From: Candidatus Latescibacterota bacterium
Lineage (GTDB): Bacteria; Latescibacterota; UBA2968; UBA8231
Length of the DNA stretch: 64,000 nucleotides
NCBI GenBank assembly: GCA_965204725.1
Contig: OZ242005.1
Span: 4,800,001 to 4,864,000 of the forward strand
Direction of reading: 5' to 3'
How positions within the stretch are numbered: position 1 is the stretch's first letter; each line of letters starts with the position of its first letter. Positions 1-64,000 of the stretch are shown one piece after another. The notes under the pieces were generated by a model. The model was not told the DNA's origin, searched no databases, and saw only the letters and a list, made by a program, of their open reading frames with translations. A program made the translations under genes and the position numbers.

Positions 1-183
1 GTCCGTACCGCCGATCAGGCGCTTGATGCTGACCACGCCGATCTTGAGATAAAAATCTTTGCCCTTTACGGACTTGCAGAATGCTACGATGGCGGGCCGG
101 TCGGTTTGGGCTTCGGCGACCACCGGGACGATGGTCCCAACAACGAGCCAAGCAATCAACAGCATGGGCTTTAATGCTTTCAC
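1..183 (-). CDS. Secreted hypothetical protein, N-terminal part (runs off window)
   Basis: GTG at 183 with AAGGAG at 191-196. Reads MKALKPMLLIAWLVVGTIVPVVAEAQTDRP..., a signal peptide with an AEA cleavage site. No stop before position 1. Confidence 0.7.
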   Translation of the reverse strand, partial: MKALKPMLLIAWLVVGTIVPVVAEAQTDRPAIVAFCKSVKGKDFYLKIGVVSIKRLIGGTD

Positions 184-250
184 GTTCTATCTCCTTATGA
201 GTGATGAGTGTGCCGCTTTCTCGCGGCGGTTCGTACGACAAGGGGCTTGA

Positions 251-1162
251 TCAATGCGCGTACCCGTCGGGATTGTCCCGACGCCAATTGGGCTGGTAGC
301 CTTCCTCAGCGTCAAAACCATAGGATGGCCCGATCTGGTTTTCGGTTTGCCAAGGCCAACCTTGGCCGCCGATAACGCGGAACTGGTCGCCCTTGCCGCA
401 GAGCCAATAAAATATATGGGCGTAGTAGCGCGCCGTGCCGTGCCCGCCGTAATACGCGCTCTGAAAGTCGAAGTCCTCCTCGACGATCCAGTTGCGCGCT
501 GGCGGCGTGGTGCGCCAGTAATTGTACTTGAGCATCCGGCGGAGGCCCTGAGCGGTCGATAGGCCGCGGCGGTGGAGGATGCTCTGGTGATGAATCCCAA
601 TGGTGCCGGCCGGGCCGTCGCAAAACACGCCCCCTTCTTCTCGGTCGCGGCGAGCAGGTTGAATATGCGAGCCGGGCACCAGCTCGGTCGGCCCCAACTC
701 TAGGGGCGTGTCTTGGGGAAAGTAGAAGACCTCCAAAAAGCGAAGCTCAGGGCCGAAGACGTGGTCGGCATCTTGGTGCCAGCCTTGGGCTTCCGCCGGG
801 CAATCAACCCGGTGGTGGCTGGCTAGGACCGGCAGGCCGACGTTGGGGCCTAAGAGCGAGCGCATGGCCCCGGCTAACTCGGGGTTGAGCAGGACGTGTT
901 CGACGAACCAGTCCTCCAAGAAAATGGAACTCGGCTCGTGGGTAAAACGGATGCGAGCGAGGTCGGCCTCGGTCAGGCCGGTGGGGATGTAGCTCGGATT
1001 GGCCGGAATATCGCCGTCGAGCCAAGCGCAGGTGCGCTGGTTGATCGCGGCGGGCACGACGCCCTTGAGCAAGAGATGGCCCTCGCGGCAGAATGCAAGG
1101 ACTTGCGAATCGGTGAGCGTCGGCTCGCAGTCAAAGGTGCGTTGGCATGGGTCGTAGTGCAT
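251..1162 (-). CDS. Phytanoyl-CoA dioxygenase (PhyH) family Fe(II)/2OG enzyme
   Basis: LTDSQVLAFCREGHLLLKGV N-terminus, WHQD (HxD), GPTELVPGSH, distal LHR His. ATG 1162 follows GGAGG. Confidence 0.85.
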   Translation of the reverse strand: MHYDPCQRTFDCEPTLTDSQVLAFCREGHLLLKGVVPAAINQRTCAWLDGDIPANPSYIPTGLTEADLARIRFTHEPSSIFLEDWFVEHVLLNPELAGAMRSLLGPNVGLPVLASHHRVDCPAEAQGWHQDADHVFGPELRFLEVFYFPQDTPLELGPTELVPGSHIQPARRDREEGGVFCDGPAGTIGIHHQSILHRRGLSTAQGLRRMLKYNYWRTTPPARNWIVEEDFDFQSAYYGGHGTARYYAHIFYWLCGKGDQFRVIGGQGWPWQTENQIGPSYGFDAEEGYQPNWRRDNPDGYAH

Positions 1163-1322
1163 GGTCCCCTCCGGCGATAAGCGGTCTGTTGACACGTATG
1201 CGCTAGTGCCTAAAAACTAGCCAAATTCCGTCCGTCCTGTCCATCCCTTCCACTAGGTCGTACGCGCCATAAATGGTTATACTCTTGCTCCTAAGAAGCG
1301 ACTAGGGTCTAAACGACCCCGG

Positions 1323-1376
1323 CTGGATTCCCGCCCCGTGTCGGGGCACGGGGTGACGTTCTTGCGCGGGAATGAC
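1323..1376. repeat. REP-like nested palindrome, family A, copy 1
   Basis: CTGGATTCCCGCCCCGTGTCGGGGCACGGGGTGACGTTCTTGCGCGGGAATGAC. 52/54 identical to the reverse complement of 39666-39719. Confidence 0.85.
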
Positions 1377-1468
1377 GGAACCCGTCTTTACGGATTGTTC
1401 AACACGACCCAAGATGGGTTTTCAGACCGCTCCTAAGTACGCGTCGGCAAAATCAAACGGAGCACATC

Positions 1469-3658
1469 GTGGCGGAAGCAGAGAGAAAAATAGTCAGCGG
1501 CGGGTTGCACATCGCCCAGCGGCTCTACGCCCTCGTCGCCGAACAAATTGCGCCCGGGACGGGCGTGGCAGTCGAGCACTTTTGGGCGGCACTGGGGCAG
1601 ATTGTACAGGACTTGGGGCCGAAGAATCAACAGCTACTTCAACGCCGGGACGACTTGCAGGCCCAGATCGATGCCTATCACCAAAAGCGGCGCGGCGAGC
1701 CGTTGGACCCCAAGGGCTACCGGGCCTTCCTCGAAGCGATTGGATACTTGCTGCCGACGGGCGGCGCGCATCGAATCCGCACGGAAAACATCGACCCAGA
1801 GATCGCCTCCCTAGCCGGCCCCCAGCTAGTGGTCCCGGTTGACAATGCGCGCTACGCGCTCAACGCGGCGAATGCGCGCTGGGGCAGCTTGTACGCCGCC
1901 CTGTACGGCACGGATGTAATTGAGGGCCGCGTACCGACGGGCGAGTACCAAGCCGAGCGCGGTGCCCAAGTCATCGCACGGAGCGAGGCGTTTCTCGACG
2001 CGGTCGTCGGCCTCCAACAGGGTGCGTACCGGGAGGTCGTCGAGTTTTTCTTGCGCGAGGCGGGCGGCCGGCAAACCTTGGGCGTCCGCCTCGCAAGCGG
2101 CGCAGAGGTCGGCCTCAAAGACGCCGGGCAGTTCGTCGGCTATGAATGCGAAGGAGATCGGCTGAGCAGTGTCTTGCTCCGCCACAATGGGTTGCACATC
2201 GAGATCCAAATCAACCGCACCCACCCCATTGGGCGCACCCACCGCGCGGGCGTCAAAGACGTGCTCTTAGAAGCGGCCCTTACCACGATCCAAGATTGCG
2301 AGGATTCCGTGGCCACGGTCGATGCCGAGGACAAGGTTCTCGTCTATGGCAACTGGAACGGCCTGATGCAGGGTACGCTAGAGGCAACCTTTGTCAAGGA
2401 CGGGCAAACCCTAACGCGCCGCCTGCGTCCCGACCGCACCTTTATCGCCCCCAACGACCACCCCTTGACGCTGCCCGGGCGCAGCTTGTTGCTGGTGCGC
2501 CCCGTCGGCCTCCACATATACACCGATGCGGCTACCACAGCCGACGGCGCGGAAATTCCCGAGGGCTTTCTCGACGCCATGGTCCTTAGCTTAGCGGCGA
2601 TCCACGACCTCAAGGGCCGGGGCCGCTACCGCAACAGCAAGACCGGCAGCGTCTATATGGTGAAGCCCAAGCTACACGGGCCGGACGAGGTGACCGCGAC
2701 CGTCGAGCTGTTCGCCCGAGTGGAGGAGGCCCTAGGGCTGAGTAAAAACACCCTGAAAATCGGCATTATGGACGAGGAACGCCGCACCACGGTCAATCTC
2801 AGCGAGTGCATCCGCTGCGCGGCCGAGCGCGTCGCCTTCATCAACACCGGCTTTCTCGACCGGACGGGGGACGAAATCCACACCAGCATGGAGCTGGGGC
2901 CTATGTTGCCCAAGGCGGAAATCAGAGAGCAGCGTTGGCTCCAAGCCTATGAGGACTGGAATGTGGACGTCGGCATCGCAACTGGCTTGGTGGGAAGGGC
3001 GCAGATCGGCAAGGGGATGTGGACGATGCCCGAGCGGATGCGCGCGATGGTAGAAACCAAGATAGGCCATCCCCAAGCTGGGGCGACGACCGCTTGGGTG
3101 CCGTCGCCCACAGCGGCGACCCTCCACGCGCTGCACTACCACCAAGTCGATGTTTTCGAGACCCTCGGCCATCTAGCTGGGCGAGCGCCGGCTTCGCTCG
3201 ACGCGATTCTCAGCCCGCCGGTGCTCAATCGCCCGCTCAGCCCCGCAGAAATTCAGCAGGAGCTAGACAACAACGCCCAAGGGATTTTGGGCTACGTAGT
3301 GCGCTGGGTAGGCCAAGGCATTGGCTGCTCCAAGGTGCCGGACATCAACCACATCGGCCTAATGGAAGACCGCGCCACCTTGCGGATTTCCAGCCAGCAC
3401 CTAGCCAACTGGCTACACCACAAAATCGCCAGCGCGGAGCAGGTGCGGGCGACCTTTGCGCGCATGGCCGCCGTGGTCGATTCGCAAAACAGCGGCGACC
3501 CGGGGTATTGCCCCATGGCCCCCGACCTCGACGCCAGCGTCGAATTCCAAGCGGCACTGGACCTAGTGTTCAACGGCTGCACCGCACCGAATGGCTATAC
3601 GGAAGGCGTGTTGCACAAGCGACGCCGAGCGGTGAAGGCCGCCCGACGAATCGCCTAG
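1469..3658 (+). CDS. glcB: Malate synthase G
   Basis: [81 protein letters not shown]; 729 aa. Confidence 0.97.
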
Positions 3659-3686
3659 AACCATCCAAACCCAAGGAGATCTCATA

Positions 3687-4442
3687 ATGGAATCCCAGAC
3701 AAAAGTCGCCCTCGTCACGGGTGCTGGCAGCGGCATCGGCCGCCATAGTGCCCTAGCGTTGGCCGAGGCCGGCTATGCGGTGGCCCTAGCCGGCCGGCGT
3801 CGAGACGCCTTAGAGGAGACCGCGGCCATGGCGGGAACGGATGCCCGTATATTGCCGGTGCCCACGGACGTCGGCGATCCCCAAGCCGTCACCGCGCTGT
3901 TTGCCCAAGTCGCCGAGCACTTTGGCCGGCTCGATGTGTTGTTCAACAACGCCGGGGCCGGCGCACCGGCCGTGCTGTTGGAAGACCTCGAATACGAACA
4001 GTGGCAGCAGGTCGTCGCCGTCAACCTGACCGGCCCCTTCCTCTGCACCCAAGCGGCCTTCCGAATGATGAAAGACCAAACGCCGCGCGGTGGGCGGATC
4101 ATCAACAACGGCTCGGTCTCGGCCTCGGCCCCACGCCCCAACTCCGCCCCCTATACCGCCACCAAACACGCCATTACTGGACTGACCAAATCAACCTCGC
4201 TCGACGGGCGCAAATACGACATTGCCTGCGGTCAGATCGACATTGGCAACACGGCGACCAACATGACGCAGCGGATGAACGACGGCGTACCGCAGGCCGA
4301 TGGCTCCAAGCTGGTCGAGCCGCGCTTTGACGTGGAGCACGTGGCCCGCGCCGTAGTGCAGATGGCCGAGCTGCCGCTGGACACCAACGTACTGTTTATG
4401 ACCATCATGGCGACGAAAATGCCGTTTGTCGGGCGAGGTTAG
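3687..4442 (+). CDS. SDR family oxidoreductase
   Basis: [17 protein letters not shown] catalytic motif; AAGGAG RBS. Confidence 0.93.
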
Positions 4443-4450
4443 AAACCACC

Positions 4451-5185
4451 ATGACCACTGCCGACGCCAAAGCCCATCTCGACGAATACGGGTACGCCGT
4501 GCTCAAAGGGGCGTTGACTGCGGATCAGGCCAACGCCTTGCGAGCCCGCTCGGCTGAGCTGATCGCCGCGGAGCGAGCCGCCGGAGGCGAGCATCTCTAT
4601 CTCGACGACCACGCCCAGCGAGTGTGGAACCTAGTCAACAAGGGGCGGATTTACGAAGAAATGATCCAGCTACCGCAAGTACTCGCGCTCCAAGAGTACC
4701 TGCTAGGCGACAACTGCATCTTGAGCAGCTTCACCGTCAATCTCATCGGCCCGGGCGCGCCGGCCGGCCGCCTGCACCTCGACTTTCCGCTGGGCAGCTT
4801 TCCCCAGCCGCCGCCCTCCATCGCCCTCTGCGCCAATACCATCTACGTACTCGACGACTTCGCGCCTGAAAACGGTGCCACCCAGATCGTGCCGGGTAGC
4901 TACAAGCGCGGGTGTCCGCCCGACCCGGAAAAAGAATACGACGACATCATCCAGCTAGACGCCCAAAAGGGCGATATCGTCGTCTTTCACGGCGCGACTT
5001 GGCACGGCAGCGGTGCCAATCACACCGAGCAAGAGCGGATGATTCTGTTGGGATTTTTCTGCCGCTCGTTTATGAAGCCGCAGCAAGACCAGTTCAAACT
5101 GGCGCGCCCCGAAGTCGTCTCCCGGGCGACGCCAACCCTCAAGCGATTGCTGGGCTTTGAAGCGCAGTCGGGGATGCGGACGTAG
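4451..5185 (+). CDS. PhyH family Fe(II)/2OG dioxygenase
   Basis: LHLD (HxD), LDDFAPENGATQIVPGS, TWHGSGAN. Confidence 0.9.
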   Translation: MTTADAKAHLDEYGYAVLKGALTADQANALRARSAELIAAERAAGGEHLYLDDHAQRVWNLVNKGRIYEEMIQLPQVLALQEYLLGDNCILSSFTVNLIGPGAPAGRLHLDFPLGSFPQPPPSIALCANTIYVLDDFAPENGATQIVPGSYKRGCPPDPEKEYDDIIQLDAQKGDIVVFHGATWHGSGANHTEQERMILLGFFCRSFMKPQQDQFKLARPEVVSRATPTLKRLLGFEAQSGMRT

Positions 5186-5245
5186 TGCCCTAAGTACCCG
5201 ACACTTGCTTTAAGTACGCATTTTCTGGTGTTGCCGATGAATCTG

Positions 5246-5280
5246 GGATCGAGGGCAAGATGCCCTCGATCCTTGGAAGG
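5246..5280. repeat. REP-like palindrome, family B, copy 1
   Basis: GGATCGAGGGCA-AGA-TGCCCTCGATCC hairpin plus TTGGAAGG. Its reverse complement recurs at 6903-6933. Confidence 0.8.
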
Positions 5281-5340
5281 GTATGAATTGGTGTTCGCAG
5301 CTTTTGGGCCGCGACGCTGACACTTCATCAAGGGAAAACC

Positions 5341-5736
5341 ATGTCTATTGACCAGCTAAACCACTACCAGCGCAAGCTCGCCTATGAAATGGATTCGTGG
5401 GATTTGTACGTGGCGTTGGGCGAGAACGAACCCATCATCGTCGTCGATGGCCGTTCCGCCGAGGCTTATGCCCAAGAGCACATTCCGGGCGCACTCAACC
5501 TGCCTCACCGGGCGATCTGCTTCAACTCCACTGCGTCGCTCGACAAATCGCAGCTCTATGTCTGCTACTGCGATGGCATCGGCTGCAACGCCTCGACAAA
5601 GACGGCGCTGAAACTGTTGACGCTGGGCTTTCAGGTGCGCGAACTAATCGGCGGGCTCGACTGGTGGAAGCGCGACGGCTACGCTACCGCTGGCGACGCG
5701 GCGCAGCCCGGAACCGAGGTCCAATGCGGATGCTGA
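5341..5736 (+). CDS. Rhodanese-like domain protein
   Basis: VVDGRSAEAYAQEHIPGALNLP, YCDGIGCNAST, ELIGGLDWW. Confidence 0.9.
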   Translation: MSIDQLNHYQRKLAYEMDSWDLYVALGENEPIIVVDGRSAEAYAQEHIPGALNLPHRAICFNSTASLDKSQLYVCYCDGIGCNASTKTALKLLTLGFQVRELIGGLDWWKRDGYATAGDAAQPGTEVQCGC

Positions 5737-5769
5737 ACTGGGCCTGACGGCAGGCGCTAGCTGCATGGC

Positions 5770-5807
5770 AAAAGAAAACCCCAAGTCAGCGTAACCGACT
5801 TGGGGTT
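5770..5807 (-). terminator. Intrinsic terminator downstream of tRNA-Glu
   Basis: AACCCCAAGTC/GACTTGGGGTT stem followed by a U-rich tract on the minus strand. Confidence 0.8.
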
Positions 5808-5813
5808 GATGAT

Positions 5814-5889
5814 TGGTAGCCCGTACGGGATTCGAACCCGTGTTACCGGCGTGAGAGGCCGGCGTCCTAGGCCTCTAGACGAACGGGCC
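5814..5889 (-). tRNA. tRNA-Glu (anticodon CTC)
   Basis: 76 nt, GGCCCGT...ACGGGCT acceptor stem, anticodon loop CTCTCAC, T-loop GGTTCGAATCC, encoded CCA end. Confidence 0.97.
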
Positions 5890-5923
5890 AAAGTTCGTTT
5901 CGTTCTTGACCTGACAGGTTCAA

Positions 5924-5952
5924 AAAATAGAATTCCCAAATTGTATTGTCAA
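5924..5952 (-). promoter_or_regulatory. Sigma70-like promoter for tRNA-Glu
   Basis: TTGACA-17 nt-TATTTT on the minus strand, about 35 nt upstream of the tRNA. Confidence 0.7.
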
Positions 5953-5970
5953 GGTGCTGCGGCCGGCCGT

Positions 5971-5999
5971 TTGACAGCCGCGGACCGGCGTGGTACTGT
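5971..5999 (+). promoter_or_regulatory. Divergent sigma70-like promoter for the PhyH gene
   Basis: TTGACA-17 nt-TACTGT, with TG upstream of the -10 box. Confidence 0.55.
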
Positions 6000-6049
6000 T
6001 GCCCTGCACGAGGAGCAGGCCCGATGATCGTCGCAACAAGGAGCAACCC

Positions 6050-6874
6050 GTGAACGAAATCGAAACCTTTGAATTCGACCGCCAAGGCTACATCGTCATT
6101 GAGAGCCTGCTGAACGAGACCCAAGTCGCCGCGCTGGCCGAGGCCGTTGATGAGCTGGAAGAACACGCGCTCGCGCACGTCACCCAGCCGCCGCGCAAGC
6201 AAAGTGGCTGGGGGGCTGATTACCACGCCAATCCCGAGCGCGGCTATCACGCCAACGGCGAGCGGGCCGAGGGCAAGACCCTCATCATTGAAGATTACTG
6301 GAACGCCAACCCGGCCTTTGACGTTTTGCTCGACCACCAGCCGACGATGAACTACATCCGCGGCATCGTCAAACAGCGGCCGACGATCAACAACTCCGAA
6401 ATCCGCATCCGCTACCGCGGCAACGCCACCGGCTGCCACGGCGGCACCGTCTCGGCCAGCCAAAAGTACCGCTATAGCTACACCGAGCACGGCATTGACT
6501 GCATGATGGTGCGAATGGTCTATTTCATTCACGATTGCACCAACGAGCAGGGGGCTTTTTGCGTGGTGCCGGGAACGCACAAGACCAATCTGCCCTCGCC
6601 CCACAGCAACGACCCAGACGAAGACCCAGACATGATCGGCCTAGCGGTCAAGGCCGGGGACGCGATTCTCTTCACCGAGAATTTGCGCCACGGCGGGTTC
6701 ACCAACCGCTCTGAGCAGACGCGCAAGACCCTGCACGTGGGCTACGGGCCGCATTGGATGATGTCGCAAAACATCGCCACCATGGACGAAAAGCAACACC
6801 TCACCCCAGCGACATTCGCCCGCCTCACAGAAGCGCAGCGGGATTTGTTCCGCGCCTATCCACCCCAGCACTAA
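6050..6874 (+). CDS. PhyH-fold Fe(II)/2OG enzyme with HxG motif
   Basis: GTG 6050 after AAGGAG. FDRQGYIVIE, CHGG where HxD is expected, GAFCVVPGTHK, LRHGG, RKTL. Confidence 0.85.
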   Translation: MNEIETFEFDRQGYIVIESLLNETQVAALAEAVDELEEHALAHVTQPPRKQSGWGADYHANPERGYHANGERAEGKTLIIEDYWNANPAFDVLLDHQPTMNYIRGIVKQRPTINNSEIRIRYRGNATGCHGGTVSASQKYRYSYTEHGIDCMMVRMVYFIHDCTNEQGAFCVVPGTHKTNLPSPHSNDPDEDPDMIGLAVKAGDAILFTENLRHGGFTNRSEQTRKTLHVGYGPHWMMSQNIATMDEKQHLTPATFARLTEAQRDLFRAYPPQH

Positions 6875-7010
6875 GTCGGAAATTCTTCGTAGTAGCGGCC
6901 AACCTTCCAAGGATCGAGGGCATCTTGCCCTCGTCGAGGGCGGGACGCCCTCGATCCCGGAGGCAACGTAAGTGTCGCGTATTTAGGTCGGAAATTCTTC
7001 GTAGTAGCGG
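6875..7010. repeat. 24-bp direct repeat flanking a family B REP doublet
   Basis: GTCGGAAATTCTTCGTAGTAGCGG at 6875-6898 and 6987-7010. REP palindromes lie at 6903-6957. Confidence 0.85.
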
Positions 7011-9538
7011 TCAAAGGCCGCGGGCGTGCCGCAGACGTAGAGCGCGTCCTCGGGCTCGAGAACCAGCGAAGCCGGAATCTCCATAATCACATCGCCAGCC
7101 CGCTCGACAGCCACCACCGAGCAGCCCGTGCGCTCGCGGATCCGCGCGGCGAGCGGGTGACGCCCGGCGAGCGGACCCGGCTTGAGCTTGACCATCTTGA
7201 TCCGAGGCTTGTGCGAAACCGTCTCGCCGAGGACGTGGTGAACGAGCAACTGGCCGGCGACTTGGCTGACCGAGAGCGCGAAATCAGCGCCGGCGCGCTG
7301 CACCCGGTCTGAGTTTTCAACGTGGGACACGCAGGCCAACAGGGGAATTTCTGGGACGTGATCGCGGACCACGGCCGCGGCGAACAGGGCGGCCCCGTCG
7401 CTGTCGAGGGCGAGGATGACGACCCGGGCCTCCGCAATGGCGGCGCGGTCTAAGACGCGCACATCGAGCACATCGCCGACCACATCGACTCCAGCGCTTG
7501 CAACCGCATCGACGACCCGCACATCCTCGCCGGCCGCACGGAGGATCTCGACCAGCTTCTGCCCGACATCCCCAAAGCCAATCACCGCAATCGGCCCTTG
7601 CTGGGTAATTGGCCGGGCCATGTCGTTTAACCTGTGAAGGCTCGCGGGCGTACCGACAGCCACCAAAATGGCTCCGGGCTGGAGCTTTTCCGCTGCAGCC
7701 GGCGGCGACCCGAGCGCGTCGTCCGCCCACTGCCCGACGATGTGGGCCCCAGTCCGGGTGTAGAGCTCGGCCTCGGCCAAGGTGCGGTTGGCGAGCGGGC
7801 TTTGGTCGTGAACGCGCAGCTCGGCGACTTCGAGGAACGAGTCGAGCGACTCTACGCCCGCTACGCGCGGCCCGATCTTCGCACTGGCGCGGACGGCAAT
7901 CGCCGCGGCGAGGACGTGATTGGGGGTAAAGGCCACGGTTGCGCCCGCCAGCAACATGGGGCCGCGGCGCTGGGGGTGCTCGATCATCGCCACGATGGGA
8001 CCGGCAAAGCCGGCCTCGCGGGCACTGATCGTAAACAGGGCGTTGTCGTCGTCCGAACCGTTGGCTACCAGCACCTTGGCCTTGGTCAACGGCTGCAAGT
8101 CCAGCGTATCCAGCGCGAGATGGGCATGTACGACCTGTACATCAGCACTGGTCTGAAGCTGCCGCGCGGTCGCCTCGTCCTCTTCGATCACCACCAGCGG
8201 CAGGTGCCGGCTGGAAAGCTCTTCGATTAGGGTCTCGACCTCTGGCCCGTACTTGTAGATGACCACGGCGTCTTCCACTGTGGGCAAGGCGCCTTCGGCT
8301 GGATTTTCGTCAAAGAGCGGGGTATGGAACTTGTCGATTTGAAATACCCCGAGGTGGGTGTCGCCCCCATGCGCCACCCGGCCTTCTAGGAGGACGGCGC
8401 AGCCCTTGAGCGCCAGCGGCGTGAAGAGATTTAACAGGAATGCGGTGAAGATCAAAATGCTAAAGGTCTCCTGACCGATGACCCCTTGTGCCAAGGCCAG
8501 CGCGGCCAAGATAAACGCCATCTCGGCGCGGCCGCACATGCCCACGCCCACCGTCAGCGCCTCGCGCCAAGGTATGCCGAGGCGCAACGCCATGCCACCG
8601 GCACTAAGCACTTGCCCGGCGATGACCGTCACGGCCAGCAACGCGATAAACGCCACGCTCGACGCGCTAATGTCAAACGAAATGGAAAAGCCCAGCGAGA
8701 TGAAGAAGATCGGCCCGAGGAACGAATAGGCAATGCCGTACGCGCGGTCATTGACCACCTTGACTAAGTTGGGGTGGGCGACGCGCTCTTCAAAGAACAG
8801 ACCCGCCAAGTAGGCACCCAAAATCATGTGCAGCCCAATGGCCTCGGCAAAAAGACCGGCGGCAATGGCAGCCAGCAGCACAAAAGTGAACCCCTTGCCG
8901 CCTTCGGCGCGGAAGGGCAGCGTGAGGCGGGGATAGACAAAGGTGCCCAATATCAGCGCGACCGCGAAGAAACCCACCACTTTGCCCAAGTTGACGGCCA
9001 AGTCCAACGGAGCAAAGGCCCCACCGGAAAGCGCGCCGATCACGAGGCTAAAAAAGATCAAGGTCAAAAGGTCGTTGATGATGCAACTGGCGATGATGAT
9101 TCGCGCAATGCGCGTATCAGTCAACCCCAAGTCCTTGAGGCTTTTTAGGGTAATTACAACGGCGGTCGCGGTGCCGATGATCAGCCCCACGAAGACCGAG
9201 GCGACCAGCTCCAGCCCGAAGAGTTGGGCGACGGCAAAACTGACGGCAAAGGGCACGGCCGCCCCGGCTATCGCCACCCCCAGCGAGCGCTTGAGCGCGG
9301 CGAAAAACTCGTTGGGCTGGGTCTCCACCCCGGCGTGGAACATCAGAAAGAAGATGCCGATCTCGGCCAACAACTGGATGGCCTCGTCCGGCTCGATCCA
9401 GCCGAACACGGCCGGCCCGACCAAGACCCCGACGATCAATTCGCCCATCACGGTCGGCAGGCCCAGCGGCCGCAAGGTCACGGCGACCAGCCAAATCCCG
9501 GCGAGCAAGATGAGTAAGTCGAGTGCTACATCGTGCAT
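6983..9538 (-). CDS. Cation:proton antiporter (CPA2-like) fused to tandem TrkA-N/TrkA-C (RCK) domains
   Basis: About 380 aa multi-TM region (GELIVGVLVGP, LAEIGIFFLMFHAGVE, GMCGRAE), then two Rossmann/TrkA-C pairs (IGFGDVGQ, IRERTGCSVVAVER). Confidence 0.88.
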   Translation of the reverse strand: MHDVALDLLILLAGIWLVAVTLRPLGLPTVMGELIVGVLVGPAVFGWIEPDEAIQLLAEIGIFFLMFHAGVETQPNEFFAALKRSLGVAIAGAAVPFAVSFAVAQLFGLELVASVFVGLIIGTATAVVITLKSLKDLGLTDTRIARIIIASCIINDLLTLIFFSLVIGALSGGAFAPLDLAVNLGKVVGFFAVALILGTFVYPRLTLPFRAEGGKGFTFVLLAAIAAGLFAEAIGLHMILGAYLAGLFFEERVAHPNLVKVVNDRAYGIAYSFLGPIFFISLGFSISFDISASSVAFIALLAVTVIAGQVLSAGGMALRLGIPWREALTVGVGMCGRAEMAFILAALALAQGVIGQETFSILIFTAFLLNLFTPLALKGCAVLLEGRVAHGGDTHLGVFQIDKFHTPLFDENPAEGALPTVEDAVVIYKYGPEVETLIEELSSRHLPLVVIEEDEATARQLQTSADVQVVHAHLALDTLDLQPLTKAKVLVANGSDDDNALFTISAREAGFAGPIVAMIEHPQRRGPMLLAGATVAFTPNHVLAAAIAVRASAKIGPRVAGVESLDSFLEVAELRVHDQSPLANRTLAEAELYTRTGAHIVGQWADDALGSPPAAAEKLQPGAILVAVGTPASLHRLNDMARPITQQGPIAVIGFGDVGQKLVEILRAAGEDVRVVDAVASAGVDVVGDVLDVRVLDRAAIAEARVVILALDSDGAALFAAAVVRDHVPEIPLLACVSHVENSDRVQRAGADFALSVSQVAGQLLVHHVLGETVSHKPRIKMVKLKPGPLAGRHPLAARIRERTGCSVVAVERAGDVIMEIPASLVLEPEDALYVCGTPAAFDRYYEEFPT

Positions 9539-9625
9539 GAGCGAAGCCTCTGCGCGTTGACGGCCTTTATGCGATTGATAATAAAGGCATTATAAAAAAA
9601 GAAGGCGGCGGCGGGCAACCTCGGG

Positions 9626-11470
9626 GTGGTAATGGTGCGGGTTCGTGCGTTAATTGAAAACGTGAATCAAAACGCCCCCAGCATCCACCCCCGCCAAGTG
9701 CGCCAAGTCCTTATGTGGTTCGCCGGCGTCCTGTGGCGCGGTGCGCCTCTGTCGGCCCTCTTAATCGCCAGCGCCAAGTGCTTAGCGGCCCTATTGCCGG
9801 CCGGGCGCATCCTGCTGATCAAGGAGCTCGTCGATGCCGTCCACGCCGCCTTCGGCCAAGGACCGGCTCAGTTCGAGGCGGTGGTCCCCCTGCTGGCCGG
9901 CTTGACGGGCTTGCGGATGTTGGAGGCCGGACTGACGGCGGTGCAGGGCCACGCGGCCGCCGTCATGCGGGAGCAGACTAGCTGGAAGCTGCAAGAGCGG
10001 GTCCTCAACCAAGCGGCCAGCGTGGGGTTGGACGCATTTGAACGCCGCGAGTTTTTCGACCGCATGCAGCGGGCGCGGCAGGCCGCGTACTTCCGCGCCT
10101 ACGGCATCTTCCGCGACGCCATGGCTGCGCTCGAAGGGTTTGTCGTCCTGTGCTCCCTAGTCGCGCTGTTTGCAACCGGGCACTGGTCCATCCCGGTGGT
10201 GCTCTTCTTGGGCACGGCCCCAGTGTTCTACACCCAAATCCGGCGGGGCCGCGAAATGTACGCGCTCTTTCACCGCCAGACGCCCGAGCAGCGCCGCGCC
10301 GAGTACTTGGTCGAGCTGATGACCGACCGCGACGCGGCCAAAGAAATCCGGCTCTACGGACTGGGCTATCTCCTCGCCCGCCTTTGGGAGGAGGTCGCGC
10401 AAACGCTCCGGCAGCAGCGCCTGCGGCTGGCTCTACGCCAGCAGCGCTATATGTTCGGCGGGCGGCTGAGCGGTATTAGCTCGGCGCTTTTGTCGCTGGT
10501 CATCTTGCTCTATCAAGCTACCTATGGCGTCCTGACCTTGGGGGGCTTTTTCGCCCTCGCCGAGGCCATCACGCGCTTCCAAAGCACACTCTTCCAACTG
10601 CTGCGCCAGATAGGCGATGTTTTTGAGCAAACGCTTTACATCCGCGACTTGCGCGACTTCGTGGAGGCACCCACTAAGCAGGAAGGCCGAGTAGCCCTGC
10701 CGGCCGCGCCGCTGGAAATCGCGATTGAAGACGCGGGGTTTGCCTATGGCGACGGGCCGCCCGTGCTCAGGGGGATCAATCTGCGGATTAGGCCGGGGGA
10801 GAAGCTCGCGTTGGTCGGGGAAAACGGGGCCGGCAAGACGACCCTCATCAAGCTGCTCTTAGGGCTGTACCAGCCGAGCACCGGGCGCGTCCTCTACAAC
10901 GGAGTCGATGGCCGCAACATCGACCCCCAGGTCTTGCGGCAGCGCTGCGCGGCGGTCTTCCAAGACTTCGTGCAATACCAGCGCACCGCGTACGAAAACA
11001 TCGGCTATGGCCGGGCCGAAGCGCTCGCCCAGCGGGGCCAAGTGGAGCGGGCCGCAAGCGCGGGGGGCAGTGCGCCGCTGATCGAGTCCTTGGCCGAGCG
11101 CTACGACACCATGCTGGGCCGCTACTTCGAGGGTGGGCAAGACCTATCGCGCGGGGAGTGGCAAAAGCTGGCCCTGTCGCGTGCGTACTTTCGCGACGCC
11201 CAAGTCCTCGTGTTTGACGAGCCAACAGCGGCCCTCGACCCGTGCGCCGAGTTGGAGGTCTTTCGCCAATTTTTGGCCCTGAGCGAGGGCAAGGCCGCTG
11301 TCTTCGTCTCGCACCGCATGGCCTCGGCGCGGGTGGCCGACCGAATCTTGGTCTTGCGCCAAGGCCGGGTGCTGGAGGAGGGGACGCACGCCGAACTGAT
11401 GCAGCGTCGCGGGGAGTACGCCCGCATGTTTTCCCTGCAAGCGCAGTGGTATCAGCCGGAGGTCCCGTGA
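9626..11470 (+). CDS. ABC exporter, fused permease/ATPase (subunit 1)
   Basis: TM N-half, GENGAGKTT, degenerate LSRGEWQ signature, FDEPT. Start uncertain (9626 or 9662). Confidence 0.9.
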   Translation: MVMVRVRALIENVNQNAPSIHPRQVRQVLMWFAGVLWRGAPLSALLIASAKCLAALLPAGRILLIKELVDAVHAAFGQGPAQFEAVVPLLAGLTGLRMLEAGLTAVQGHAAAVMREQTSWKLQERVLNQAASVGLDAFERREFFDRMQRARQAAYFRAYGIFRDAMAALEGFVVLCSLVALFATGHWSIPVVLFLGTAPVFYTQIRRGREMYALFHRQTPEQRRAEYLVELMTDRDAAKEIRLYGLGYLLARLWEEVAQTLRQQRLRLALRQQRYMFGGRLSGISSALLSLVILLYQATYGVLTLGGFFALAEAITRFQSTLFQLLRQIGDVFEQTLYIRDLRDFVEAPTKQEGRVALPAAPLEIAIEDAGFAYGDGPPVLRGINLRIRPGEKLALVGENGAGKTTLIKLLLGLYQPSTGRVLYNGVDGRNIDPQVLRQRCAAVFQDFVQYQRTAYENIGYGRAEALAQRGQVERAASAGGSAPLIESLAERYDTMLGRYFEGGQDLSRGEWQKLALSRAYFRDAQVLVFDEPTAALDPCAELEVFRQFLALSEGKAAVFVSHRMASARVADRILVLRQGRVLEEGTHAELMQRRGEYARMFSLQAQWYQPEVP

Positions 11471-13242
11471 AGCCCGCAAGCGCGACGCGCCTCTTGCCCA
11501 AGCTCCTCAAGGAGGTGCTGCGCGTCCATCCGTGGGGCATGGGGGGGCTGGCCGCCCTCGTGCTGGTCGGCTCGTTGCTGCCGGCCGTGGAGTTGTGGCT
11601 AACGGGGCGGATCGTCGATCAGCTCGCCTCCGCTCTGGGCGGCGGCCGAGCGGCTTTTTTGCAGGTCTTGCCTTGGGTCGGCGGCTTTTTCGCCACGCTT
11701 TTCACGTATATGCTGCTCGATATGGTGCGGGCGGTCTTGCAGACAGATGTCCAAGACAGAATCAGCGTGCGCTTACAGCGGCAAGTCGTCGATAAGGTGC
11801 AGAAGGTTGAGTTGGTCCACTTTGAGCACCCTGCGTTCTACGACGCGCTCAAGCGAGCTAACGAGGACCTGAGCGGCCGGCTCCTCAGCCTGCTCAACGT
11901 GGTGCTAGACACGGCCGGTGCGCTGGGGGGAATGGTCGCGGTCGTAGGTGTGCTGCTGACCGGGCACTGGGCTTTGGGGCCGCTGGCGTTGATCTGCTCG
12001 GCCCCGGGGGTGTGGGTGATGATGCGGCTGAACAAAAAGACCCACTACATCTATCGCGAGCGCACACCGCAATACCGCGAGACCTCCTATCTCCGCGAAT
12101 TGCTCACCGGGCGCGAACAAGCCATGGAGGTGCGGCTCTTCACGCTGCGCGACCACTTGCTCAACACGTGGCGCGAGAAGGCCGTTGCACTGGCGACCGA
12201 GCGCCGCGGGCTAGAGGCCAAACGGGATTGGCTCGGCGGGCTAACCGCCAGCATCGAGGGCTGGGGATACGTGGGCTGTCTGACGATTCTCGTCTGGTTG
12301 GTCGCCGGTGCCCAGCTAACCATCGGCCAGTACGGCATGTTGGCGCGGGCCGTGCAGCAGTTTACTTGGCAGCTCGCGGGGATCATGCGCTCCTTGAACA
12401 CCCTGCACGAGGAGTCGCTGTATCTAGGGGACCTCTACGAATTCCTCGACCGGACGGCTCCCGAAGCGTCCTCGGGCGCGGCGGACGAAGGCCAAGCCCT
12501 CAGCAACCTGCCGCTGCGCTTTGAGCAGGTATCCTTCCGCTATCCAGACAGCGACCTCGTGCTCGCGGGCATTGATCTAGAAATCCGGCCGGGCGAGCGC
12601 ATCGCGCTCGTGGGGGAAAACGGGGCTGGCAAGACGACGTTGGTCAAGCTGATGATGGGGCTGTATCAGCCGACGAGCGGCCGGGTTTTGCTCGGGGACG
12701 AGCCGCTTTTGGCCTATCCCCAAGAGCGAGTCCGGCAGCTTTTTGCCGCGGTCTTCCAAGACTTTGTGCGCTTCCAATTTCCCGTGCGCGCAAATATCGC
12801 CTTTGGGGCGCTGGGGCAAGCGGCCTCGGTCGAGCGGGCGGCCGAGCTGGCTGGAGCCGCGCCGTTTATCGCCGAGTTGCCCGGCCAGTACGAGGCCCTG
12901 CTGGGCAAAGAGCTGGGGGGTGCCGACTTATCTACGGGCGAATGGCAGAAGCTGGCTACGGCCCGGGCGCTGGTGCGAGCGGCCGAGTTTGTGGTGCTGG
13001 ACGAGCCGACGGCCGCGCTCGATCCCAAAGCCGAGGCCGAGGTCTATCGGCGCTTTGGGGAGATGACTAAGGACAAGGCTTCGGTGATGATCTCGCACCG
13101 GCTGGGAGCAGCCCGCACGGCCGACCGCATCCTCGTGCTCAAAGGCGGGCAAATCGTCGAGCAAGGGACGCACGAGGCATTGATGCGGCAAGGCGGCGAG
13201 TATAGCCGATTGTTCAGCCTACAAGCTCAATGGTATGAGTAA
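11467..13242 (+). CDS. ABC exporter, fused permease/ATPase (subunit 2)
   Basis: GTG overlaps the upstream stop (GTGA). GENGAGKTT, LSTGEWQ, LDEPT. Paralog of the previous gene, probably a heterodimer. Confidence 0.9.
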   Translation: MKPASATRLLPKLLKEVLRVHPWGMGGLAALVLVGSLLPAVELWLTGRIVDQLASALGGGRAAFLQVLPWVGGFFATLFTYMLLDMVRAVLQTDVQDRISVRLQRQVVDKVQKVELVHFEHPAFYDALKRANEDLSGRLLSLLNVVLDTAGALGGMVAVVGVLLTGHWALGPLALICSAPGVWVMMRLNKKTHYIYRERTPQYRETSYLRELLTGREQAMEVRLFTLRDHLLNTWREKAVALATERRGLEAKRDWLGGLTASIEGWGYVGCLTILVWLVAGAQLTIGQYGMLARAVQQFTWQLAGIMRSLNTLHEESLYLGDLYEFLDRTAPEASSGAADEGQALSNLPLRFEQVSFRYPDSDLVLAGIDLEIRPGERIALVGENGAGKTTLVKLMMGLYQPTSGRVLLGDEPLLAYPQERVRQLFAAVFQDFVRFQFPVRANIAFGALGQAASVERAAELAGAAPFIAELPGQYEALLGKELGGADLSTGEWQKLATARALVRAAEFVVLDEPTAALDPKAEAEVYRRFGEMTKDKASVMISHRLGAARTADRILVLKGGQIVEQGTHEALMRQGGEYSRLFSLQAQWYE

Positions 13243-13245
13243 GGA

Positions 13246-13515
13246 CTAGCGCCGGCGGCCTCTGCGGGGCTTGCCGCGCGGGCGCGAGAAGGGGCGGGCA
13301 GTCATTTCCTCGACGACCATGTCAAAGCCCTTGAGGTTTTGCCCGTTGAGCATGTCAATGGCCTCGCGGGCCGCGGCCTTGCTGGGCATGTCGATTTGGC
13401 CCCAGCGGCGGCGCGGGTCAATGGTGACAGCGGCGACCGCACCGAACAACTCAAACAGCGTGCGGAGGTCGTCCGCGGTGGTGTCAGCAGACAGATTATC
13501 GACGCGAATCTTCAT
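13246..13515 (-). CDS. RRM RNA-binding protein
   Basis: MKIRVDNLS...DDLRTLFELFGAV...AREAIDMLNG; Arg-rich tail. Confidence 0.85.
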   Translation of the reverse strand: MKIRVDNLSADTTADDLRTLFELFGAVAAVTIDPRRRWGQIDMPSKAAAREAIDMLNGQNLKGFDMVVEEMTARPFSRPRGKPRRGRRR

Positions 13516-13530
13516 CTAAACTCCAAAATA

Positions 13531-13565
13531 AAAAGGGGGTGATGCGGTGTACATCACCCCCTTTT
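13531..13565. terminator. Bidirectional intrinsic terminator after csp
   Basis: AAAAGGGGGTGATG-loop-CATCACCCCCTTTT perfect hairpin. Confidence 0.85.
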
Positions 13566-13588
13566 GCACTGTGATAAAGCGCAAGGGT

Positions 13589-13798
13589 CTAAAGTGCTAC
13601 GACGCTCTCAGCGGCCGGGCCTTTCTTGCCCTGAACGACCTCAAACTCCACCTGCTGCCCGTCGGACAAGGTGCGAAACCCCTCGGCCCGGATCGCGCTG
13701 TGATGGACGAAAACATCTTCGCCGTTTTCGCGCTCGATAAATCCGAAGCCCTTCGCGTCGTTGAACCACTTTACGGTTCCCTTCTCGCGGTCTGCCAT
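13589..13798 (-). CDS. Cold-shock protein (CspA family)
   Basis: [31 protein letters not shown]. Confidence 0.96.
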
Positions 13799-14175
13799 GG
13801 GTAAAATCCTTTGCAATGTGCGGTTAGTGCAGAGCGTGCGAATAACTTTGAGTAGGAATCTACTGCTTCAGGCTTTTCGGTAGGAAAACTACATCAGGCC
13901 CGGGGGTAGGAATCTACGCGGATCCGAACGACTGCCAACGTGCGATGAACGCCCCTACAACTATTGCAGAGACACGTAATGGGCTAAATATAGTCAATCT
14001 TAGCCGCAACACAAGCAACTAATTCGCCTGCCGCCGGGCCGTCCAACCCACCCCTTCTCCCTCGTTTCTTGGTTTGGAATTGGTGCTGCGGCCTCTATAT
14101 TAGAAATTCACAAAATGGATAGACGGCCCCAATCCCGTTTATCCCAGCCATCCATGTCGGACCAATGGAGAGACC

Positions 14176-14871
14176 ATGAGCGCGACCGGACCGGGGTTTG
14201 CCGCCGAACATTTGAGCCTCCTTGCGCGGGTCCAGCGCGTGTTTTACGCACCGCGCACGGCTTTTGCCGCAGTGCGCGGCCAAGAGAGCGCCCACGACTG
14301 GTTGCTGCCGGCCCTCTTGGTTTGCGCGGTGGGGGTTGGTGCCCATCACCTAGCCTTCACCGTGGGGGCCCCGGCCATCCAACAGCAGCTAGAGCACCTA
14401 GACGAGGCCGAGCGGCAGCGCGTAGAGGCGTTCCAAGCGCAAGGCTGGATGGTGATTCCGGTGGGGCTTTTCTCGTCCTTAGTCGTGGTCGGGGGCGTAC
14501 TTTTGGTGCTGGCGCGCTCGGCTTTCCAAGCCGAGGTTAGCTACCGGCAAATGCTAATAGTCAAGGCGTATGCAGCCCTCGTGGTCGCTGTCGAGTGGGC
14601 GGTGCAGGCGGTGCTGGTGCTGGCGACGGGCGACATCGGGGCGCATCTGGGGTTGGGCCTTTTCCTGTCTGAGGAGGCTTCAGCCACGTTTGGCGGCCGG
14701 GTGCTCATGGCCCTCAACCCCTTTGATCTGTGGCAGATTGGGATCATGGGCGTCGGGTTGAGCGCGCTGGCCGACGCGCCCGTGCGGAAGGCGACCCTCT
14801 TGCTCGGGCTTTTGTGGCTGTTCTGGCTAGTCGGCGGAACCGTCATCGAGACCGTCGGGCGGACCGCTTGA
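14176..14871 (+). CDS. Yip1-domain membrane protein
   Basis: RVFYAPRTAFAAV, LNPFDLWQI; several TM segments. Confidence 0.75.
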   Translation: MSATGPGFAAEHLSLLARVQRVFYAPRTAFAAVRGQESAHDWLLPALLVCAVGVGAHHLAFTVGAPAIQQQLEHLDEAERQRVEAFQAQGWMVIPVGLFSSLVVVGGVLLVLARSAFQAEVSYRQMLIVKAYAALVVAVEWAVQAVLVLATGDIGAHLGLGLFLSEEASATFGGRVLMALNPFDLWQIGIMGVGLSALADAPVRKATLLLGLLWLFWLVGGTVIETVGRTA

Positions 14872-15904
14872 CGTCAGGGGTCAGTCTTTCTACCCCCCCC
14901 ACTTCCACTCCCTGCACCTCAAACACTTCTGCGAGAAAATTCTCGCCTAGGCGCACGTTGCCCGTAGCGTCTGGGTGGAGATTGTCGGGCAGGTATTCGG
15001 CGAGGCTTTCGTCAAAGAGCTTGAGACCGTCTATGTAATAGATGGTGTCGTCGCCGCGCCGCTTAAACGCTTCGACCGCCTCCGCCACCTCGACGCGCAT
15101 CTGCTCCAAGGTCAGGCCGACCTCATTGGGCGCGGCCTCGCGGTCGTGCCCCCAAATCGGCGAGCAGACCGCAAACGGGGTGTGGGGATGGCCGTCGCGG
15201 ATGGTGGCAAGGGTGCCGAGGACGGCCGGGCGGAAGGTGCGCGGCCCGAGGCTGGCCGCACCGTAGATATTGATGCCGATCTTGACCGAGATAAAGTCTG
15301 CGGGCAGGTCGCGGATGAGCCGAGCGATGAACGGGTCGGCGTGGCACTGGCCGCCGTAGCCCAGCGAAGTGAGGTTGAAGTCCCGAGCGCGAGCGACCAC
15401 CCCGGGCCAAGTGGTGGCGGGCGATCCGGCGGTGCTGCAATGGGTGATGGAACTGCCGTAAGTAACCCACTTCAGCCGCGTGTCCTCGCTTTTTTCGCAA
15501 CGCGCTCCCGCGGGCAATTCAAGGTGGCGCAGGGCGACGGGCATGGCCGGCGACAGCCAGATCTCCAAGGGTTTCTCGCCCGCAGGCAAGCCCGCAAAGC
15601 GGACCTCGGTCGCACCAGCCACATACCGAGCCGTGGCCGCGATCGATCCGTTGATGCACAGGTCAAAGCAGCTGTCCTCGGCCAGCGGCTCGCAGCCGAC
15701 GACCAATTCCTCGGCGTCCGAGACCAAGCGCACTCGCACACCCGAAGGCATCGCGGCCCGCTCGGCTAGGCCGGTCTCCCCGGGCGAATACAAGTCCAAA
15801 TCCCCATGGGGAATGCGCCACGGCTTGACCCAGCCCGGCCCCTCTTCGAGCGAGAGGGCACCACTCCACGTTAGGCGGGGGTCTGTGGCAGGAATGATGG
15901 GCAT
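14843..15904 (-). CDS. SGNH/GDSL-like hydrolase
   Basis: YGSSITH, LGYGG, GIN, DNLHP blocks; start MPIIPATD. Confidence 0.85.
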   Translation of the reverse strand: MPIIPATDPRLTWSGALSLEEGPGWVKPWRIPHGDLDLYSPGETGLAERAAMPSGVRVRLVSDAEELVVGCEPLAEDSCFDLCINGSIAATARYVAGATEVRFAGLPAGEKPLEIWLSPAMPVALRHLELPAGARCEKSEDTRLKWVTYGSSITHCSTAGSPATTWPGVVARARDFNLTSLGYGGQCHADPFIARLIRDLPADFISVKIGINIYGAASLGPRTFRPAVLGTLATIRDGHPHTPFAVCSPIWGHDREAAPNEVGLTLEQMRVEVAEAVEAFKRRGDDTIYYIDGLKLFDESLAEYLPDNLHPDATGNVRLGENFLAEVFEVQGVEVGGVERLTPDVKRSARRSR

Positions 15905-15959
15905 GAAAATCCTTTCTGTGTGGAAGGGAAAAGGCTCACCCGGTGCGCGGGCGGCCTCA

Positions 15960-16757
15960 TCAATAATATGTCTCCGCGTTGTGTACTGGCTCGTAGCCGA
16001 CTTCGCGCCGGGGCGTTTCAATGTCAAAAATGTTGTAGGTGTTGTCCGAGATCGCAAAATAATGCGCACCGCTGGGCAGATCACCGGCGCAATGCCGCTC
16101 AAAGCAGGCGTGGACCAAGCGGGCGGCGTCCTCTTGGTGGCACCAGACGGCAAAGTAGCCCCGTTCCGGTGCGCGGGCGTCGTTTTGTGCATTGATGCCG
16201 CCCCAGCGCATGGCAACCGCGCTGTGGCCTTGGTCGGCGACCTTTTGCACCCACTCCTCCACGTGGGCTTTTTCGCGTCCGTAGTCGTTGATCGGGTGCG
16301 CGGGCACGGCCGCGGGAATCCGCTCGGGCCAAGCGGTTATCTGGTCGAACTGCCGCTCGGCCAACGTCCAATAGAAGCCCGGCTGGTGAAAGTCGTATAG
16401 CCCATCAACCGCGTGAACCGAGCTGGACCCGACGATCATCGGCGGCTCGTCTTGGGCCAACACCGCGGCAAAAACCAAGTCGGTCATCCGGTTCATGGCC
16501 GCCAAGCCGCCGCCCCGGGCCAGATAGACGACCAAGTCGCATCCGGGGATCAGGGCGCGGAAGTCGTCCGGCGATTCTGTAATATCGAGGTCGATAAAAT
16601 CCCCGCCGGCATCCGGCTCAGTCGCCTTGTCTAGCGCCCCAGGCAAATCCACGGAAACCATGCGGTAGCGCGGGTCGAGCCGCGGCATATAGGTCCGCAG
16701 GCCCGAGCCAATCGCGCCGCGCCCGCCGATGAGCAAAACCTTGTATTCTGACGCCAT
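15960..16757 (-). CDS. NAD-dependent epimerase/dehydratase (uronate dehydrogenase-like)
   Basis: IGGRGAIG, SSSVHA, YGREK, AISDN. Confidence 0.8.
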   Translation of the reverse strand: MASEYKVLLIGGRGAIGSGLRTYMPRLDPRYRMVSVDLPGALDKATEPDAGGDFIDLDITESPDDFRALIPGCDLVVYLARGGGLAAMNRMTDLVFAAVLAQDEPPMIVGSSSVHAVDGLYDFHQPGFYWTLAERQFDQITAWPERIPAAVPAHPINDYGREKAHVEEWVQKVADQGHSAVAMRWGGINAQNDARAPERGYFAVWCHQEDAARLVHACFERHCAGDLPSGAHYFAISDNTYNIFDIETPRREVGYEPVHNAETYY

Positions 16758-16872
16758 GCAACGCCTCCTTTGTGCAGGCAAACCTAAGCGACGAGCCGCC
16801 GCTTGACCAGCCTTTGCCGCGCGTCCCGGAAGAAGGCAACCACCCGCCGCTGGGTTTGGATTTCTCGCTTCG

Positions 16873-18792
16873 TCACATGTTCGTCAACCAGCGCCCTTTT
16901 TCCGCAGTCAGCGCATAGACTGCACCCCATATCCCTGAGACGGAAACCTCGCCCAAAATCAACCCCAGAAAAAACGGCTTGGCGTTCTGGAACAGACGCA
17001 CGCCGCCAAAGCGGACGATGACCAACTTCAAAAACCAAGCGACCAGCGCCGAAAACCAGATCTGACTCGTCAACCAGCCCACGGCAATGGCAAAGCCGAC
17101 CGGGTGCAAAGGCCACCAAAACCACCGATGCTGCGCCCACATTAGAAACCCCTCTACGGCCGCGCCGATTCCCTTGAAAAGCCAGCCGCGCATGTTGGCC
17201 TCGGGCATGTTGAGGATGGTCGGGCCGATGTAGGGCCAGCCGTGGGCACCGGCCCAATCGATCAGGGATAGATTGATCGCTCCATAGGTGTAGGCCAGTT
17301 CCAAGGTCATGTAAGCCGCGCCCACCAAGCTGCACACCAGCGCCAGCATCAGGCCCCAAAACAGCCGCGTCTTGGGGCCGGGGATCTGTTCGGCGAGTTT
17401 GAGACCATTGGCGCAGGCGACCATCGGCGAAGTCCGCGATTCCCCTTGCCAAACAAAGGTGAAGTTGAGGGCGACCAAGCCCTTGGCCCCGAGGACTGAG
17501 GTGCCCAACCCCGAAATGATGAAGTACGCCGGGACAATGGGGCTGCGGGCGGTAGCCACGCCGCCGGTGGCCACCACGCGCGCGACCAAGATGAAGAACA
17601 GCAGGCTGACGACGAGCAAGATCGGGAGCACCGCAATGGGCACCCCCGAACGCCAGAGCCAAACGGCGACGAAGAGCAGGCTGGCCAAAAAGCCGCAGAC
17701 GGCCGTGCGATAGCCGAGCAACTCCTCGCTGTCGTCAACGCCGCCGTGCGGGTTCCAGAGCTTGCGCCCGACCTCTTTGAGATGGGGCCGGGCGGTCCAC
17801 AGCCCAAAGAGCACCAACACAATGACCGCGCCGGTGGCTTGATGAGTCAGATCGGCCGGTTGCGAGTACTCGTACGCGCTCAGGCGCTCGGTGCTGGCGA
17901 TGCCGAGGGTTTTGAAGACCCCTTCCTCCACCTTGGAGAACACATAGAAGAACCAGATGCTGAACGCGATCTCGAGATTGACCAAGTAGAAGAAGCCGAC
18001 CCAAGCCAAGTTGAGCGCGATCGGCAGGTGCAAGGTCTGATTGAAAAGGGAAAAACGGCCTCTAGGGTGGTATTCGGGTACGAATGGGAAGTAGTGGTTG
18101 AGGGCGTTGAGGCTGAGCAGGATGAAGGGCACGGCAAACCCCAGCCACATCCGCTGATTCTTAAAAAAAGGAGCCAAGCACATATTGGCGTCCTTCTCAA
18201 TCATGTTCTGCGGCAGTTGGACCATGGGGTAGGTCAGCCGCTCGTGCGTTGACCACTGGCGGTGGAGGATGGTGCTCAGGCAAATCAGCATGAAGCTCAT
18301 GGCCACGATCAAGGCCAGCCAGTAGGCCATCGGCTCCATCCAGACGCCCCACGGGATGGACGCACCTTGCGGCAGGCCCTCGTAGTAATACTTGATGGCC
18401 TCGAAATCCTGCGGTGCGATCCACGAGGGAATAAAATCGTAGAACAGCTCGGCGTAGTTGTTTTCTGGGGTCGCGTAGTAGAAGGGATAGACGATGGTGC
18501 CAATGAGGAAGAACATCAGGCCCCAAGTCGGCACCGTGACCGCCATGATCAACATGCAGTAAATCAGGACGAGATCGGCTTTGGACAGGGCAAAATGGCG
18601 GTGGATCAGGGCCACGAACCCATTGACGGCAAAGGTCAGAAAAAAAAAGAGAAACAGGGCACCCGGCGAAGAGGGGTTAAAGCCGACCCAGTAGTAATTG
18701 AACACAACCCCATAAGGGGCGAGCAGACCCACCGCTAGGGAGAGGGCGACGCCGACTAGCAATCCCCGGATGCTGAAAGGCGAGTGGGGCAT
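16873..18792 (-). CDS. Large polytopic membrane protein, DUF6785/OPT-like putative transporter
   Basis: RQWSTHERLTYPMVQLP, WWPLHPVG, PFFLGLILGE motifs; many TM helices. Confidence 0.75.
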   Translation of the reverse strand: MPHSPFSIRGLLVGVALSLAVGLLAPYGVVFNYYWVGFNPSSPGALFLFFFLTFAVNGFVALIHRHFALSKADLVLIYCMLIMAVTVPTWGLMFFLIGTIVYPFYYATPENNYAELFYDFIPSWIAPQDFEAIKYYYEGLPQGASIPWGVWMEPMAYWLALIVAMSFMLICLSTILHRQWSTHERLTYPMVQLPQNMIEKDANMCLAPFFKNQRMWLGFAVPFILLSLNALNHYFPFVPEYHPRGRFSLFNQTLHLPIALNLAWVGFFYLVNLEIAFSIWFFYVFSKVEEGVFKTLGIASTERLSAYEYSQPADLTHQATGAVIVLVLFGLWTARPHLKEVGRKLWNPHGGVDDSEELLGYRTAVCGFLASLLFVAVWLWRSGVPIAVLPILLVVSLLFFILVARVVATGGVATARSPIVPAYFIISGLGTSVLGAKGLVALNFTFVWQGESRTSPMVACANGLKLAEQIPGPKTRLFWGLMLALVCSLVGAAYMTLELAYTYGAINLSLIDWAGAHGWPYIGPTILNMPEANMRGWLFKGIGAAVEGFLMWAQHRWFWWPLHPVGFAIAVGWLTSQIWFSALVAWFLKLVIVRFGGVRLFQNAKPFFLGLILGEVSVSGIWGAVYALTAEKGRWLTNM

Positions 18793-18795
18793 TCC

Positions 18796-19581
18796 CTACT
18801 CGGCGGCCGAGGCGGCCAAAAGCCCCCCATCCACCGGCAGGGACGCCCCGGTGATGCAGCCAGCGGCCGGCGAGCAGAGAAAGGCCACGGCCCGGCCAAT
18901 GTCTTCGGGGGTTCCCGGACGACGTAGGGGAACGATGTCGTGGAGCCGTTCATGGAGAACGCCCCGTGCCGGAGGCGGTTCGTTAAAGACGTGATCAGTG
19001 TCCATGTATCCGGGCATGATGGCATTGCAGCGGATGCCGTGTTCGCCCAAGTCAACGGCCATGCTTTCGGTCAGGCGCAAGACGCCGGCTTTGGCGGCTC
19101 CGTATGCCGTGTCGTTCTTCCACGCCCGCCGCCCGTGTACCGAGGAGGTGCTGACGATGGCCCCCCCTTCGCCCTGCGCCACCATGGCGCGCGCCGCCTG
19201 CTGCGAGCACAGGAAAAATCCCTTGAGGCCCACGTCGAGGTTTTGATCCCAGTTCTCCTCGCTGAGTTCGAGGAAGGGCTCGCCCGTGCCGCCGTAGGGG
19301 TTGTTGACCAAGATGTCAATGCGGCCAAACCGCTCTAAAAAAGCCGCGAACATCGCCTCGACTTGGTCTCGAGCGGAAATATCGCCCGCGAAGAATTCGG
19401 CCTCGCGGCCCATAGCGCGGATTAGGCTCAGGGTTTTGTCAACGTCTTCGTCGTCGTGTAGGTCGTTGATCCCCACGTCGCAGCCAGCTTCGGCTAAAGC
19501 GAGAGCAATGCCGCGACCAATGCGGCGCTTACCGCCGGTGACGAGGGCCTTTTTTTCGCGTAGCAAGTAGGGGTCGGACAT
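18796..19581 (-). CDS. SDR family oxidoreductase
   Basis: TGGKRRIG, LVNN, YGAAK, PEDIG, ITGASLPVDGG. Start MSDPY after AAGGAG. Confidence 0.9.
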   Translation of the reverse strand: MSDPYLLREKKALVTGGKRRIGRGIALALAEAGCDVGINDLHDDEDVDKTLSLIRAMGREAEFFAGDISARDQVEAMFAAFLERFGRIDILVNNPYGGTGEPFLELSEENWDQNLDVGLKGFFLCSQQAARAMVAQGEGGAIVSTSSVHGRRAWKNDTAYGAAKAGVLRLTESMAVDLGEHGIRCNAIMPGYMDTDHVFNEPPPARGVLHERLHDIVPLRRPGTPEDIGRAVAFLCSPAAGCITGASLPVDGGLLAASAAE

Positions 19582-19595
19582 GGTGCGCTCCTTGT

Positions 19596-20330
19596 CTAAA
19601 CAATTTCGGGGTGGTTGTGCATCGAGGGGGTGGCCATGATGCGCTTTTGTCGCTCGGTTAGCTCGCCGTACTCTTCGAGGTTGTAAAACTCCTTGGCCCA
19701 CGTCGAGTAGCCGGGGCTGTACTTATAAAGCAACGTGCGGCGTTGGTGCTCGGCACGCCACGGCATGGTGCCGTGGATGAGGGCTTCGGTAAAAAACAAG
19801 GCATCCCCGGCTTTGGCCGTGGGTTGGACGACGTAGTGAGCACTGCGCTCGAAGTGCCTGACATCTTGGGGCAGGTTGCCGGGGTAATTGGTCTTGTGGC
19901 TACCCGGTACGCAGGCAAAGCCGCCATCGCCCTCATTGGCATCGGCGAGAAAAAAGGTCACCACGCTCAGGCCGTTGCGCATCTGGCCGTCGCGGTAGCT
20001 AAACCAGTGGTCGGTGTCTTGGCTAGGGCCGCCGTGGAGACCGCCGCGCGCGTCGCCGCGGTTCATGATGATGGCGTAGTCGTGGTCAATTCGGACCTTG
20101 GCGCCGATGAGTTCGATTAAGTAGGGCAGGATTTTGGGGTGGTCGATCAGGTTTTTGGTGGCTTCGCCCCAGCTACTGACCTTGTTTAGGTCGTTGCGGG
20201 GGTGGTTGTCCCAGCCGGCGAGGTGCTGGTCAACCAGCGCATTGAGGTCGTCTAGTTCCCGTGGGCTGAGGACGTTTTTGACGACCAGATAGCCCTCCAA
20301 GTCAAAGACGAATTTTTCTTCTTCGTTCAT
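19596..20330 (-). CDS. PhyH-fold Fe(II)/2OG enzyme with HxG motif
   Basis: FDLEGYLVVKNVL, LHGG where HxD is expected, GGFACVPGSHK, LIHGT, RRTLLYKY. Confidence 0.85.
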   Translation of the reverse strand: MNEEEKFVFDLEGYLVVKNVLSPRELDDLNALVDQHLAGWDNHPRNDLNKVSSWGEATKNLIDHPKILPYLIELIGAKVRIDHDYAIIMNRGDARGGLHGGPSQDTDHWFSYRDGQMRNGLSVVTFFLADANEGDGGFACVPGSHKTNYPGNLPQDVRHFERSAHYVVQPTAKAGDALFFTEALIHGTMPWRAEHQRRTLLYKYSPGYSTWAKEFYNLEEYGELTERQKRIMATPSMHNHPEIV

Positions 20331-20343
20331 GGCGTATTCCTTT

Positions 20344-21891
20344 CTATTGCGCGTAGATGTCCTGCATCTGATAGGCGTCGAGCGCGACGAGTTCGGCGCT
20401 CTGGCCCTGTGCCCGCAACGAGACCCCCACGCTGTCGGCGCGGTCGGGATAGACCCGGGCGGCCACGCATTGTTGGCCGTTGGCAAAGACTTCAACGACG
20501 CTTTTATCGACGAAGACCCGCAGCTTGAGCGTCTCGCCCGGGGCGAGGATGACCGGAGCGGTCTCCGGGGCGCGGGAGAGCACGTCGGGCGCGACCGAAG
20601 AATACGAGGTGTCGAGCGAGATTAAGCTCTGGTGGTGGTCGCGGCCAAAGACGCGGTTGCTAAAGCCCCGGTTTTTGAAGAAGGCAATGCGCGTGTGCTC
20701 CTGTTTGCCGGGAGCGCGGAGGACGTTGAGTTCGACCATGGGCGCGTCTTGGGGGTCGATTTCGGCGACGATTTCGAGGGCGTTGCCGCGGACCGCATCG
20801 AGGACGAGCTCTTCGTTGGCCGGGAGAGTGGTTTGGCCGACGCGCTGGTGATCGCGCCGGAGCGACTCCAAGTCGCCAGCCGGCTCCATCGCGAGCGCGT
20901 CGCCGACCACGGTCAGCCGGCGGGGCAGGGTCATAATCTGGTTCCAGCCCTCGGTCGGTTTGCCGGGGTTCATGTTGAAGAGGGTCAAGACGCCGCCTCG
21001 GCCATCGGGGGTCGCCGAAGGGGCGTGGACGCCACAGGGCGCGGCCGCGCCAAAGTTGAATTTGGCTCCGTAGGTCACGACAAACTTGTCGCGCTCAGTG
21101 TCGTAGTCGCCGAGCAGGTACTGGCCGCCGCTTCGATGGCTGAAGAAGAGGAGGATGTGGCGGTCGCCAATCGGCCAGAAATAGGGACAGGCTCCGTCGT
21201 CGCCGACGAGCGTGTACCCGTCGTCCTCGACGAAGGGGTGGAGATACTCCCAGTGCTCCAGATCGTTGGACTTGAAGAGGAAGTTGGCGCGCACGGGCTG
21301 GCCGGCCGGGCCTTCGGGCTTGGTGCCCGCCGACAGCGAGTAGTACGCGTCGCCCTGCTTCCAGATACAAGGGTCGAATACTCGGTAGGGCTGGCCGGGC
21401 TGGATGGGAATTACGGCCTTGTTGGCGACCTTTTTCCAGTTGAGCAACAGCGGGTCCGAAGACGTGGCGACCATGTTGCCGACCTCCGTGCCGTGGTACA
21501 TGGCAAGGACGCGGTCTTCCTCGACCAGCGTGGCTCCCGAAAAACAGCAGCGTTCTGGGTTCGGATAGATGCAGTAGGGCAGGTCGCGCCAGTGGACGAG
21601 GTCGTCGCTTATGGCGTGGCCCCAGTGCTGGCGGGTGTCCTCTGGCGGGTAGGCTTGGTAGAAGAGATGGTAGCGGCCCTGCCAGAAGCACAGTCCGTTG
21701 GGATCGTTGAGATTGGCTTCGGGATTGATGTAGTGGTAAATGGGGCGGTGCGGATCGCCGGCATACGAGCGGCGTGCGGCCAGCAGACGCTGCATCAGCG
21801 GGTTGGCGGCGAGGGCTTCCTCTTGTTCGGCCAGCGTGTCGGGGAAGGTGTAGTAAGGGACCTTTGAGGTGTAGTCGGGCGCGGCAGTCAT
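20344..21891 (-). CDS. Glycoside hydrolase family 32-like protein
   Basis: RPIYH, NDPNG, HLFYQ, WGHAISDDLVHW, FSG, C-terminal DKSVVEVFAN. Confidence 0.88.
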   Translation of the reverse strand: MTAAPDYTSKVPYYTFPDTLAEQEEALAANPLMQRLLAARRSYAGDPHRPIYHYINPEANLNDPNGLCFWQGRYHLFYQAYPPEDTRQHWGHAISDDLVHWRDLPYCIYPNPERCCFSGATLVEEDRVLAMYHGTEVGNMVATSSDPLLLNWKKVANKAVIPIQPGQPYRVFDPCIWKQGDAYYSLSAGTKPEGPAGQPVRANFLFKSNDLEHWEYLHPFVEDDGYTLVGDDGACPYFWPIGDRHILLFFSHRSGGQYLLGDYDTERDKFVVTYGAKFNFGAAAPCGVHAPSATPDGRGGVLTLFNMNPGKPTEGWNQIMTLPRRLTVVGDALAMEPAGDLESLRRDHQRVGQTTLPANEELVLDAVRGNALEIVAEIDPQDAPMVELNVLRAPGKQEHTRIAFFKNRGFSNRVFGRDHHQSLISLDTSYSSVAPDVLSRAPETAPVILAPGETLKLRVFVDKSVVEVFANGQQCVAARVYPDRADSVGVSLRAQGQSAELVALDAYQMQDIYAQ

Positions 21892-22094
21892 GGAATCCTC
21901 CGGCTTGGTAAGGGATCGTTAGGGCGGCGAGAAAGTATAGGGCTTGCGCGAGCGTCAATCCAGTCTGGGGGCAGAAGCAGCCGAGAGCGGCGCGGTTTGA
22001 CAGCCGTCGCGTGAATGCGCTCTATTCCCTGCAACGCCATCGCATTGTTCGGGATCGGCGGCTAAACGCGCCATTGCAAAAGGAGCAGTCTTTT

Positions 22095-22757
22095 ATGGTC
22101 AAACCCGAAGTACTAGCAGCCTTTAAGGAATTCGACTCGCCGACGATTTTTAACGCCATCGTCTTAAAATGCGGCCTGCCCAACGAAGAGTACACCGACC
22201 ACCGGATCCGCTGTCTGCTGCCGGAATTGGGGCCGATCATCGGCTATGCGGTGACCGTGGAAGTAACGACCAACGACCCGGACTCCGCAGCCGTGCCTTG
22301 GGAAGGGTACTACGAAGCAATCGACGCGATGGAGGGGCCAGCGGTCGCGGTCGTCAAAGACGTAGATTCGCGGCCCGGGCGCGGGGCCAGCTTTGGCGAC
22401 GGCATGGCGCGGTTGCACCAGCGGCTCGGCGCGGTGGGGGCCATTGTCGATGGCACGGTGCGCGACTTGGAGGGGATCCGCCGGGTCGGGCTGCCGATCT
22501 TCGCGTGGGGGATGGTGCCCGGGCACGGCGTCTTTAACGCGACGCGGGTCAACGCGCCGGTTTCCGTCGGGTCGGTGCGGATTCGGCCGGGGGACCTGAT
22601 CTTTGGCGACGGCGACGGCTGCGTACGCATTCCGCTGGAGCACGCCGCGGACGTGTTGGAATTGGCCGCCGAAGTTCGGGCCAAAGAAGCGAAGGTTTTT
22701 GCCTTGTACGATTCAGACGACTTTTCGCTCGCCAAGTGGCGAGAATCGCGCCAGTAG
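22095..22757 (+). CDS. RraA/HMG-aldolase family protein
   Basis: GYAVT, FGDGMA, DGTVRDLEGI, PGDLIFGDGDG; AAGGAG RBS. Confidence 0.88.
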   Translation: MVKPEVLAAFKEFDSPTIFNAIVLKCGLPNEEYTDHRIRCLLPELGPIIGYAVTVEVTTNDPDSAAVPWEGYYEAIDAMEGPAVAVVKDVDSRPGRGASFGDGMARLHQRLGAVGAIVDGTVRDLEGIRRVGLPIFAWGMVPGHGVFNATRVNAPVSVGSVRIRPGDLIFGDGDGCVRIPLEHAADVLELAAEVRAKEAKVFALYDSDDFSLAKWRESRQ

Positions 22758-22781
22758 CACCGCCGCCCACAGGAGGACCGC

Positions 22782-23657
22782 ATGGAGACCACCACGGTAA
22801 AAATTGATCCCAAAGAAGAAATCGGCTTTATGACGGTGGACGAGGCCGATTTTGCCGCTTTCTCCCTGAGTCAGCAGATCCGCCATCTCGAAGTGGAGGG
22901 CTACGTGCTCCTGCCGGAGGTGCTCGGCCCCGAGCACCTTGCCGAGCTGAAGGACGAGCTAAAGGACCTGCCGATGACTCACAAGGACTACAGCAAGGCC
23001 CAAACCGTCCACCACGAACCCCAGTGCGCGAGCCGAGCGGTGGCCGAGCTGATCGGCCATCCGCCGATCGCAGAGTTCCTCAGCGCACTCATGGGGCCGG
23101 ACATCGTGTTCACGCACGGGCTTTTTACCCGCACCCTCTCCGGCTCGCCGGGCATTTCAATGCACACCGACGGCCAGCCTTATGGCTCATCGATCTTTGG
23201 CTACGAAGGCTCTTCGCCGCGCCTTTTGCGGGTGCTCTACTACCTCGACGACCTACCGCCCGAGCGCGCGCCCTTCCGGCTCATTCCGCGCTCTCATCTC
23301 TCGTTTCACGCCCAAGCCAACCCGTATGTGCGCTACATCTCGCATCCACAGGAGATTACCCTCTGTCCCAAGGCCGGTTCGGTCGTCATGATACCCGCAC
23401 TGCTCTTCCACGGCACTCATCCCAACCGGGACTTGGCCGCTCGGGAACTGATTCAGTTCGGCTACCGGCCGGCTTGGGCGGGGCCGGTTCAGCCAATGGA
23501 CGAGTGGGATTCAGAATGGGTGAAAAACGCGCCGGCCGCGGCCCAACCGTTCCTCCAAAGCCGCAACACGACCGGCAAGGAATGGAAACAGGCCCACAAA
23601 CCCCAAGGCATGCAGCGCGACGCCCCGGGTATCAATCCAGACCGCTGGGCGGACTGA
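22782..23657 (+). CDS. PhyH family Fe(II)/2OG dioxygenase
   Basis: VEGYVLLPEVL, MHTD (HxD), YLDDL, IPRSH, FHGTHPN. Confidence 0.85.
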   Translation: METTTVKIDPKEEIGFMTVDEADFAAFSLSQQIRHLEVEGYVLLPEVLGPEHLAELKDELKDLPMTHKDYSKAQTVHHEPQCASRAVAELIGHPPIAEFLSALMGPDIVFTHGLFTRTLSGSPGISMHTDGQPYGSSIFGYEGSSPRLLRVLYYLDDLPPERAPFRLIPRSHLSFHAQANPYVRYISHPQEITLCPKAGSVVMIPALLFHGTHPNRDLAARELIQFGYRPAWAGPVQPMDEWDSEWVKNAPAAAQPFLQSRNTTGKEWKQAHKPQGMQRDAPGINPDRWAD

Positions 23658-23733
23658 GGGATGGCTAGAACTTGCCCGGCCAGCACCAAGTTGCGACCGT
23701 AAGGCTGGCCTTCTTTTAGCGGAGGACTACGAC

Positions 23734-24747
23734 ATGGAAATGAAAAAAAACCAGCGCAAAATAAACTGGTATCGGTGTCCCTTGCCGCGCGAGGCACTCC
23801 ACGCGCTCAACCAGCGCAGCGACTTCTGGGGGCTCCTACAAACGCTGGGGCACTTGGGGCTGCTGGCGGCGACTAGCGCGGGGGCTTGGTACGCGGCCGA
23901 GCACTTGGCGTGGCCGTGGCTGCTGCTGATCCTCTTTTTTCACGGGACGTTCTACGCCTTTTTGCTCAACGGCTTCCACGAATTGTGTCACTCCACAGTC
24001 TTCAAGAGCAAGTTCCTCAACTACTTCTTCCTGCGCGTGTTCAGCTTTCTCGGCGCGTACAACCACATCCATTTCTGGACCAGTCACACCGAGCACCACA
24101 AGTACACGCTGCACCCGCCCGACGATCTCGAAGTGGTTCTGCCGGCCCAACTGCGATTTGTCGATTTTCTCAAGAGCGCGGTTGTAAATCCGTGGGGCTT
24201 GTACGCCCGCTACAAGACGACTGTGCGGCGGGCATTCGGGAGATTAGAGGGCGAATGGGAGCTGGTGCTCTTTCCCGAGTCGGCACCGGACAAGCGGCGA
24301 CAGCTCATTCGCTGGGATCGCTTCTTGTTAGTGGGGCACATCCTAATCGTGGGGGTATCCTTGTACTTCGGCCTGTGGCTGGTGCCGGTGCTCATTACGC
24401 TCGCGCCTTTTTACGGGGGCTGGTTGCTGTTTTTGTGCAACAACACCCAGCACATCGGCTTGCAGGATGACGTGCCGGATTTTCGGCTCTGCACCCGCAC
24501 GGTCCTCTTGAATCCGTTTTTCCGCTTTCTCTACTGGCACATGAACTACCACATCGAACACCACATGTACGCCGCGGTGCCGTGCTACCGGCTCGGCAAG
24601 CTACACGCGGCCATCAAAGGCGATCTGCCGCATTGTCCGCACGGGCTGTACGAGGCTTGGACGGAGATCGCGGCCATCCTCAAGCGGCAAAAGGCCGAGC
24701 CGGGCTACGAATACGTGCCAGAATTGCCCACGCCCGTCGCGGCTTGA
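23734..24747 (+). CDS. Membrane fatty-acid desaturase family protein
   Basis: Three His boxes: HELCH, HTEHH, HIEHH. Confidence 0.9.
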   Translation: MEMKKNQRKINWYRCPLPREALHALNQRSDFWGLLQTLGHLGLLAATSAGAWYAAEHLAWPWLLLILFFHGTFYAFLLNGFHELCHSTVFKSKFLNYFFLRVFSFLGAYNHIHFWTSHTEHHKYTLHPPDDLEVVLPAQLRFVDFLKSAVVNPWGLYARYKTTVRRAFGRLEGEWELVLFPESAPDKRRQLIRWDRFLLVGHILIVGVSLYFGLWLVPVLITLAPFYGGWLLFLCNNTQHIGLQDDVPDFRLCTRTVLLNPFFRFLYWHMNYHIEHHMYAAVPCYRLGKLHAAIKGDLPHCPHGLYEAWTEIAAILKRQKAEPGYEYVPELPTPVAA

Positions 24748-24808
24748 GGCGGCGGCCTTTCAACGCCAGCGCGAAAGCCTGCCAAGTGTCAATGTTAGAT
24801 AAATTACG

Positions 24809-24847
24809 TAACTCTTTGAAAAACAATGATTTACCCCCCCCCCCCCC
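24809..24847 (+). repeat. 10-5-10 imperfect palindrome followed by C14 tract
   Basis: TAACTCTTTG-AAAAA-CAATGATTTA, then 14 C. A related site lies at 55116-55153 on the minus strand. Confidence 0.75.
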
Positions 24848-26286
24848 GAAAATTCGGTCCTGAGTTTCGGCGTCGCCTGCCCCAGCTTCTGCTTGTGTTG
24901 GCCCTCATGCTGGCGGCCTTCGCCTACGGCGGCCTCGGCGTCCACTACCAGCTATTCCCCTTCCCGGTCATCGCCGATGGCATAAAGACCTTGCGGACTC
25001 TACACGAGGTACATACCAGAAAGGACCACAACAGCTTCATGCACTTCACCGATGTGCCGCCGGACAGCGTGGCCTCCAACCGCTTCGAGTTCGTGGCCGG
25101 CGATGCCCTCAGCGGCCCAGTGCTGTGGCAGGGCGGACGCTACCAGTTCCTCGACTATTGCCCCGACTGGGGATGCCTCGCAGTAGAGTTCACCGCCACC
25201 GGCCAAGTCGCCCATGCCTACCCGTTCCGCAACGATGAACTCGAACAGGCGGCAGCCGCTGCCCAATCCGATGAATTCCCCTACGAACTATCCCCCGCCG
25301 CCTCTTTCGTCGAGGTGTATGTGGCAGCCATGTCGCGCTACGCGAATGGCGACCTGCTGGTGATTTTTTACCAAGACGGGGCTTTCCCCCATGGTGCGGG
25401 CGTTGCTCGGATCGACCGCGATGGGCATCCGGTCTGGTTCCGGCGCGACTACAGCCACCACTGGCCACATATCGAAGAAAACGGCGTCGCGCTGGTGCCC
25501 GGCACGTTGGTTGGCAGCGAGAGTATATCCCTTAAGAGAGGGCGAGGTACTATCACGCGCAAGTGCCGCACGGGTCGGCCGTTGCTCGACGAGATTCGCA
25601 TGATCGACGGGAATGGCCAGATCCTAAAGCGCATCAGCCTGCTTGACGCTTTGCGCAATTCTCCATTCATGCACCTCCTGCCCACATTCGGGAACAAGGC
25701 TTTTTGTAACCTTCACCTCAACTTCGTTCACCGGCTTCGGGATGACGCCGGCGGGACATGGGGCCTCGCGCCGGGAGACTTCGTGGCGTCCCTACGCAAC
25801 CTGAACGCATTCGCTATTCTCGATGGCGAATCCGGCCGCGTCAAACGGCTGGTTCGGGGAACCTTCCTCAGTCAACACAGCGTCCATCACCTAACGGGAT
25901 CGACCTTCCTGATGTTCGACAATTACGGCGGCGATGGGGTTCACGGCCCCTCGCGGCTGCTCATGATCGACATCGCCGATGGCCGGGAGACGACCCTCTT
26001 TCCCAACGACCAGACGCCCGAACCCCTGCGAAACCTGTTCTCCAGCTACAAAGGCGCAATCGACATCTCACCCGATCGCAGTCGGGCGATGATCTTATTC
26101 ACCGTAGAGGGCGTGGCTGTCGAGGTACGCCTCGCCGATGGCGCGGTGCTGAACGCCTTCCACTCCCTACATAATGTATCGAACTTGGAGCAGTTCCCCG
26201 AGCAGTTCCCCGAAGAGTACCCCGAAGAACGGCAGCAAAGGGCCGCCGTATTCGAGATAAATGGACTTTACTACATCCGCAATTGA
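24826..26286 (+). CDS. Arylsulfotransferase (ASST)-like beta-propeller protein, membrane-anchored
   Basis: N-terminal TM, NGDLLV, SHHW, HLNFV, SLRNLN, QHSV, MFDN motifs. Start uncertain because of the poly-C tract. Confidence 0.75.
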   Translation: MIYPPPPRKFGPEFRRRLPQLLLVLALMLAAFAYGGLGVHYQLFPFPVIADGIKTLRTLHEVHTRKDHNSFMHFTDVPPDSVASNRFEFVAGDALSGPVLWQGGRYQFLDYCPDWGCLAVEFTATGQVAHAYPFRNDELEQAAAAAQSDEFPYELSPAASFVEVYVAAMSRYANGDLLVIFYQDGAFPHGAGVARIDRDGHPVWFRRDYSHHWPHIEENGVALVPGTLVGSESISLKRGRGTITRKCRTGRPLLDEIRMIDGNGQILKRISLLDALRNSPFMHLLPTFGNKAFCNLHLNFVHRLRDDAGGTWGLAPGDFVASLRNLNAFAILDGESGRVKRLVRGTFLSQHSVHHLTGSTFLMFDNYGGDGVHGPSRLLMIDIADGRETTLFPNDQTPEPLRNLFSSYKGAIDISPDRSRAMILFTVEGVAVEVRLADGAVLNAFHSLHNVSNLEQFPEQFPEEYPEERQQRAAVFEINGLYYIRN

Positions 26287-26341
26287 GAAGAAGCGAGTCG
26301 TGGAAGGCGCGGCGTACCGAGAAAAAGAATCCGGTTGCAGA

Positions 26342-27523
26342 CTAAAAGACTTCGCCTTCGTATAGTCGGCGCAAAAACTCCTCCAGCGGCCACACGTCTA
26401 GGCCGTCGTAGTGATAGGCCCGTCCGCCGGTATAGACGCCGATCATGCGCTCCACCTCAATGCCTGCGGCCTTGTGCAAGGAGCGCATGGGACGCTCCCA
26501 ACTCCGGTTCCACTTTTCCGCTAACTTGACTTCCAAACAGACGACCCGCGGCGGCGCGGAAGCCGTGCGCTTGCGCGTTTCGATGACAAAGTCGATTTCC
26601 GCGCCAGCGGGGGTGCGGTAAAAGGCAATGGGGCGGTGTTTGTGGCACACGTGGTTATAGACGCGCAATTCGTGATAGACCAAGGTCTCTAAGGCCGTAC
26701 CCAGCCACAAGCGATCGGCCGGATCATAGGCGAGGCCGGCCGCGGCCCGGGCCACTCCGGCGTCGAACCAGTAGAACTTGGGACGCGCCTTTTCGCGCAC
26801 TTTGAGTTGAGGGCGGTAGGCGGGTAGGAAGTGGCCGAGCAAGGTATCTTGGAGAATGGAGAAATACCCATCGACGCTACTGCGCGGAATGGCGGCATCG
26901 CGGGCGACGTTTTGGCCGTTTACTACTTGGCCGTTGAGTAGCCCCGCGACTTCGAGAAAGCGGAGAAAGGGAGGCAATCGGCGCACCAAGCCCTCCTCGC
27001 TGATCTCTTCCTTGATATACGTGTGGACATACGCGTACAGCAGGTCGGCAGCGTACCGTGGATCCGCTTGCACGAGGGGCAAAAGGCCCCATTGCAGGGA
27101 AAACGCAGCGTTGAAGCTAGCCCCCAACTCCCGCTGGGAAAATGGGGCCATAAAGCGGGTCAGGGCGCGCCCACCGAGCAGGTTGACGCCGCCGCGCCGT
27201 AACGTGCGCGCCGATGAGCCGCAGAGGGCAAAACGCCAGCTTCGCGTTTCTAGTAGGCGATGCACCTCGTCTAAGAGGGCGGGTACTTTCTGGATTTCGT
27301 CGAGCACGATCCACGAATCCGCCGCCCGGTCGCCGACGAGTGCTTCTAGGTCATGGGGGTTATGAGATAGCTGCAAATAGAGGGCCGCGTTGAGCAGGTC
27401 AAAGAAGGCGGCATTGGGCAAGGCTTGGCGCAGCCAAGTGCTTTTGCCCACCCCACGCGGACCGAAAAGAAAAAAGGTGCGCTCGGGCAATTCGAGTAGG
27501 CGCTGTATTGAGGAATTCTGCAC
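26342..27523 (-). CDS. AAA_14 ATPase with DUF4143 C-terminal domain
   Basis: GPRGVGKST, LDEIQK, GSSA, LLGGRA, KFYWFDAGV, EIDFV, EVK. Confidence 0.9.
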   Translation of the reverse strand: MQNSSIQRLLELPERTFFLFGPRGVGKSTWLRQALPNAAFFDLLNAALYLQLSHNPHDLEALVGDRAADSWIVLDEIQKVPALLDEVHRLLETRSWRFALCGSSARTLRRGGVNLLGGRALTRFMAPFSQRELGASFNAAFSLQWGLLPLVQADPRYAADLLYAYVHTYIKEEISEEGLVRRLPPFLRFLEVAGLLNGQVVNGQNVARDAAIPRSSVDGYFSILQDTLLGHFLPAYRPQLKVREKARPKFYWFDAGVARAAAGLAYDPADRLWLGTALETLVYHELRVYNHVCHKHRPIAFYRTPAGAEIDFVIETRKRTASAPPRVVCLEVKLAEKWNRSWERPMRSLHKAAGIEVERMIGVYTGGRAYHYDGLDVWPLEEFLRRLYEGEVF

Positions 27524-27602
27524 AATGCAAATTTACGGAACAACCGTAAAAAAACAATGCAAACGTACAGGACAACGGTAAGAAAACAATGCAAACGTAC
27601 GG
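27522..27602. repeat. 2.5 tandem copies of a 32-bp unit upstream of the DUF4143 ATPase
   Basis: ACAATGCAAA starts at 27522, 27554 and 27586. Confidence 0.85.
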
Positions 27603-27603
27603 C

Positions 27604-28164
27604 CTATTCAGCCCAGAGTCTCTCGAAAACCAATCGCCCATCAGCGGCTTCTTTCAGTGCGAATACGTCTGGATTCGATAAAGACTCCCATCCATCGTAG
27701 CCGAAATCAGGGTCCAGCGCGCTCAGGACCAGACTCAGGAGGTTCCCGTGGGTCACTGCGATTGGGAGCCGGTGCCCACCGTCAAGCAGCTCGGTTATCG
27801 CGGCCCAGCCGCGGTCTAACACTGCGCGGGCCGATTCGCCTCCCGGCATCCGCAACTCCAAGTCTCCGAATGAGTCGCGGATCACCTCGCGCCAGTTGTC
27901 AACCGGACGCCCCGAAAGCGTCCGCTCAACTAGGCGGTGATCCAAGTGAACGGGCAATCCCACTGTGGCAGCAAACGGCTCGACGCTTTGCTGTGCTCGC
28001 GTGTAGGTGCTGGAGACGATCCGGTCGATCGGGTAGCAAGACAAGAAACGGGCAAGTCTTTCCGCCTGATGTAAGCCAATCTCTGTTAGTGCGGCATCCG
28101 AGTCTTGTCCTGATGCCTGACAATGCCTAATCAGCATCAACTTGCTCGTTGCGTTAGCTCGCAA
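27604..28164 (-). CDS. Histidine phosphatase family protein
   Basis: LIRHCQ, SSTYTRAQQS, GGES, VTHGN. Confidence 0.88.
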   Translation of the reverse strand: MRANATSKLMLIRHCQASGQDSDAALTEIGLHQAERLARFLSCYPIDRIVSSTYTRAQQSVEPFAATVGLPVHLDHRLVERTLSGRPVDNWREVIRDSFGDLELRMPGGESARAVLDRGWAAITELLDGGHRLPIAVTHGNLLSLVLSALDPDFGYDGWESLSNPDVFALKEAADGRLVFERLWAE

Positions 28165-28990
28165 GCTGTGTCCACGCCGTTACATGGGGCAGTAAGGCCA
28201 CCGGGCGTTTGGCCGTCACCACTTCTTGCCGAACTCGCTCGGCTAGGGTATCTACATCGACTTCCGCGGCCGTGGCAATCCCGTACTCTTCTATGAGCGG
28301 GAGCAGGCTGCGAAGGCTGTTGGCAACGAATTGGTATCCCGCCCAACCCTCCGGCCCGCCGACCGGCGCCTCAAAGTGCATGTACGGCTCGGGCAGCCCC
28401 GCCTCGACAAATGCGCGGTACAGGTCGAACCCCATGGCACTGTGCGCTCCAGAACGCTCAAACACTTGGATCGCCCAATCAATCAGCTTGTTTGCCAGCG
28501 GCGTCTCTGAACGATACATCTGCCGGTAGATGGTGAAATCAGCTTCCTGAAAGGCCACGATCCCCCCCGGGCGCAGGCGCGTCGCTAGCTGTTTTAGGGC
28601 GTCGGCGGGATCGGCCATGTACATGAGGACCAGACGGCCGATCAGGGCGTCAAAGTCGTTGCCCAAGTCCAAGGTCCGGGCGTCCCCAGCGACGAATTCG
28701 ACGTTGGTACATCCCGCGCCCTGCGCCCGTGCCTGCGCCGTCTCGAGAATCGCCGGATTTACATCCACGCCCACGACGCTTCCCTCTGGACCGACCAACT
28801 CGGCGGCTGTCAGGGCCACATCCCCGGCGCCGCTGCCAACATCGAGCACCTTCATCCCGCTGCTAAGGCCCGCCTCCTTAAAAAAACGCCGCGTCACCGC
28901 GTCGTATAGTTGCGACTGCTGAATCAGACGCTCCTCTTCCCCCTCGGTGCGCCCCATCGTATATCTCGCATCGTTTCTCGACTCGTTCAT
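28154..28990 (-). CDS. Class I SAM-dependent methyltransferase
   Basis: VLDVGSGAGDV, VGVD, LRPGG; AAGGAGG RBS. Confidence 0.92.
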   Translation of the reverse strand: MNESRNDARYTMGRTEGEEERLIQQSQLYDAVTRRFFKEAGLSSGMKVLDVGSGAGDVALTAAELVGPEGSVVGVDVNPAILETAQARAQGAGCTNVEFVAGDARTLDLGNDFDALIGRLVLMYMADPADALKQLATRLRPGGIVAFQEADFTIYRQMYRSETPLANKLIDWAIQVFERSGAHSAMGFDLYRAFVEAGLPEPYMHFEAPVGGPEGWAGYQFVANSLRSLLPLIEEYGIATAAEVDVDTLAERVRQEVVTAKRPVALLPHVTAWTQLAS

Positions 28991-29147
28991 GGAACTCAAT
29001 CCTCCTTTTCGCTCGTTGTTTTGGTTCGACAATTCGTCCACAGAGCATCTAGTGCGCTGAGAGCAATTCGGTATTCAAGGTACTTTCAAGCAGAAAGTCA
29101 AACGCCACCCGCCCACTGGCCTCGCCATCCGACTTGTCCTTGGGTCC

Positions 29148-30716
29148 TCACATGCCCCAAAGGTCGATCTCCACTCCGCTGACTGACGCCCGCCGGTCGC
29201 GAAACACCTTGTCCTCCCAACGCCGCGCCGCCCGCCGGTCGAAGATCACCAGATGACCCGCCTCAGCCGCACATTGGTCCATGTATCCAGCGGTCTGCTC
29301 CAAGCCCTCGGCAATGGTCTGCTCTAGGCTTTTGTGCAGCACCTTGCACTCAACCACGACCTTGCGCGTTTGCTCGCCCTGCGGCCAGAGGATGAGCAGG
29401 TCGGTGCGCCGCCGCCCCAACCCGTACTCCCGCTCAATGCGACCACCGCTGTTGACGATGCGCTGCAAAAACGCCTGCAACAGCAACTGCGGGCCGGCCT
29501 CTTGGTATTGGAAGCGCGTCACCCAGTGCTCCGAATGCTCGCGGAAGAAGGTCTGGAACGCGGCCATGAGTTTGTCCACGTTTAGGTTGCCGTCCGGCTC
29601 GACGTACCAAGCGGTTTCCTGCGCCAGTTCCTCTTGGGCTACCCACGTCAGTTCGCGGGGGATGACCTCGGCGTAGATGGGGTTGGCGATGCGCAACGGG
29701 CGGTCTTGGGCGACGAGGCCGAGATCGCGCACGTACTCCAAATCGCGGTCCATGAAGCGGCGTTTGTCGCCGCCACTCAACAGCGGCTCGACCACGCGGC
29801 GGACGCGGTCTTCTTGGAGTTTGTCGGTCAACTGGTCGAGGTGGGTCTCGCGGCGCTGGATGAGTTGCTCGCGGGCTTGGCCAATGGCCGTGGCGGTGAT
29901 GGGTTCTCGCCGGTCAGCGGCTCCATCTCGGAAGCAGGTTTGGTCGGCTAAGGCGTTGACCAGCCACGGCTGCCCTTGGGTCTGCGTCCAGATCAGGGCC
30001 AATGCTTCCGCGGTGAACGCCTGCCCGGTTGCTGCGGTGTGCTGGGCGAGCAGGGCCTGCACTTGGTCGGGCGAGAAGTCGCCCAAGCGCAGGGAGCGCG
30101 CCTTGATGTTGAACGCGCTCCCGCCGGCGATGACGGCGTTGGCCGCCTTGGAATGGATGCGGTAGTCGCGCACGTCGCGCACTCCGCACAGGAGCACACT
30201 CTGCGGAAAGCCCTCGGGTCGGCGGTCGTAGCCGGCCCGTAGCTGCCGCAGCACCGCCAGCAGCGTGTCGCCGACGAGCGCGTCGATTTCGTCGATGAGC
30301 AAGACCAGCGGCTTGGAATCGGCCGCAGCCCAGCGGGCCAATGCCTCGCCCAAGGCCCCCGGACCATACTCGGCGAGAATGCCGGACCAGACCTTGGGCA
30401 GGAACTCGTCGCCCATGGCACGCGCTCGGGACGCAAACTCGCCGAGTATGACCTGCATGGCCGGCTCCACTGCTTCGCGCATGGCTTGGCCCCCCTCGAC
30501 ATTGACGTACACGCAACGGCAGGCTCCCTCGGCGTTGAGCAGGTCGCACAGGGCGAGTAGGGTCGAGGTCTTGCCCGTCTGCCGCGGGGCGTGCAGGACG
30601 AAGTACTTCTCGTCGCGGATGAGGGCGAGCACCTCGTTCAGGTCCAAGCGTTCCAGCGGCGGGATGGCGTAGTGGCGGGTGGGCTTGATGGGGCCGGCGG
30701 TGTTGAAGAAGCGCAT
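29148..30716 (-). CDS. AAA-like ATPase (AAA_35-like) with C-terminal PD-(D/E)XK-like domain
   Basis: MRFFNTAGP, HAPRQTGKT, IDEID, GQPWLVNAL, REYGLGRRRTDLLI, VVECK. Confidence 0.88.
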   Translation of the reverse strand: MRFFNTAGPIKPTRHYAIPPLERLDLNEVLALIRDEKYFVLHAPRQTGKTSTLLALCDLLNAEGACRCVYVNVEGGQAMREAVEPAMQVILGEFASRARAMGDEFLPKVWSGILAEYGPGALGEALARWAAADSKPLVLLIDEIDALVGDTLLAVLRQLRAGYDRRPEGFPQSVLLCGVRDVRDYRIHSKAANAVIAGGSAFNIKARSLRLGDFSPDQVQALLAQHTAATGQAFTAEALALIWTQTQGQPWLVNALADQTCFRDGAADRREPITATAIGQAREQLIQRRETHLDQLTDKLQEDRVRRVVEPLLSGGDKRRFMDRDLEYVRDLGLVAQDRPLRIANPIYAEVIPRELTWVAQEELAQETAWYVEPDGNLNVDKLMAAFQTFFREHSEHWVTRFQYQEAGPQLLLQAFLQRIVNSGGRIEREYGLGRRRTDLLILWPQGEQTRKVVVECKVLHKSLEQTIAEGLEQTAGYMDQCAAEAGHLVIFDRRAARRWEDKVFRDRRASVSGVEIDLWGM

Positions 30717-30880
30717 TTCTCCTCGTTCTTCTGCGCGAGTGATTGGTGGCCGAGAGGATAGCCCGGCTCGAAAATCTACAAAAACAGCCCAGACCACTCA
30801 AAGCGGGCTGGGCTGTCGGCGGGAGGGGCCACTGCTTTGCGGGTCACTTGCTGCATCGACCCGGTCGGCTCTGGGGACAG

Positions 30881-31297
30881 CTACTGGATGAACTTCACCT
30901 GATAGTTTTCACCAACCCAATTTTTGCTAGGATCATATATATAGGAGATAGTATCCACTGGTGCCTGGAACAGTAAATTCTTCATTAGCTCCGCCCCAGA
31001 TTACCGAGGAAAAATCAACCCAGTAGTAAACCCCATTGTTATTTTCAATTCCAAAAAAGAGGACGGTTGGTTCACTCCAAGAAGAACTGAGAGGAATCGA
31101 AGCATGAGAGGGATTCCCTTCCGTGTAATTCCTATTCAAAATCGTCCCTTCAATGACCTGCACTTCCAGAGCGGTCCCTTGTGGCCCTTGCGGTCCCTGT
31201 GGCCCTATGGGGCCCTGGGGCCCTTGGGTCCCTCGGGTCCCTCACAAGCGGCCAAGCTCACCAGCAAACTCAGAAAGATGAGTGCCTGTCTTTTCAT
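30881..31297 (-). pseudogene. Collagen-repeat lipoprotein, frameshifted twice
   Basis: MKRQALIFLSLLVSLAAC lipobox, then GPE-GPK-GP. A frame change near 31218 continues GPIGPQGPQGPQGT-ALEVQVIEG. A second shift in a (TA)n run near 30935 continues YDPSKNWVGENYQVKFIQ*. Confidence 0.7.
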
Positions 31298-31721
31298 CAG
31301 CGTTTTACTCCTCGTCGGAAGGTTGGATGGGTCACGGTTGCCGAGCACGACGTAACAAGCGGCACAAACAAGACGCCTCAAAACTATACTGTCAAGGGAA
31401 ATCCAGTGTCACCCCCGCTAGCCAACTATGGCCCCCGAGGAATACATCGCCTTGGTCGATGAATTGGGCGGCACCACGGGCGAGAGCCGCACCATGCTGC
31501 ACGATACCTAGGCCAGCGAGTTGATGGGACACAATGTCTTTCGCCGCGCTTGGTAAAACGCTCACTCCCTCATCAACGCCGGCCACGTTGCTCGATCTGC
31601 ACCCGCCCCAGCGACGATGGCCCCGTCCCTTTGTCCCCGCACGAAACTAGCCCCACAGCCAGCGACACCAACAACGCACAGTTAAACATGCCTTGCCTCT
31701 ATAGGGGCTAGAGCGGTCCTT

Positions 31722-32978
31722 TCAGCCTTCCAATACCGTCCCCTCGTCCTCCAACCGCGCCATCAGCTGAGCGAATTCAGGTGTGCCGTCGTCGTCCCAG
31801 TACTCGGTCTCAACCGGCGCGGCATAGCTGTGGGGTATCCCGCCCCGGGTCCAGTCGGGCCGGATTAGGAAATGGCGCGTCGTTAAGGGATCGTATCTAT
31901 GGTACATCCGCGTCCCATTGGCGAATTGCGATTTGACGATCCACGGCTCGATGGGCGGCAATTCCCGGTTCTCTAGCCGCTCCAACTCGTCGCGGTCCAG
32001 AGTCAGACCCAAGCCCGGCTTTTCCGGCACCCGAATAAACCCATTGATCGGCTCTAGACGCTCGCGCACCACCTCGTCCTTGATAATTTCGCTGCTGTCG
32101 ATAAAGTGAAAGGTCGCAGAGGGAAAGGCTGCCATCATCTGGCAAACCATGCTCCGGGTGATCGTGCCGCCTACATTTTGCAGCATGAACGGTATGTTGC
32201 CAGCAGCAAATAGACCAGCCGCACGGATAGCCTCGCCAATTTTCTGATGACCGCGCATGTACACATCCCCCGCCCCCATTAACACTTCGTACGTAGCATT
32301 TAGCGGCGCTTGATGGCGCACAATAGGCAGGGGGATGCGCCGACGCAAGTCAATCGACGCCAAAGTGTCGCCGGCATTGAGCGAATCTTCAAAGCAGCCG
32401 GCAATGGGATATTGGGCCAACCTAGCCAGCAAATCCGGCATGTGGTCATTGGTGCCGCCGCCGGTAAAGTCGTAGTGGATCTTGAACCCGGGCGGGGCCA
32501 CGATCTGCATGGCCTCGGTCTGGTCGAAGACGTTCTCAAAGGGCGATAGGTGGAATTTGAGCCAAGTGTAGCCTTGGGCGGCGTAGCACTCCACAGCCTC
32601 GGCCATCCGGCTGGGGGCACTCGACACGGTCCAACTGCCCACCGGCACCCACGAGCGGTACTTCTGGCCGAAGAGCTTGTACACCGGCACTCCCGCGGCT
32701 TGGCCCATTAAGTCGTACATGGCCGTACCTAGCCCGATGGAGACTTCGTCGCCCATCCATTCAAAGGGGTTGCTGCCTAGGTACTGGTCAATCACTTCCT
32801 GCGGCTCGGTGCGACCACTCTCGCCTAGGCCCACTAGACCGGTATCGGTGTGGGCCACGTACACTGTGCGCCGAGTCACGCCTTGGTAGTGGCTAACCGG
32901 ATAGGCGATCCAGTCTTGGTACTCTAGGCTGATCTCGCGTACTTCTATCTCCGTGACTTTCACGACATCTCCGATCAT
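31722..32978 (-). CDS. Mandelate racemase/muconate lactonizing enzyme (enolase superfamily)
   Basis: HTDTGLVGLGES, AMYDLMGQAAGVPVYKLFG, KFH, VPEKPGLG. Confidence 0.88.
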   Translation of the reverse strand: MIGDVVKVTEIEVREISLEYQDWIAYPVSHYQGVTRRTVYVAHTDTGLVGLGESGRTEPQEVIDQYLGSNPFEWMGDEVSIGLGTAMYDLMGQAAGVPVYKLFGQKYRSWVPVGSWTVSSAPSRMAEAVECYAAQGYTWLKFHLSPFENVFDQTEAMQIVAPPGFKIHYDFTGGGTNDHMPDLLARLAQYPIAGCFEDSLNAGDTLASIDLRRRIPLPIVRHQAPLNATYEVLMGAGDVYMRGHQKIGEAIRAAGLFAAGNIPFMLQNVGGTITRSMVCQMMAAFPSATFHFIDSSEIIKDEVVRERLEPINGFIRVPEKPGLGLTLDRDELERLENRELPPIEPWIVKSQFANGTRMYHRYDPLTTRHFLIRPDWTRGGIPHSYAAPVETEYWDDDGTPEFAQLMARLEDEGTVLEG

Positions 32979-33047
32979 TTGGTCATCGGCGCCCGTCAGA
33001 TTACCTGCAAGGGCGGCCGCAGAGGAGGCACGTTCAAAAACCGTAGG

Positions 33048-36000
33048 TCAGTTTTTGACCGCAAAGAGGATTTTGTAGAGCACCGGCACGAACAGCAAGG
33101 TGATCACAGTGGCAAAGAGCAAGCCTACCATGATGGCCACCGCCATTGACTCCCACATCAGCCCGCCGCCCAAATAGAGGGGAACAAGCCCCAGCGTCGT
33201 CGTGCAGCTAGTCAGCAAGATGGGACGAAAACGCTGCTGGGCCGCGGCGACAATCGCTTCTATGGGCTTTTTGCCGGATTGGTCCAGTTCGATTTGTATG
33301 CGATCTAAGAGCACAATGGCATTGTTGATAACGATACCGGCCAGCGAGATCAATCCAAGAAAGGCGAAAAAACCAAAAGACGCGCGGAAGATGAGCAGTC
33401 CGGCGACGACCCCGATCAGGCCGAGGGGAATCGTGCTCAGCACAATAAAGGTCTTGCGGAATGAGTTGAACTGAACAACCAACAGCATCAAAATGATAAA
33501 GCCGGACAGAGGCAGCTTGGCGATGACCGCGCCTAGGGCCTCGCCGCTCTGCTCCGACTCGCCGCCTAGCGCGTAGCGATAGCCCTGCTTCCAAGACTTG
33601 CTGTCTTCTTGGAGCCAAGGGACGAGCGCGTTGGTGACATCCTGTGCTGTAAAACCACTTTTGGCATCGCAGGTCACGGTCAAAGTGCGGTACAGACCGC
33701 GCCGTTTGATCTTGGCGAATTGCCACTGGGGCACAATCTGCGCCACTTGTCCTAGGGGCACGTTTTGGCCCGATCCTTGGGCGTAGATGTTGATGCTCTC
33801 CAGTTGGCGCACATCGACGTTCTGACTGCTTTCGTTGCGCAGGACAATGGGGATACTCTGGTCGCCCTCGCGGAAAGCACCCGTATTGAATCCCGCCAGC
33901 CCGATCTGCAACGAAAGGGCAATGTCTTGATTGGTTAGGCCGGCATTCTGGGTCTTGGACTGGTCGATGTCAACAGCGACCTTTTTGATTTTAGGCCCCC
34001 AATCGTCGCCGATGTTCTGCGTACTAGGTAGTTCGTTGAGCTTTTGCTTGACGCGCTCGGCGAGGCCAAACAGTTCGCTGGGGTCCGGCCCGGTTATCCG
34101 CACGGCCACATCTGTGCCACCGCCGCCGCCGCCCGCCAACGTTGAAACCCGGACCTCGGCGTCTGGAAAGGAGCGGAAGCAAAAGGCGTCTAGGCGGTCA
34201 ATTACCCACTGGTTATCGTCGCCCGAACTGGTATTGATCAGCAGATGGGCATACCCCGAATTGGCTTCACCCGGCTGATACCCTTGGTCGTAGGAGGGCG
34301 GCCCTTCGCCGACAAAGGTCGCCCAGTCCGTTACGCCGCGCGGCCGGTGGGTGTTCACCAAGAGGCTATCCGCAATATGCGATTCGAGCCGTTCTACCCG
34401 AGCGGCCGTCGTCTCAATTTTGGTGCCCAAGGGCAAGTTCAGATTGATGGTCAACAGGTTGCGTTCGCTGTCGGGAAAAAAGACGAACGGCAAAAAACCA
34501 AAGCCAAAAAGCGACAAGACAAACAAACCAGCGATGATCGCCGTGAACGAATAGGGACGCTTGAGGGCCTTGAGGAGCAACCCTTTATACTGGCCATTGA
34601 GGCGGTCGATAAAGGTGCTTTGCCCAGCCTGAGATCCCTGCTGTTTCACCCGGATGAAAAACACCGCCAGCAAAGCGACCATGGTCAGGGAGAGCAACCA
34701 AGAAGAGAGCAGGGCTATGGAAATCACACTGAAAAGCGGCCCCACGATCTCGCCCATGGTGGACTTGGCTAAGAAGAAGGACAAGAAGGCGGCCGAAGTG
34801 GTCAGCGAAGAGACCAAGAGCGGTACGGCCAGTTCCCGCGTCGATTCGATGGCCGCCGCTCGGGCGTCGGTGCCCTTTTCCATCTTGACCACAATCGCTT
34901 CGGACACCACGATGGCGTTATCCACCAACATGCCCAATGCCATGATCAGCGCGGCCAGCGACACTTGGTTGAGACCGATATTGAGCAAACCCATGATGAA
35001 GAGGGTCGAGACAATGGTCATGGGAATGAGGCTAGCCACCACTAGGCCGGTGCGCAGCCCCAAAAAAAGCAGCATGGACAACAGCACCACGGCGACGCTT
35101 TGCAAAAGATTGCTGGTGAAGTTGGTGACCGATTTCGCGACCTCAAAATCTTGGGAGGCCACTCGGTTGAAGGTTATCCCCAAAGGCAACCGCGCTTGGT
35201 GGAGGGCTACGAGTTGGTCGATCTCCTTGCCCAACTTGATGATGTTGGCCCCTTTGCTGAGTGCGACCGAGAGCGACAGCCCCGGCTGACCGTTGATTTT
35301 AACTAGGTGTTGTTGAGGGGTTTGGTATGCTCGCACGATGCGGGTTATATCGCCGAGGGCCACGCTTCCGGCCTTGCCGACCTCGATCAACGTCCTCCCC
35401 AGATCTTCCAGATCGGCGTAACTGCCGGTCGGTTCGAGCACGAGGCGTTCATCCTCTAGGCTGACCTCGCCGCCGGAAAAAACGATGTTGGTACTGGCGA
35501 TGCTGTTTTTGATCTTTTGCGCCGAAAGGCCCAGTTCGGCCAGCCGAGCGTCGTTGAATTGCAGGTAGATCCGCTCCTCTTGGATGCCACTTATTTTTAC
35601 TGCGGCCGCGTCGGGTAGCTTGATCAGGTCGTCGCGCAGGTCTCGGGCGTAAGCCTTGAGCTCGGCAAAGGTGAAACCATCTCCTGTTAGGCCGATCACA
35701 ATGCCGTACACCATTCCGATCCCATCGTCCTTGACCTCCGGGCCTTGTATGCCTTCGGGCAAGTTCGAGCGGATGGTCTCGATTTTGCGGCGCAAGCGGT
35801 CCCATACGGCTTGGAGTTTGTCCGGCGGCACTTCCTGTTTGAGCGTTACCGACACTATCGACAGCCCGGTCCGCGACTCACTGGTGACGGTTTTCAGCTC
35901 GGGCAATTCTTGCGCGACTTCTTCGATCTTGCTGGTGATCAGGGCTTCGACTCGCTCGGGGCCTGCGCCGGGAAAGCGCGTTACCACCGAGGCGACGCGA

Positions 36001-36125
36001 ATGGTGTACGGGGGCATGCTGTCGCGCGGCATCGTCTGATAGCCAGCCAAGCCCAGCAGCACGACGACGAGCAAGGCCACGATGGTGACGCGATTGTTTT
36101 CTAAGACGATTTGGGTGAGGTTCAT
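33048..36125 (-). CDS. RND efflux transporter permease
   Basis: FPGAGPERVE, LGMLVDNAIVV, GIVINNAIVL, RFRPILLT; 1025 aa. Confidence 0.95.
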   Translation of the reverse strand: MNLTQIVLENNRVTIVALLVVVLLGLAGYQTMPRDSMPPYTIRVASVVTRFPGAGPERVEALITSKIEEVAQELPELKTVTSESRTGLSIVSVTLKQEVPPDKLQAVWDRLRRKIETIRSNLPEGIQGPEVKDDGIGMVYGIVIGLTGDGFTFAELKAYARDLRDDLIKLPDAAAVKISGIQEERIYLQFNDARLAELGLSAQKIKNSIASTNIVFSGGEVSLEDERLVLEPTGSYADLEDLGRTLIEVGKAGSVALGDITRIVRAYQTPQQHLVKINGQPGLSLSVALSKGANIIKLGKEIDQLVALHQARLPLGITFNRVASQDFEVAKSVTNFTSNLLQSVAVVLLSMLLFLGLRTGLVVASLIPMTIVSTLFIMGLLNIGLNQVSLAALIMALGMLVDNAIVVSEAIVVKMEKGTDARAAAIESTRELAVPLLVSSLTTSAAFLSFFLAKSTMGEIVGPLFSVISIALLSSWLLSLTMVALLAVFFIRVKQQGSQAGQSTFIDRLNGQYKGLLLKALKRPYSFTAIIAGLFVLSLFGFGFLPFVFFPDSERNLLTINLNLPLGTKIETTAARVERLESHIADSLLVNTHRPRGVTDWATFVGEGPPSYDQGYQPGEANSGYAHLLINTSSGDDNQWVIDRLDAFCFRSFPDAEVRVSTLAGGGGGGTDVAVRITGPDPSELFGLAERVKQKLNELPSTQNIGDDWGPKIKKVAVDIDQSKTQNAGLTNQDIALSLQIGLAGFNTGAFREGDQSIPIVLRNESSQNVDVRQLESINIYAQGSGQNVPLGQVAQIVPQWQFAKIKRRGLYRTLTVTCDAKSGFTAQDVTNALVPWLQEDSKSWKQGYRYALGGESEQSGEALGAVIAKLPLSGFIILMLLVVQFNSFRKTFIVLSTIPLGLIGVVAGLLIFRASFGFFAFLGLISLAGIVINNAIVLLDRIQIELDQSGKKPIEAIVAAAQQRFRPILLTSCTTTLGLVPLYLGGGLMWESMAVAIMVGLLFATVITLLFVPVLYKILFAVKN

Positions 36126-36156
36126 AGTATGATTTCTGTTCGGGACCGGGCGCGTT

Positions 36157-37248
36157 TCACTCCTCCAAAAGGCGCACCTTCATCCCGTTCAAGAGCGATC
36201 TGAGGCCCGCCGTTGCGACCAACTCCCGTTCAGCAAGCCCTTCTTCCACGACAAAGCCGTCTGCCAACAGTTTGCCGATGCGGATCGGCCGTCGGCGGAC
36301 AGTGCCCAAGCCCTCGGCGACCTCGTCGATGACAAAGACATATTGGCCTTTGGCGTCTTCCCCGACTGCTTTGACCGGCACCACGAGCGGGTCCGATGGC
36401 CCATCGGTGCCAAAGCGAAATTCCACCTCGCCGGCCATCCCGGGCCGGATGGCGGGAGCGGGAGCGTTGAGCCGCACGATGACCGGGTACGTGCTGGAAG
36501 CGTCGAGTGCGTAGGATATTTCGCGGACCCGAGCCGCAAAATCCAAGCCGGGCAGGGCGGAAAAACGCACACTTACCGGCTCGCCGGTCTGGATTTGGGC
36601 GATATAGCCTTCGGGCACCCCTACCCTCATTTCAATGTCCTCACCCGCGCTCAACTCCACCAAGGGCGCACCGGCTTGGATCACTTCGTTGACCTCGTTG
36701 TGAATCGCGGTGACGATGCCGGCGACCGGGGCGTATATCTCGTTGTACCCGAGTTGGCGCTCTTGCAAATCCAAACTCTTCTGGGCCGATTCGTAACTAG
36801 ACGTGGCCGAGGCAAAGCCGTTTTTAGCCTGTTCGTATTCGGCGAGGGAGACATTGTTGGCTTGGTAGAGCTGCCGTACGCGAATGAGCCTAGACTGGGC
36901 ATTGGCCTTTTGCACGCGGGCGTTTTCTAGCGCGGCCTTGGCTCGTTGATGCGCCAAGACGGCGTCGCGGTTGTCGAGGGTGGCAATGCGCTGACCTGCT
37001 TTGACTTGATCGCCCACCTTGACGCCGATCGATTCGATGAGGCCGCCCGTTCTAAAGCTGAGTTTGGCTTCGATACCCGCTTTGGCGGTTCCGGCAAAAC
37101 GCTGGCTCTGGACAGTGCTGGCAGGATGGACTGCGGCGTATTTTACCGGGCGAATCGGTTCGGCGACCTGCGGTTCGTCGCCACAACCAACCCACAGGCC
37201 CAGCGCCAAAAGATAGCTCCCAACCGCTGCAAAATTCCGCTTTGGCAT
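36157..37248 (-). CDS. RND periplasmic adaptor (MFP) lipoprotein
   Basis: Lipobox WVGC, LSFRTGG, VKVGDQVKAG, IYAPVAG, IRPGMAG. Confidence 0.92.
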   Translation of the reverse strand: MPKRNFAAVGSYLLALGLWVGCGDEPQVAEPIRPVKYAAVHPASTVQSQRFAGTAKAGIEAKLSFRTGGLIESIGVKVGDQVKAGQRIATLDNRDAVLAHQRAKAALENARVQKANAQSRLIRVRQLYQANNVSLAEYEQAKNGFASATSSYESAQKSLDLQERQLGYNEIYAPVAGIVTAIHNEVNEVIQAGAPLVELSAGEDIEMRVGVPEGYIAQIQTGEPVSVRFSALPGLDFAARVREISYALDASSTYPVIVRLNAPAPAIRPGMAGEVEFRFGTDGPSDPLVVPVKAVGEDAKGQYVFVIDEVAEGLGTVRRRPIRIGKLLADGFVVEEGLAERELVATAGLRSLLNGMKVRLLEE

Positions 37249-37259
37249 AATACCTCGCT

Positions 37260-39644
37260 TCACGGTGCATTTTTTCTTTTGGAGAAGAAGGCCGTCAAGC
37301 GCCCGACAAAGGCCTCCTGCTCCTCTGAAGTCATGAACATGGTGTACGCCCCGATGCTGTTTTCCAACTGTAGATAGCTGACCAAGTATTCATAAACGGC
37401 TCTGGCCTCGGCTTGGCGGGCAGAAAGGGCGGCGCGTTGGGCATCCACCAGTTGGGCGATTTCGAGTTGGCCTTTTTGGTAGGCTTCCTGCACTAGCTCA
37501 AAGTTCTTTTGCGCGCTGGTCGCCGCGACCTCGGCAAAGTATAGGTTGGTCCGCCTAGACACCAAGTTTGCCATCCGCACCCGGACGGCCTCGGCGAGCT
37601 GCTGGCGCAAACCCTCTTCTTGGAGGCGGAGTTGCTGCTGCTGGATCGCGGTCTGATCGATGGCGATCTTGCGCTGATTGCCCTGAAAGAGCGGGTACGT
37701 GAATTGAAGGGATAGGTTCCAAGTGGCATCAATGGGAGCGGGGGCGGGCGGCGGCATCCCCTTGCCAGCGCGCCAGAATGTGTAGTCAGCCTGCCCCCGC
37801 AAGGCCACGGTCGGCAGGTAGTACAGCCGGCGGTTCATGGCCTGCTGGCGGTTGGCTACTTTCATGTTGGCCGCTAGCTGTTTGAGCGAAGGCATGTTTT
37901 TAAGCGCCTCTTCAACGAGAAAGTCGGTCAGGATCTCTACGTCGCTGGTGCGGTCGAGCAGGCGGTCGATGCGGGTCGGGTCGAAACGACTAAAGAGATC
38001 GTCGGAAAGCCGGGCATCCTCCACCTCGAACTCCTCGCCGATATCCGCTCGGTGGAGCAAGCGGTTGAGCCGCACTTGGGCTAGGTAGAGGTTGTTGAAG
38101 GCCTCAATCGAGGCTTGGGTGGCCCGGGCCACCTCGCTCTCCCAGCGGAATACATCGGCTACGCCAGCATAGCCAACGGCATTGCGGGTGCGGGCGATCT
38201 TCAAGTTGCTGCGCGAGGCTTCGAGGTTCTCCTCCCCAATCCGCACTCCGGTCTTGGCTAGCAGGATATTGAAGTAGGCTGTCGCTAGATTCAGCACCAA
38301 GTCCAGCGCGACTAGATCGGCTTGATGGCGGGCAGCCTCCGCGAGGTAGCGCTGGATTTGGACGTTGGCCAAGACCGACTCGGAAAACACTATCTGCCGC
38401 ACAGTACCCGTACCCGCGCCGGTGCGCTCGGGCTGCTGGCCCAAGGCGCGCTCGGCGACCGCTGGGTCCCTCTGCAACAGGGTGGCTGAGGTCTCTACGG
38501 TCGGCAAGAGGGACGACTGGGCGCGGCGCACATTTTGGTCGGCCAAATCGACTTTGTGCTTTTCAATGCGGAGGTCGAGGTTGCGCTGCAAGCCCTCTGC
38601 GATGATCGCTCGTAAGCTCAAGCGGCGATCGGTAACGGGTTCGTCGGCTTTGAGTAAGCGGGCAGAAAACAGCGTTGCAAAAGAGAGGTCGAGACCGATC
38701 TGTCGGGTCGTTCTATCATTCAGGACCCATTGCTCGTCGAGGTTGCGTCGCACAGGTATCGCCGCCAGCTCCTCTCCGAGCACAACCCCTTCGACGATTA
38801 GGGCTAGGTTGCGCAAAATTTGGTCTCGGCCGTTCTCGTCGCCGATACAGGCCATCAGCCCCACATCTACATAAGACCGGCTCATGGCAAAGGAAGGCAG
38901 CTTGCGCTCGACAAGAGACTCAGCCAGCAGGGCGACCTCTTCGGGGGAACGCTCAAAGACCATCGCCAGATAGACCGCATCGACCGCGTCGCTCAGCACC
39001 GGGAGGGCCGCTTCCTCATCCCAAAAAACCACCTCTACTTGGCTCCCATACAGCGCGGCGAGGCGGTCGAAGAAGCCCGCAAAATCCAGCGTACCTCTCA
39101 GGTTTTCACTGACGATGACGGCTAGATGCGAAAAGGGGTGGATGCGGTGGAGTGCCGCCAAGTCCTCGGCGATCGGGTGGGTACTGAGAACGTACGTAAA
39201 GTTGCGTACCCCGGAGACGCCGGGCTCGACGAGGGGCATCTGCTGTAACTCCACGTCTAGCACCCCCACGGCGATCGTTGGTTTGGGCAGGTCGCCTTGG
39301 GCGGCCAGCATCGCAGCAGTGGCCGGCCCGGCGGCGAGGATCAGATCGACCTTTGGGTCATTGGCTAGGGACAGATAGTCTTGGTAGTCGGCGGAGAAAC
39401 GCAAATGCTCGGGGAGGAAATGGACCGACTTATGGACCCCTAGCACCTTGTGGATTTCCTCTTGCAAAGGGGCTAGCTCGCGCTCGGCATTAGCCGTCTC
39501 GGCCGCAAAATCGAGCAGTAGCCCGATGTAGAGGTCGCTCTTTTCGATTTGGGCGTACGTCGGCGGTACTAGGCCCATGATCAGAACGACGGATATAGCT
39601 ATAGCAGTCCTAAATGACTTGAAGCATGGAATGTTGATCGGCAC
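37260..39644 (-). CDS. TolC-family outer membrane factor with N-terminal periplasmic-binding-like domain
   Basis: OMF repeats from LSLRAIIAEGLQRNLDL to YLQLENSIG, preceded by about 330 aa extra alpha/beta region. Confidence 0.85.
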   Translation of the reverse strand: MPINIPCFKSFRTAIAISVVLIMGLVPPTYAQIEKSDLYIGLLLDFAAETANAERELAPLQEEIHKVLGVHKSVHFLPEHLRFSADYQDYLSLANDPKVDLILAAGPATAAMLAAQGDLPKPTIAVGVLDVELQQMPLVEPGVSGVRNFTYVLSTHPIAEDLAALHRIHPFSHLAVIVSENLRGTLDFAGFFDRLAALYGSQVEVVFWDEEAALPVLSDAVDAVYLAMVFERSPEEVALLAESLVERKLPSFAMSRSYVDVGLMACIGDENGRDQILRNLALIVEGVVLGEELAAIPVRRNLDEQWVLNDRTTRQIGLDLSFATLFSARLLKADEPVTDRRLSLRAIIAEGLQRNLDLRIEKHKVDLADQNVRRAQSSLLPTVETSATLLQRDPAVAERALGQQPERTGAGTGTVRQIVFSESVLANVQIQRYLAEAARHQADLVALDLVLNLATAYFNILLAKTGVRIGEENLEASRSNLKIARTRNAVGYAGVADVFRWESEVARATQASIEAFNNLYLAQVRLNRLLHRADIGEEFEVEDARLSDDLFSRFDPTRIDRLLDRTSDVEILTDFLVEEALKNMPSLKQLAANMKVANRQQAMNRRLYYLPTVALRGQADYTFWRAGKGMPPPAPAPIDATWNLSLQFTYPLFQGNQRKIAIDQTAIQQQQLRLQEEGLRQQLAEAVRVRMANLVSRRTNLYFAEVAATSAQKNFELVQEAYQKGQLEIAQLVDAQRAALSARQAEARAVYEYLVSYLQLENSIGAYTMFMTSEEQEAFVGRLTAFFSKRKNAP

Positions 39645-39665
39645 GGTCTTTTTTACCTATGAGGC

Positions 39666-39719
39666 GTCATTCCCGTGAAAGAACGTCACCCCGTGCCCCG
39701 ACACGGGGCGGGAATCCAG
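39666..39719. repeat. REP-like nested palindrome, family A, copy 2
   Basis: Reverse complement of 1323-1376 with 2 mismatches. Confidence 0.85.
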
Positions 39720-39800
39720 TCTTGAAGGATGTAGGATTGCTATATTCCCAGCATTGAGTGGTCCACTCCAAATGGTTTCGTTCGATAGCCGTTGCGCGGT

Positions 39801-40436
39801 CTATGACGTGACGGATATGGCCTGTTTCCGCCACGCTTCGTCGTTCACCTGCCCGACCAGAAAGTCCGCGAGATCAGCGCGGCTGATATGACCGACTTGG
39901 CCCCAAATGGACCGATTTGTCGGCATATTGTTGACGGAGTAATCTCCCGAGGCCGGTTCGTCTTTCAAAATGGCGGCGCGCACAATCGTCCAGTTGAGGG
40001 TGCTGGCCCTGACGACCGCTTCCTGCGCCTCGTGGTCGGCGTAGATGTTTCGCAGCAGCGTCCTGTACAGCAGGCGTGCAAACCACGAGACCTGCCCCCA
40101 GCTTTCTCCCACTCCTGCGGCGGACACCACGACGAGACGCCCGACGTGGTGTTGGGTCATGCCGTCCACGACGTTCCGCGTACCAGCGGTGAGGGTGGCC
40201 TTGTCGCGCAGGCCGTTGCTGCCCAAGGCGACAATCGCCGCGTCGTGACCGGCGACCGCTGAGGCGACCGACTCGGCGTCCGTGACGTCGCCCTGAACGA
40301 CGCGTACGCTGGAATCGCCGCGGTTAATTTTGTCCACCGAGCGTGCGAAGGCCGTGACGTCGTGCCCCTGTTCGAGTGCCTGCCGCCAGACGTGCTGCCC
40401 GGTTTTCCCCGTCGCACCAAAGACGATGATCTTCAT
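39801..40436 (-). CDS. NAD(P)H-binding oxidoreductase (flavin reductase/BVR-B-like)
   Basis: FGATGKTG, VVQGDV, WTIVR, ISRADLA. Confidence 0.9.
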   Translation of the reverse strand: MKIIVFGATGKTGQHVWRQALEQGHDVTAFARSVDKINRGDSSVRVVQGDVTDAESVASAVAGHDAAIVALGSNGLRDKATLTAGTRNVVDGMTQHHVGRLVVVSAAGVGESWGQVSWFARLLYRTLLRNIYADHEAQEAVVRASTLNWTIVRAAILKDEPASGDYSVNNMPTNRSIWGQVGHISRADLADFLVGQVNDEAWRKQAISVTS

Positions 40437-40572
40437 GGCGATTCTCCTCAGAGGCTGTCTGAAAACCTATGATGTAGTCCTCATTTGAATCGGCGTATTC
40501 ATCAAGGCTCTTATGATGAGTACGCCAAGTGGCCAATATGCTACCGACGTAACCGATGCGCAATGGCGGGAA

Positions 40573-42129
40573 CTACCGGCGGTACTGCAAATAGATTTCC
40601 ACGTGTTCGACTCGCAGCGGCACCCGCAGCCGTGCGTCGCGTACTAGCACCCGCAGCCGAACTTGGTGGACGCCTCGCCCTACCTGTGCCGCGGTCAAGC
40701 ACCAGCAAAGCCAAGCGTTTTCCGACACATCGCTCGGATCGGCCGCATCTTCAGCGGCCGCATCGCGCACCATCGGCGTCCCCAGCGCGGCCCCGTCCAA
40801 CAGTGCTTCGATCTGGTCGGCGGGCGACCAATGGGCCATTTCGATCTGCAACTCGGCGGCCGCCAACGGACCCTCGTCGGCGACGCGGACGTGGAAAATC
40901 GGGCCGCTGTCCGTGCGCGTGGGATACAGCGCTACCGGCACCTCGCCGTACAGGCGGTCATCGCGCTCGGCATCCACCCGGTTCCCGGTCTTGGGGCCGA
41001 TGCTGCGGTGCAGGGCGGTGTACACTTTGTCCAAGCCGGCCAGCGTTTTTGCCGATCCCATGGTCGTAAGCAACGGGCGGTGCGTCTGGGCATGGCCGTG
41101 CCAGTTGAACGCATGCACGCCGTCGGCCCCGCGCATTAGCTGGTCTTGCGCCAAGCCGCGGAACCAATCCACCCGCCACGATTGGTGGGGACGCAGCCGC
41201 CGCGCCTGCTGCCGTCCGTCCGAGTCCAAGCCGGCGTAGAAGCGCACGCCATGGGGACGGCACAACTCGACAAAACGCTCGACCTCGGCTCCGGGGTCGG
41301 TCCCCGAATTGCCGCCGCTGATAACCATATCGCACAATCCATCCCGCACCCAAGCCTCGACATCGTAGCCAATGCGGCCGCAGGCTTCAAAGGTCGTGGC
41401 CACCCGCACGGCCACGTGAAAGGGCCGCCCTCGCTCCTCGGCAATCCGGTCGGTCTGCGCCCGCACGGCCCGCATGAGATCGGTCAAAACATAGCGCAAG
41501 CGGTACGCGTCGTCGGCTGGCAAATGAAAGGCGTGCCGCTGCCAGTCCAATTCAACGCCGTCCCAGTCGGCCAAGCGGCAGGCCTCGACGACGCGCTGCA
41601 AGAGGTGCGTTCGCACTTCGGGGATCGCCATATTCCACGAAGTCGAAGCCCAGCCCGGTGTTTGCTCCTCGCCCAAAAGCCACTCGGGGTGTTGCTGCCG
41701 CAGCGGCGTCAACTCAGCCCGTTGCAAGCCGCCCAGATCCCCCGGGCGCAAATCCCAGAAGTGATTGTCGTTCATGCGCAGCGATGGCAGCACCGCCATG
41801 CCCAGTTCGCGCCCGCGCTGCACTAGCGCCCCGTACAGGTCGTCCCCCCGCTCGAAAAAGGCGCGGATGTTTTCGCTGTGGCGCATCGTCTGCACCGAAT
41901 CGTAGCGTCGCTCGGTTGATGCTCCCACCATGTCCAATTGCTGCGAAGGCCAAGGCACTTCGTGGACGCCTACGCACCAGCATAGCGCACCCACCTGAGT
42001 ATCGGCCAACGGCGCGTACACTTTGTCGAGGAACTGCGCCAGCGATTGGGGGTACTCGCTGTAGCCGTGGGGTGCGCCATCCCAGTTGTACATAATGCCG
42101 TAATTGGGCGCGGCCGTTCGCTCTGCCAT
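40573..42129 (-). CDS. GHL10-like TIM-barrel glycosyl hydrolase family protein
   Basis: YNWDG, SLRMNDNH, HPEWLL, PEVR, DGVELDW, DVEAWVRDGLCD; GGAGGAG RBS. Confidence 0.65.
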   Translation of the reverse strand: MAERTAAPNYGIMYNWDGAPHGYSEYPQSLAQFLDKVYAPLADTQVGALCWCVGVHEVPWPSQQLDMVGASTERRYDSVQTMRHSENIRAFFERGDDLYGALVQRGRELGMAVLPSLRMNDNHFWDLRPGDLGGLQRAELTPLRQQHPEWLLGEEQTPGWASTSWNMAIPEVRTHLLQRVVEACRLADWDGVELDWQRHAFHLPADDAYRLRYVLTDLMRAVRAQTDRIAEERGRPFHVAVRVATTFEACGRIGYDVEAWVRDGLCDMVISGGNSGTDPGAEVERFVELCRPHGVRFYAGLDSDGRQQARRLRPHQSWRVDWFRGLAQDQLMRGADGVHAFNWHGHAQTHRPLLTTMGSAKTLAGLDKVYTALHRSIGPKTGNRVDAERDDRLYGEVPVALYPTRTDSGPIFHVRVADEGPLAAAELQIEMAHWSPADQIEALLDGAALGTPMVRDAAAEDAADPSDVSENAWLCWCLTAAQVGRGVHQVRLRVLVRDARLRVPLRVEHVEIYLQYRR

Positions 42130-42200
42130 GGTCTCCTCCAGCGCGTTACGTTGATCCGCCAAGCTACCGGAAACCTAACAAAGAGCGGGCTATCACACTA

Positions 42201-43044
42201 GAAGCTATCTCATAAATAGTCTGGCTGTGCTACGTTAGTGGTATTCCCTTTCGGAGGTATCTCTTATGGATCTTACAGACGAACAGTGGTCGATAGTGTC
42301 CCCACTGCTGCCGGCGTGTCCCAAACGCCGCGATGGCCGGGGTCGTCCGTGGCGTTGTAACCGAGCGGTGCTCAATGGTATTCTGTGGATTCTCCGCACC
42401 GGGGCGCCTGGGCATGACCTGCCTGCTCGCTATCCGTCCTACCAGACCTGCCATCGTCGATTCCAACAGTGGTCGTCTGATGGCACCTTTGAACATATTC
42501 TGCGCACCCTCGCGCACGACTTGCATGAGCGCGGGGGCCTTGATGTGAGCGAATGCTTCATCGATGGCCTGTTTGTCGCGGCGAAAAAAGGGGGGACCAA
42601 GTGGGTCCGACCAAGCGGGGCAAAGGTACGAAGCTCATGGCAGTGGCAGACCGCGCTGGTCTTCCTATCGCCGTACTCATCCAAAGTGCTTCGCCGCACG
42701 AAGTCACCCTCGTAGAAGCCACCCTGGAAAACCGATGGGTCCAGCCCCGACCGCAACGACTCATCGGGGACCGAGCCTACGACTCGGATCGATTGGATGC
42801 GAGCCTGGCCGACCAAGGCATTGAGATGATCGCGCCGCATCGCCGCAATCGTACGCAGGCCAAAACCCAGGACGGGCGGCGGTTGCGGGGCTACAAAAGA
42901 CGCTGGAAAATAGAAAGACTGTTTGCTTGGTTGCATAACTTCCGCCGCATCGTGGTTCGATACGAATACTATGCTGAAAACTACCTCGGCTTTGTACAAC
43001 TCGGATGCATCCTCATACTGCTACGGTATTTATGAGATAGCTTC
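42201..43044 (+). mobile_element. IS5-family insertion sequence, copy 1 (844 bp)
   Basis: Perfect 18-bp terminal IRs GAAGCTATCTCATAAATA with TA on both flanks; split transposase inside. Confidence 0.95.
42266..43035 (+). CDS. IS5 transposase, orfA/orfB joined by -1 programmed frameshift
   Basis: MDLTDEQW...[13 protein letters not shown] (orfA), GDRAYDS and [14 protein letters not shown] (orfB). Slippery AAAAAAGGGGGG at 42584-42595. Confidence 0.9.
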
Positions 43045-44281
43045 TAATACCAAACACGCCGAGCACCGGCACATCGACCGGACTGTACGCCGGCTCGGCT
43101 TGGAGGAGTTGCTGTACGTCGTCGGACGAGACCGAGGGATACGTCAGGTGCAGTCCCTTCTTGTTGGCGCACTCGTACAAATCGCCATACTCGGCTCGGG
43201 GCACGGCGAGGAAACTGAAGACGTGACAGTCGTGTTCCAGTGCGGTCTCAATGGCCGTGCGCAGCACATCTTGCTTGCCGATTCGCCCTAATTGATCGAC
43301 ATAGCCGAGGATGAGCGTATCCGCTTCTGCAAGGACCGAAGCGAGCCGGGGCCGAATGCGTACCCCTATGTCGGACAAGCCCAACACGTGGCCCGCATCC
43401 TTACCAACCAGCCCCTTGCCCACTGGGTCGGCGATGCCCGTAATCTCAAACGCGAGTAGATCGTGCGCCCGGACCAAGGCGTGCATCTCCTTGTTGAACG
43501 GGTAGAGAGCCGCCTTCTGAATCCAAGAAAAACTTGAAGGATTGGCAGGAGGCTCCGGCGCGGCCACTGGGCGCGAGCGCATATTTGGGAGTAGCTCCGG
43601 CGTCCCCTGCAGCGCATTGGCCTGCAACTGCTCGCGCACCTGTTCCAACGATGCCCCCGGATGCGCTTGGCGAATCAAGGCAACCATGCCGGTAACGTGC
43701 GGCGCGGCAAAGCTGGTGCCCGACACCATCACATACCGAGGGTCGGTCCAGCAGACCCGCTGGGCATCGCCGCGGGCGACGCACTCGATCTCGTCCCCCG
43801 GACGATAGTAGTACCCATAGCGTCCGCGGACCTTACCTCCCGCAACGCCAATAACATCTGACAACACGGCTGGGTAGCTTTCGCGCCCGTCATTGTGCTC
43901 GGCAGCGACGAGAATAACCTTGGCTTCACGGGCTTGGCGACAGACCTCGGCGAGTGCGTCCCGGAAGGTAACGTCCGTCGTGCCTAAGCTGAGGTTGACC
44001 ACATCCATCCTCTGCTCAACCGCCCAGCGGATCGCCGCCAGCAGAGCCGGACCATCGGCGGTTAGGGACTCGTCAAAGAGGCGGACATCGTACAGGGTCG
44101 CTGTCGGCGCGATTTGGCGGATAATACCCGCGCAAGCCGTGCCGTGCCCCGCACTAGCAGCCGTTGGCGGAGACACCGAGTCCAAGAGTACCTCGTGAAC
44201 CGCGCCGATCTTTTCGTGCGTCGGGTCAATACCCGAGTCGATGACGGCGACATGGACGGGATGATCGGGTTGATTCGTCAA
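43045..44281 (-). pseudogene. Cytoplasmic S8 peptidase fused to TIGR04066/DUF1611-like domain, truncated by IS5
   Basis: Triad VIDSG / GHGTACAG / SGTSFAAP, no signal peptide. Then ALYPFNKE...GKGLVGKDAG...VDVPVLGVFG, after which the frame runs into the IS end. Confidence 0.8.
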
Positions 44282-44334
44282 GAGCTTCCTTTTGTTATAC
44301 CTGATACGGCAGGTCCTATTCGGGTTTACGGGTG

Positions 44335-45018
44335 CTACTCTCGGTTAAAGTAGAAGGCGAGTTCTGGTTTTTGGCGGGCGCGTATGGCAATCGTCGAATC
44401 CATGCGGATCGCCGTTGCTAAGTCCGCGCTGGCCAACGCCGTTTCGCCGCGCCAAGCGCGGATGCGGGCTCGGTAATACCACGCGACTCCTGTTTCGTGG
44501 TCGAGTAACACCGCCCGATTAAGCGCGTTTAACCCTTCGTCTAGTCTGTCTGTTCCTATAAAAAGAAGGCTTCGCTTGATCCACGACTCAAGGTGGTCCG
44601 GGTCGTGCTGCAACGCGGTCTCAAGTGCTGCTTCTGCGGCCGCATAGTCCTTTTCTTGGAGGTGAAGCGAACCAATAAGTCCCCAGAAATGCGCGAAATG
44701 GGCGTCCGTGGAATCGGCGGCCAAGCAGGTTTTGTAAACATGTACGGCTTTCTCTACTTGTCGTAGGTCGCGCAGAAGATCGCCCGTTTTCTGGCATAAT
44801 CCCACGTTTTTGGGATCTAAGCGAAACGCAGCCGAATAAGACTCAAGTGCTTGCTCATAAGCGCGCCGAGCCATCCGGCGTTCATTGTTCGCCATGAGTC
44901 GATCTCCATGCCGTAAGTAAGTATCCCCATCCGATAGATCATATCTCACCATGAGATATAACAGTGAAAGTATCGTCATGGAATTGATTACAACAGTAGA
45001 GACGACCCATTTTCTCAC
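44335..45018 (-). CDS. Membrane-anchored TPR protein
   Basis: N-terminal TM, repeats such as ALESYSAAFRLDPKN, ALQHDPDH, AWYYRARI. Confidence 0.85.
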   Translation of the reverse strand: MRKWVVSTVVINSMTILSLLYLMVRYDLSDGDTYLRHGDRLMANNERRMARRAYEQALESYSAAFRLDPKNVGLCQKTGDLLRDLRQVEKAVHVYKTCLAADSTDAHFAHFWGLIGSLHLQEKDYAAAEAALETALQHDPDHLESWIKRSLLFIGTDRLDEGLNALNRAVLLDHETGVAWYYRARIRAWRGETALASADLATAIRMDSTIAIRARQKPELAFYFNRE

Positions 45019-45764
45019 GGTACAGAATCCAACCTATAAACTCTAGAGGAGAAAACTAATTCTGCTACTATATTGGCAACGCCGTGTAGCACAATACAGG
45101 CTCCAATTGAACGAGATCGTTCATAGTAAAGAACAAGCACGAGACCTAAACCCAAATGAGGTAAAAGTGCCAAAAACGTTCCTTCCGTATTGTAGTGACA
45201 TAAAGCAAACAGTATTACATTGGTTATAACAGCCCATACAAAAGATAAATGCCTTTTGAGGTAGGGATACAGAATACCTCTAAATAGCCACTCCTCCACT
45301 AGAGGAATGACAATGACACCCTGTAATAATCTTATAATTGATAAATCGGGTAGGTGCATTACGGGGGGGACATAACCGGCTGATCGAGATAGATTCGCTG
45401 GAACCGTAATCAACAAGACTAAGAAAACAGCCAGCCAGACTTCTCTACCCATACCATATAGAGACAGTTCTATCTGCTTGGGCACAGTTCCTACAATGAG
45501 ATGAAAACAGGCAAGCATCAAAATCATCGCGGCAGCATGGGATCCAAAGAGGTAAATCGTGACGATTTTCATATCCCGCAACAGCAAAGACTCCTCTACC
45601 CAGTTATCGACACAAGCGTTTCTGAGTGCAATAAAAAAGAATAAAATGGCGAACTGTAGGATGACCAAGATAAGGTTCCATGGACACTCCCATTCTTGCC
45701 CTCGCATGGTATCCCAAGTGTTGATCACGATCCTATATCCCGTCTTAATGTACACACGATGCAC
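45015..45764 (-). CDS. CPBP/Abi (CAAX-like) intramembrane metalloprotease
   Basis: PLVEEWLFRG, FALCH, HGVAN motifs. Start uncertain. Confidence 0.9.
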   Translation of the reverse strand: MHRVYIKTGYRIVINTWDTMRGQEWECPWNLILVILQFAILFFFIALRNACVDNWVEESLLLRDMKIVTIYLFGSHAAAMILMLACFHLIVGTVPKQIELSLYGMGREVWLAVFLVLLITVPANLSRSAGYVPPVMHLPDLSIIRLLQGVIVIPLVEEWLFRGILYPYLKRHLSFVWAVITNVILFALCHYNTEGTFLALLPHLGLGLVLVLYYERSRSIGACIVLHGVANIVAELVFSSRVYRLDSVP

Positions 45765-45886
45765 TCTGAGTGCTGGCTGTGCGGATGTATCTGCATCCTG
45801 CTCAGGTAGTTATAAGACGATGACAGCCTATGGGCATCCGCTTTGGCTGCAATGGATACCGTGATGGCTGTTCCAAATAACCTAGT

Positions 45887-46588
45887 TTACCCTGCGCTGA
45901 TCGAGTATTTTACCCAAGTGGCCCCCGCTGCAAAGAGTGTCTGTAGAGACCAGAAGATTGCAACGGCGAAGGCCGCTTGGAGGCGTTTGAGTGCGCATAT
46001 GCGACTCAAGCCCAAGACGAGAAGCCCATAGTACCAGAAGCTGAAGGGGTTGATATTCATAAGTACAGTTTTGGTTATCGGATGCAGTTCCCCATGCCAG
46101 AGGAGGTCTAAGCCAATAGAAATAGCTAGCTCATCTACCGTTGCTTGGCCTGTCTGAACTTTCATTATGCTTATACCCGCCATCAGCACCCCAGCAATGA
46201 AAGTCGTCATGTTGGAATAGGCGACTAGAGAGAAGATCATCTTGAATTCCGCCAAGCCCTCTAAGACTTGGACGATGAGCCATATCGCGAACGAGGAAAA
46301 GAACCATAGAAGCAGTATGCTGGGAAGGGTGGCGATGGTCGCCACGTAGTGGACAGTACGATTGACCTCCCTGACCTGTTTCAAGTCCGCCGATGGTATG
46401 GAGACTGACATCTGTTCTATAACAGCCTCTTGCAGCAGGGGGAAGGTGAGCCAAGTTATCAGAGTGGATCCCATACCGATAGCGAGGAAGGGGGCTAACC
46501 AGTTAGGGTGCTCGAGGATCTGCCGAAAAGCATGTGAAGGCGACCAAATTATCCAGTATAAATTGCGAAAGGTAAGTGCGGTATCCAT
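45887..46588 (-). CDS. Yip1-domain membrane protein
   Basis: IIWSPSHAFRQILEHPNW, INPFSFW; 5 TM segments. Confidence 0.8.
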   Translation of the reverse strand: MDTALTFRNLYWIIWSPSHAFRQILEHPNWLAPFLAIGMGSTLITWLTFPLLQEAVIEQMSVSIPSADLKQVREVNRTVHYVATIATLPSILLLWFFSSFAIWLIVQVLEGLAEFKMIFSLVAYSNMTTFIAGVLMAGISIMKVQTGQATVDELAISIGLDLLWHGELHPITKTVLMNINPFSFWYYGLLVLGLSRICALKRLQAAFAVAIFWSLQTLFAAGATWVKYSISAG

Positions 46589-46607
46589 GGCGGTCGTATT
46601 CTTGGTT

Positions 46608-47129
46608 TTAGAGCAGGTGGCTACTTGGGTTTAGGGACCTATAACCCACTTCCCGACGTTGCAGTATGCCCTGTTCATTTAAAAAAAGCAGCGTCGGGAC
46701 GCGAACTATCCCTAGACGTTCGCGCAACTGAGTTTGGCAACCGAATAATACCAGAAATGAGCCGGTGATGTGCTGCCCGGCACCGCTAGGCAGTAAGGGG
46801 TGTTCTCTGATTACAGCAACGATCTCGACATTCATGATCGACCTGCGGCTTTGCCACTGTTTCAACTCGTCTAATTTAGTATGGCAAAAGCTGCATTCGA
46901 GATCGAGAACGGCGACAATCAGTTTTTTTTCTCGAAAGTCTTCGAGGTGGACGGCATTGCCTTGTCCGTCTTTGAGATCAATTGAGGGCAAAGGTTGACC
47001 GATGCGGGCACTGTGTTTCGTTTTGCTGGTCGTTCCCATCCATAGGAACCCGACGGTTGTCGCTAAGGCGAGTGAAGATAGTACCACGAGTGCCCGTATT
47101 CGGCGATTTACGCGCCTTCCACTAGCCAT
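46608..47129 (-). CDS. TlpA/redoxin-family thiol-disulfide oxidoreductase, membrane-anchored
   Basis: TM anchor, IGQPLPSIDLKD, CSFC (CxxC), VPTLLFLNEQG. Confidence 0.85.
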   Translation of the reverse strand: MASGRRVNRRIRALVVLSSLALATTVGFLWMGTTSKTKHSARIGQPLPSIDLKDGQGNAVHLEDFREKKLIVAVLDLECSFCHTKLDELKQWQSRRSIMNVEIVAVIREHPLLPSGAGQHITGSFLVLFGCQTQLRERLGIVRVPTLLFLNEQGILQRREVGYRSLNPSSHLL

Positions 47130-47580
47130 TGTCCTGCCGCTTCTGTAGGATCGAATCAAAGAGGATTTTGGCCAGAGCTACTCGTTCCCTCTCTACGAGC
47201 TTTGCCTGCACCACAGTACCTTCCAAGTTGTACGCGAGGCGGTCGAAATCGACTTCCCCTTTGAGGGTGATCCAGACCCGGGTCGCGTCAGGTTCGTAGT
47301 CGATACGCCCGTTGATCTGTGCTATAATGGCACGGAGAACCTCTTGTTCGTCATAAGTAATATCAGCATAGTGGCATTCGCGTAGCAGACTCAGGCGCAT
47401 ATCTGGGATGTCCGCCTCCAATATCCAATCTGGTCCTCTGCGGTGGAGCAAACCCTCCAATTCTAGACCGACGTTCACACGTATAGTAGCTAGCCCGATC
47501 ACCATAAACATCAGGATAAGCGTCGTGCCGAATAACAGGACGCCAACTTTCCATTCCAGCTTACGGGGGATTTTCATCAC
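47122..47580 (-). CDS. Single-TM accessory protein, minimal HlyD-like
   Basis: TM followed by ILEADIPD...LRAIIAQI...GTVVQAKLV...LAKILF, the pattern of an HlyD beta-barrel without the coiled coil. Lies directly after the exporter gene. Confidence 0.5.
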   Translation of the reverse strand: MMKIPRKLEWKVGVLLFGTTLILMFMVIGLATIRVNVGLELEGLLHRRGPDWILEADIPDMRLSLLRECHYADITYDEQEVLRAIIAQINGRIDYEPDATRVWITLKGEVDFDRLAYNLEGTVVQAKLVERERVALAKILFDSILQKRQDNG

Positions 47581-47588
47581 GAGTTTAC

Positions 47589-49349
47589 CTAGATATAAGG
47601 CTGATGAAAATTTGCAAAAGGGCCATTTTGATTGATAAGCTCGTTATAGGTACCTGCTTCGACAATTTTCCCTCCAGAGAGGACGTGGATGATGTCGGCA
47701 AGAACCAAGGACGTAGATTGATGAGCTATCAAGAGCGTTGTCCGGTCCCTAGTTGCCCTTTTGAGTATGCGAAGGACTGTCTGTTCCGTGTTGCTGTCGA
47801 GCGAGGACGTTGCTTCATCGAGAATGAGAATCTGCGGATTGCGTATAATTGCCCTAGCCAAAGCTAGGCACTGCTTTTGACCGCCCGAAAGCTGGACTCC
47901 CCCAGATCCGATGCGTGTATCGATACCTGCGGGAAAGTGCTGTATGAACTCCATACAATCCATCTCTTCTAGGGTCTGTTCTATCGCATGGTAAGTAGCA
48001 TTAGAAGTCCCGTAAGCAACATTCTCTCGAATGCTGCCTGTAAAGAAAGACGCATCTTGTCCTACCCATCCGACAACACCACGCAGATGATCCAGATTGT
48101 AGGAGTTTGCGTTGACTCCGTCTATGCGAAGCTCACCGGAGGTTGGCTCGTAGAACCGGACCAACAGGTGAGCCAAGGTGGTCTTCCCCGATCCTATCTT
48201 CCCGACCACGGCAGTGACTTGGCTGGGCTCCAACGTCAAGTCGATTCCGTTTAGCACCGGTAGCCCCTTGTCATAGGAAAAGTAGATGTTTTCGTACACC
48301 ACTTTGCCTTTTCTAATCCGGTATTTGTTCTGAGGAACCTTTTTTTCGAGAGGCGTTTCCATCATTTCGACGACTCGCTTCAAAATACCTATGCCTTGGC
48401 GAAAACTGACGTATAGTACCGACAACTGGTTGACGGGACCGTAAACGTACGCCACCAAAGTGTGGAAGGCCATAAACTGCCCGAGGGTAAGCAGACCTTC
48501 CATGATCGAGTACGCGCCGTACCAGAGGACAGCCAGTCCACTTATGCTGTAGAGAAATATCTGCAGCAATTGAGCACTGACCATTGTCGCGTCACGTTGT
48601 AGGCGGCTCTCGGCTTCTCGACGCAAATAACCCGAAAGCCTCAGAACCTCCTTCCTCGTTCCGCCAAAGACCTTGGCTGCCAAGGCCGAATCCAAAGACT
48701 CTATGCGCATAGAGTTGGTCTGACTCTTCCTCTCCTGTGTCGCGGCACTGTATTTTTGGATGCGTCGCCCGAAGCGGATATTCGTCCAGACAAAGGCTGG
48801 CAGAACTAGGAGAACGACTGAGGTCAGTGTTGAATTGAGGGAGAACATGATCACCAAGGCAATGGCGATGAGCGACAAACTGCTCAAACCCTCAATGTAC
48901 GTTCCTGCCATCAGCGTGTTTAACTGACGTACATCGTCACTGATGCGGGTGGAAAAGTAGCCAGGGCCGCGATTGAGGAGAAAGGAAACAGGAGCCTCAA
49001 GTACGGAGCGAAACAGTTTCAATTCCATATTGAAAAAAACGCGCCGCGAAAACACCAGTAGAAGGTAGCGATGTAGAAAACCTAGACCCAATCCCAGCAA
49101 GGTGGTAAGGATCAGGGTCGCGCATATGACGTTCAGTGCATGGATTTGGCCATTGGCTATAACCCGATCAATGATATAGATGGTCAATACTGGCATCGGT
49201 GACGCGAGGATGGTAGTGAACAGCATGCATACACCCGCTTCCACAGCACGCAGCCAGTAAGGAGAGAAGAAAGGGAGCAACCGTTGAAGTGATGCTAGCA
49301 TCTCCAGCGATCTTTCCATTCTATTTCGTATATCTTCTTTTATAGTCAT
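47589..49349 (-). CDS. Peptide/protein ABC exporter (permease+ATPase) without C39 peptidase domain
   Basis: IIDRVI, LTLGQFMAF, GKIGSGKTT, LSGGQKQ, LDEATS. 586 aa, with TM region starting at the N-terminus. Confidence 0.9.
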   Translation of the reverse strand: MTIKEDIRNRMERSLEMLASLQRLLPFFSPYWLRAVEAGVCMLFTTILASPMPVLTIYIIDRVIANGQIHALNVICATLILTTLLGLGLGFLHRYLLLVFSRRVFFNMELKLFRSVLEAPVSFLLNRGPGYFSTRISDDVRQLNTLMAGTYIEGLSSLSLIAIALVIMFSLNSTLTSVVLLVLPAFVWTNIRFGRRIQKYSAATQERKSQTNSMRIESLDSALAAKVFGGTRKEVLRLSGYLRREAESRLQRDATMVSAQLLQIFLYSISGLAVLWYGAYSIMEGLLTLGQFMAFHTLVAYVYGPVNQLSVLYVSFRQGIGILKRVVEMMETPLEKKVPQNKYRIRKGKVVYENIYFSYDKGLPVLNGIDLTLEPSQVTAVVGKIGSGKTTLAHLLVRFYEPTSGELRIDGVNANSYNLDHLRGVVGWVGQDASFFTGSIRENVAYGTSNATYHAIEQTLEEMDCMEFIQHFPAGIDTRIGSGGVQLSGGQKQCLALARAIIRNPQILILDEATSSLDSNTEQTVLRILKRATRDRTTLLIAHQSTSLVLADIIHVLSGGKIVEAGTYNELINQNGPFANFHQPYI

Positions 49350-49409
49350 TAAGAAGCGTTCTTAAAACTAGGGTTTCGTACTCTCACTCGGCTCAAAGTA
49401 TCTTAGGAT

Positions 49410-49441
49410 TAGCACGGCGCGACTATTTATGAGATAACTTC
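49410..49441 (-). mobile_element. Relic of the IS5 left end
   Basis: TAGCACGGCGCGACTATTTATGAGATAACTTC versus IS TAGCACAGCCAGACTATTTATGAGATAGCTTC; IR matches 17/18. Confidence 0.75.
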
Positions 49442-50205
49442 TAGCAATCGCCGGTCGCCTTCGTTAAACGTAGGAACAGGTCTTCCAATGTAGAGTCATT
49501 GGCTTTCTGTTGCAGTTCCCTCACCTTCACCTTGTCGTTCAATGATTCGGTTGAGGCGGAGAAGACTATCTTGCCTTTATGACAGATCGCTACCTTTTCA
49601 CACAATTCTTCCACTATGGGTAGAATATGGGACGTCAAGAAGACCGTCTTGCCTTTTCCAGCGGCATCCTTGAGGAGGTCCTTTATCATCTTGACCGACC
49701 GGGGATCGATTCCGGTAAAGGGTTCGTCGAGGAAGAGAAGTTCTGGGTCGTGCAGCAAAACCGCCGCCAGTGCCAGTTTCTTCTTCATCCCCGCGGAGTA
49801 GGTGCTGATCTGCGCGTCGCTAGCACTGCCTAGATCGAAAAGCTCTAGGAGATCGGCGGTACGTTGACGCAGTGTCGGCTTGTCGAGGCCGAACATCGCT
49901 CCGGAGAAATACAGATGTTCCTGGCCTGTGAGCGATTCGTAAAGGGCAAGGTCCTCGGCCATGATACCGATGCGCTTCTTGATCTCTGTCGCGTTGACCG
50001 TCATCTCTTCCCCCAGAATGTGAACCGTCCCCGCGCTAGGTGCCAAGAGCCCCGACAGCAAGTTGGTCAGCGTGGACTTTCCTGCCCCGTTTGGTCCGAT
50101 GAGTCCGAGTATCACCCCTGGAATAACGTCGATGTCGACATTGTCTATCGCCAAGAGTCTTCCGTATTTCTTTGTTAGTCCGACCGCACGAATTGCGTAT
50201 TCCAT
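49441..50205 (-). CDS. ABC-2 type ATP-binding protein
   Basis: GPNGAGKST, YSAGMKKKL, LDEPFTGID, TLEDLFLRLT. Confidence 0.93.
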   Translation of the reverse strand: MEYAIRAVGLTKKYGRLLAIDNVDIDVIPGVILGLIGPNGAGKSTLTNLLSGLLAPSAGTVHILGEEMTVNATEIKKRIGIMAEDLALYESLTGQEHLYFSGAMFGLDKPTLRQRTADLLELFDLGSASDAQISTYSAGMKKKLALAAVLLHDPELLFLDEPFTGIDPRSVKMIKDLLKDAAGKGKTVFLTSHILPIVEELCEKVAICHKGKIVFSASTESLNDKVKVRELQQKANDSTLEDLFLRLTKATGDC

Positions 50206-50248
50206 GAGACGACCTTCGTTTGCTTTATATTCTTCCAAAGCCCATTCT

Positions 50249-51853
50249 TTATGAGCAGAAACGGATGAGAAACAAGTCCCTTTTATCCAGCCACACCTCG
50301 GCTGCCTTCTGCAAAGTGAGAGTATAGAAAATCGCTGTGGTAATACACATAGCTGCTAGCAGCGACAGTAGGATTATCGGCTGCCTGACGACCTCGTGAA
50401 AGTAATACAGGCCCGCGCCAATTATTATAGCGGAAAGGCTCAGGCCTACTATGGCTAGAAAATCGGCCTGTAGAGAAAGGTAACGCCCGACGATGTTACC
50501 CGGTGAGAGCTTGAGCGGATAGAGTACAGAGGCTATGTTACCAATTAAGGTATGCAGCAGAGACAGGTACAGCATGATCAAGATGATCGCCAGCCTTTCG
50601 GACCAGTCGGTATGTCCCCAACTAAGGTAGAAGGTCCACGCCATACTCGGCCCTGCAATCGCCCCTTGGACAAGCAGATATGCTAGATTTTTACCGACTA
50701 GGATGGTTTTTGGCTGGATTGGAGCTAAAAAATTAAAGACGACTCCCGTAGATTCGAGACCGAAAATATTGTAGAAAATCGCATAGGGTATTACACATAT
50801 TGGCAATAACAACAGCAGTGAATAGGGGCCGACGACGACCCCTTTTGCGACGTGTATCAGAGGGATGGCAATGCCCCAAAGCAGGGTGGATAACAGAATG
50901 AGACGCAGCCGATTTTCGCGTAAGATATAAATCAATTCTTTGGCCGCGACGTTGGCCACTTGGCAGTTGAACAGCCCCTCGAACGCGCTGGTCAGTTTCT
51001 CGAACGTGTTGACATTGTATAAAATCGCCTCTCCCCCTTGAAGAGGCCGCTCGTACAATCTCTTCTTGAGCAGAAAATAGGCAATTATTCCACAGCTAAC
51101 GGCATAGACGATAAGGCCAACCGCTGGCCAGCCTGCGAGCCTGCCAGCGTGAAAACCAAGTAGCAGTTCGCTGACTAGGCCGGGAGGGGTCAAAACCCAA
51201 TACGCGGCAGAGTGGTTGATCGGGGCGATGAGAGTATCGATATCGACATAGTGTCCAAGCATCGAATAGACGGAACCGAGCAGGATAGCAGAGAAGAAGA
51301 TCAGCTTCCCACGATGCCTACTAAGCGACCGGATCAAGTCAGCCAGCAGCAGGCTAAGCATGTATACTAGCATGTGGTTGGCTAGCACGAATAGGGCGAT
51401 AATGAAAAGTAAACCGACTGCAGGAACGAGACCTTGCTTCATTCCATAGAGCGTACCTAGCCACACAGCAAGAAGATAAAAGATCAAAAGCCAAGGGTTG
51501 AAGAGCCCCAACGTTACATCGGCTGCGTAGAGTCTCCATAGCCTGTAAGGGAACCGGACTAGTCGGAACAGTCGAGACATATCGGGCGTGGATATACCTC
51601 GGAACAAGCCCAGCAGTACCCATGCTATGGACAGATAGGCAAAGGTGGCTAGTACCAAACGGGGCAGAATATATGCACCCTGGGTAGTTAGAAGTAGCTG
51701 AGTCGAATAGTAGAACTGAGTTATAAAAAAAATACCCCAGCTAATACCTAAAACGAGTACGGTGCCCATTAATAAACACCATGTCCTCTCCCTCTTTGCC
51801 CAGTTGAGCGAAGCGTGGTATTTCAACCAGAGTATATAGACGACCATCATCAT
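50249..51853 (-). CDS. Multi-pass ABC-2-type permease
   Basis: About 12 TM segments, LTPPG, KELIYILRE, NIFGLE, ILVGKN. Adjacent to the ATPase. Confidence 0.75.
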   Translation of the reverse strand: MMMVVYILWLKYHASLNWAKRERTWCLLMGTVLVLGISWGIFFITQFYYSTQLLLTTQGAYILPRLVLATFAYLSIAWVLLGLFRGISTPDMSRLFRLVRFPYRLWRLYAADVTLGLFNPWLLIFYLLAVWLGTLYGMKQGLVPAVGLLFIIALFVLANHMLVYMLSLLLADLIRSLSRHRGKLIFFSAILLGSVYSMLGHYVDIDTLIAPINHSAAYWVLTPPGLVSELLLGFHAGRLAGWPAVGLIVYAVSCGIIAYFLLKKRLYERPLQGGEAILYNVNTFEKLTSAFEGLFNCQVANVAAKELIYILRENRLRLILLSTLLWGIAIPLIHVAKGVVVGPYSLLLLLPICVIPYAIFYNIFGLESTGVVFNFLAPIQPKTILVGKNLAYLLVQGAIAGPSMAWTFYLSWGHTDWSERLAIILIMLYLSLLHTLIGNIASVLYPLKLSPGNIVGRYLSLQADFLAIVGLSLSAIIIGAGLYYFHEVVRQPIILLSLLAAMCITTAIFYTLTLQKAAEVWLDKRDLFLIRFCS

Positions 51854-51936
51854 ATTGGCGCAAATTCCTAAGTTGTGGCAGAAATCCCATTGCAGCCGTT
51901 CACTACGACGGTACGATATACCTAATAGCTGCACCG

Positions 51937-52002
51937 TCAGCAGCGAAGCTACCCCAGAGTCCTGACCCTAGGGTAGCTTCTAAGTTGCTGCGTCGCTGCT
52001 GA
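51937..52002 (-). terminator. Stem-loop downstream of the precursor gene
   Basis: Inner GAAGCTACCC/GGGTAGCTTC and outer TCAGCAGCGA/TCGCTGCTGA arms. No clear U-tract. Confidence 0.6.
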
Positions 52003-52065
52003 TACTGCTATAGTTATGATTCTGCGAGTAAGCCTAATTCGCAAAATCAAAACACCACGGTATTA

Positions 52066-52909
52066 GAAGCTATCTCATAAATACCGTAGCAGTATGAGGA
52101 TGCATCCGAGTTGTACAAAGCCGAGGTAGTTTTCAGCATAGTATTCGTATCGAACCACGATGCGGCGGAAGTTATGCAACCAAGCAAACAGTCTTTCTAT
52201 TTTCCAGCGTCTTTTGTAGCCCCGCAACCGCCGCCCGTCCTGGGTTTTGGCCTGCGTACGATTGCGGCGATGCGGCGCGATCATCTCAATGCCTTGGTCG
52301 GCCAGGCTCGCATCCAATCGATCCGAGTCGTAGGCTCGGTCCCCGATGAGTCGTTGCGGTCGGGGCTGGACCCATCGGTTTTCCAGGGTGGCTTCTACGA
52401 GGGTGACTTCGTGCGGCGAAGCACTTTGGATGAGTACGGCGATAGGAAGACCAGCGCGGTCTGCCACTGCCATGAGCTTCGTACCTTTGCCCCGCTTGGT
52501 CGGACCCACTTGGTCCCCCCTTTTTTCGCCGCGACAAACAGGCCATCGATGAAGCATTCGCTCACATCAAGGCCCCCGCGCTCATGCAAGTCGTGCGCGA
52601 GGGTGCGCAGAATATGTTCAAAGGTGCCATCAGACGACCACTGTTGGAATCGACGATGGCAGGTCTGGTAGGACGGATAGCGAGCAGGCAGGTCATGCCC
52701 AGGCGCCCCGGTGCGGAGAATCCACAGAATACCATTGAGCACCGCTCGGTTACAACGCCACGGACGACCCCGGCCATCGCGGCGTTTGGGACACGCCGGC
52801 AGCAGTGGGGACACTATCGACCACTGTTCGTCTGTAAGATCCATAAGAGATACCTCCGAAAGGGAATACCACTAACGTAGCACAGCCAGACTATTTATGA
52901 GATAGCTTC
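52066..52909 (-). mobile_element. IS5-family insertion sequence, copy 2 (844 bp, inverted relative to copy 1)
   Basis: Same IRs, TA flanks and length as copy 1; all ORF translations identical. Confidence 0.95.
52075..52844 (-). CDS. IS5 transposase, orfA/orfB (-1 frameshift)
   Basis: Translations identical to 42266-43035. Confidence 0.9.
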
Positions 52910-52921
52910 TAGCAAGACTGG

Positions 52922-53116
52922 CTAGAAGCAAGAAAAAGCGACGCTATGGACTGCTACGGAAACAGCGAAAGCACCGACTATGCCGCCCGTGGGGACGAAC
53001 GTGGCTACGCTAAGGCCGAGACCTAGAACGGACAATCCGCATTCGACCCCGTATCCGCACACAGACGCGTTTCCGCCATACGGACGCAACGTGCGTTTCC
53101 TCAAAGTACGGGTCAT
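52922..53116 (-). CDS. Putative bacteriocin/RiPP precursor peptide (64 aa)
   Basis: Strong AAGGAGGTG RBS. MTRTLRKRTLRPYGG-NASVCGYGVECGLSVLGLGLSVATFVPTGGIVGAFAVSVAVHSVAFSCF. Heads an export/processing gene run. Confidence 0.8.
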   Translation of the reverse strand: MTRTLRKRTLRPYGGNASVCGYGVECGLSVLGLGLSVATFVPTGGIVGAFAVSVAVHSVAFSCF

Positions 53117-53218
53117 ATCTATCACCTCCTTTCTATATTGGATTTGTGAATCCGTTCGGCGACCCGCGGGTCTGCAACTATGTAACTAGTATTAGACACG
53201 CGTCTACTGAACGGTTCA

Positions 53219-54673
53219 TTAAGTCAACCTGTGGGAGATGCCCATGCTTTGAAAAATAGCCTGGGCCGTAGCCTTGTATTCCGCAGCTGCATTAGTCCTC
53301 CCTTCTTGAGTGGCGATCTGAGACAAAGCTTCTAGTGCCTTGCCTTGGTCAATTCGACTGCCAACTTGCTCGCTCTTATGCAACACCTCTTGGCAACATG
53401 AAGCAGCCTTCTCGAAATGTCCCTGACTAGTATATACTGAGCTTAAGTAATGGCCTATCTGCATTTCTAAGGTAGGTAGGCCCATCTTATAGCATTGGTC
53501 TACGAACCGTCGGAGAGAGAGAATTGTCGCCTCCACATCACTTCCGCCGGACAGCATTGAGAGCAGGATTTCGCACTCTAGAGCCAAGGGACGCAACCCT
53601 GATTGCTGAGCTAGAGTCAGAGCCTTGGCCAAGAGCTCCTGAGCTTGGGCGGTAATTCCCAACCGCAACAGGCACCTGCCCCATGTCAAACGGCTTCTGA
53701 CTTGACCGCGCCTGTAGCGGAGGTGTTCCTCTAAGTCAATCGCCTCTGCGAAATAGCGGCCGCCGTTTTTCATGTCACCGCTGCTTAGATGCATTAGTCC
53801 GCGTAAGCCCAACACTCTCCCTTTGGCGTGAGCGTCGTCCAAGCTCTCGTATAGCTCTTGCGCTGCGTCAATGTGGTGGCTAGCGTCATTCCTCCCTTGC
53901 AAAAGCCATAGGTAGGCCAATTGCAGGTGCAGCCGGCCTACGACATTAATTCTCCGCCTGCTTATTTGGACCAGTGCTTCACGGAGCACCGTTTCGCCAT
54001 CGTGGAACTTGCCCATGGCCGTGAGCAATCCGCCTTTGACCAACGCTCTCGACGCGGCTGCCTCCACTGTATCCTGTCGTTTCGTGATGCTGTAAATTCC
54101 TTCGTCGCAAAGCTGGAGGCCTTGGTAGTATTGTCCGCGGTGCATGCAGAGAAGAGCTAATCGAGTCTTGACGAAATTCACGTGGTGGCCCTCGTCTTCC
54201 GTTTTCAATACGCCGGTCGCCTCTTCGAGACACCTGTTAGCCCCGGTCCAATCCCCCATATCTTGCAGGACTTGGGCGCGATTGATTTGTATCAGTCCTT
54301 GGAACTGCTCCCATCCGCGCTCTGCGGCGAGGTTTGCGGAACGAGAGAAGACAGCTTCGGCACTGTATAGATCGGATGTGAGGACACAGGCTACTCCTTG
54401 TGCCGCTTGGGCTATCAGGCTTGCGGTGGCCGTGTCGGAAGAAGCGTACAATTCCGCCGCTTCCTCGTATTTCTTAGCTGCGAAAGCCTCTTCGCCCCGC
54501 CGAAAACGATCGATTGCTAGTTCGTGCTTTGGCTCGGGTAGGGACTGTAATTCTTCCTGTAAGTCTTTTTCATTTGGCTTGAAAAACTGCTGACTATCGT
54601 CGGGTAGTTGAACTTCTGCGAAACCCTCTACCTCTTTCGCTTTCAGCTTGCGTATCCAGTGGTTCCTGATCAT
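53219..54673 (-). CDS. Soluble TPR-repeat protein (MalT/Rap-like helical repeats)
   Basis: Repeats such as NRAQVLQDMGDWTGANRCLEEA, LSSVYTSQGHFEKA, ALEALSQIATQEG. No signal peptide and no evident HTH. Confidence 0.8.
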   Translation of the reverse strand: MIRNHWIRKLKAKEVEGFAEVQLPDDSQQFFKPNEKDLQEELQSLPEPKHELAIDRFRRGEEAFAAKKYEEAAELYASSDTATASLIAQAAQGVACVLTSDLYSAEAVFSRSANLAAERGWEQFQGLIQINRAQVLQDMGDWTGANRCLEEATGVLKTEDEGHHVNFVKTRLALLCMHRGQYYQGLQLCDEGIYSITKRQDTVEAAASRALVKGGLLTAMGKFHDGETVLREALVQISRRRINVVGRLHLQLAYLWLLQGRNDASHHIDAAQELYESLDDAHAKGRVLGLRGLMHLSSGDMKNGGRYFAEAIDLEEHLRYRRGQVRSRLTWGRCLLRLGITAQAQELLAKALTLAQQSGLRPLALECEILLSMLSGGSDVEATILSLRRFVDQCYKMGLPTLEMQIGHYLSSVYTSQGHFEKAASCCQEVLHKSEQVGSRIDQGKALEALSQIATQEGRTNAAAEYKATAQAIFQSMGISHRLT

Positions 54674-55115
54674 ATGGTGCGTCCCTCAGTTTTAGCAGCC
54701 TTTCGCTTCTATGGTTGAAATCACTAAGAGAAACGAGCGCACGAAACAGAAGCCCGGCCCATGGAATTCCCCCACGCTTAGGACATTACTTCGGCTATCC
54801 GGTCCCGAGGGACGGTCGTTTTGCCCAAGCACTTGGGATTCAGCGGTTAGAGCCGGCATCTTCTAACTCCATGCGCTGAAAGGGAAGGCCCCGAGCACAA
54901 GTGGCTCAAGGTTGACTTTATCTGGGGAAGGTCCGCACCGCGCAACCGCGCATACCGGCGCACCCATAGCGGCTCCCAAGGCATACTCCGCTGTGGTAAT
55001 AGAGCCGTACAGACCGCTACCCACTCGGCACCGAATGGCTCGCCAAGGGTGAGCAAGGCGATCCTCCGGCCCTTGATGGGGCTTAAAAACTCGTAGCCTA
55101 GAGGTCGAAAATTGA

Positions 55116-55153
55116 GGGGGGGGGGGGGTAAGTCCTTGTCTTACAACGACTTA
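55116..55153 (-). repeat. 10-5-10 palindrome followed by C13 tract
   Basis: Minus strand TAAGTCGTTG-TAAGA-CAAGGACTTA, then 13 C. Confidence 0.75.
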
Positions 55154-55310
55154 CGACGATTTTCTTAGGTAAAATTTTAGGACTGGAAGCAGATGTAAAT
55201 ATCGCGGCGGGCTTTGCCGGCGGCAACGTCGTCGCAAATGTGGGGTGATTTCTCATCTTCCAGTTCGTCCGTACGATGGGCGGAACAGCAGGCTCCGCGT
55301 TAGGGCTATA

Positions 55311-55340
55311 AGCATAAGGAAACGCCAAAAGGCTTGTCAA
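55311..55340 (-). promoter_or_regulatory. Sigma70-like promoter pointing into the peptide cluster
   Basis: TTGACA-18 nt-TATGCT on the minus strand. Confidence 0.5.
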
Positions 55341-55442
55341 GAGAAAATTTAGCACATCCTGCCGCAAGCCGCGTCCCTTCCACGGCGATTGCGGCCGGCG
55401 GCCCATTTGCCTAATCTGAGTATTCTTCCCAAAGGAACGGCC

Positions 55443-55940
55443 ATGAGCCCCGAAGAACTCGACTATACCGAGTGGCGCGACAGCACGGGCGCACCGCTGA
55501 CGAAAAGGCCCGACCGGCTCGGCGTGGCGACCAACGGCTTTATCCGCGACAAGACCGGCAAAATCCTACTGCAACAGCGTGCGGACAACGGCTTTTGGGG
55601 CATGCCCGGCGGCCAAGTCGAACTCGGGGAATCCGTTGAGCAGGGCGTGGTGCGCGAAGTCCATGAGGAAACTGGCTTACAGGTGCGCGTTGAGCGGCTG
55701 ATTGGGGTGTACTCGGGGCTAGAAAGCTATCCGTTCATGCGCTATCCCAACGGCACCATCGTCCACTACCTCACCGTCGTCTTTGCCTGCGACCCGGTCG
55801 CCGGCGCGTTGCGGCTCTCGGCCGAAAGCACGGACCTCGGCTATTTTGCCGCCGATGCCCTGCCCGCCCAGACCTTGCTCTCGCACCGCATCCGCATTGA
55901 GGACGCCCTGACCGGCCTAGTGTACCCGTTTATTCGCTGA
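55443..55940 (+). CDS. NUDIX hydrolase
   Basis: GGQVELGESVEQGVVREVHEETGL Nudix box. Confidence 0.93.
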   Translation: MSPEELDYTEWRDSTGAPLTKRPDRLGVATNGFIRDKTGKILLQQRADNGFWGMPGGQVELGESVEQGVVREVHEETGLQVRVERLIGVYSGLESYPFMRYPNGTIVHYLTVVFACDPVAGALRLSAESTDLGYFAADALPAQTLLSHRIRIEDALTGLVYPFIR

Positions 55941-56028
55941 ATCCGCTGCTGTTGACCGCACTTTGCCCAACAGCAGATATTTCTTTTTCGCTCGCCCCAA
56001 CCTTCACCTCGCCAAGAAGAGGAACGAT

Positions 56029-57006
56029 ATGATCAAAATTGCCGAAGTTCTGCCCGATCACCCCACGCCGCTGTGGCGGATGGTCAAGCAATGCGGCGTC
56101 GACCACGTGGTCGGCGGCTTCTCCACCCCAGGCGACCCCGCCGACATCCATCCCGAGCAACGGCCTTGGAGCTACACCAACCTCGTGCGGCTAAAGACCG
56201 CGTTCAACGATGGCGGCTTCTCCCTCGACGTCATCGAGGCCCGCCCACCGCTCAACAAGGCCAAGCTCGGCCTCTCTGACCGCGACGAGGAGATCGAATA
56301 CGCCTGCGAGTTGATTCGCAACATGGGCCGGGTCGGCATTCCGGTCTGGTGCCCCGAGTGGATGCCCGTGCTCAACTGGACTCGCACCTCTATGGCGGCA
56401 CCCGGGCGCGGCGGCGCCATGGTAACCGGCTTTGACAACGAGCTGATGAAAAACGCGCCCCTGACCGACGCGGGCGTCGTCACCGAGGAACAGCTTTGGG
56501 ACAACCTGAAGTACTTCCTCGAAAAGGTCGTGCCGGTCGCCGAGGAAGCCGGCGTCAAACTCGCCATGCACCCGGACGACCCGCCGCTATCGCCCCTCCG
56601 CGGCATGGGGCGGATCATGCGCAGCGTCGAAAACTACCAGAAGCTCCTCGACCTAGTCCCCAGTCCAGCCAACGGGATATGTCTGTGCCAAGGCAACTTT
56701 ACCCTAATGACCGACAACTTGCCCGAAGTCATCCGCCACTTTGGCGACCGCATCTACTTCGTCCACTTCCGCGACGTGCGCGGCACACCCGAAAAATTCG
56801 TCGAGACCTTCCACGACGAAGGCAAAACCGACATGCGCGCCTGCATGGAAGCCTACCGCGACATTGGCTTTGAAGGCGTCCTGCGCCCCGACCACGTGCC
56901 GACGATGGAGGGCGACCGCAACGACAGCCCGGGCTATTCGTCGATCGGGCGCTTGTTTGCCATCGGCTACATTAAGGGGCTGCGCGAAGCCGTGTACGCG
57001 AATTAA
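56029..57006 (+). CDS. uxuA: Mannonate dehydratase family protein
   Basis: WMPVLNWTRT, QLWDNLKYFLEKVVPVAEEAGVKLAMHPDDPP, VHFRDV, RPDHVP, LFAIGYIKGL. Confidence 0.9.
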   Translation: MIKIAEVLPDHPTPLWRMVKQCGVDHVVGGFSTPGDPADIHPEQRPWSYTNLVRLKTAFNDGGFSLDVIEARPPLNKAKLGLSDRDEEIEYACELIRNMGRVGIPVWCPEWMPVLNWTRTSMAAPGRGGAMVTGFDNELMKNAPLTDAGVVTEEQLWDNLKYFLEKVVPVAEEAGVKLAMHPDDPPLSPLRGMGRIMRSVENYQKLLDLVPSPANGICLCQGNFTLMTDNLPEVIRHFGDRIYFVHFRDVRGTPEKFVETFHDEGKTDMRACMEAYRDIGFEGVLRPDHVPTMEGDRNDSPGYSSIGRLFAIGYIKGLREAVYAN

Positions 57007-57114
57007 AGCCTGCTGCTAGGCGAGTCGTGTAGTAAGCATTCCATCTATAAACGCGCCCGGCGTCGTCAGAGCCGCACGCGAGCGCATGGGCACACAACAG
57101 GAGGTCGTCACCGC

Positions 57115-57945
57115 GTGAAACTCTACTACAGCACCTATGGCATGAAGCAACTCGATGTTTTTGAAGCCTTGCCGCGCCTCGCGGACATGGGGTACGAGGG
57201 CATGGAAATCGCCGTCACCCCGGGCTGGCCGACCGAGCCGGCCAACATGGACGCGGCCGGGCGCACAAGGCTCGCCGACCTGTTCCGCCAGCTCGGCTTC
57301 CCGACGCCGGCACTCATGGCTCTGCTCTCGCCCTGCGTCGAGGGCGAGGGACGCGCTGCCGCGCTGGCGCAGTTCAGGGCGACCTTTGAACTGAGCCGGG
57401 CGCTTAGGCTCGACGACCGCCCAATGGTCGTCAGCACCACCCTCGGCCATCCCAAGCCCGCTTGGGAGACCGGCAAAGAGCGGATCGTCGAGCTAGTGCT
57501 CGAAGTGGCCGACATGGCCGCCGAATACGACGTCACCGTCGCCATCGAGCCACATGCCGGCGACGACTTTGAGACGCCGGAAAAGGCTGCTTGGCTCATG
57601 CAGCAAACCAACCACCCGCACCTCGGCCTCAATTTCGACTACAGCCACTTCTGGGTTGAGGGGATCGGCTTGCAGCGCTCGATTGACCTGAATCTCCAGT
57701 ACTCGGTCCACAATCACATCAAGGACGGCTATCTCGACGAGGAAGGACGGGTCCGCTATCTCCTGCCCGGCAGCGGCAAGTTGGACGTGACGGCTTACTG
57801 CAAAGCCATGCAAGACGCTGGCTGGAACAAGTACCTTTGCCCAGAGGTCACCGGCCAAATATGGAACGCACCTGGGTACGACGCTTGGAGCACAGCGCAA
57901 TTTTGCTACGACTCGCTGGACGCGGCGCGGCAGGCATTGCGCTGA
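57115..57945 (+). CDS. Sugar phosphate isomerase/epimerase (TIM barrel)
   Basis: GYEGMEI, AIEPH, NFDYSH, HIKD, PGSG. Confidence 0.88.
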   Translation: MKLYYSTYGMKQLDVFEALPRLADMGYEGMEIAVTPGWPTEPANMDAAGRTRLADLFRQLGFPTPALMALLSPCVEGEGRAAALAQFRATFELSRALRLDDRPMVVSTTLGHPKPAWETGKERIVELVLEVADMAAEYDVTVAIEPHAGDDFETPEKAAWLMQQTNHPHLGLNFDYSHFWVEGIGLQRSIDLNLQYSVHNHIKDGYLDEEGRVRYLLPGSGKLDVTAYCKAMQDAGWNKYLCPEVTGQIWNAPGYDAWSTAQFCYDSLDAARQALR

Positions 57946-57968
57946 GGACGAGTTGCCGACTTGCTGCC

Positions 57969-58916
<948 letters not shown>

Positions 58917-59125
58917 TCAGGGTGATAAAGTATAGTCAAATTATCGTATTGGGCGTGAGGCGATACTAGACCAGCGTCCTCATTTCCCGCTGGCCATCGG
59001 GCACCCCTTGCCATTTAGCAAGAGCTCGACATAATAACTGTAGGCCGAACAACCGCCGAAAGCATCGGATAAGTTGCTCGCTGCGCTCCCGATTCGGCGC
59101 GGCGTTGAACGAACAGGAGCATGAC

Positions 59126-60304
59126 ATGACCAAGACCGTGATTCTCGATACGAATGTGCTTTACGATATAGGATTGAATCGAGTCCGCGTTGAGGACGTC
59201 AGGCGGCCTAGAGAGCATCTCTGTTACTCTCCAATCTCAATTATTGAGTTGGTATCTAAACTAGATGGCGGGTCGTTTGCAGACCGAAAGGCAGCGGCTG
59301 GCGTTATCCTCAAGCACCGCATAGACGAACTCCCGGACCCCGAATCACATCTGACTACGGCATTTGGCTACAAGCTAGCGGAACCTGCCCCTTCATACTC
59401 CGACGCTGTCCGAGCCTTGGCTAAAGGTCAGAGCCTTGAAGAGGTGAGGCGCGGCGTACCAGACTACGAGGTTCGGGTCCGACGGAGCTTGAATGTACCG
59501 TTTGCAGCGACTTGGCGTGAGAAGGGTGAGCAAGAATGGGTGGATTCTCTCATCACCCTGATGGAGGATAATATCCCGGGGTTTCAAAAGTGGTACACAA
59601 AGGATCCAGCAAAACGGTTCTCGTCTGTGCCTAAACTTCGAGGAGAGGAGAAAGAGAGGTTTCTCGCCGGAATGAAGTCAAGAGAGTGGTCTGCTCGAAT
59701 TATATCCGCTTGTCAGATGCGCGCCTTCTTCAAAGCGGACAAAAACGACCTCCGTGTATTTACTAAGCAGAGAGCAAATGGATTAGCCGCGGCCATTCCC
59801 AAGATAGAGTGCTACTCCCATATATACACGCACTACTTGATTCGCCTAATGACTGAGGGGGTCTTACCCAAGAAGAACGATAGCGGGGATATTGATTTCT
59901 TTCTCTACTCGACTGACGATGACCACGTCGTGGCGACCAAAGACAATAGGTGGATCAACATTGCGGAGGCCGCAGGGTTCGCCCGAAGGATACGCCGGCA
60001 CGGATGCGAGCTCAGAGAAGCCGCATCGGCTGAAAGTCGGAATCGTCCAGAGGAGGAGGCCGCCAGATATGGCAATATGGACTTTGAAGACTGCATTGAA
60101 ATCCGACCCGGTGTTCGCAGTGGCAAGCCCTGTTTCAAAGGCACCCGAATTACGGTCTATGATGTATTGGAATACTTAGAGGGGGGGATGACGGAGGTTG
60201 AGCTTTTAGACGATTTTCCGACTCTGACACCGCAGCACATCCGCGCCGCCCGGGCCTTTGCCGATGCCCATAAACTTCAGTTCGCACCCGGTTCCACGGC
60301 GTGA
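59126..60304 (+). CDS. PIN-like domain protein in frame with a C-terminal DUF433 antitoxin
   Basis: VILDTNV, SPISIIEL, NDSGD PIN acidic motifs. From ATG 60077: IRPGVRSGKPCFKGTRITVYDVL...DFPTL (DUF433). Confidence 0.75.
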   Translation: MTKTVILDTNVLYDIGLNRVRVEDVRRPREHLCYSPISIIELVSKLDGGSFADRKAAAGVILKHRIDELPDPESHLTTAFGYKLAEPAPSYSDAVRALAKGQSLEEVRRGVPDYEVRVRRSLNVPFAATWREKGEQEWVDSLITLMEDNIPGFQKWYTKDPAKRFSSVPKLRGEEKERFLAGMKSREWSARIISACQMRAFFKADKNDLRVFTKQRANGLAAAIPKIECYSHIYTHYLIRLMTEGVLPKKNDSGDIDFFLYSTDDDHVVATKDNRWINIAEAAGFARRIRRHGCELREAASAESRNRPEEEAARYGNMDFEDCIEIRPGVRSGKPCFKGTRITVYDVLEYLEGGMTEVELLDDFPTLTPQHIRAARAFADAHKLQFAPGSTA

Positions 60305-60672
60305 AACTGCTCCTTGACGAGAACCTTAGCCATCGGCTCGTTGCACGACTTGAGACATCTTTTCCCGGCACCGTCAGTGTCGATTATATTGGGCTTCACA
60401 GCCAGCCTGATATCGCTATTTGGGCTTATGCCGCCGCACAGGGCTTTGCAATTGTGTCGAAGGATGAGGACCTTCGTCAACTCAGTTTCTTCCGAGGCCA
60501 TCCGCCAAAGGTAATATGGCTTAATGTGGGAAACGCTGGGACCGACCGGGTTGCGGACTTGTTGCTGTGGAACAAAGATCGGATCATCGCTTTTCTCGGC
60601 CAGCGTGAAGACTCTCTTCTCACTCTAGAATCGAGACAATCTGCCGATTATTCAGTTATGAACCGCCAATAA
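60301..60672 (+). CDS. DUF5615 family PIN-like toxin
   Basis: MKLLLDENLS, DIAIWAYA, IVSKDED, GHPPKVIWL; GTGA overlap with the DUF433 stop. Confidence 0.9.
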   Translation: MKLLLDENLSHRLVARLETSFPGTVSVDYIGLHSQPDIAIWAYAAAQGFAIVSKDEDLRQLSFFRGHPPKVIWLNVGNAGTDRVADLLLWNKDRIIAFLGQREDSLLTLESRQSADYSVMNRQ

Positions 60673-60708
60673 TCTGTACACCCCAAGAACTCATGGAGGA
60701 ATAACACC

Positions 60709-60888
60709 ATGTGGCGCGATATCATCGTAGAAGAAATTCGCCGCAATCGTCAGGTGTATGCAGCAAAATTTCATCACGACATCAAAGCGATCTGCCGCGC
60801 CGCCCGCGAGCAGCAAAGAAAAAGCGGGCACAAGATCGTTTCTTTGCCGCCGCGACCTGTCGCAACAGCTACGGAGGATAGAGGATAA
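60709..60888 (+). CDS. Small hypothetical protein (59 aa), antitoxin-like
   Basis: GGAGGA RBS. MWRDIIVEEIRRNRQVYAAKFHHDIKAICRAAREQQRKSGHKIVSLPPR. Below the ORF-track cutoff. Confidence 0.7.
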   Translation: MWRDIIVEEIRRNRQVYAAKFHHDIKAICRAAREQQRKSGHKIVSLPPRPVATATEDRG

Positions 60889-60892
60889 TTTT

Positions 60893-63800
60893 GTGAACCA
60901 AAGATCTATCTTCTCAACATATCTGAACGACCTGACCGCCGTCGTCCGGCAGGGCGACGCACGGGAGGAGAGCTTCTACCCGGCACTGGCGGATATGCTC
61001 AGGGAAACGGCTCGCGCCACCGGGCGGACACACGTACACGTCACCACACTGCCCAAGCCCACTGAGGGCGGCAACCCGGACTTCCGGTTGTGGAATGGGA
61101 CGGATCGCATCGTGGGCTATGTCGAGGCCAAGAAGCCGACGGAGGAGCGGTTGGATCTCGTCGAGAACTCCGAACAACTCAAACGCTACCGTTCAACGTT
61201 TCCCAATCTCATCCTCACCAACTTTCTCGAGTTCCGCCTGTATCGCGATGGCGAGCGCGTGGACGCGGTCAGCGTTGGTCGGCCTTCGGTGCTCAACGCG
61301 CTGGGCACAACGCCGCCGCTGGAAAATCAAGCCGAACTCGCCGCTCTTCTCGACCGCTTTCTCGACTTTGCGCTGCCCTCGATGTTCACCGCCGAATCCT
61401 TCGCCGTTGAACTGGCAAAACGCACACGCCTGCTCCGCGATGTGATCGGCGAGCAGTTTGAGCAGGAACGCAACGCGCCCAAGATGCTCTCCGGTTTCTT
61501 CGAGGCGTTTCAGACTTATCTCATCGGGTCGCTGACAACGGACGATTTCGCCGATCTGTTCGCGCAGACGATAGCCTACGGCCTGTTTGCCGCTCGCACT
61601 CGGGCTGGGGATGGATTCAACCGCCGCGTTGCGTTCGACAATATCCCACACACCATCGGCGTCTTGCGCGACCTGTTCCGCTACATCTCGCTCGACGAAT
61701 TGCCCGCCCCACTCGCTTGGTGTGTGGATGACCTCGCCGAGGTGCTATCCGTGGCCGACGCGCCGGGCATTCTGGACAGCTACTACCGCGAGGGCAAGGG
61801 CGGCGATCCCATCGTGCATTTTTACGAGACGTTCTTGGCGCAATACGATCCCGACGAGCGCGAGCGGCGAGGGGTTTATTACACGCCCGAACCGGTCGTT
61901 GGGTACATCGTCCGTTCCCTAAATGGCCTGCTCAAAACCGAATTTGACAAACGCGACGGCCTCGCTTCGGATGGCGTTATGTTGCTCGATCCAGCAGCCG
62001 GGACGATGACCTTTGTCGCCCGTGCGGCGCAACAGGCGGTTGCCGAGTTTGAGGAGAAATACGGCAGTGGCGGCCGGGCGGACTTCATCCGTCGGCACAT
62101 CCTTGAGAATTTCTACGCGCTGGAGTTGATGATGGCTCCTTACGCGGTCGGCCATCTCAAGATGAGCTTCTTCTTAGAGGAACTCGGGCACCGCCTCGCC
62201 GATGACGAGCGGGTGCCCTTTTATCTCACAAATACGCTCGACATGGAGGAACTAGAGGAAAGCCGGTTGCCCGGCCTGTCCGCACTGGCCGAGGAGTCCC
62301 GTTTGGCTGGCGCGGTTAAGAAACAGACGCCGATCTTGGTCATCTTGGGCAATCCGCCCTATTCGGGGCATTCGAGCAACACAGGCGATTGGATTACGGA
62401 GTTAATCAACGATTACAAGCAGGTGGATGGAGAGCCGTTGGGAGAGAGAAATCTGAAATGGTTGCAAGATGACTATGTCAAGTTCCTACGTTTTGCCCAG
62501 TGGAAAGTAGAACAAGCCGGTCGCGGCGTCGTGGGGATGATCACCAACCACAGTTATCTCGATAACCCGACGTTTCGCGGGATGCGACAGAGTCTGATGC
62601 AGACTTTCGATGACATTTACATCCTCGACTTGCACGGCAATTCGCTGAAAAAGGAAACCAGTCCAGATGGTAGCCCTGATCAAAATGTCTTTGACATCCG
62701 GCAAGGCGTGGCCATCGCCTTTTTCGTCAAGCGCGGCGAAGGTCGAGAATCGGAAGCCGTCGTCCAGCACGCCGAATGTTACGGAATGCGGGAGAGCAAG
62801 TATGAACGGCTCGACGCCCATGACCTCGGTAGCACCAAATGGCAACAAATAAATCCAGCATCGCCGTTCTATCTGTTCGTGCCCCGCGACGCCGCGCTTG
62901 AAGCCGAGTATCGTCGGTTCCTTTCTATTCCCGAAGTATTTTCTATCTCCGAAGTATTTCCGATCAACAGCGTCGGCGTTGTAACCGCCCGCGACCGTCT
63001 GACAATCCATTGGTCTGAGCAAGAGACATGGGATACGGTGCGGGCTTTTTTAGAGATGGACCCGGAACTAGCTCGGCAGGGATATAAACTCGGCGACGAT
63101 ACGCAAGAGTGGAAAGTGACGATGGCGCAAAAGGACTTGCGGGATTCCGGCCCGAAACGTGAGAATGTGATTCCGCTCCTGTATCGGCCCTTTGACGTGC
63201 GCCATACCTATTACACCGGCCACTCGCGGGGATTCATCTGTAGGCCCCGTTCCGAAGTCATGCGGCACATGTTGGCTGGGGGGAATCTGGCGTTGTGTGT
63301 TGGGCGTCAAGGGCAGGTTATCGGCGCGGGCGAGTGGAATTTGGTCTATTGCTCGCAGAACATAGGGGATCTTAACTTGTTCTACCGCGGCGGAAACGTG
63401 AACTTCCCTCTCTACCTCTATCCCACCGCTGACCGCGACGACCTTTTCGCGCAACACGAATCGTCCGAGCGTCAGCCGAATCTGAGTCCCAAACTGGTTG
63501 AGATGCTTGAGGAAGCACATGGTCAAGCGCCCTCGCCCGAAGCGATCTTTTACTACACATATTCAGTCTTGCACGCGCCTGCGTACCGCGAGAAATACGC
63601 CGAATTTCTGCGGATCGATTTCCCCCGCATCCCGTTCACAAAGGACAGCGCGTTGTTCGCCAAACTCGCCGAACTCGGTGAGCGATTGGTCGGCCTACAC
63701 CTGCTCACGTCGCCCGAACTCGACCCACCGGCCTGTCGCTTTGACGGCGAAGGCGACGCGGTTGTCGCACGGACGAAGGCGCAGGGCTTTCGCTATGACG

Positions 63801-64000
63801 CCGATGAGCAACGCATGTACGTCAACAAGACGCAGTACTTCGGCCCCGTCCCCCCAGCGGTTTACGCCTACCCCATCGGCGGCTACCAAGTCTGCAACAA
63901 ATGGTTGAAAGATCGCAAAGATCGCCGCCTCACCCTCGACGACATCCGCACCTACTGCCGGATGGTAACAGCCATCGGGCTGACGCTCGATATTCAGCAA
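60893..64000 (+). CDS. Type ISP/IIG-like restriction-modification enzyme (nuclease + N6-adenine MTase + TRD), 3' end outside window
   Basis: GTG 60893; frame spot-checked at several points to the window end. GNPDF..GYVEAK, GVYYTPEPVV, LLDPAAGT, VILGNPPY, YRPFD, IGGYQVCNKWLKDRK. No helicase domain seen. Confidence 0.92.
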   Translation, partial: MNQRSIFSTYLNDLTAVVRQGDAREESFYPALADMLRETARATGRTHVHVTTLPKPTEGGNPDFRLWNGTDRIVGYVEAKKPTEERLDLVENSEQLKRYRSTFPNLILTNFLEFRLYRDGERVDAVSVGRPSVLNALGTTPPLENQAELAALLDRFLDFALPSMFTAESFAVELAKRTRLLRDVIGEQFEQERNAPKMLSGFFEAFQTYLIGSLTTDDFADLFAQTIAYGLFAARTRAGDGFNRRVAFDNIPHTIGVLRDLFRYISLDELPAPLAWCVDDLAEVLSVADAPGILDSYYREGKGGDPIVHFYETFLAQYDPDERERRGVYYTPEPVVGYIVRSLNGLLKTEFDKRDGLASDGVMLLDPAAGTMTFVARAAQQAVAEFEEKYGSGGRADFIRRHILENFYALELMMAPYAVGHLKMSFFLEELGHRLADDERVPFYLTNTLDMEELEESRLPGLSALAEESRLAGAVKKQTPILVILGNPPYSGHSSNTGDWITELINDYKQVDGEPLGERNLKWLQDDYVKFLRFAQWKVEQAGRGVVGMITNHSYLDNPTFRGMRQSLMQTFDDIYILDLHGNSLKKETSPDGSPDQNVFDIRQGVAIAFFVKRGEGRESEAVVQHAECYGMRESKYERLDAHDLGSTKWQQINPASPFYLFVPRDAALEAEYRRFLSIPEVFSISEVFPINSVGVVTARDRLTIHWSEQETWDTVRAFLEMDPELARQGYKLGDDTQEWKVTMAQKDLRDSGPKRENVIPLLYRPFDVRHTYYTGHSRGFICRPRSEVMRHMLAGGNLALCVGRQGQVIGAGEWNLVYCSQNIGDLNLFYRGGNVNFPLYLYPTADRDDLFAQHESSERQPNLSPKLVEMLEEAHGQAPSPEAIFYYTYSVLHAPAYREKYAEFLRIDFPRIPFTKDSALFAKLAELGERLVGLHLLTSPELDPPACRFDGEGDAVVARTKAQGFRYDADEQRMYVNKTQYFGPVPPAVYAYPIGGYQVCNKWLKDRKDRRLTLDDIRTYCRMVTAIGLTLDIQQ

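Follow-up and report, generated by a model that had tools for sequence, protein, structure and literature searches.

The window analysed here is a stretch of 64,000 nucleotides from a sponge-associated bacterium. The genome is assigned to Candidatus Latescibacterota, an uncultured phylum, in agreement with the first-pass annotation, which had supposed an uncultured lineage. The GC content is 45-52% across 45-52 kb, against 60.4% chromosome-wide, and the eleven co-oriented, lower-GC genes described earlier were all found as minus-strand ORFs where they had been placed. The features of the locus are:

42198..43051, plus strand: IS5-family copy 1 (DUF4096 + DDE_Tnp_1), one breakpoint of a 1.09 Mb inversion
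43052..44281, minus strand: 5' part (410 codons) of an S8-DUF1611/TIGR04066-like fusion gene (Peptidase_S8 + DUF1611_N)
44335..45018, minus strand: membrane-anchored TPR protein, 227 aa (several TPR models; one N-terminal hydrophobic segment)
45015..45764, minus strand: CPBP/Rce1-like intramembrane protease, Abi type (PF02517, 70 bits)
45887..46588, minus strand: Yip1-domain membrane protein, YknW-like (PF04893, 49.4 bits)
46608..47159, minus strand: membrane-anchored thioredoxin-fold protein with CSFC, TlpA/ResA-like (AhpC-TSA and Redoxin above cut-offs)
47122..47580, minus strand: single-pass membrane protein, 152 aa, unnamed family f29 (one hydrophobic segment)
47589..49349, minus strand: ABC exporter (TMD + NBD), 586 aa (ABC_membrane 123 bits, ABC_tran 106 bits)
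49410..49444, no strand: solo terminal inverted repeat of the same IS, 35 nt, 89% match
49441..50238, minus strand: ABC ATPase, DrrA-like, 265 aa (ABC_tran 104 bits)
50249..51934, minus strand: polytopic membrane protein, 561 aa, with about 10-11 hydrophobic segments (hydropathy scan)
52059..52912, minus strand: IS5-family copy 2, two overlapping ORFs (DUF4096, DDE_Tnp_1)
52922..53116, minus strand: 64-aa candidate precursor ORF, no family match, position conserved in 8 relatives
53219..54673, minus strand: TPR protein, 484 aa, family f32 (Pfam TPR_2, TPR_12, TPR_MalT)
54692..54859, minus strand: 5' end (55 codons) of an HlyD-family gene, a remnant (BLAST clustering with the HlyD family)

The earlier domain calls for the CxxC redoxin and for the Yip1, CPBP/Abi, membrane-anchored TPR and first TPR genes agree with these assignments. 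The locus is a conserved gene set, probably for the production, export and resistance of a small Cys-bearing hydrophobic peptide, with an uncharacterised protease-fusion enzyme as its hub.

A gene set split by insertion sequences

In the present genome this gene set is split in two by insertion sequences. The fusion gene, read as an ORF from 43013 to 44281, ends in 13 codons of IS sequence, because IS copy 1 cuts it at a Walker-A-like P-loop, and the truncated product covers only positions 2-156 of the 361-position TIGR04066 model. Both domains of the fusion were called correctly in the first-pass annotation, but the gene is not intact. Its 3' part lies 1.09 Mb away on the opposite strand (G000:C1:3754283-3754929). 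The two halves align to residues 24-434 and 441-646 of an intact paralogue in the same genome (C1:3975778-3977742), and each borders an IS copy that points as a single inversion would require. A far-off IS copy was the partner in a recombination that turned 1.09 Mb around, carrying off the 3' half of the fusion and, with it, the genes for an acyl carrier protein (ACP) and for the AziU2-like and BtrH-like proteins. The cluster, which had been treated as complete in the window, is larger: the displaced half is followed by the ACP gene, by genes for an AziU2-like and a BtrH/AziU3-like protein, and by a CPBP fragment.

IS copy 2 is inserted between the 64-aa ORF and the permease gene, and forms with copy 1 an 854-nt inverted repeat of 100% identity; the genome holds 12 full copies of this element. 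The solo IS end upstream of the exporter gene is the scar of an older insertion. A 14,069-nt contig from another public run (X3) is without IS copy 2, and past the 5' half of the fusion its letters are exactly those with which the displaced 3' half begins. IS copy 2 is also missing from a contig of run X6; in both contigs 52063 is followed directly by 52910, so that 846 nt are left out, and 3 nt are common at the joint. An IS-free allele with an uninterrupted fusion gene therefore exists. Taken as a whole, the first-pass annotation had the gene content right and missed the IS breakage, the displaced continuation and the intact allele elsewhere. In this genome the system is inactivated, with one IS parting the peptide gene from the rest and the other in the P-loop of the fusion, and any function would require substitution by the intact paralogue.

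At the other end of the locus, the HlyD remnant resembles the N-terminus of an HlyD protein of a same-genus relative (L019), and is a leftover of the cluster type that occupies the site in those relatives.

The candidate precursor and its relatives

The 64-aa ORF was described as having a strong ribosome-binding site, and AGGAGG is indeed found at 53130-53125, 8 nt ahead of its ATG. The peptide has a basic, hydrophilic N-terminus (net charge +5), followed by Cys20, Cys26 and a Gly/Val/Ala-rich hydrophobic core, with Cys63 as the penultimate residue; about 40 of the 64 residues lie in hydrophobic stretches of membrane-spanning length. Searches of Pfam and NCBIfam gave no family match, the genome holds no paralogue, and a word search of 5.8 billion proteins returned only the peptide itself. 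By Atlas features it is nearest to Bacteriocin_IIc clusters (0.87), which we regard as a lead only.

The original proposal depended on a conserved small ORF at this position, and one was found at the equivalent place in all eight homologous clusters with a readable junction, from at least five other Latescibacterota genera. All eight have an upstream Shine-Dalgarno-like purine run, lie beside TPR and permease genes, and encode a hydrophilic leader, Cys and a Gly/Ala-rich hydrophobic core, with a Cys at or near the C-terminus in 6/8. The order TPR, small ORF, permease, ATPase, exporter, f29, redoxin and Yip1 is found in L030, L031, L125, L126, L127, L129 and L130; in L124 the TPR gene has moved out of this order and a small ORF of the same build is kept. 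An S8-DUF1611 gene adjoins the cassette in five of the eight (L030, L031, L124, L125 and L127), and the other three genomes have one such gene each, elsewhere in the genome. Ahead of the TPR gene, L030, L031 and L124 have a response-regulator/AraC gene. MauE/DoxX genes occur in related clusters.

Using a leader profile made from the relatives, we searched five closed genomes (27.9 Mb) and obtained nine matches at E <= 1e-5, the next being at E >= 0.3. All nine are at most about 10 kb from an S8-DUF1611 gene; three of them are outside the profile set. In the relatives, a common leader motif thus marks candidate precursors near S8-DUF1611 genes. The window peptide is not recognised as a member of this leader family: its leader was not among 154 matches at E < 200 when the profile was run against 118,640 six-frame ORFs of the genome. 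Its core aligns Cys-to-Cys with a profile of the eight positional homologues at 10.0 bits, a direct score with a conditional E of 6e-5 that corresponds to E 5.3 at genome scale, and a default-filter search with this profile did not return it.

The variability of the cassette is clearest between L030 and L031, where the machinery proteins are 82-96% identical while the peptides are about 30% identical, the TPR proteins 48% and the ATPases 37%, and the permeases do not match. First and last Cys kept, with about 30% identity between them, on 90%-identical machinery: this pattern would fit a toxin and immunity pair. In the window the 484-aa TPR gene, directly upstream of the 64-aa ORF, is the first gene of the variable cassette. 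In relatives, too, its homologues are neighbours of the small ORF: those of L030 and L031 are 29% identical to it, and tblastn gave matches in L124-L127, L129 and L130. The 561-aa membrane protein has no Pfam or NCBIfam match and shows 23% identity to the L031 permease; its Atlas features lie at 0.96-0.97 to 12TM_1/ABC_tran_2 clusters. It is likely the permease partner of the adjacent ATPase, which scores 238 bits against TIGR01188, under the 312 cut-off, and the two are a candidate immunity pump. Of the ABC-2 pair first reported, the DrrA-like ATPase is secure, but the permease has its place by Atlas features only.

Export, protease-fusion and accessory genes

Models bearing a C39 peptidase domain align to the 586-aa exporter only from profile position about 137-180, and the exporter is therefore without this domain; it is 52% identical to the exporters of L030 and L031. 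The suggestion of C39-less export thus holds, with a direct precedent in QhpE/QhpF as described in PMC7876137. LanB/C/M and YcaO, whose absence had also been remarked, were not among the Pfam/NCBIfam results for the scanned cluster proteins, and the cluster carries no modifying enzyme that belongs to a known RiPP class. The f29 protein always comes directly after this exporter type and is present in 16/168 Latescibacterota genomes and in 0/30 other genomes of the window's genus. It had been read as a mini-HlyD-like protein; it has no Pfam or NCBIfam match, and a profile comparison with the relatives' HlyD proteins gave a probability of 0.3%, so that this reading is not supported. The thioredoxin-fold protein has an N-terminal hydrophobic segment and falls below cut-off for the ResA and TlpA models, and the Yip1 protein reaches 63 bits against NF052650 (YknW), under the 110 cut-off. 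Orthologues in L019 and L023 are 83% identical for the CPBP protein and 61% for the 227-aa TPR protein.

The S8 domain is of the QhpE leader-peptidase type (144.8 bits against the QhpE equivalog, under the cut-off of 165), in keeping with the maturase role first proposed for it. Across 15 fusion proteins the Asp/His/Ser triad columns are invariant and GTSxQQGKF is conserved. The DUF domain was modelled at pLDDT 83.7, and the model matches two DUF1611 structures, 2g0t and 2obn, as well as DgcN (7xrj), an N-acetyltransferase. Intact fusion orthologues are 630-639 aa long, and S8-DUF1611 genes occur in 30/41 related genomes, often in several copies. Among the genes beyond the displaced half, the AziU2-like family (u201) matches AziU2 by profile (E 4e-14) and also by fold. 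AziU3 is the top PDB match of the BtrH_N/DUF4872 protein, a weak one (E 0.25), the aziridine synthase structures compared being 7wuw and 8gs1. The BtrH-like protein of the present genome scores 19.5 bits against a Pfam cut-off of 29.7, and a near-N-terminal Cys is invariant in the 8-member BtrH_N/DUF4872 alignment. Small-molecule pathways characteristically have ACP, AziU2/U3-like and BtrH-like genes, and those found here could act independently from the peptide.

A bacteriocin-like reading and the closest known systems

We read the locus, with a probability of roughly 0.6, as a RiPP-like, bacteriocin-like peptide system belonging to a Latescibacterota bacterium and inactivated here by insertion sequences. 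The 64-aa product would be the precursor: a hydrophilic leader, which the cytoplasmic QhpE-type subtilase domain would cut off, and a hydrophobic core rich in Gly, Ala and Val and flanked by Cys. The fused DUF1611 P-loop domain, the ACP and the AziU2/AziU3(BtrH)-like pair would probably add or build a carrier-bound group on the peptide. The processed peptide would then leave the cytoplasm by the C39-less exporter and its 152-aa membrane partner, and its cysteines would be handled in the periplasm by the membrane-anchored CxxC redoxin. Protection of the producer would fall to the ABC-2-type pump together with the Yip1/YknW-like and CPBP proteins, with the peptide, TPR protein and pump forming a fast-diverging cassette on conserved machinery.

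Perhaps, instead, two unrelated modules adjoin: a membrane-active peptide of class-II-like type, unmodified and accompanied by genes for its export and immunity (small ORF, TPR, ABC-2, exporter, f29, redoxin, Yip1), beside a separate pathway in which S8-DUF1611, ACP, AziU2-like and BtrH-like proteins build a thiotemplated small molecule or else modify some other substrate. We consider this unlikely, though the strongest of the alternatives. It is consistent with the three cassettes lacking an adjacent S8-DUF1611 gene, with the occurrence of ACP and BtrH/CtaG-type enzymes in non-ribosomal pathways and, as a lead only, with the Bacteriocin_IIc proximity. Moreover, a CPBP/TM-TPR/S8-DUF1611/ACP block in same-genus relatives is 83-89% identical and the upstream half is a different cluster type there; therefore the two halves were joined by replacement. 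However, the nearest relative of the S8 domain is a leader peptidase, small ORFs that have one leader motif in common, though their cores differ widely, keep to the neighbourhood of S8-DUF1611 genes, and the peptides of the three unlinked cassettes keep that motif in genomes with one S8-DUF1611 gene each.

That the small ORF is not exported but is a small integral membrane protein, for instance one that gives immunity or that serves the neighbouring ABC-2 pump as an accessory subunit, seems to us quite improbable. Its hydrophobic length after a basic N-terminus, its lack of a family match and its constant place beside the permease gene would suit such a protein; however, the leader motif of its positional homologues is common to clearly non-membrane, acidic, Cys-rich peptides in sister clusters, and the conserved end Cys around a diverged interior would better fit a toxin with its immunity. 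Slightly less probable again is peptide signalling, in which the co-varying TPR protein would sense the exported peptide as RRNPP receptors do. The neighbouring TPR gene does co-vary with the peptide, and the response-regulator/AraC gene ahead of it in three relatives is suggestive, but the TPR protein has no DNA-binding domain match in Pfam, a 40-50-residue hydrophobic core is, to our knowledge, unlike known signalling peptides, and self-protection better fits the pump, Yip1/YknW-like and CPBP genes. That the system matures a small, cross-linked subunit for a redox enzyme of the periplasm, as the QhpC and MauA pathways do, is very improbable: a QhpE-like protease, an efflux ABC transporter, a thioredoxin-fold protein and, in related clusters, MauE/DoxX genes are present, but the cores are hypervariable and hydrophobic, and neither dehydrogenase subunits nor a radical SAM enzyme nor a QhpG-type gene is in the cluster.

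The bacteriocin-like system was said to fit no class that could be named. A nearest named kind does exist, the peptide maturation system of Firmicutes, but membership in it fails. As described in PMC10731318, that set comprises TIGR04066, the ACP-related TIGR04069, the radical SAM protein CcpM (TIGR04068), a subtilase and the Cys-rich precursor CLI_3235, with the SacP23 cluster of Paenibacillus polymyxa as an example. Both combine in one cluster a subtilase, a TIGR04066/DUF1611-type protein, a carrier protein, an ABC transporter and a small Cys-containing precursor, and in both, as far as that account goes, the TIGR04066 and carrier proteins have only putative roles. Here, in a host from a diderm candidate phylum, subtilase and DUF1611 domain are instead fused, the intact paralogue scores 118 bits against TIGR04066, under the 200 cut-off, and after the ACP comes either an AziU2/AziU3(BtrH)-like pair or a protein distantly similar to BtrH; no radical SAM maturase was found near the present cluster, and the Firmicutes precursor and ACP sub-family models gave no match in it.

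In quinohemoprotein amine dehydrogenase biogenesis, QhpE cuts the leader before export by an efflux ABC transporter (PMC7876137). The analogy would lie in a small cytoplasmic subtilisin-like protease stripping the N-terminal leader of a Cys-containing peptide, which a peptidase-less efflux transporter then exports. Besides the sub-threshold S8 score, the present cluster differs in having no QhpD, QhpG or dehydrogenase subunit, and in its hypervariable hydrophobic cores and immunity-type genes. BtrH and CtaG are carrier-protein-dependent papain-like ligases, and the known examples of BtrH/CtaG/AsbE and AziU2/AziU3 described in PMC7183216 and PMC12865890 serve non-ribosomal small-molecule pathways. 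The succession of ACP, AziU2 homologue and BtrH_N/DUF4872 protein resembles them, but here these genes adjoin a leader protease and ribosomal precursors, and ATP-grasp, sulfotransferase and amino-group carrier protein genes are absent from the cluster. Class II bacteriocins and class IIa microcins are Gly-rich hydrophobic peptides with double-glycine leaders and C39-ABC/HlyD export. The present system is like them in its small Gly/Ala-rich, hydrophobic, Cys-containing peptide, its dedicated ABC exporter and its immunity-type ABC-2, CPBP and Yip1 genes; it differs in an exporter without C39, in a leader motif of another kind, in a GG pair that occurs in the window peptide only and is unconserved among its homologues, and in the presence of candidate modification genes.

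Gene content and breakage of the window cluster

All eleven co-oriented ORFs of the first-pass annotation were found, on the minus strand, and its claim of a lower GC content held as well (45-52% at 45-52 kb versus 60.4% for the 5.38-Mb chromosome). Family scans identified the following genes, together with the 64-aa ORF that is the candidate precursor.

Genes of the window cluster
53219-54673, minus strand: TPR protein
53116-52922, minus strand: 64-aa ORF, with AGGAGG 8 nt ahead of its ATG
49441-50238, minus strand: ABC ATPase, DrrA-like
47589-49349, minus strand: ABC exporter, 586 aa, starting with the membrane domain
46608-47159, minus strand: membrane-anchored redoxin with CSFC
45887-46588, minus strand: Yip1/YknW-like protein
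45015-45764, minus strand: CPBP protease
44335-45018, minus strand: membrane-anchored TPR protein
43013-44281, minus strand: Peptidase_S8 domain, then DUF1611_N (the S8-DUF1611 fusion gene)

The exporter had been described as C39-less, and it does lack a peptidase domain, as the C39-bearing models align only from about position 137-180. Of the two remaining proteins, the 561-aa one has no Pfam or NCBIfam match, although its protein-language-model features lie near the 12TM_1/ABC_tran_2 clusters, so that the ABC-2 permease label stands on these features and not on a family match. The 152-aa one (family f29) had been labelled a mini-HlyD; it belongs to no family, its hhalign probability against HlyD is 0.3%, and the HlyD identity was dropped. 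Rfam and tRNA scans of the window found one tRNA-Glu only (5814-5889) and nothing within or adjoining the cluster. The region 54847-55406, between the cluster and the NUDIX gene, is kept in same-genus relatives, where it appears as shared spurious ORFs; it is without an Rfam match, and what it contains may be a promoter, a regulatory region or an RNA not yet described.

The cluster is broken by an inverted repeat of 854 nt, 100% identical between 42198-43051 and 52059-52912. The repeat belongs to the IS5 family: it encodes DUF4096 and DDE_Tnp_1 in two frames, ends in terminal inverted repeats and occurs in many copies; its sub-group is probably IS427-like. The genome has 12 full copies of this 845-nt element, eight of them identical, and one 278-nt fragment. 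A solo 35-nt terminal inverted repeat (89% match) at 49410-49444, between the ABC-2 ATPase and exporter genes, is the scar of an earlier insertion. In addition, a palindrome with a 10-bp stem (GAAGCTACCC ... GGGTAGCTTC) was observed at 51955-52000 on the minus strand, with the IS insertion site on one side and the start of the permease gene on the other. Its arms are similar to the IS terminal repeat; a miniature element derived from the IS, or an RNA hairpin following the peptide gene, could explain it.

IS copy 2 separates the small ORF from the permease gene, and copy 1 interrupts the fusion gene, the final 13 codons of the ORF being IS sequence. The window half covers only positions 2-156 of the 361-position TIGR04066 model, and the absent positions 159-360 were found on the opposite strand 1.09 Mb away, at G000:C1:3754291-3754899 of the same chromosome, directly adjoining another IS copy. 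Aligned to an intact 654-aa paralogue, the two pieces correspond to its residues 24-434 and 441-646, their orientation is that expected from a single recombination between inverted IS copies, and the break lies within a conserved Walker-A-like loop, GTSxQQGKF. At the S8 break, where an exact target duplication was looked for, both junctions and the uninterrupted sequence are consistent with insertion at TA; the displaced junction has AA in place of the expected TA, so that any duplication there is tentative. The element is evidently active in this genome and has evidently caused at least one megabase inversion already. The system should be inactive here unless the intact paralogue substitutes.

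Four genes follow the displaced 3' half (locus L004) and belong to the cluster.

Genes of the displaced part, in order
After the displaced half: acyl carrier protein (ACP; PP-binding, with the attachment-motif Ser)
After the acyl carrier protein: AziU2-like protein u201, 201 aa
L004 5815-6813, after u201: BtrH-like protein, 332 aa
L004 6786-7257 (G000:C1:3756786-3757257), last of the four: CPBP fragment

All that remains open of the CPBP gene is its C-terminal part (95 aa; Rce1-like at 44 bits), with a 136-aa ORF overlapping it in a different frame, and this is probably a decayed gene ending the displaced part.

Logan contigs from four public sequencing runs (X3, X6, X7 and X10) were compared with 42900-54900. 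The X3 contig (14,069 nt, about 99.8% identity) joins 52063 to 52910, and so does the 2,616-nt X6 contig; both skip 846 nt, corresponding to the IS, and have 3 shared nt at the joint. The X3 contig also extends leftwards beyond 43044, where 30 letters, once reverse-complemented, give the beginning of the displaced 3' half, and therefore the fusion gene is uninterrupted and the cluster contiguous in that sample. Lacking both full IS copies, it still covers the solo end at 49410-49444. The X7 and X10 contigs begin at 43017, inside the IS end, like this genome. The presence of the intact form alongside the IS form indicates that the insertions and the inversion are recent, strain-level events. 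As the copy here is IS-broken, experiments should begin from the intact allele present in other samples.

Related clusters and the variable cassette

At E <= 1e-20, 30 of 41 related genomes have fusion genes, with at most five matches in any one of them. The window gene has orthologues within its genus that are intact, 630-639 aa long and 78-84% identical; beyond the phylum, the full-length matches, from MAGs of Clostridia and Bacteroidetes, are weak (29-33%). Anaerocolumna has TIGR04066-like and QhpE-like genes unfused, amid radical SAM/SPASM maturases. ORFs were called and clustered in 28 sources, namely 25 loci, the genome's own paralogue and the two window pieces.

Occurrence of gene families in the 28 sources
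S8-DUF1611 gene: 28
ABC exporter: 26
ACP: 20
HlyD-family protein: 18
F5 (a protein of about 345 aa): 14
u201: 10
BtrH-like protein: 10

Downstream of the ACP gene there is either the pair of u201 and BtrH-like genes or a lone F5. At two same-genus loci, L019 and L023, the CPBP, membrane-anchored TPR, fusion and ACP genes are 61-89% identical to those of the window; upstream they have HlyD, a different exporter (31%), a small ORF of 136-176 aa and a second CPBP gene. In the window, directly upstream of the TPR gene, a 55-codon remnant of an HlyD 5' end (54692-54859, minus strand) matches the N-terminus of the HlyD heading the cluster at the same site in same-genus relatives. From this remnant and the differing upstream halves of L019 and L023, we infer that the low-GC part from TPR to Yip1 replaced an older upstream half.

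The f29 family is present in 16 of 168 Latescibacterota genomes, spread over 8 of 49 genera; the 30 other genomes of the genus to which the window belongs all lack it. Five weak, partial f29 matches in genus g22 were left out of the comparison of f29 loci. The order TPR, small ORF, permease, ATPase, exporter, f29, redoxin, Yip1 is found at L030, L031, L125, L126, L127, L129 and L130, and L124 has the same gene set with the TPR gene moved. The fusion gene is non-adjacent in three of eight homologous cassettes, and each such genome has one copy elsewhere. Among the eight loci, L030 and L031 belong to the same genus and were compared protein by protein.

Protein identity between L030 and L031
Exporter, f29, redoxin, Yip1, fusion, ACP, glycosyltransferase, F5, HlyD, MacB-type permease: 82-96%
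TPR protein: 48%
ABC-2 ATPase: 37%
Peptide: about 30%
ABC-2 permease: no match

Such divergence of the cassette is what one expects of a toxin with its cognate protection and, although inferential, is the strongest argument for a bacteriocin-like role. Being hypervariable on machinery that is 90% identical, the peptide/TPR/ABC-2 cassette offers a clean case for studying toxin-immunity co-diversification.

Several other arrangements were observed around S8-DUF1611 genes. A second, intact cluster lies beyond the window in the same genome (G000:C1:3966155-3985020, L005/L006). It begins with a histidine kinase and response regulator, a rhodanese, a beta-propeller protein and a small precursor, acidic and Cys-rich, that carries the shared leader (C1:3980703-3980969), followed by exporter, rhodanese, fusion gene, ACP, AziU2-like, BtrH-like, HlyD and two RND pumps. 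In other Latescibacterota, tandem membrane proteins of about 100 aa with two CxxC pairs (families f20 and f37; L037 7442-8319 and L040 11961-12598) sit between precursor-like ORFs and S8-DUF1611 genes; it is possible that they are immunity proteins or further substrates. Two further loci, L032 (G002:C1:1428501-1448500) and L033 (G007:C2:1261201-1281200), carry short shared-leader precursors in two to three copies per locus, with cores of about 20 residues and 4-5 Cys, interleaved with repeated 400-aa and 600-aa genes beside the S8-DUF1611 gene. The neighbourhood of this gene is without an ACP in L032 and has only a decayed ACP-like ORF in L033.

The small ORF and the leader motif

The first-pass annotation named the lack of a conserved small ORF at this position in homologous clusters as evidence against its reading; all eight readable homologous cassettes have one. 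This count leaves out L131, a 2-kb contig, and L128, which has the exporter-to-ACP part, is without a TPR/ABC-2 cassette and shows no convincing small ORF over 7.4 kb upstream. The eight ORFs encode 74-89 aa, stand just before the permease gene and are preceded by a Shine-Dalgarno-like purine run. Their products share a hydrophilic N-terminus with (L/V)-x-K-P-x-R ... A-Y-H/S-x-E, a Cys some 30-35 residues from the start, and then 40-50 Gly/Ala-rich hydrophobic residues. A Cys is at or near the C-terminus in six of the eight, and in the other two the last Cys is 14 residues from the end. The 64-residue window peptide conforms to this build, its cysteines being Cys20, Cys26 and Cys63.

The shared leader motif in sister clusters precedes very different cores, some short, others acidic and Cys-rich. 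A profile was built from 17 leaders, with the window's leader deliberately excluded and one redundant seed removed, and searched against five closed genomes (27.9 Mb). This gave nine matches at E <= 1e-5, the next being at E >= 0.3. All nine lie 1.6-10.3 kb from an S8-DUF1611 gene; six are seeds and three are new.

The window peptide was not among the 154 matches to the leader profile (E < 200) in the 118,640 six-frame ORFs of its genome, and a second profile, made from the eight positional homologues, missed it as well at default filter settings. Scored directly against the latter profile, it gave 10.0 bits on the core part, from Cys20 to Cys63, with an E of 5.3 at genome scale and a conditional E of 6e-5 for a single pre-specified ORF. 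A search for paralogues of the peptide in the genome returned chance-level matches, and in a word search of 5.8 billion proteins it matched itself only. The peptide's status as a candidate precursor is thus suggested by position, build and a weak core match, and not by homology of the leader. Complex prediction with the L019 S8-DUF1611 protein and the window peptide scored 0.04 against a mark of 0.32, which counts neither way.

Enzymes, proposed route and known systems

The S8 domain scores 101 bits with PF00082, and its triad columns D26, H57 and S201 are invariant across 15 fusion proteins. The nearest model is QhpE (144.8-146.8 bits, below the cut-off of 165), and to judge from these scores the domain is QhpE-like without being a QhpE member. 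According to PMC7876137, QhpE strips a 28-residue leader from QhpC in the cytoplasm, and an efflux ABC transporter then exports the product. C39-less export has a direct precedent in this step.

For the second domain, the displaced half matches PF07755 (39.3 bits, cut-off 25), the paralogue is above the cut-off for both PF17396 and PF07755, and the N domain in the window half alone scores 19.2 bits versus a cut-off of 22.6. A model of the orthologue domain (16 sequences, pLDDT 83.7) matches two DUF1611 structures, 2g0t and 2obn, as well as the N-acetyltransferase DgcN (7xrj), with TM 0.56-0.72. Both sequence and predicted fold place it in DUF1611, with a Rossmann-like N domain and a P-loop C domain.

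The profile of u201 matches AziU2 of azinomycin biosynthesis (E 4.2e-14), and a fold search with its model (moderate confidence, pLDDT 65) gave four matches at E < 1e-3, all chains of the AziU2/AziU3 complex (TM 0.66-0.69). On this evidence u201 is an AziU2 homologue; from the AziU2/AziU3 context, no sulfotransferase or amino-group carrier was seen. The top PDB match of the BtrH-like family is AziU3, at E 0.25 only. Within this family the protein of the window cluster has 19.5 bits for BtrH_N (under the 29.7 cut-off), the paralogue has 46.6 bits together with DUF4872, a near-N-terminal Cys19 is invariant in eight sequences, and F5 is distantly related (hhalign E 4e-5, probability 69%). BtrH, CtaG and AsbE are described in PMC7183216 and PMC12865890 as carrier-protein-dependent papain-like ligases, with AziU2/U3 as their structural neighbour; AziU3/U2 is called an aziridine synthase in PMC12559475.

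In the most likely route, the small-ORF peptide would be the precursor, from which the S8 domain would remove the leader, and the DUF1611 domain, the ACP and the AziU2/AziU3-like proteins might modify it via a carrier-bound intermediate. The exporter and f29 would carry it from the cytoplasm, the redoxin could act on its cysteines, and the ABC-2 pump, Yip1 and CPBP proteins may shield the producer. Our overall verdict is that the locus holds a genuine and conserved system, an uncharacterised variant of the RiPP-like or bacteriocin-like kind, and that this copy of it is broken. A broader reading, to which as a whole we give a probability of about 0.35, is that S8-DUF1611, ACP and AziU2/AziU3(BtrH)-like proteins define a new RiPP class, in which leader proteolysis is coupled to thiotemplated modification of Cys-containing peptides, with its own leader motif (L-x-K-P/K-x-R ... 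A-Y-H-x-E), spread through Latescibacterota in many cassettes that include Gly/Ala-rich hydrophobic peptides with terminal cysteines such as the window's.

If this were true, an uncultured, sponge-associated candidate phylum would have a large, diversifying ribosomal peptide family, whose processing enzyme is a fusion of a leader protease with a DUF1611 P-loop domain, followed by ACP and AziU2/U3-like proteins. Ribosomal peptide maturation would be tied to carrier-protein chemistry, so far known only in non-ribosomal pathways. The function of the S8-DUF1611 fusion is so far undescribed, and the fusion gene with the shared leader motif provides a genome-mining handle for Latescibacterota. In the literature, supplementary files aside, nothing was found on S8-DUF1611 fusions or on DUF1611 in peptide maturation; searches for DUF1611 with RiPPs returned none, DUF1611 appearing otherwise with unrelated topics only, and those for DgcN returned only unrelated Gcn5 work. 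Papers on TIGR04066, TIGR04069, TIGR04065, CLI_3235 and Clo7bot stay at annotation level, and one on Latescibacter, RiPPs and sponges gives antiSMASH classes only.

Among known systems, the lanthipeptide, YcaO and radical-SAM RiPP classes do not apply: Pfam/NCBIfam matches of the cluster proteins, displaced part included, contain no LanB/C/M, YcaO or rSAM maturase. Nor does the window cluster belong to YknWXYZ-type peptide-toxin protection; its Yip1 protein has 63 bits with the YknW model versus a cut-off of 110, and the HlyD/MacB/ATPase partners are present only in L030, L031, L124 and L125 and absent from the window. Of the named sets, the closest is the TIGR04066/TIGR04069/CcpM system of Firmicutes, which has CLI_3235 precursors and in which, according to PMC10731318, the roles of the TIGR04066 and carrier proteins are likewise unproven. 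The cluster falls outside it in four respects, namely the radical SAM enzyme, the model for the precursor, the sub-family of the ACP and the TIGR04066 score. This score is 45.8 bits for the window half, 50.4 for the displaced half and 118 for the intact paralogue, against a curated cut-off of 200. The best TIGR04068 radical SAM/SPASM matches in the genome have 82 and 20 bits (cut-off 500) and lie outside both clusters, at C1:3.904 and 3.953 Mb; the genome has no match to the TIGR04069 ACP-related protein at E <= 0.1 or to the TIGR04065 precursor at E <= 1, and the cluster ACPs match generic PP-binding only. A class II bacteriocin with a double-glycine leader does not fit either, the exporter being without C39 and GG occurring in the window peptide only and not conserved among its homologues. 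Without being a member of either, the window system is similar to class II bacteriocins in peptide make-up and protection genes, and to QhpE/QhpF in cleavage and export.

What the first reader, a model, noticed from the sequence alone, without database searches (positions are those of the whole stretch)
52922..53116. Precursor with an atypical 15-aa basic leader and a 49-aa helical-hairpin-like core with three Cys
Seen: the leader MTRTLRKRTLRPYGG has five Arg/Lys and no acidic residue, unlike the ELSxxEL..GG leaders cut by C39 domains. The core has two hydrophobic segments around a PTGG turn, with Cys at core positions 5, 11 and 48. Inference: a C11-C48 bond could close a membrane-active hairpin and leave one Cys free for modification or dimerisation. 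The basic start followed by T-x-x-x-Y loosely recalls CLI_3235-family (TIGR04065) leaders, which also travel with S8 and TIGR04066 proteins.
Basis: partly seen in the sequence, partly recalled or inferred. Interest (0 to 1): 0.8.

Follow-up and report, generated by a model that had tools for sequence, protein, structure and literature searches.

The report
Latescibacterota hairpin peptide precursor gene
This is a real gene for a 64-residue precursor of a small, oily, probably disulfide-closed bacteriocin-like peptide in an uncultured marine Latescibacterota bacterium; it belongs to an undescribed relative of the clostridial CLI_3235 peptide system, and insertion sequences have broken its gene cluster apart in this genome.

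Summary
The ORF (52922-53116, minus strand) is as described: 64 aa, a strong Shine-Dalgarno site, five basic residues in the first 15, and Cys at residues 20, 26 and 63.

It is a real precursor gene. It has a 42%-identical orthologue in the same gene order in another Latescibacterota lineage and about 30 more distant relatives.

The family alignment moves the leader/core boundary. The GG at 14-15 and Cys20 are conserved in 0 of 19 homologues. L5, K7, Y22, E25, C26 and C63 are invariant or at least 90% conserved. The leader is therefore about 22-25 residues (M..L.K...V.[AG]Y..E). This matches the architecture of genuine TIGR04065 (CLI_3235) leaders, but the peptide does not match that HMM.

The core is about 39 residues: two hydrophobic helices around PTGG, with a Cys at each end.

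The cluster has an S8-TIGR04066 fusion, an ACP, a BtrH-like protein, two ABC systems, CPBP, Yip1 and a CxxC thioredoxin. It has no radical-SAM enzyme and no C39 domain.

In this genome one IS copy sits 12 nt after the peptide's stop codon. Another IS copy, plus a 1.09-Mb inversion, splits the S8-TIGR04066 gene.

The scan had already noted a related Latescibacterota system on other DNA (e1-1206141).

The parts
52922..53116 (-). Precursor peptide gene, 64 aa plus stop (P0001)
   Evidence: homologues
53123..53129 (-). Shine-Dalgarno GGAGGTG, 6 nt before the ATG
   Evidence: read
53042..53116 (-). Leader region, residues 1-25 (M..L.K...Y...V.GY..E). The exact cleavage site is not known.
   Evidence: alignments A6 and A7; hhalign against other Latescibacterota leaders 91%
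52925..53041 (-). Core, residues 26-64: Cys26, helix 1, TFVPTGG turn, helix 2, Cys63-Phe64
53219..54673 (-). 484-aa TPR protein directly upstream; its position is conserved in G031
   Evidence: 27% identity over 479 aa, E 3e-42
52064..52909 (-). IS copy B (IS5-family-like, two overlapping transposase frames), inserted 12 nt after the peptide's stop codon; absent from contigs of two other studies
   Evidence: joint 52063->52910, skips 846
51925..52063 (-). Strongly structured intergenic RNA between the precursor gene and the membrane-protein gene
   Evidence: -61.9 kcal/mol, z -6.55, 0 of 200 shuffles fold as well
50249..51934 (-). 561-aa polytopic membrane protein with no family match; presumed permease partner of the next ATPase
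49441..50238 (-). DrrA-type ABC ATPase
   Evidence: TIGR01188, E 1.3e-70
49410..49444 (.). 35-nt remnant of the IS end (89% match)
47589..49349 (-). MsbA/HlyB-type ABC exporter, 586 aa, without a C39 peptidase domain
   Evidence: matches to the peptidase-bearing exporter models start at model positions 137-180; no Peptidase_C39 hit
47122..47580 (-). 152-aa protein with an N-terminal hydrophobic segment; no family
46608..47159 (-). Membrane-anchored ResA/TlpA-like thioredoxin with a CSFC motif
45887..46588 (-). Yip1/YknW-like membrane protein
45015..45764 (-). CPBP (Rce1-like) intramembrane protease
44335..45018 (-). 227-aa TPR protein
43013..44281 (-). S8 protease fused to the N-terminal half of a TIGR04066 domain (model positions 2-156 of 361); the frame runs into IS copy A
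42198..43051 (+). IS copy A (identical arm as reported), which cuts the S8-TIGR04066 gene and forms one end of a 1.09-Mb inversion

Best explanation
P0001 is the precursor of a ribosomal, leader-dependent, bacteriocin-like peptide from a family so far seen almost only in Latescibacterota. Shown: a basic N-terminal leader of about 22-25 residues (M..L.K...V.[AG]Y..E) is shared with many otherwise unrelated peptides encoded beside S8-TIGR04066 fusion genes, and the core is hypervariable between sub-families. In the P0001 sub-family the core is a Gly/Ala/Val-rich hydrophobic segment pair with one Cys at its start and one at its end. Inferred: the cytoplasmic S8 domain removes the leader near the [AG]Y..E motif. 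The MsbA-type ABC exporter, which has no C39 domain, moves the peptide across the inner membrane. The membrane-anchored CxxC thioredoxin helps join C26 to C63, clamping the two helices into a nearly end-to-end closed hairpin. That hairpin inserts into target membranes. The DrrA-type ABC pair, the CPBP protease and the Yip1/YknW-like protein would protect the producer. The TIGR04066 domain, ACP and BtrH-like (or transglutaminase-like) proteins probably add a further, unknown modification. In this genome the pathway is damaged: one IS separates the precursor from its transporter genes, and another IS plus a 1.09-Mb inversion splits the TIGR04066 domain and carries the ACP, 201-aa and BtrH-like genes away. 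The peptide may therefore be made but not fully matured here.
For: Real gene and family: SD site and ORF; orthologue L078:3209-3430(-) at 42% identity, E 5e-14; 18 proteins at E<=10 and then 28 proteins at E<=1 in profile searches of 5.8 billion proteins; leave-one-out profile E 1.7e-7; pN/pS 0.27 in a sister pair, with 7 synonymous and 6 conservative changes. Leader: K7 and Y22 invariant, L5 and E25 at least 90% conserved; hhalign of this sub-family against 15 other Latescibacterota precursors 91%, E 9e-7, over 23 leader columns; those 15 against 10 genuine TIGR04065 peptides 56%, E 1e-4, in the same register. Leader-family ORFs lie in 20 of 61 S8-TIGR04066 loci at E<0.01, all on the S8 strand, with 2 copies in 3 loci. 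Core: C26 invariant and C63 at least 90% conserved in 30 sequences; two helices (20-40/46-63 and 24-38/46-62) in two AF2 runs; hydropathy. Cluster: S8 nearest to the QhpE leader protease model (E 2.4e-42), TIGR04066, CSFC thioredoxin, CPBP, YknW-like, DrrA-type ATPase and an MsbA-type exporter without C39; ACP and BtrH-related proteins; intact orthologous cluster in G084. Published CLI_3235 cluster (SacP23) has a precursor, ABC transporter, TIGR04068, TIGR04066, TIGR04069 and a subtilisin-like protease (passages of PMC10731318). Damage. The roles of CPBP/Abi proteins and YknW in bacteriocin/toxin immunity, and of QhpE in leader removal, are recalled, not from a call.
Against: No step of processing, export, disulfide formation or activity has been shown. 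Both AF2 models are low-confidence (mean pLDDT 54.2 and 56.8). An HMM built only from the 15 non-hydrophobic Latescibacterota leaders does not find P0001 at E<=10. With both P0001 and its orthologue left out, the sub-family profile gives only E 0.027. Direct hhalign of the sub-family against TIGR04065 peptides is weak (8%, E 0.004). The two helices are only about 15-17 residues long, short for a membrane span. Two of 20 homologues carry their Cys elsewhere. The ESM Atlas resemblance to class II bacteriocins (0.87) is below the tool's own level for evidence. The cluster's disruption means the peptide may have no function in this strain.
Confidence: 0.6

Rival explanations
1. It is a class II bacteriocin or microcin with a short double-glycine leader, cut after G15 (the boundary the first reader assumed).
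For: GG is present at 14-15. The ESM Atlas feature search lists Blp/class II bacteriocin clusters first, at 0.87, which is a lead only. The core is Gly-rich and hydrophobic.
Against: GG at these columns occurs in 0 of 19 homologues, while conservation continues to Y22 and E25. The ABC exporter has no C39 domain. There is no Pfam PF10439 or any other Pfam hit at E<=0.1. The leader is basic, not acidic.
Confidence: 0.05
2. It is an unprocessed small membrane protein: an accessory subunit or regulator of the adjacent ABC transporter, with a two-helix hairpin topology.
For: It always lies directly upstream of the large membrane-protein gene and ABC ATPase. It is hydrophobic. Its basic N-terminus fits the positive-inside rule (established knowledge).
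Against: The same leader heads acidic, Cys-rich, non-hydrophobic peptides in sister clusters, sometimes as two copies. This pattern of conserved leader and hypervariable core is the hallmark of precursors. A dedicated protease, an exporter and a thioredoxin travel with it.
Confidence: 0.1
3. In this strain it is a relic: the ORF is intact only because the IS events are recent, and no mature product is made.
For: IS copy B separates it from the downstream genes. The S8-TIGR04066 gene is split and its partner genes lie 1.09 Mb away. Eight IS copies are 100% identical, so the expansion is recent. The cluster is a low-GC island (45-55% against 58-65%). The membrane-protein marker was found in 0 of 30 other genomes of the genus.
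Against: The ORF, SD site and S8 domain are intact. A second, intact S8-TIGR04066/ACP/BtrH-like cluster in the same genome could act in trans. IS-free alleles exist in other samples. This rival concerns activity in one strain, not what the gene is.
Confidence: 0.35
4. The two conserved Cys are not disulfide partners but sites of enzymatic modification, for example acylation or cross-linking through the ACP/BtrH-like/TIGR04066 proteins. The product is then a modified (lipo)peptide rather than a plain disulfide hairpin.
For: An ACP and a papain-like or transglutaminase-like protein are constant partners of the S8-TIGR04066 gene. In the clostridial relatives Cys is the modified residue, a prediction quoted in PMC7343975 and PMC10731318.
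Against: There is no radical-SAM enzyme in either cluster of this genome. A CxxC thioredoxin-like protein is encoded in the cluster. Cys at the two ends of a hairpin is the simplest geometry for a disulfide.
Confidence: 0.25

Closest known systems
CLI_3235-family bacteriocin precursors (TIGR04065) and their clusters, e.g. SacP23 of Paenibacillus polymyxa (PMC10731318, passages read)
   Same: The N-terminal leader has the same layout: M-K-x-L-x-K-K, a 6-10 residue spacer, then a hydrophobic residue, x, A-Y. The partner genes also match: a subtilisin-like protease, a TIGR04066 protein, an acyl-carrier-type protein and an ABC transporter.
   Different: There is no TIGR04065 HMM match. No TIGR04068 radical-SAM maturase is present in the cluster, and the ACP does not match TIGR04069. 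The core is hydrophobic with 2 Cys instead of CxC-rich. S8 and TIGR04066 are fused into one protein. BtrH-like or transglutaminase-like, CPBP, Yip1 and thioredoxin genes are added. The phylum is Latescibacterota, not Bacillota.
Double-glycine-leader class II bacteriocins and class II microcins (Pfam PF10439 and relatives; C39 ABC exporters)
   Same: A small Gly-rich hydrophobic peptide, ABC export, immunity-like membrane proteins, and in some members a disulfide near the C-terminus (recalled). The ESM Atlas lists them as nearest neighbours at 0.87.
   Different: The GG is not conserved. The leader is basic. There is no C39 domain and no Pfam match.
Other Latescibacterota precursors beside S8-TIGR04066 genes, including the paralogous cluster of this genome (L014:16701-16898, minus strand) and the system noted earlier by this scan (e1-1206141)
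   Same: The same leader family (hhalign 91%) and the same S8-TIGR04066, ACP, 200-aa and BtrH-like core genes.
   Different: Their cores are acidic or aromatic with 3-4 Cys and are not hydrophobic. Their clusters carry rhodanese, beta-propeller or RND efflux genes instead of the large membrane protein with a DrrA-type ATPase.

Membership tests
TIGR04065 (CLI_3235 family bacteriocin precursor) | Scores at or above the model's cut-off (26 bits) | tested here: not met
   P0001 gives no hit at E<=0.1 or E<=10. There is no match in the whole genome at E<=10. 0 of 10 Latescibacterota precursors tested hit the model. The model does find 13 peptides in 5 of 200 Clostridia-class genomes.
TIGR04065 (CLI_3235 family bacteriocin precursor) | Leader of the form MKKLGKK, spacer, T[IVL]xAY | tested here: inconclusive
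   The register is the same by eye and in hhalign. Statistics are weak: sub-family against TIGR04065 peptides 8%, E 0.004; other Latescibacterota leaders against TIGR04065 peptides 56%, E 1e-4. P0001 has GY instead of AY.
TIGR04065 (CLI_3235 family bacteriocin precursor) | Cys-rich core (three invariant Cys in CxC-type spacing among the 10 genuine members) | tested here: not met
   the P0001 core has two Cys, 37 residues apart.
CLI_3235-type maturation system | TIGR04068 radical-SAM maturase next to the precursor | tested here: not met
   the only matches lie at 3.904 and 3.953 Mb, below the cut-off (82 and 20 bits against 500), and not in either cluster. None appears among the cluster ORFs.
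CLI_3235-type maturation system | TIGR04066 protein, subtilisin-like protease and carrier protein in the cluster | tested here: met
   S8 plus TIGR04066 positions 2-156 in the window, and 159-360 at 3.754 Mb. All matches are below the 200-bit cut-off (45-118 bits here; 130.6 bits in G084). The ACP is present but does not match TIGR04069.
Double-glycine leader bacteriocins (C39-processed) | Conserved GG (or GA/GS) at the leader end | tested here: not met
   GG at the columns of G14-G15 occurs in 0 of 19 homologues.
Double-glycine leader bacteriocins (C39-processed) | ABC exporter with an N-terminal C39 peptidase domain | tested here: not met
   the exporter is 586 aa; alignments to TIGR01193 and TIGR03796 begin at model positions 180 and 137; there is no Peptidase_C39 hit.
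Latescibacterota hydrophobic two-Cys precursor sub-family (defined here, A6/A7) | Profile match with the query left out, plus conserved K7, Y22, E25, C26 and C63 | tested here: met
   E 1.7e-7 with P0001 left out; E 0.027 with P0001 and its orthologue left out, in 40,821 ORFs. The alignment columns were made with P0001 present, a slight bias.
Latescibacterota hydrophobic two-Cys precursor sub-family (defined here, A6/A7) | Position directly upstream of the large membrane protein and DrrA-type ATPase, and some kb upstream of S8-TIGR04066 on the same strand | tested here: met
   Window (with the IS removed as), G084, G031, G136/G137/G047, L025-L027.

The most novel reading that the evidence does not exclude
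The Latescibacterota clusters are a new RiPP class that kept the CLI_3235-type leader and its S8/TIGR04066/carrier-protein recognition and processing set but replaced radical-SAM chemistry. The TIGR04066 (DUF1611-like P-loop) domain would load the ACP. A papain-fold BtrH-like or transglutaminase-like enzyme would transfer the ACP-bound group onto the peptide. In the P0001 sub-family this would give an acylated, disulfide-cyclised helical hairpin that mimics circular bacteriocins without a peptide-bond ring closure.
Probability: 0.3. Interest if true: 0.8.

Novelty: new variant of a known kind. Interest (0 to 1): 0.55.

Why it matters
It gives a tested leader/core definition for a peptide family that no HMM library names. 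I found no paper describing it in four searches. It ties the poorly understood TIGR04066/carrier-protein part of the CLI_3235 system to a radical-SAM-free setting, where the job of that part could be studied on its own. It points to intact orthologous clusters (G084, G031 and the IS-free alleles) that are better choices for expression than this IS-damaged one. The peptides come from uncultured bacteria whose DNA is held by runs labelled sponge metagenome, a habitat mined for natural products.

Tried and rejected
1. A single-sequence search of 5.8 billion proteins found only the query itself among 4 candidates.

2. A full HMMER search of 1.84 billion representatives found the query and one 1186-aa protein (P0002, E 2e-12). 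On reading, P0002 is a long tandem-repeat protein, so I rejected the match as an artefact of repeats and composition.

3. The six-frame search of 60 relatives gave only E>0.003, and I first took all of these for noise. One of them (G031, E 0.017) later proved to be a true homologue.

4. From memory I searched TIGR04064 and TIGR04067 as the rSAM and ACP partners. The tool showed these are other families (rSAM_nif11 and oc_CLOSPO_01332). The right ones are TIGR04068 and TIGR04069.

5. TIGR04065 was not found in four non-Latescibacterota genomes that carry S8-TIGR04066 relatives.

6. The sigma-70 promoter scan found 0 sites and no terminator near the gene.

7. PDB sequence searches gave nothing for the BtrH-like protein (best E 0.24) and only subtilisins for the fusion protein.

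8. Target-site duplications cannot separate independent insertions from a composite transposon, because every copy is flanked by TA.

9. No RNA holder was listed among the sequencing runs, so expression is untested.

10. Runs X7 and X9 showed no contig joining across the IS site.

11. I did not run a fold search, because both models are low-confidence.

12. I sent no complex prediction.

13. Supplementary files of the cited papers were not seen.

Full report
**1. What is in the sequence**

On the minus strand, 52922-53116 encodes MTRTLRKRTLRPYGGNASVCGYGVECGLSVLGLGLSVATFVPTGGIVGAFAVSVAVHSVAFSCF. GGAGGTG lies 6 nt before the ATG. The longer GTG-started form listed begins inside this Shine-Dalgarno site, so the ATG is the likely start.

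- There are five Arg/Lys and no acidic residue in residues 1-15.
- Cys stand at residues 20, 26 and 63.
- Two hydrophobic stretches flank PTGG.

**2. Is it a real gene?**

Single-sequence searches found nothing useful. The word-index search found only the query itself. The full HMMER search added only a tandem-repeat protein, which I judge spurious after reading it.

Genomic context solved the question. I anchored on the neighbouring genes and scanned small ORFs in the fetched loci. This turned up peptides with the same start and the same kind of core, directly upstream of homologues of the 561-aa membrane protein.

- The closest is L078:3209-3430(-) in genome G084. It is 42% identical over the whole length, E 5e-14, and shares GY, a PxGG turn and the C-terminal FSCF.
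- Profile searches with these peptides then found 18 proteins (E<=10, 3179 candidates) and 28 proteins (E<=1, 8000 candidates scored) among 5.8 billion.
- A profile built without P0001 finds it at E 1.7e-7 among 40,821 small ORFs. Without P0001 and L078 it still ranks just behind the members, but only at E 0.027.
- A sister pair (G136/G137) differs by 7 synonymous and 6 conservative non-synonymous changes, pN/pS 0.036/0.130.
- The two contigs that bridge the IS site, from two other studies, show no differing letters within the gene.

**3. Leader and core**

In the 20-sequence alignment, K7 and Y22 are invariant, and L5, E25, C26 and C63 are at least 90% conserved. In 30 sequences, K7, Y22 and C26 are invariant, and E25, G45 and C63 are at least 90% conserved.

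The GG at 14-15 is matched in 0 of 19 homologues, and so is C20. The conserved N-terminal part therefore runs to about residue 25 (M..L.K...Y...V.[AG]Y..E), not to residue 15. C20 sits inside it.

The same leader heads peptides whose cores are quite different: acidic, aromatic, with 3-4 Cys. These lie beside S8-TIGR04066 fusion genes, sometimes as two copies per locus.
- hhalign of the two groups gives 91%, E 9e-7, over 23 leader columns.
- Leader-family ORFs at E<0.01 lie in 20 of 61 such loci, all on the strand of the S8 gene. The profile was built from many of these same sequences, so this count is partly by construction.
- A profile trained only on 15 of them found further hits in five non-training loci, but did not find P0001 at E<=10.

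A conserved leader with a hypervariable core is the signature of precursor peptides.

**4. Relation to CLI_3235**

I fetched genuine TIGR04065 peptides from Clostridia-class genomes (5 of 200 genomes). They read MKKLGKK, a spacer, then T[IVL]xAY followed by a CxC-rich core.

The Latescibacterota leaders have the same layout. Profile-profile support is modest: 56%, E 1e-4 for the general group, and 8%, E 0.004 for the P0001 sub-family. None of the 10 peptides tested reaches the TIGR04065 model.

The gene partners agree with the published CLI_3235-type cluster SacP23, which has a precursor, an ABC transporter, the TIGR04068 rSAM, TIGR04066, the TIGR04069 carrier-related protein and a subtilisin-like protease (passages of PMC10731318; PMC7343975). 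There are clear differences here:
- No TIGR04068-class enzyme is in or near either cluster of this genome.
- The ACP does not match TIGR04069.
- S8 and TIGR04066 are one protein.
- A BtrH-related protein is added (weak match to DarH, E 1.9e-5). In G084 the equivalent is an ACP-transglutaminase-like fusion.

**5. The cluster and its damage**

All genes from 54673 down to 43013 are on the minus strand, in this order:
1. TPR protein.
2. Precursor.
3. IS copy B.
4. 561-aa membrane protein.
5. DrrA-type ATPase.
6. A 35-nt IS-end remnant.
7. MsbA-type exporter without C39.
8. 152-aa protein.
9. CSFC thioredoxin.
10. Yip1/YknW-like protein.
11. CPBP protease.
12. TPR protein.
13. S8 with TIGR04066 positions 2-156.
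14. IS copy A.

The two IS copies are 854-nt perfect inverted repeats. The genome holds 12 full copies, eight of them 100% identical.

The missing half of TIGR04066 (positions 159-360) lies at 3.754 Mb beside a third IS copy. It is followed by the ACP gene, a 201-aa gene, a 332-aa gene and a CPBP fragment. The N-half ends ...PVLGVFG and the displaced frame resumes SSAQQGKFTLQL. This matches the intact paralogue's ...PVLAVTGTSSQQGKFTLQL, so about one codon straddles the IS.

The genes on the outer sides of the two IS copies are the 529-aa gene of the window and a 331-aa gene at 3.752 Mb. Their orthologues are neighbours in divergent orientation, 1.4-14 kb apart, in 9 genomes of the same genus. 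An IS-IS recombination therefore inverted about 1.09 Mb and tore the cluster in two.

IS copy B is absent from contigs of two other studies, which join 52063 to 52910 directly. That insertion is therefore strain-specific.

The cluster is a low-GC island. Its membrane-protein marker was found in 9 of 168 genomes of the phylum and in 0 of 30 other genomes of the genus.

**6. Mechanism**

Shown: the family, the conserved residues, the gene set and the damage.

Inferred:
- The S8 domain removes the leader. It has no signal peptide by eye, and its nearest model is the leader protease QhpE. That role of QhpE is recalled.
- The MsbA-type ABC protein exports the peptide.
- C26 and C63 form a disulfide with help from the CxxC protein.
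- The product is a two-helix hairpin. AF2 gives helices at 20-40/46-63 and 24-38/46-62, but mean pLDDT is only 54-57.
- The hairpin acts on membranes, and the DrrA-type ABC pair, CPBP and Yip1/YknW-like proteins give self-protection. These immunity roles are recalled.

The role of TIGR04066, the ACP and the BtrH-like protein is unknown and is the most interesting open point.

The intergenic RNA after the precursor gene is very stable (-61.9 kcal/mol, z -6.55) and may act as an attenuator or processing site. This too is inferred.

**7. Verdict**

The peptide is a new variant of the CLI_3235-type leader-peptide systems, in a phylum without cultured members. In this genome it sits in a broken cluster.

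The scan had already noted a related Latescibacterota peptide-export system on other DNA, with the same nearest known relative (e1-1206141). I checked that relation here independently.

I found no description of this family in four literature searches. Supplementary files could not be seen.

Noticed in passing
window 42198-43051 and 52059-52912; G000:C1:3753435-3754283: A young IS5-family-like element of about 846 bp, with two overlapping transposase frames and TA flanks. The genome holds 12 full copies (8 at 100% identity), one 278-nt fragment and a 35-nt end remnant inside the cluster.
   Followed up: partly
G000:C1 3.754 Mb to 4.842 Mb: A 1.09-Mb chromosomal inversion between two inverted IS copies. 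The flanking 331-aa and 529-aa genes are adjacent and divergent in 9 same-genus genomes but 1.09 Mb apart here.
   Followed up: yes
L014 (G000:C1:3964000-3983999), minus strand about 9814-16898: A second, intact cluster of the same system. It has a 65-aa precursor with the same leader but an acidic 4-Cys core (16701-16898), a CxxC protein, an ABC exporter, a rhodanese, a 654-aa S8-TIGR04066 fusion, an ACP, a 218-aa protein and a BtrH-related protein, followed by HlyD/RND efflux genes.
   Followed up: partly
L105 (G084:C32) 3083-4435, minus strand: In the orthologous cluster the carrier protein is fused to a transglutaminase-like (papain-fold) domain. This hints that the ACP and the BtrH-like enzyme work as a pair.
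   Followed up: no
window 51925-52063, minus strand: A very stable RNA structure (-61.9 kcal/mol, z -6.55) between the precursor gene and the membrane-protein gene, with a 16-bp perfect stem.
   Followed up: partly
window 53161-53172: A perfect 12-nt palindrome, GACCCGCGGGTC, in the 102-nt spacer between the TPR gene and the precursor gene. It may be an operator or a small hairpin.
   Followed up: no
window 59105-64000: By eye from the ORF list: a 399-aa protein, a 123-aa protein that overlaps its end, and then a protein of more than 1081 aa running off the window, with motifs that look like a fused DNA methylase/restriction enzyme. None was checked against any library.
   Followed up: no
L041:7206-7589, L047:5597-5929, L055:8752-9111, L074:6510-6899 (plus strand): Some loci carry much longer peptides (110-130 aa) with the same leader and Ser/Thr/Pro/Gly-rich or acidic bodies. 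The leader family is therefore not limited to peptides of about 70 aa.
   Followed up: no
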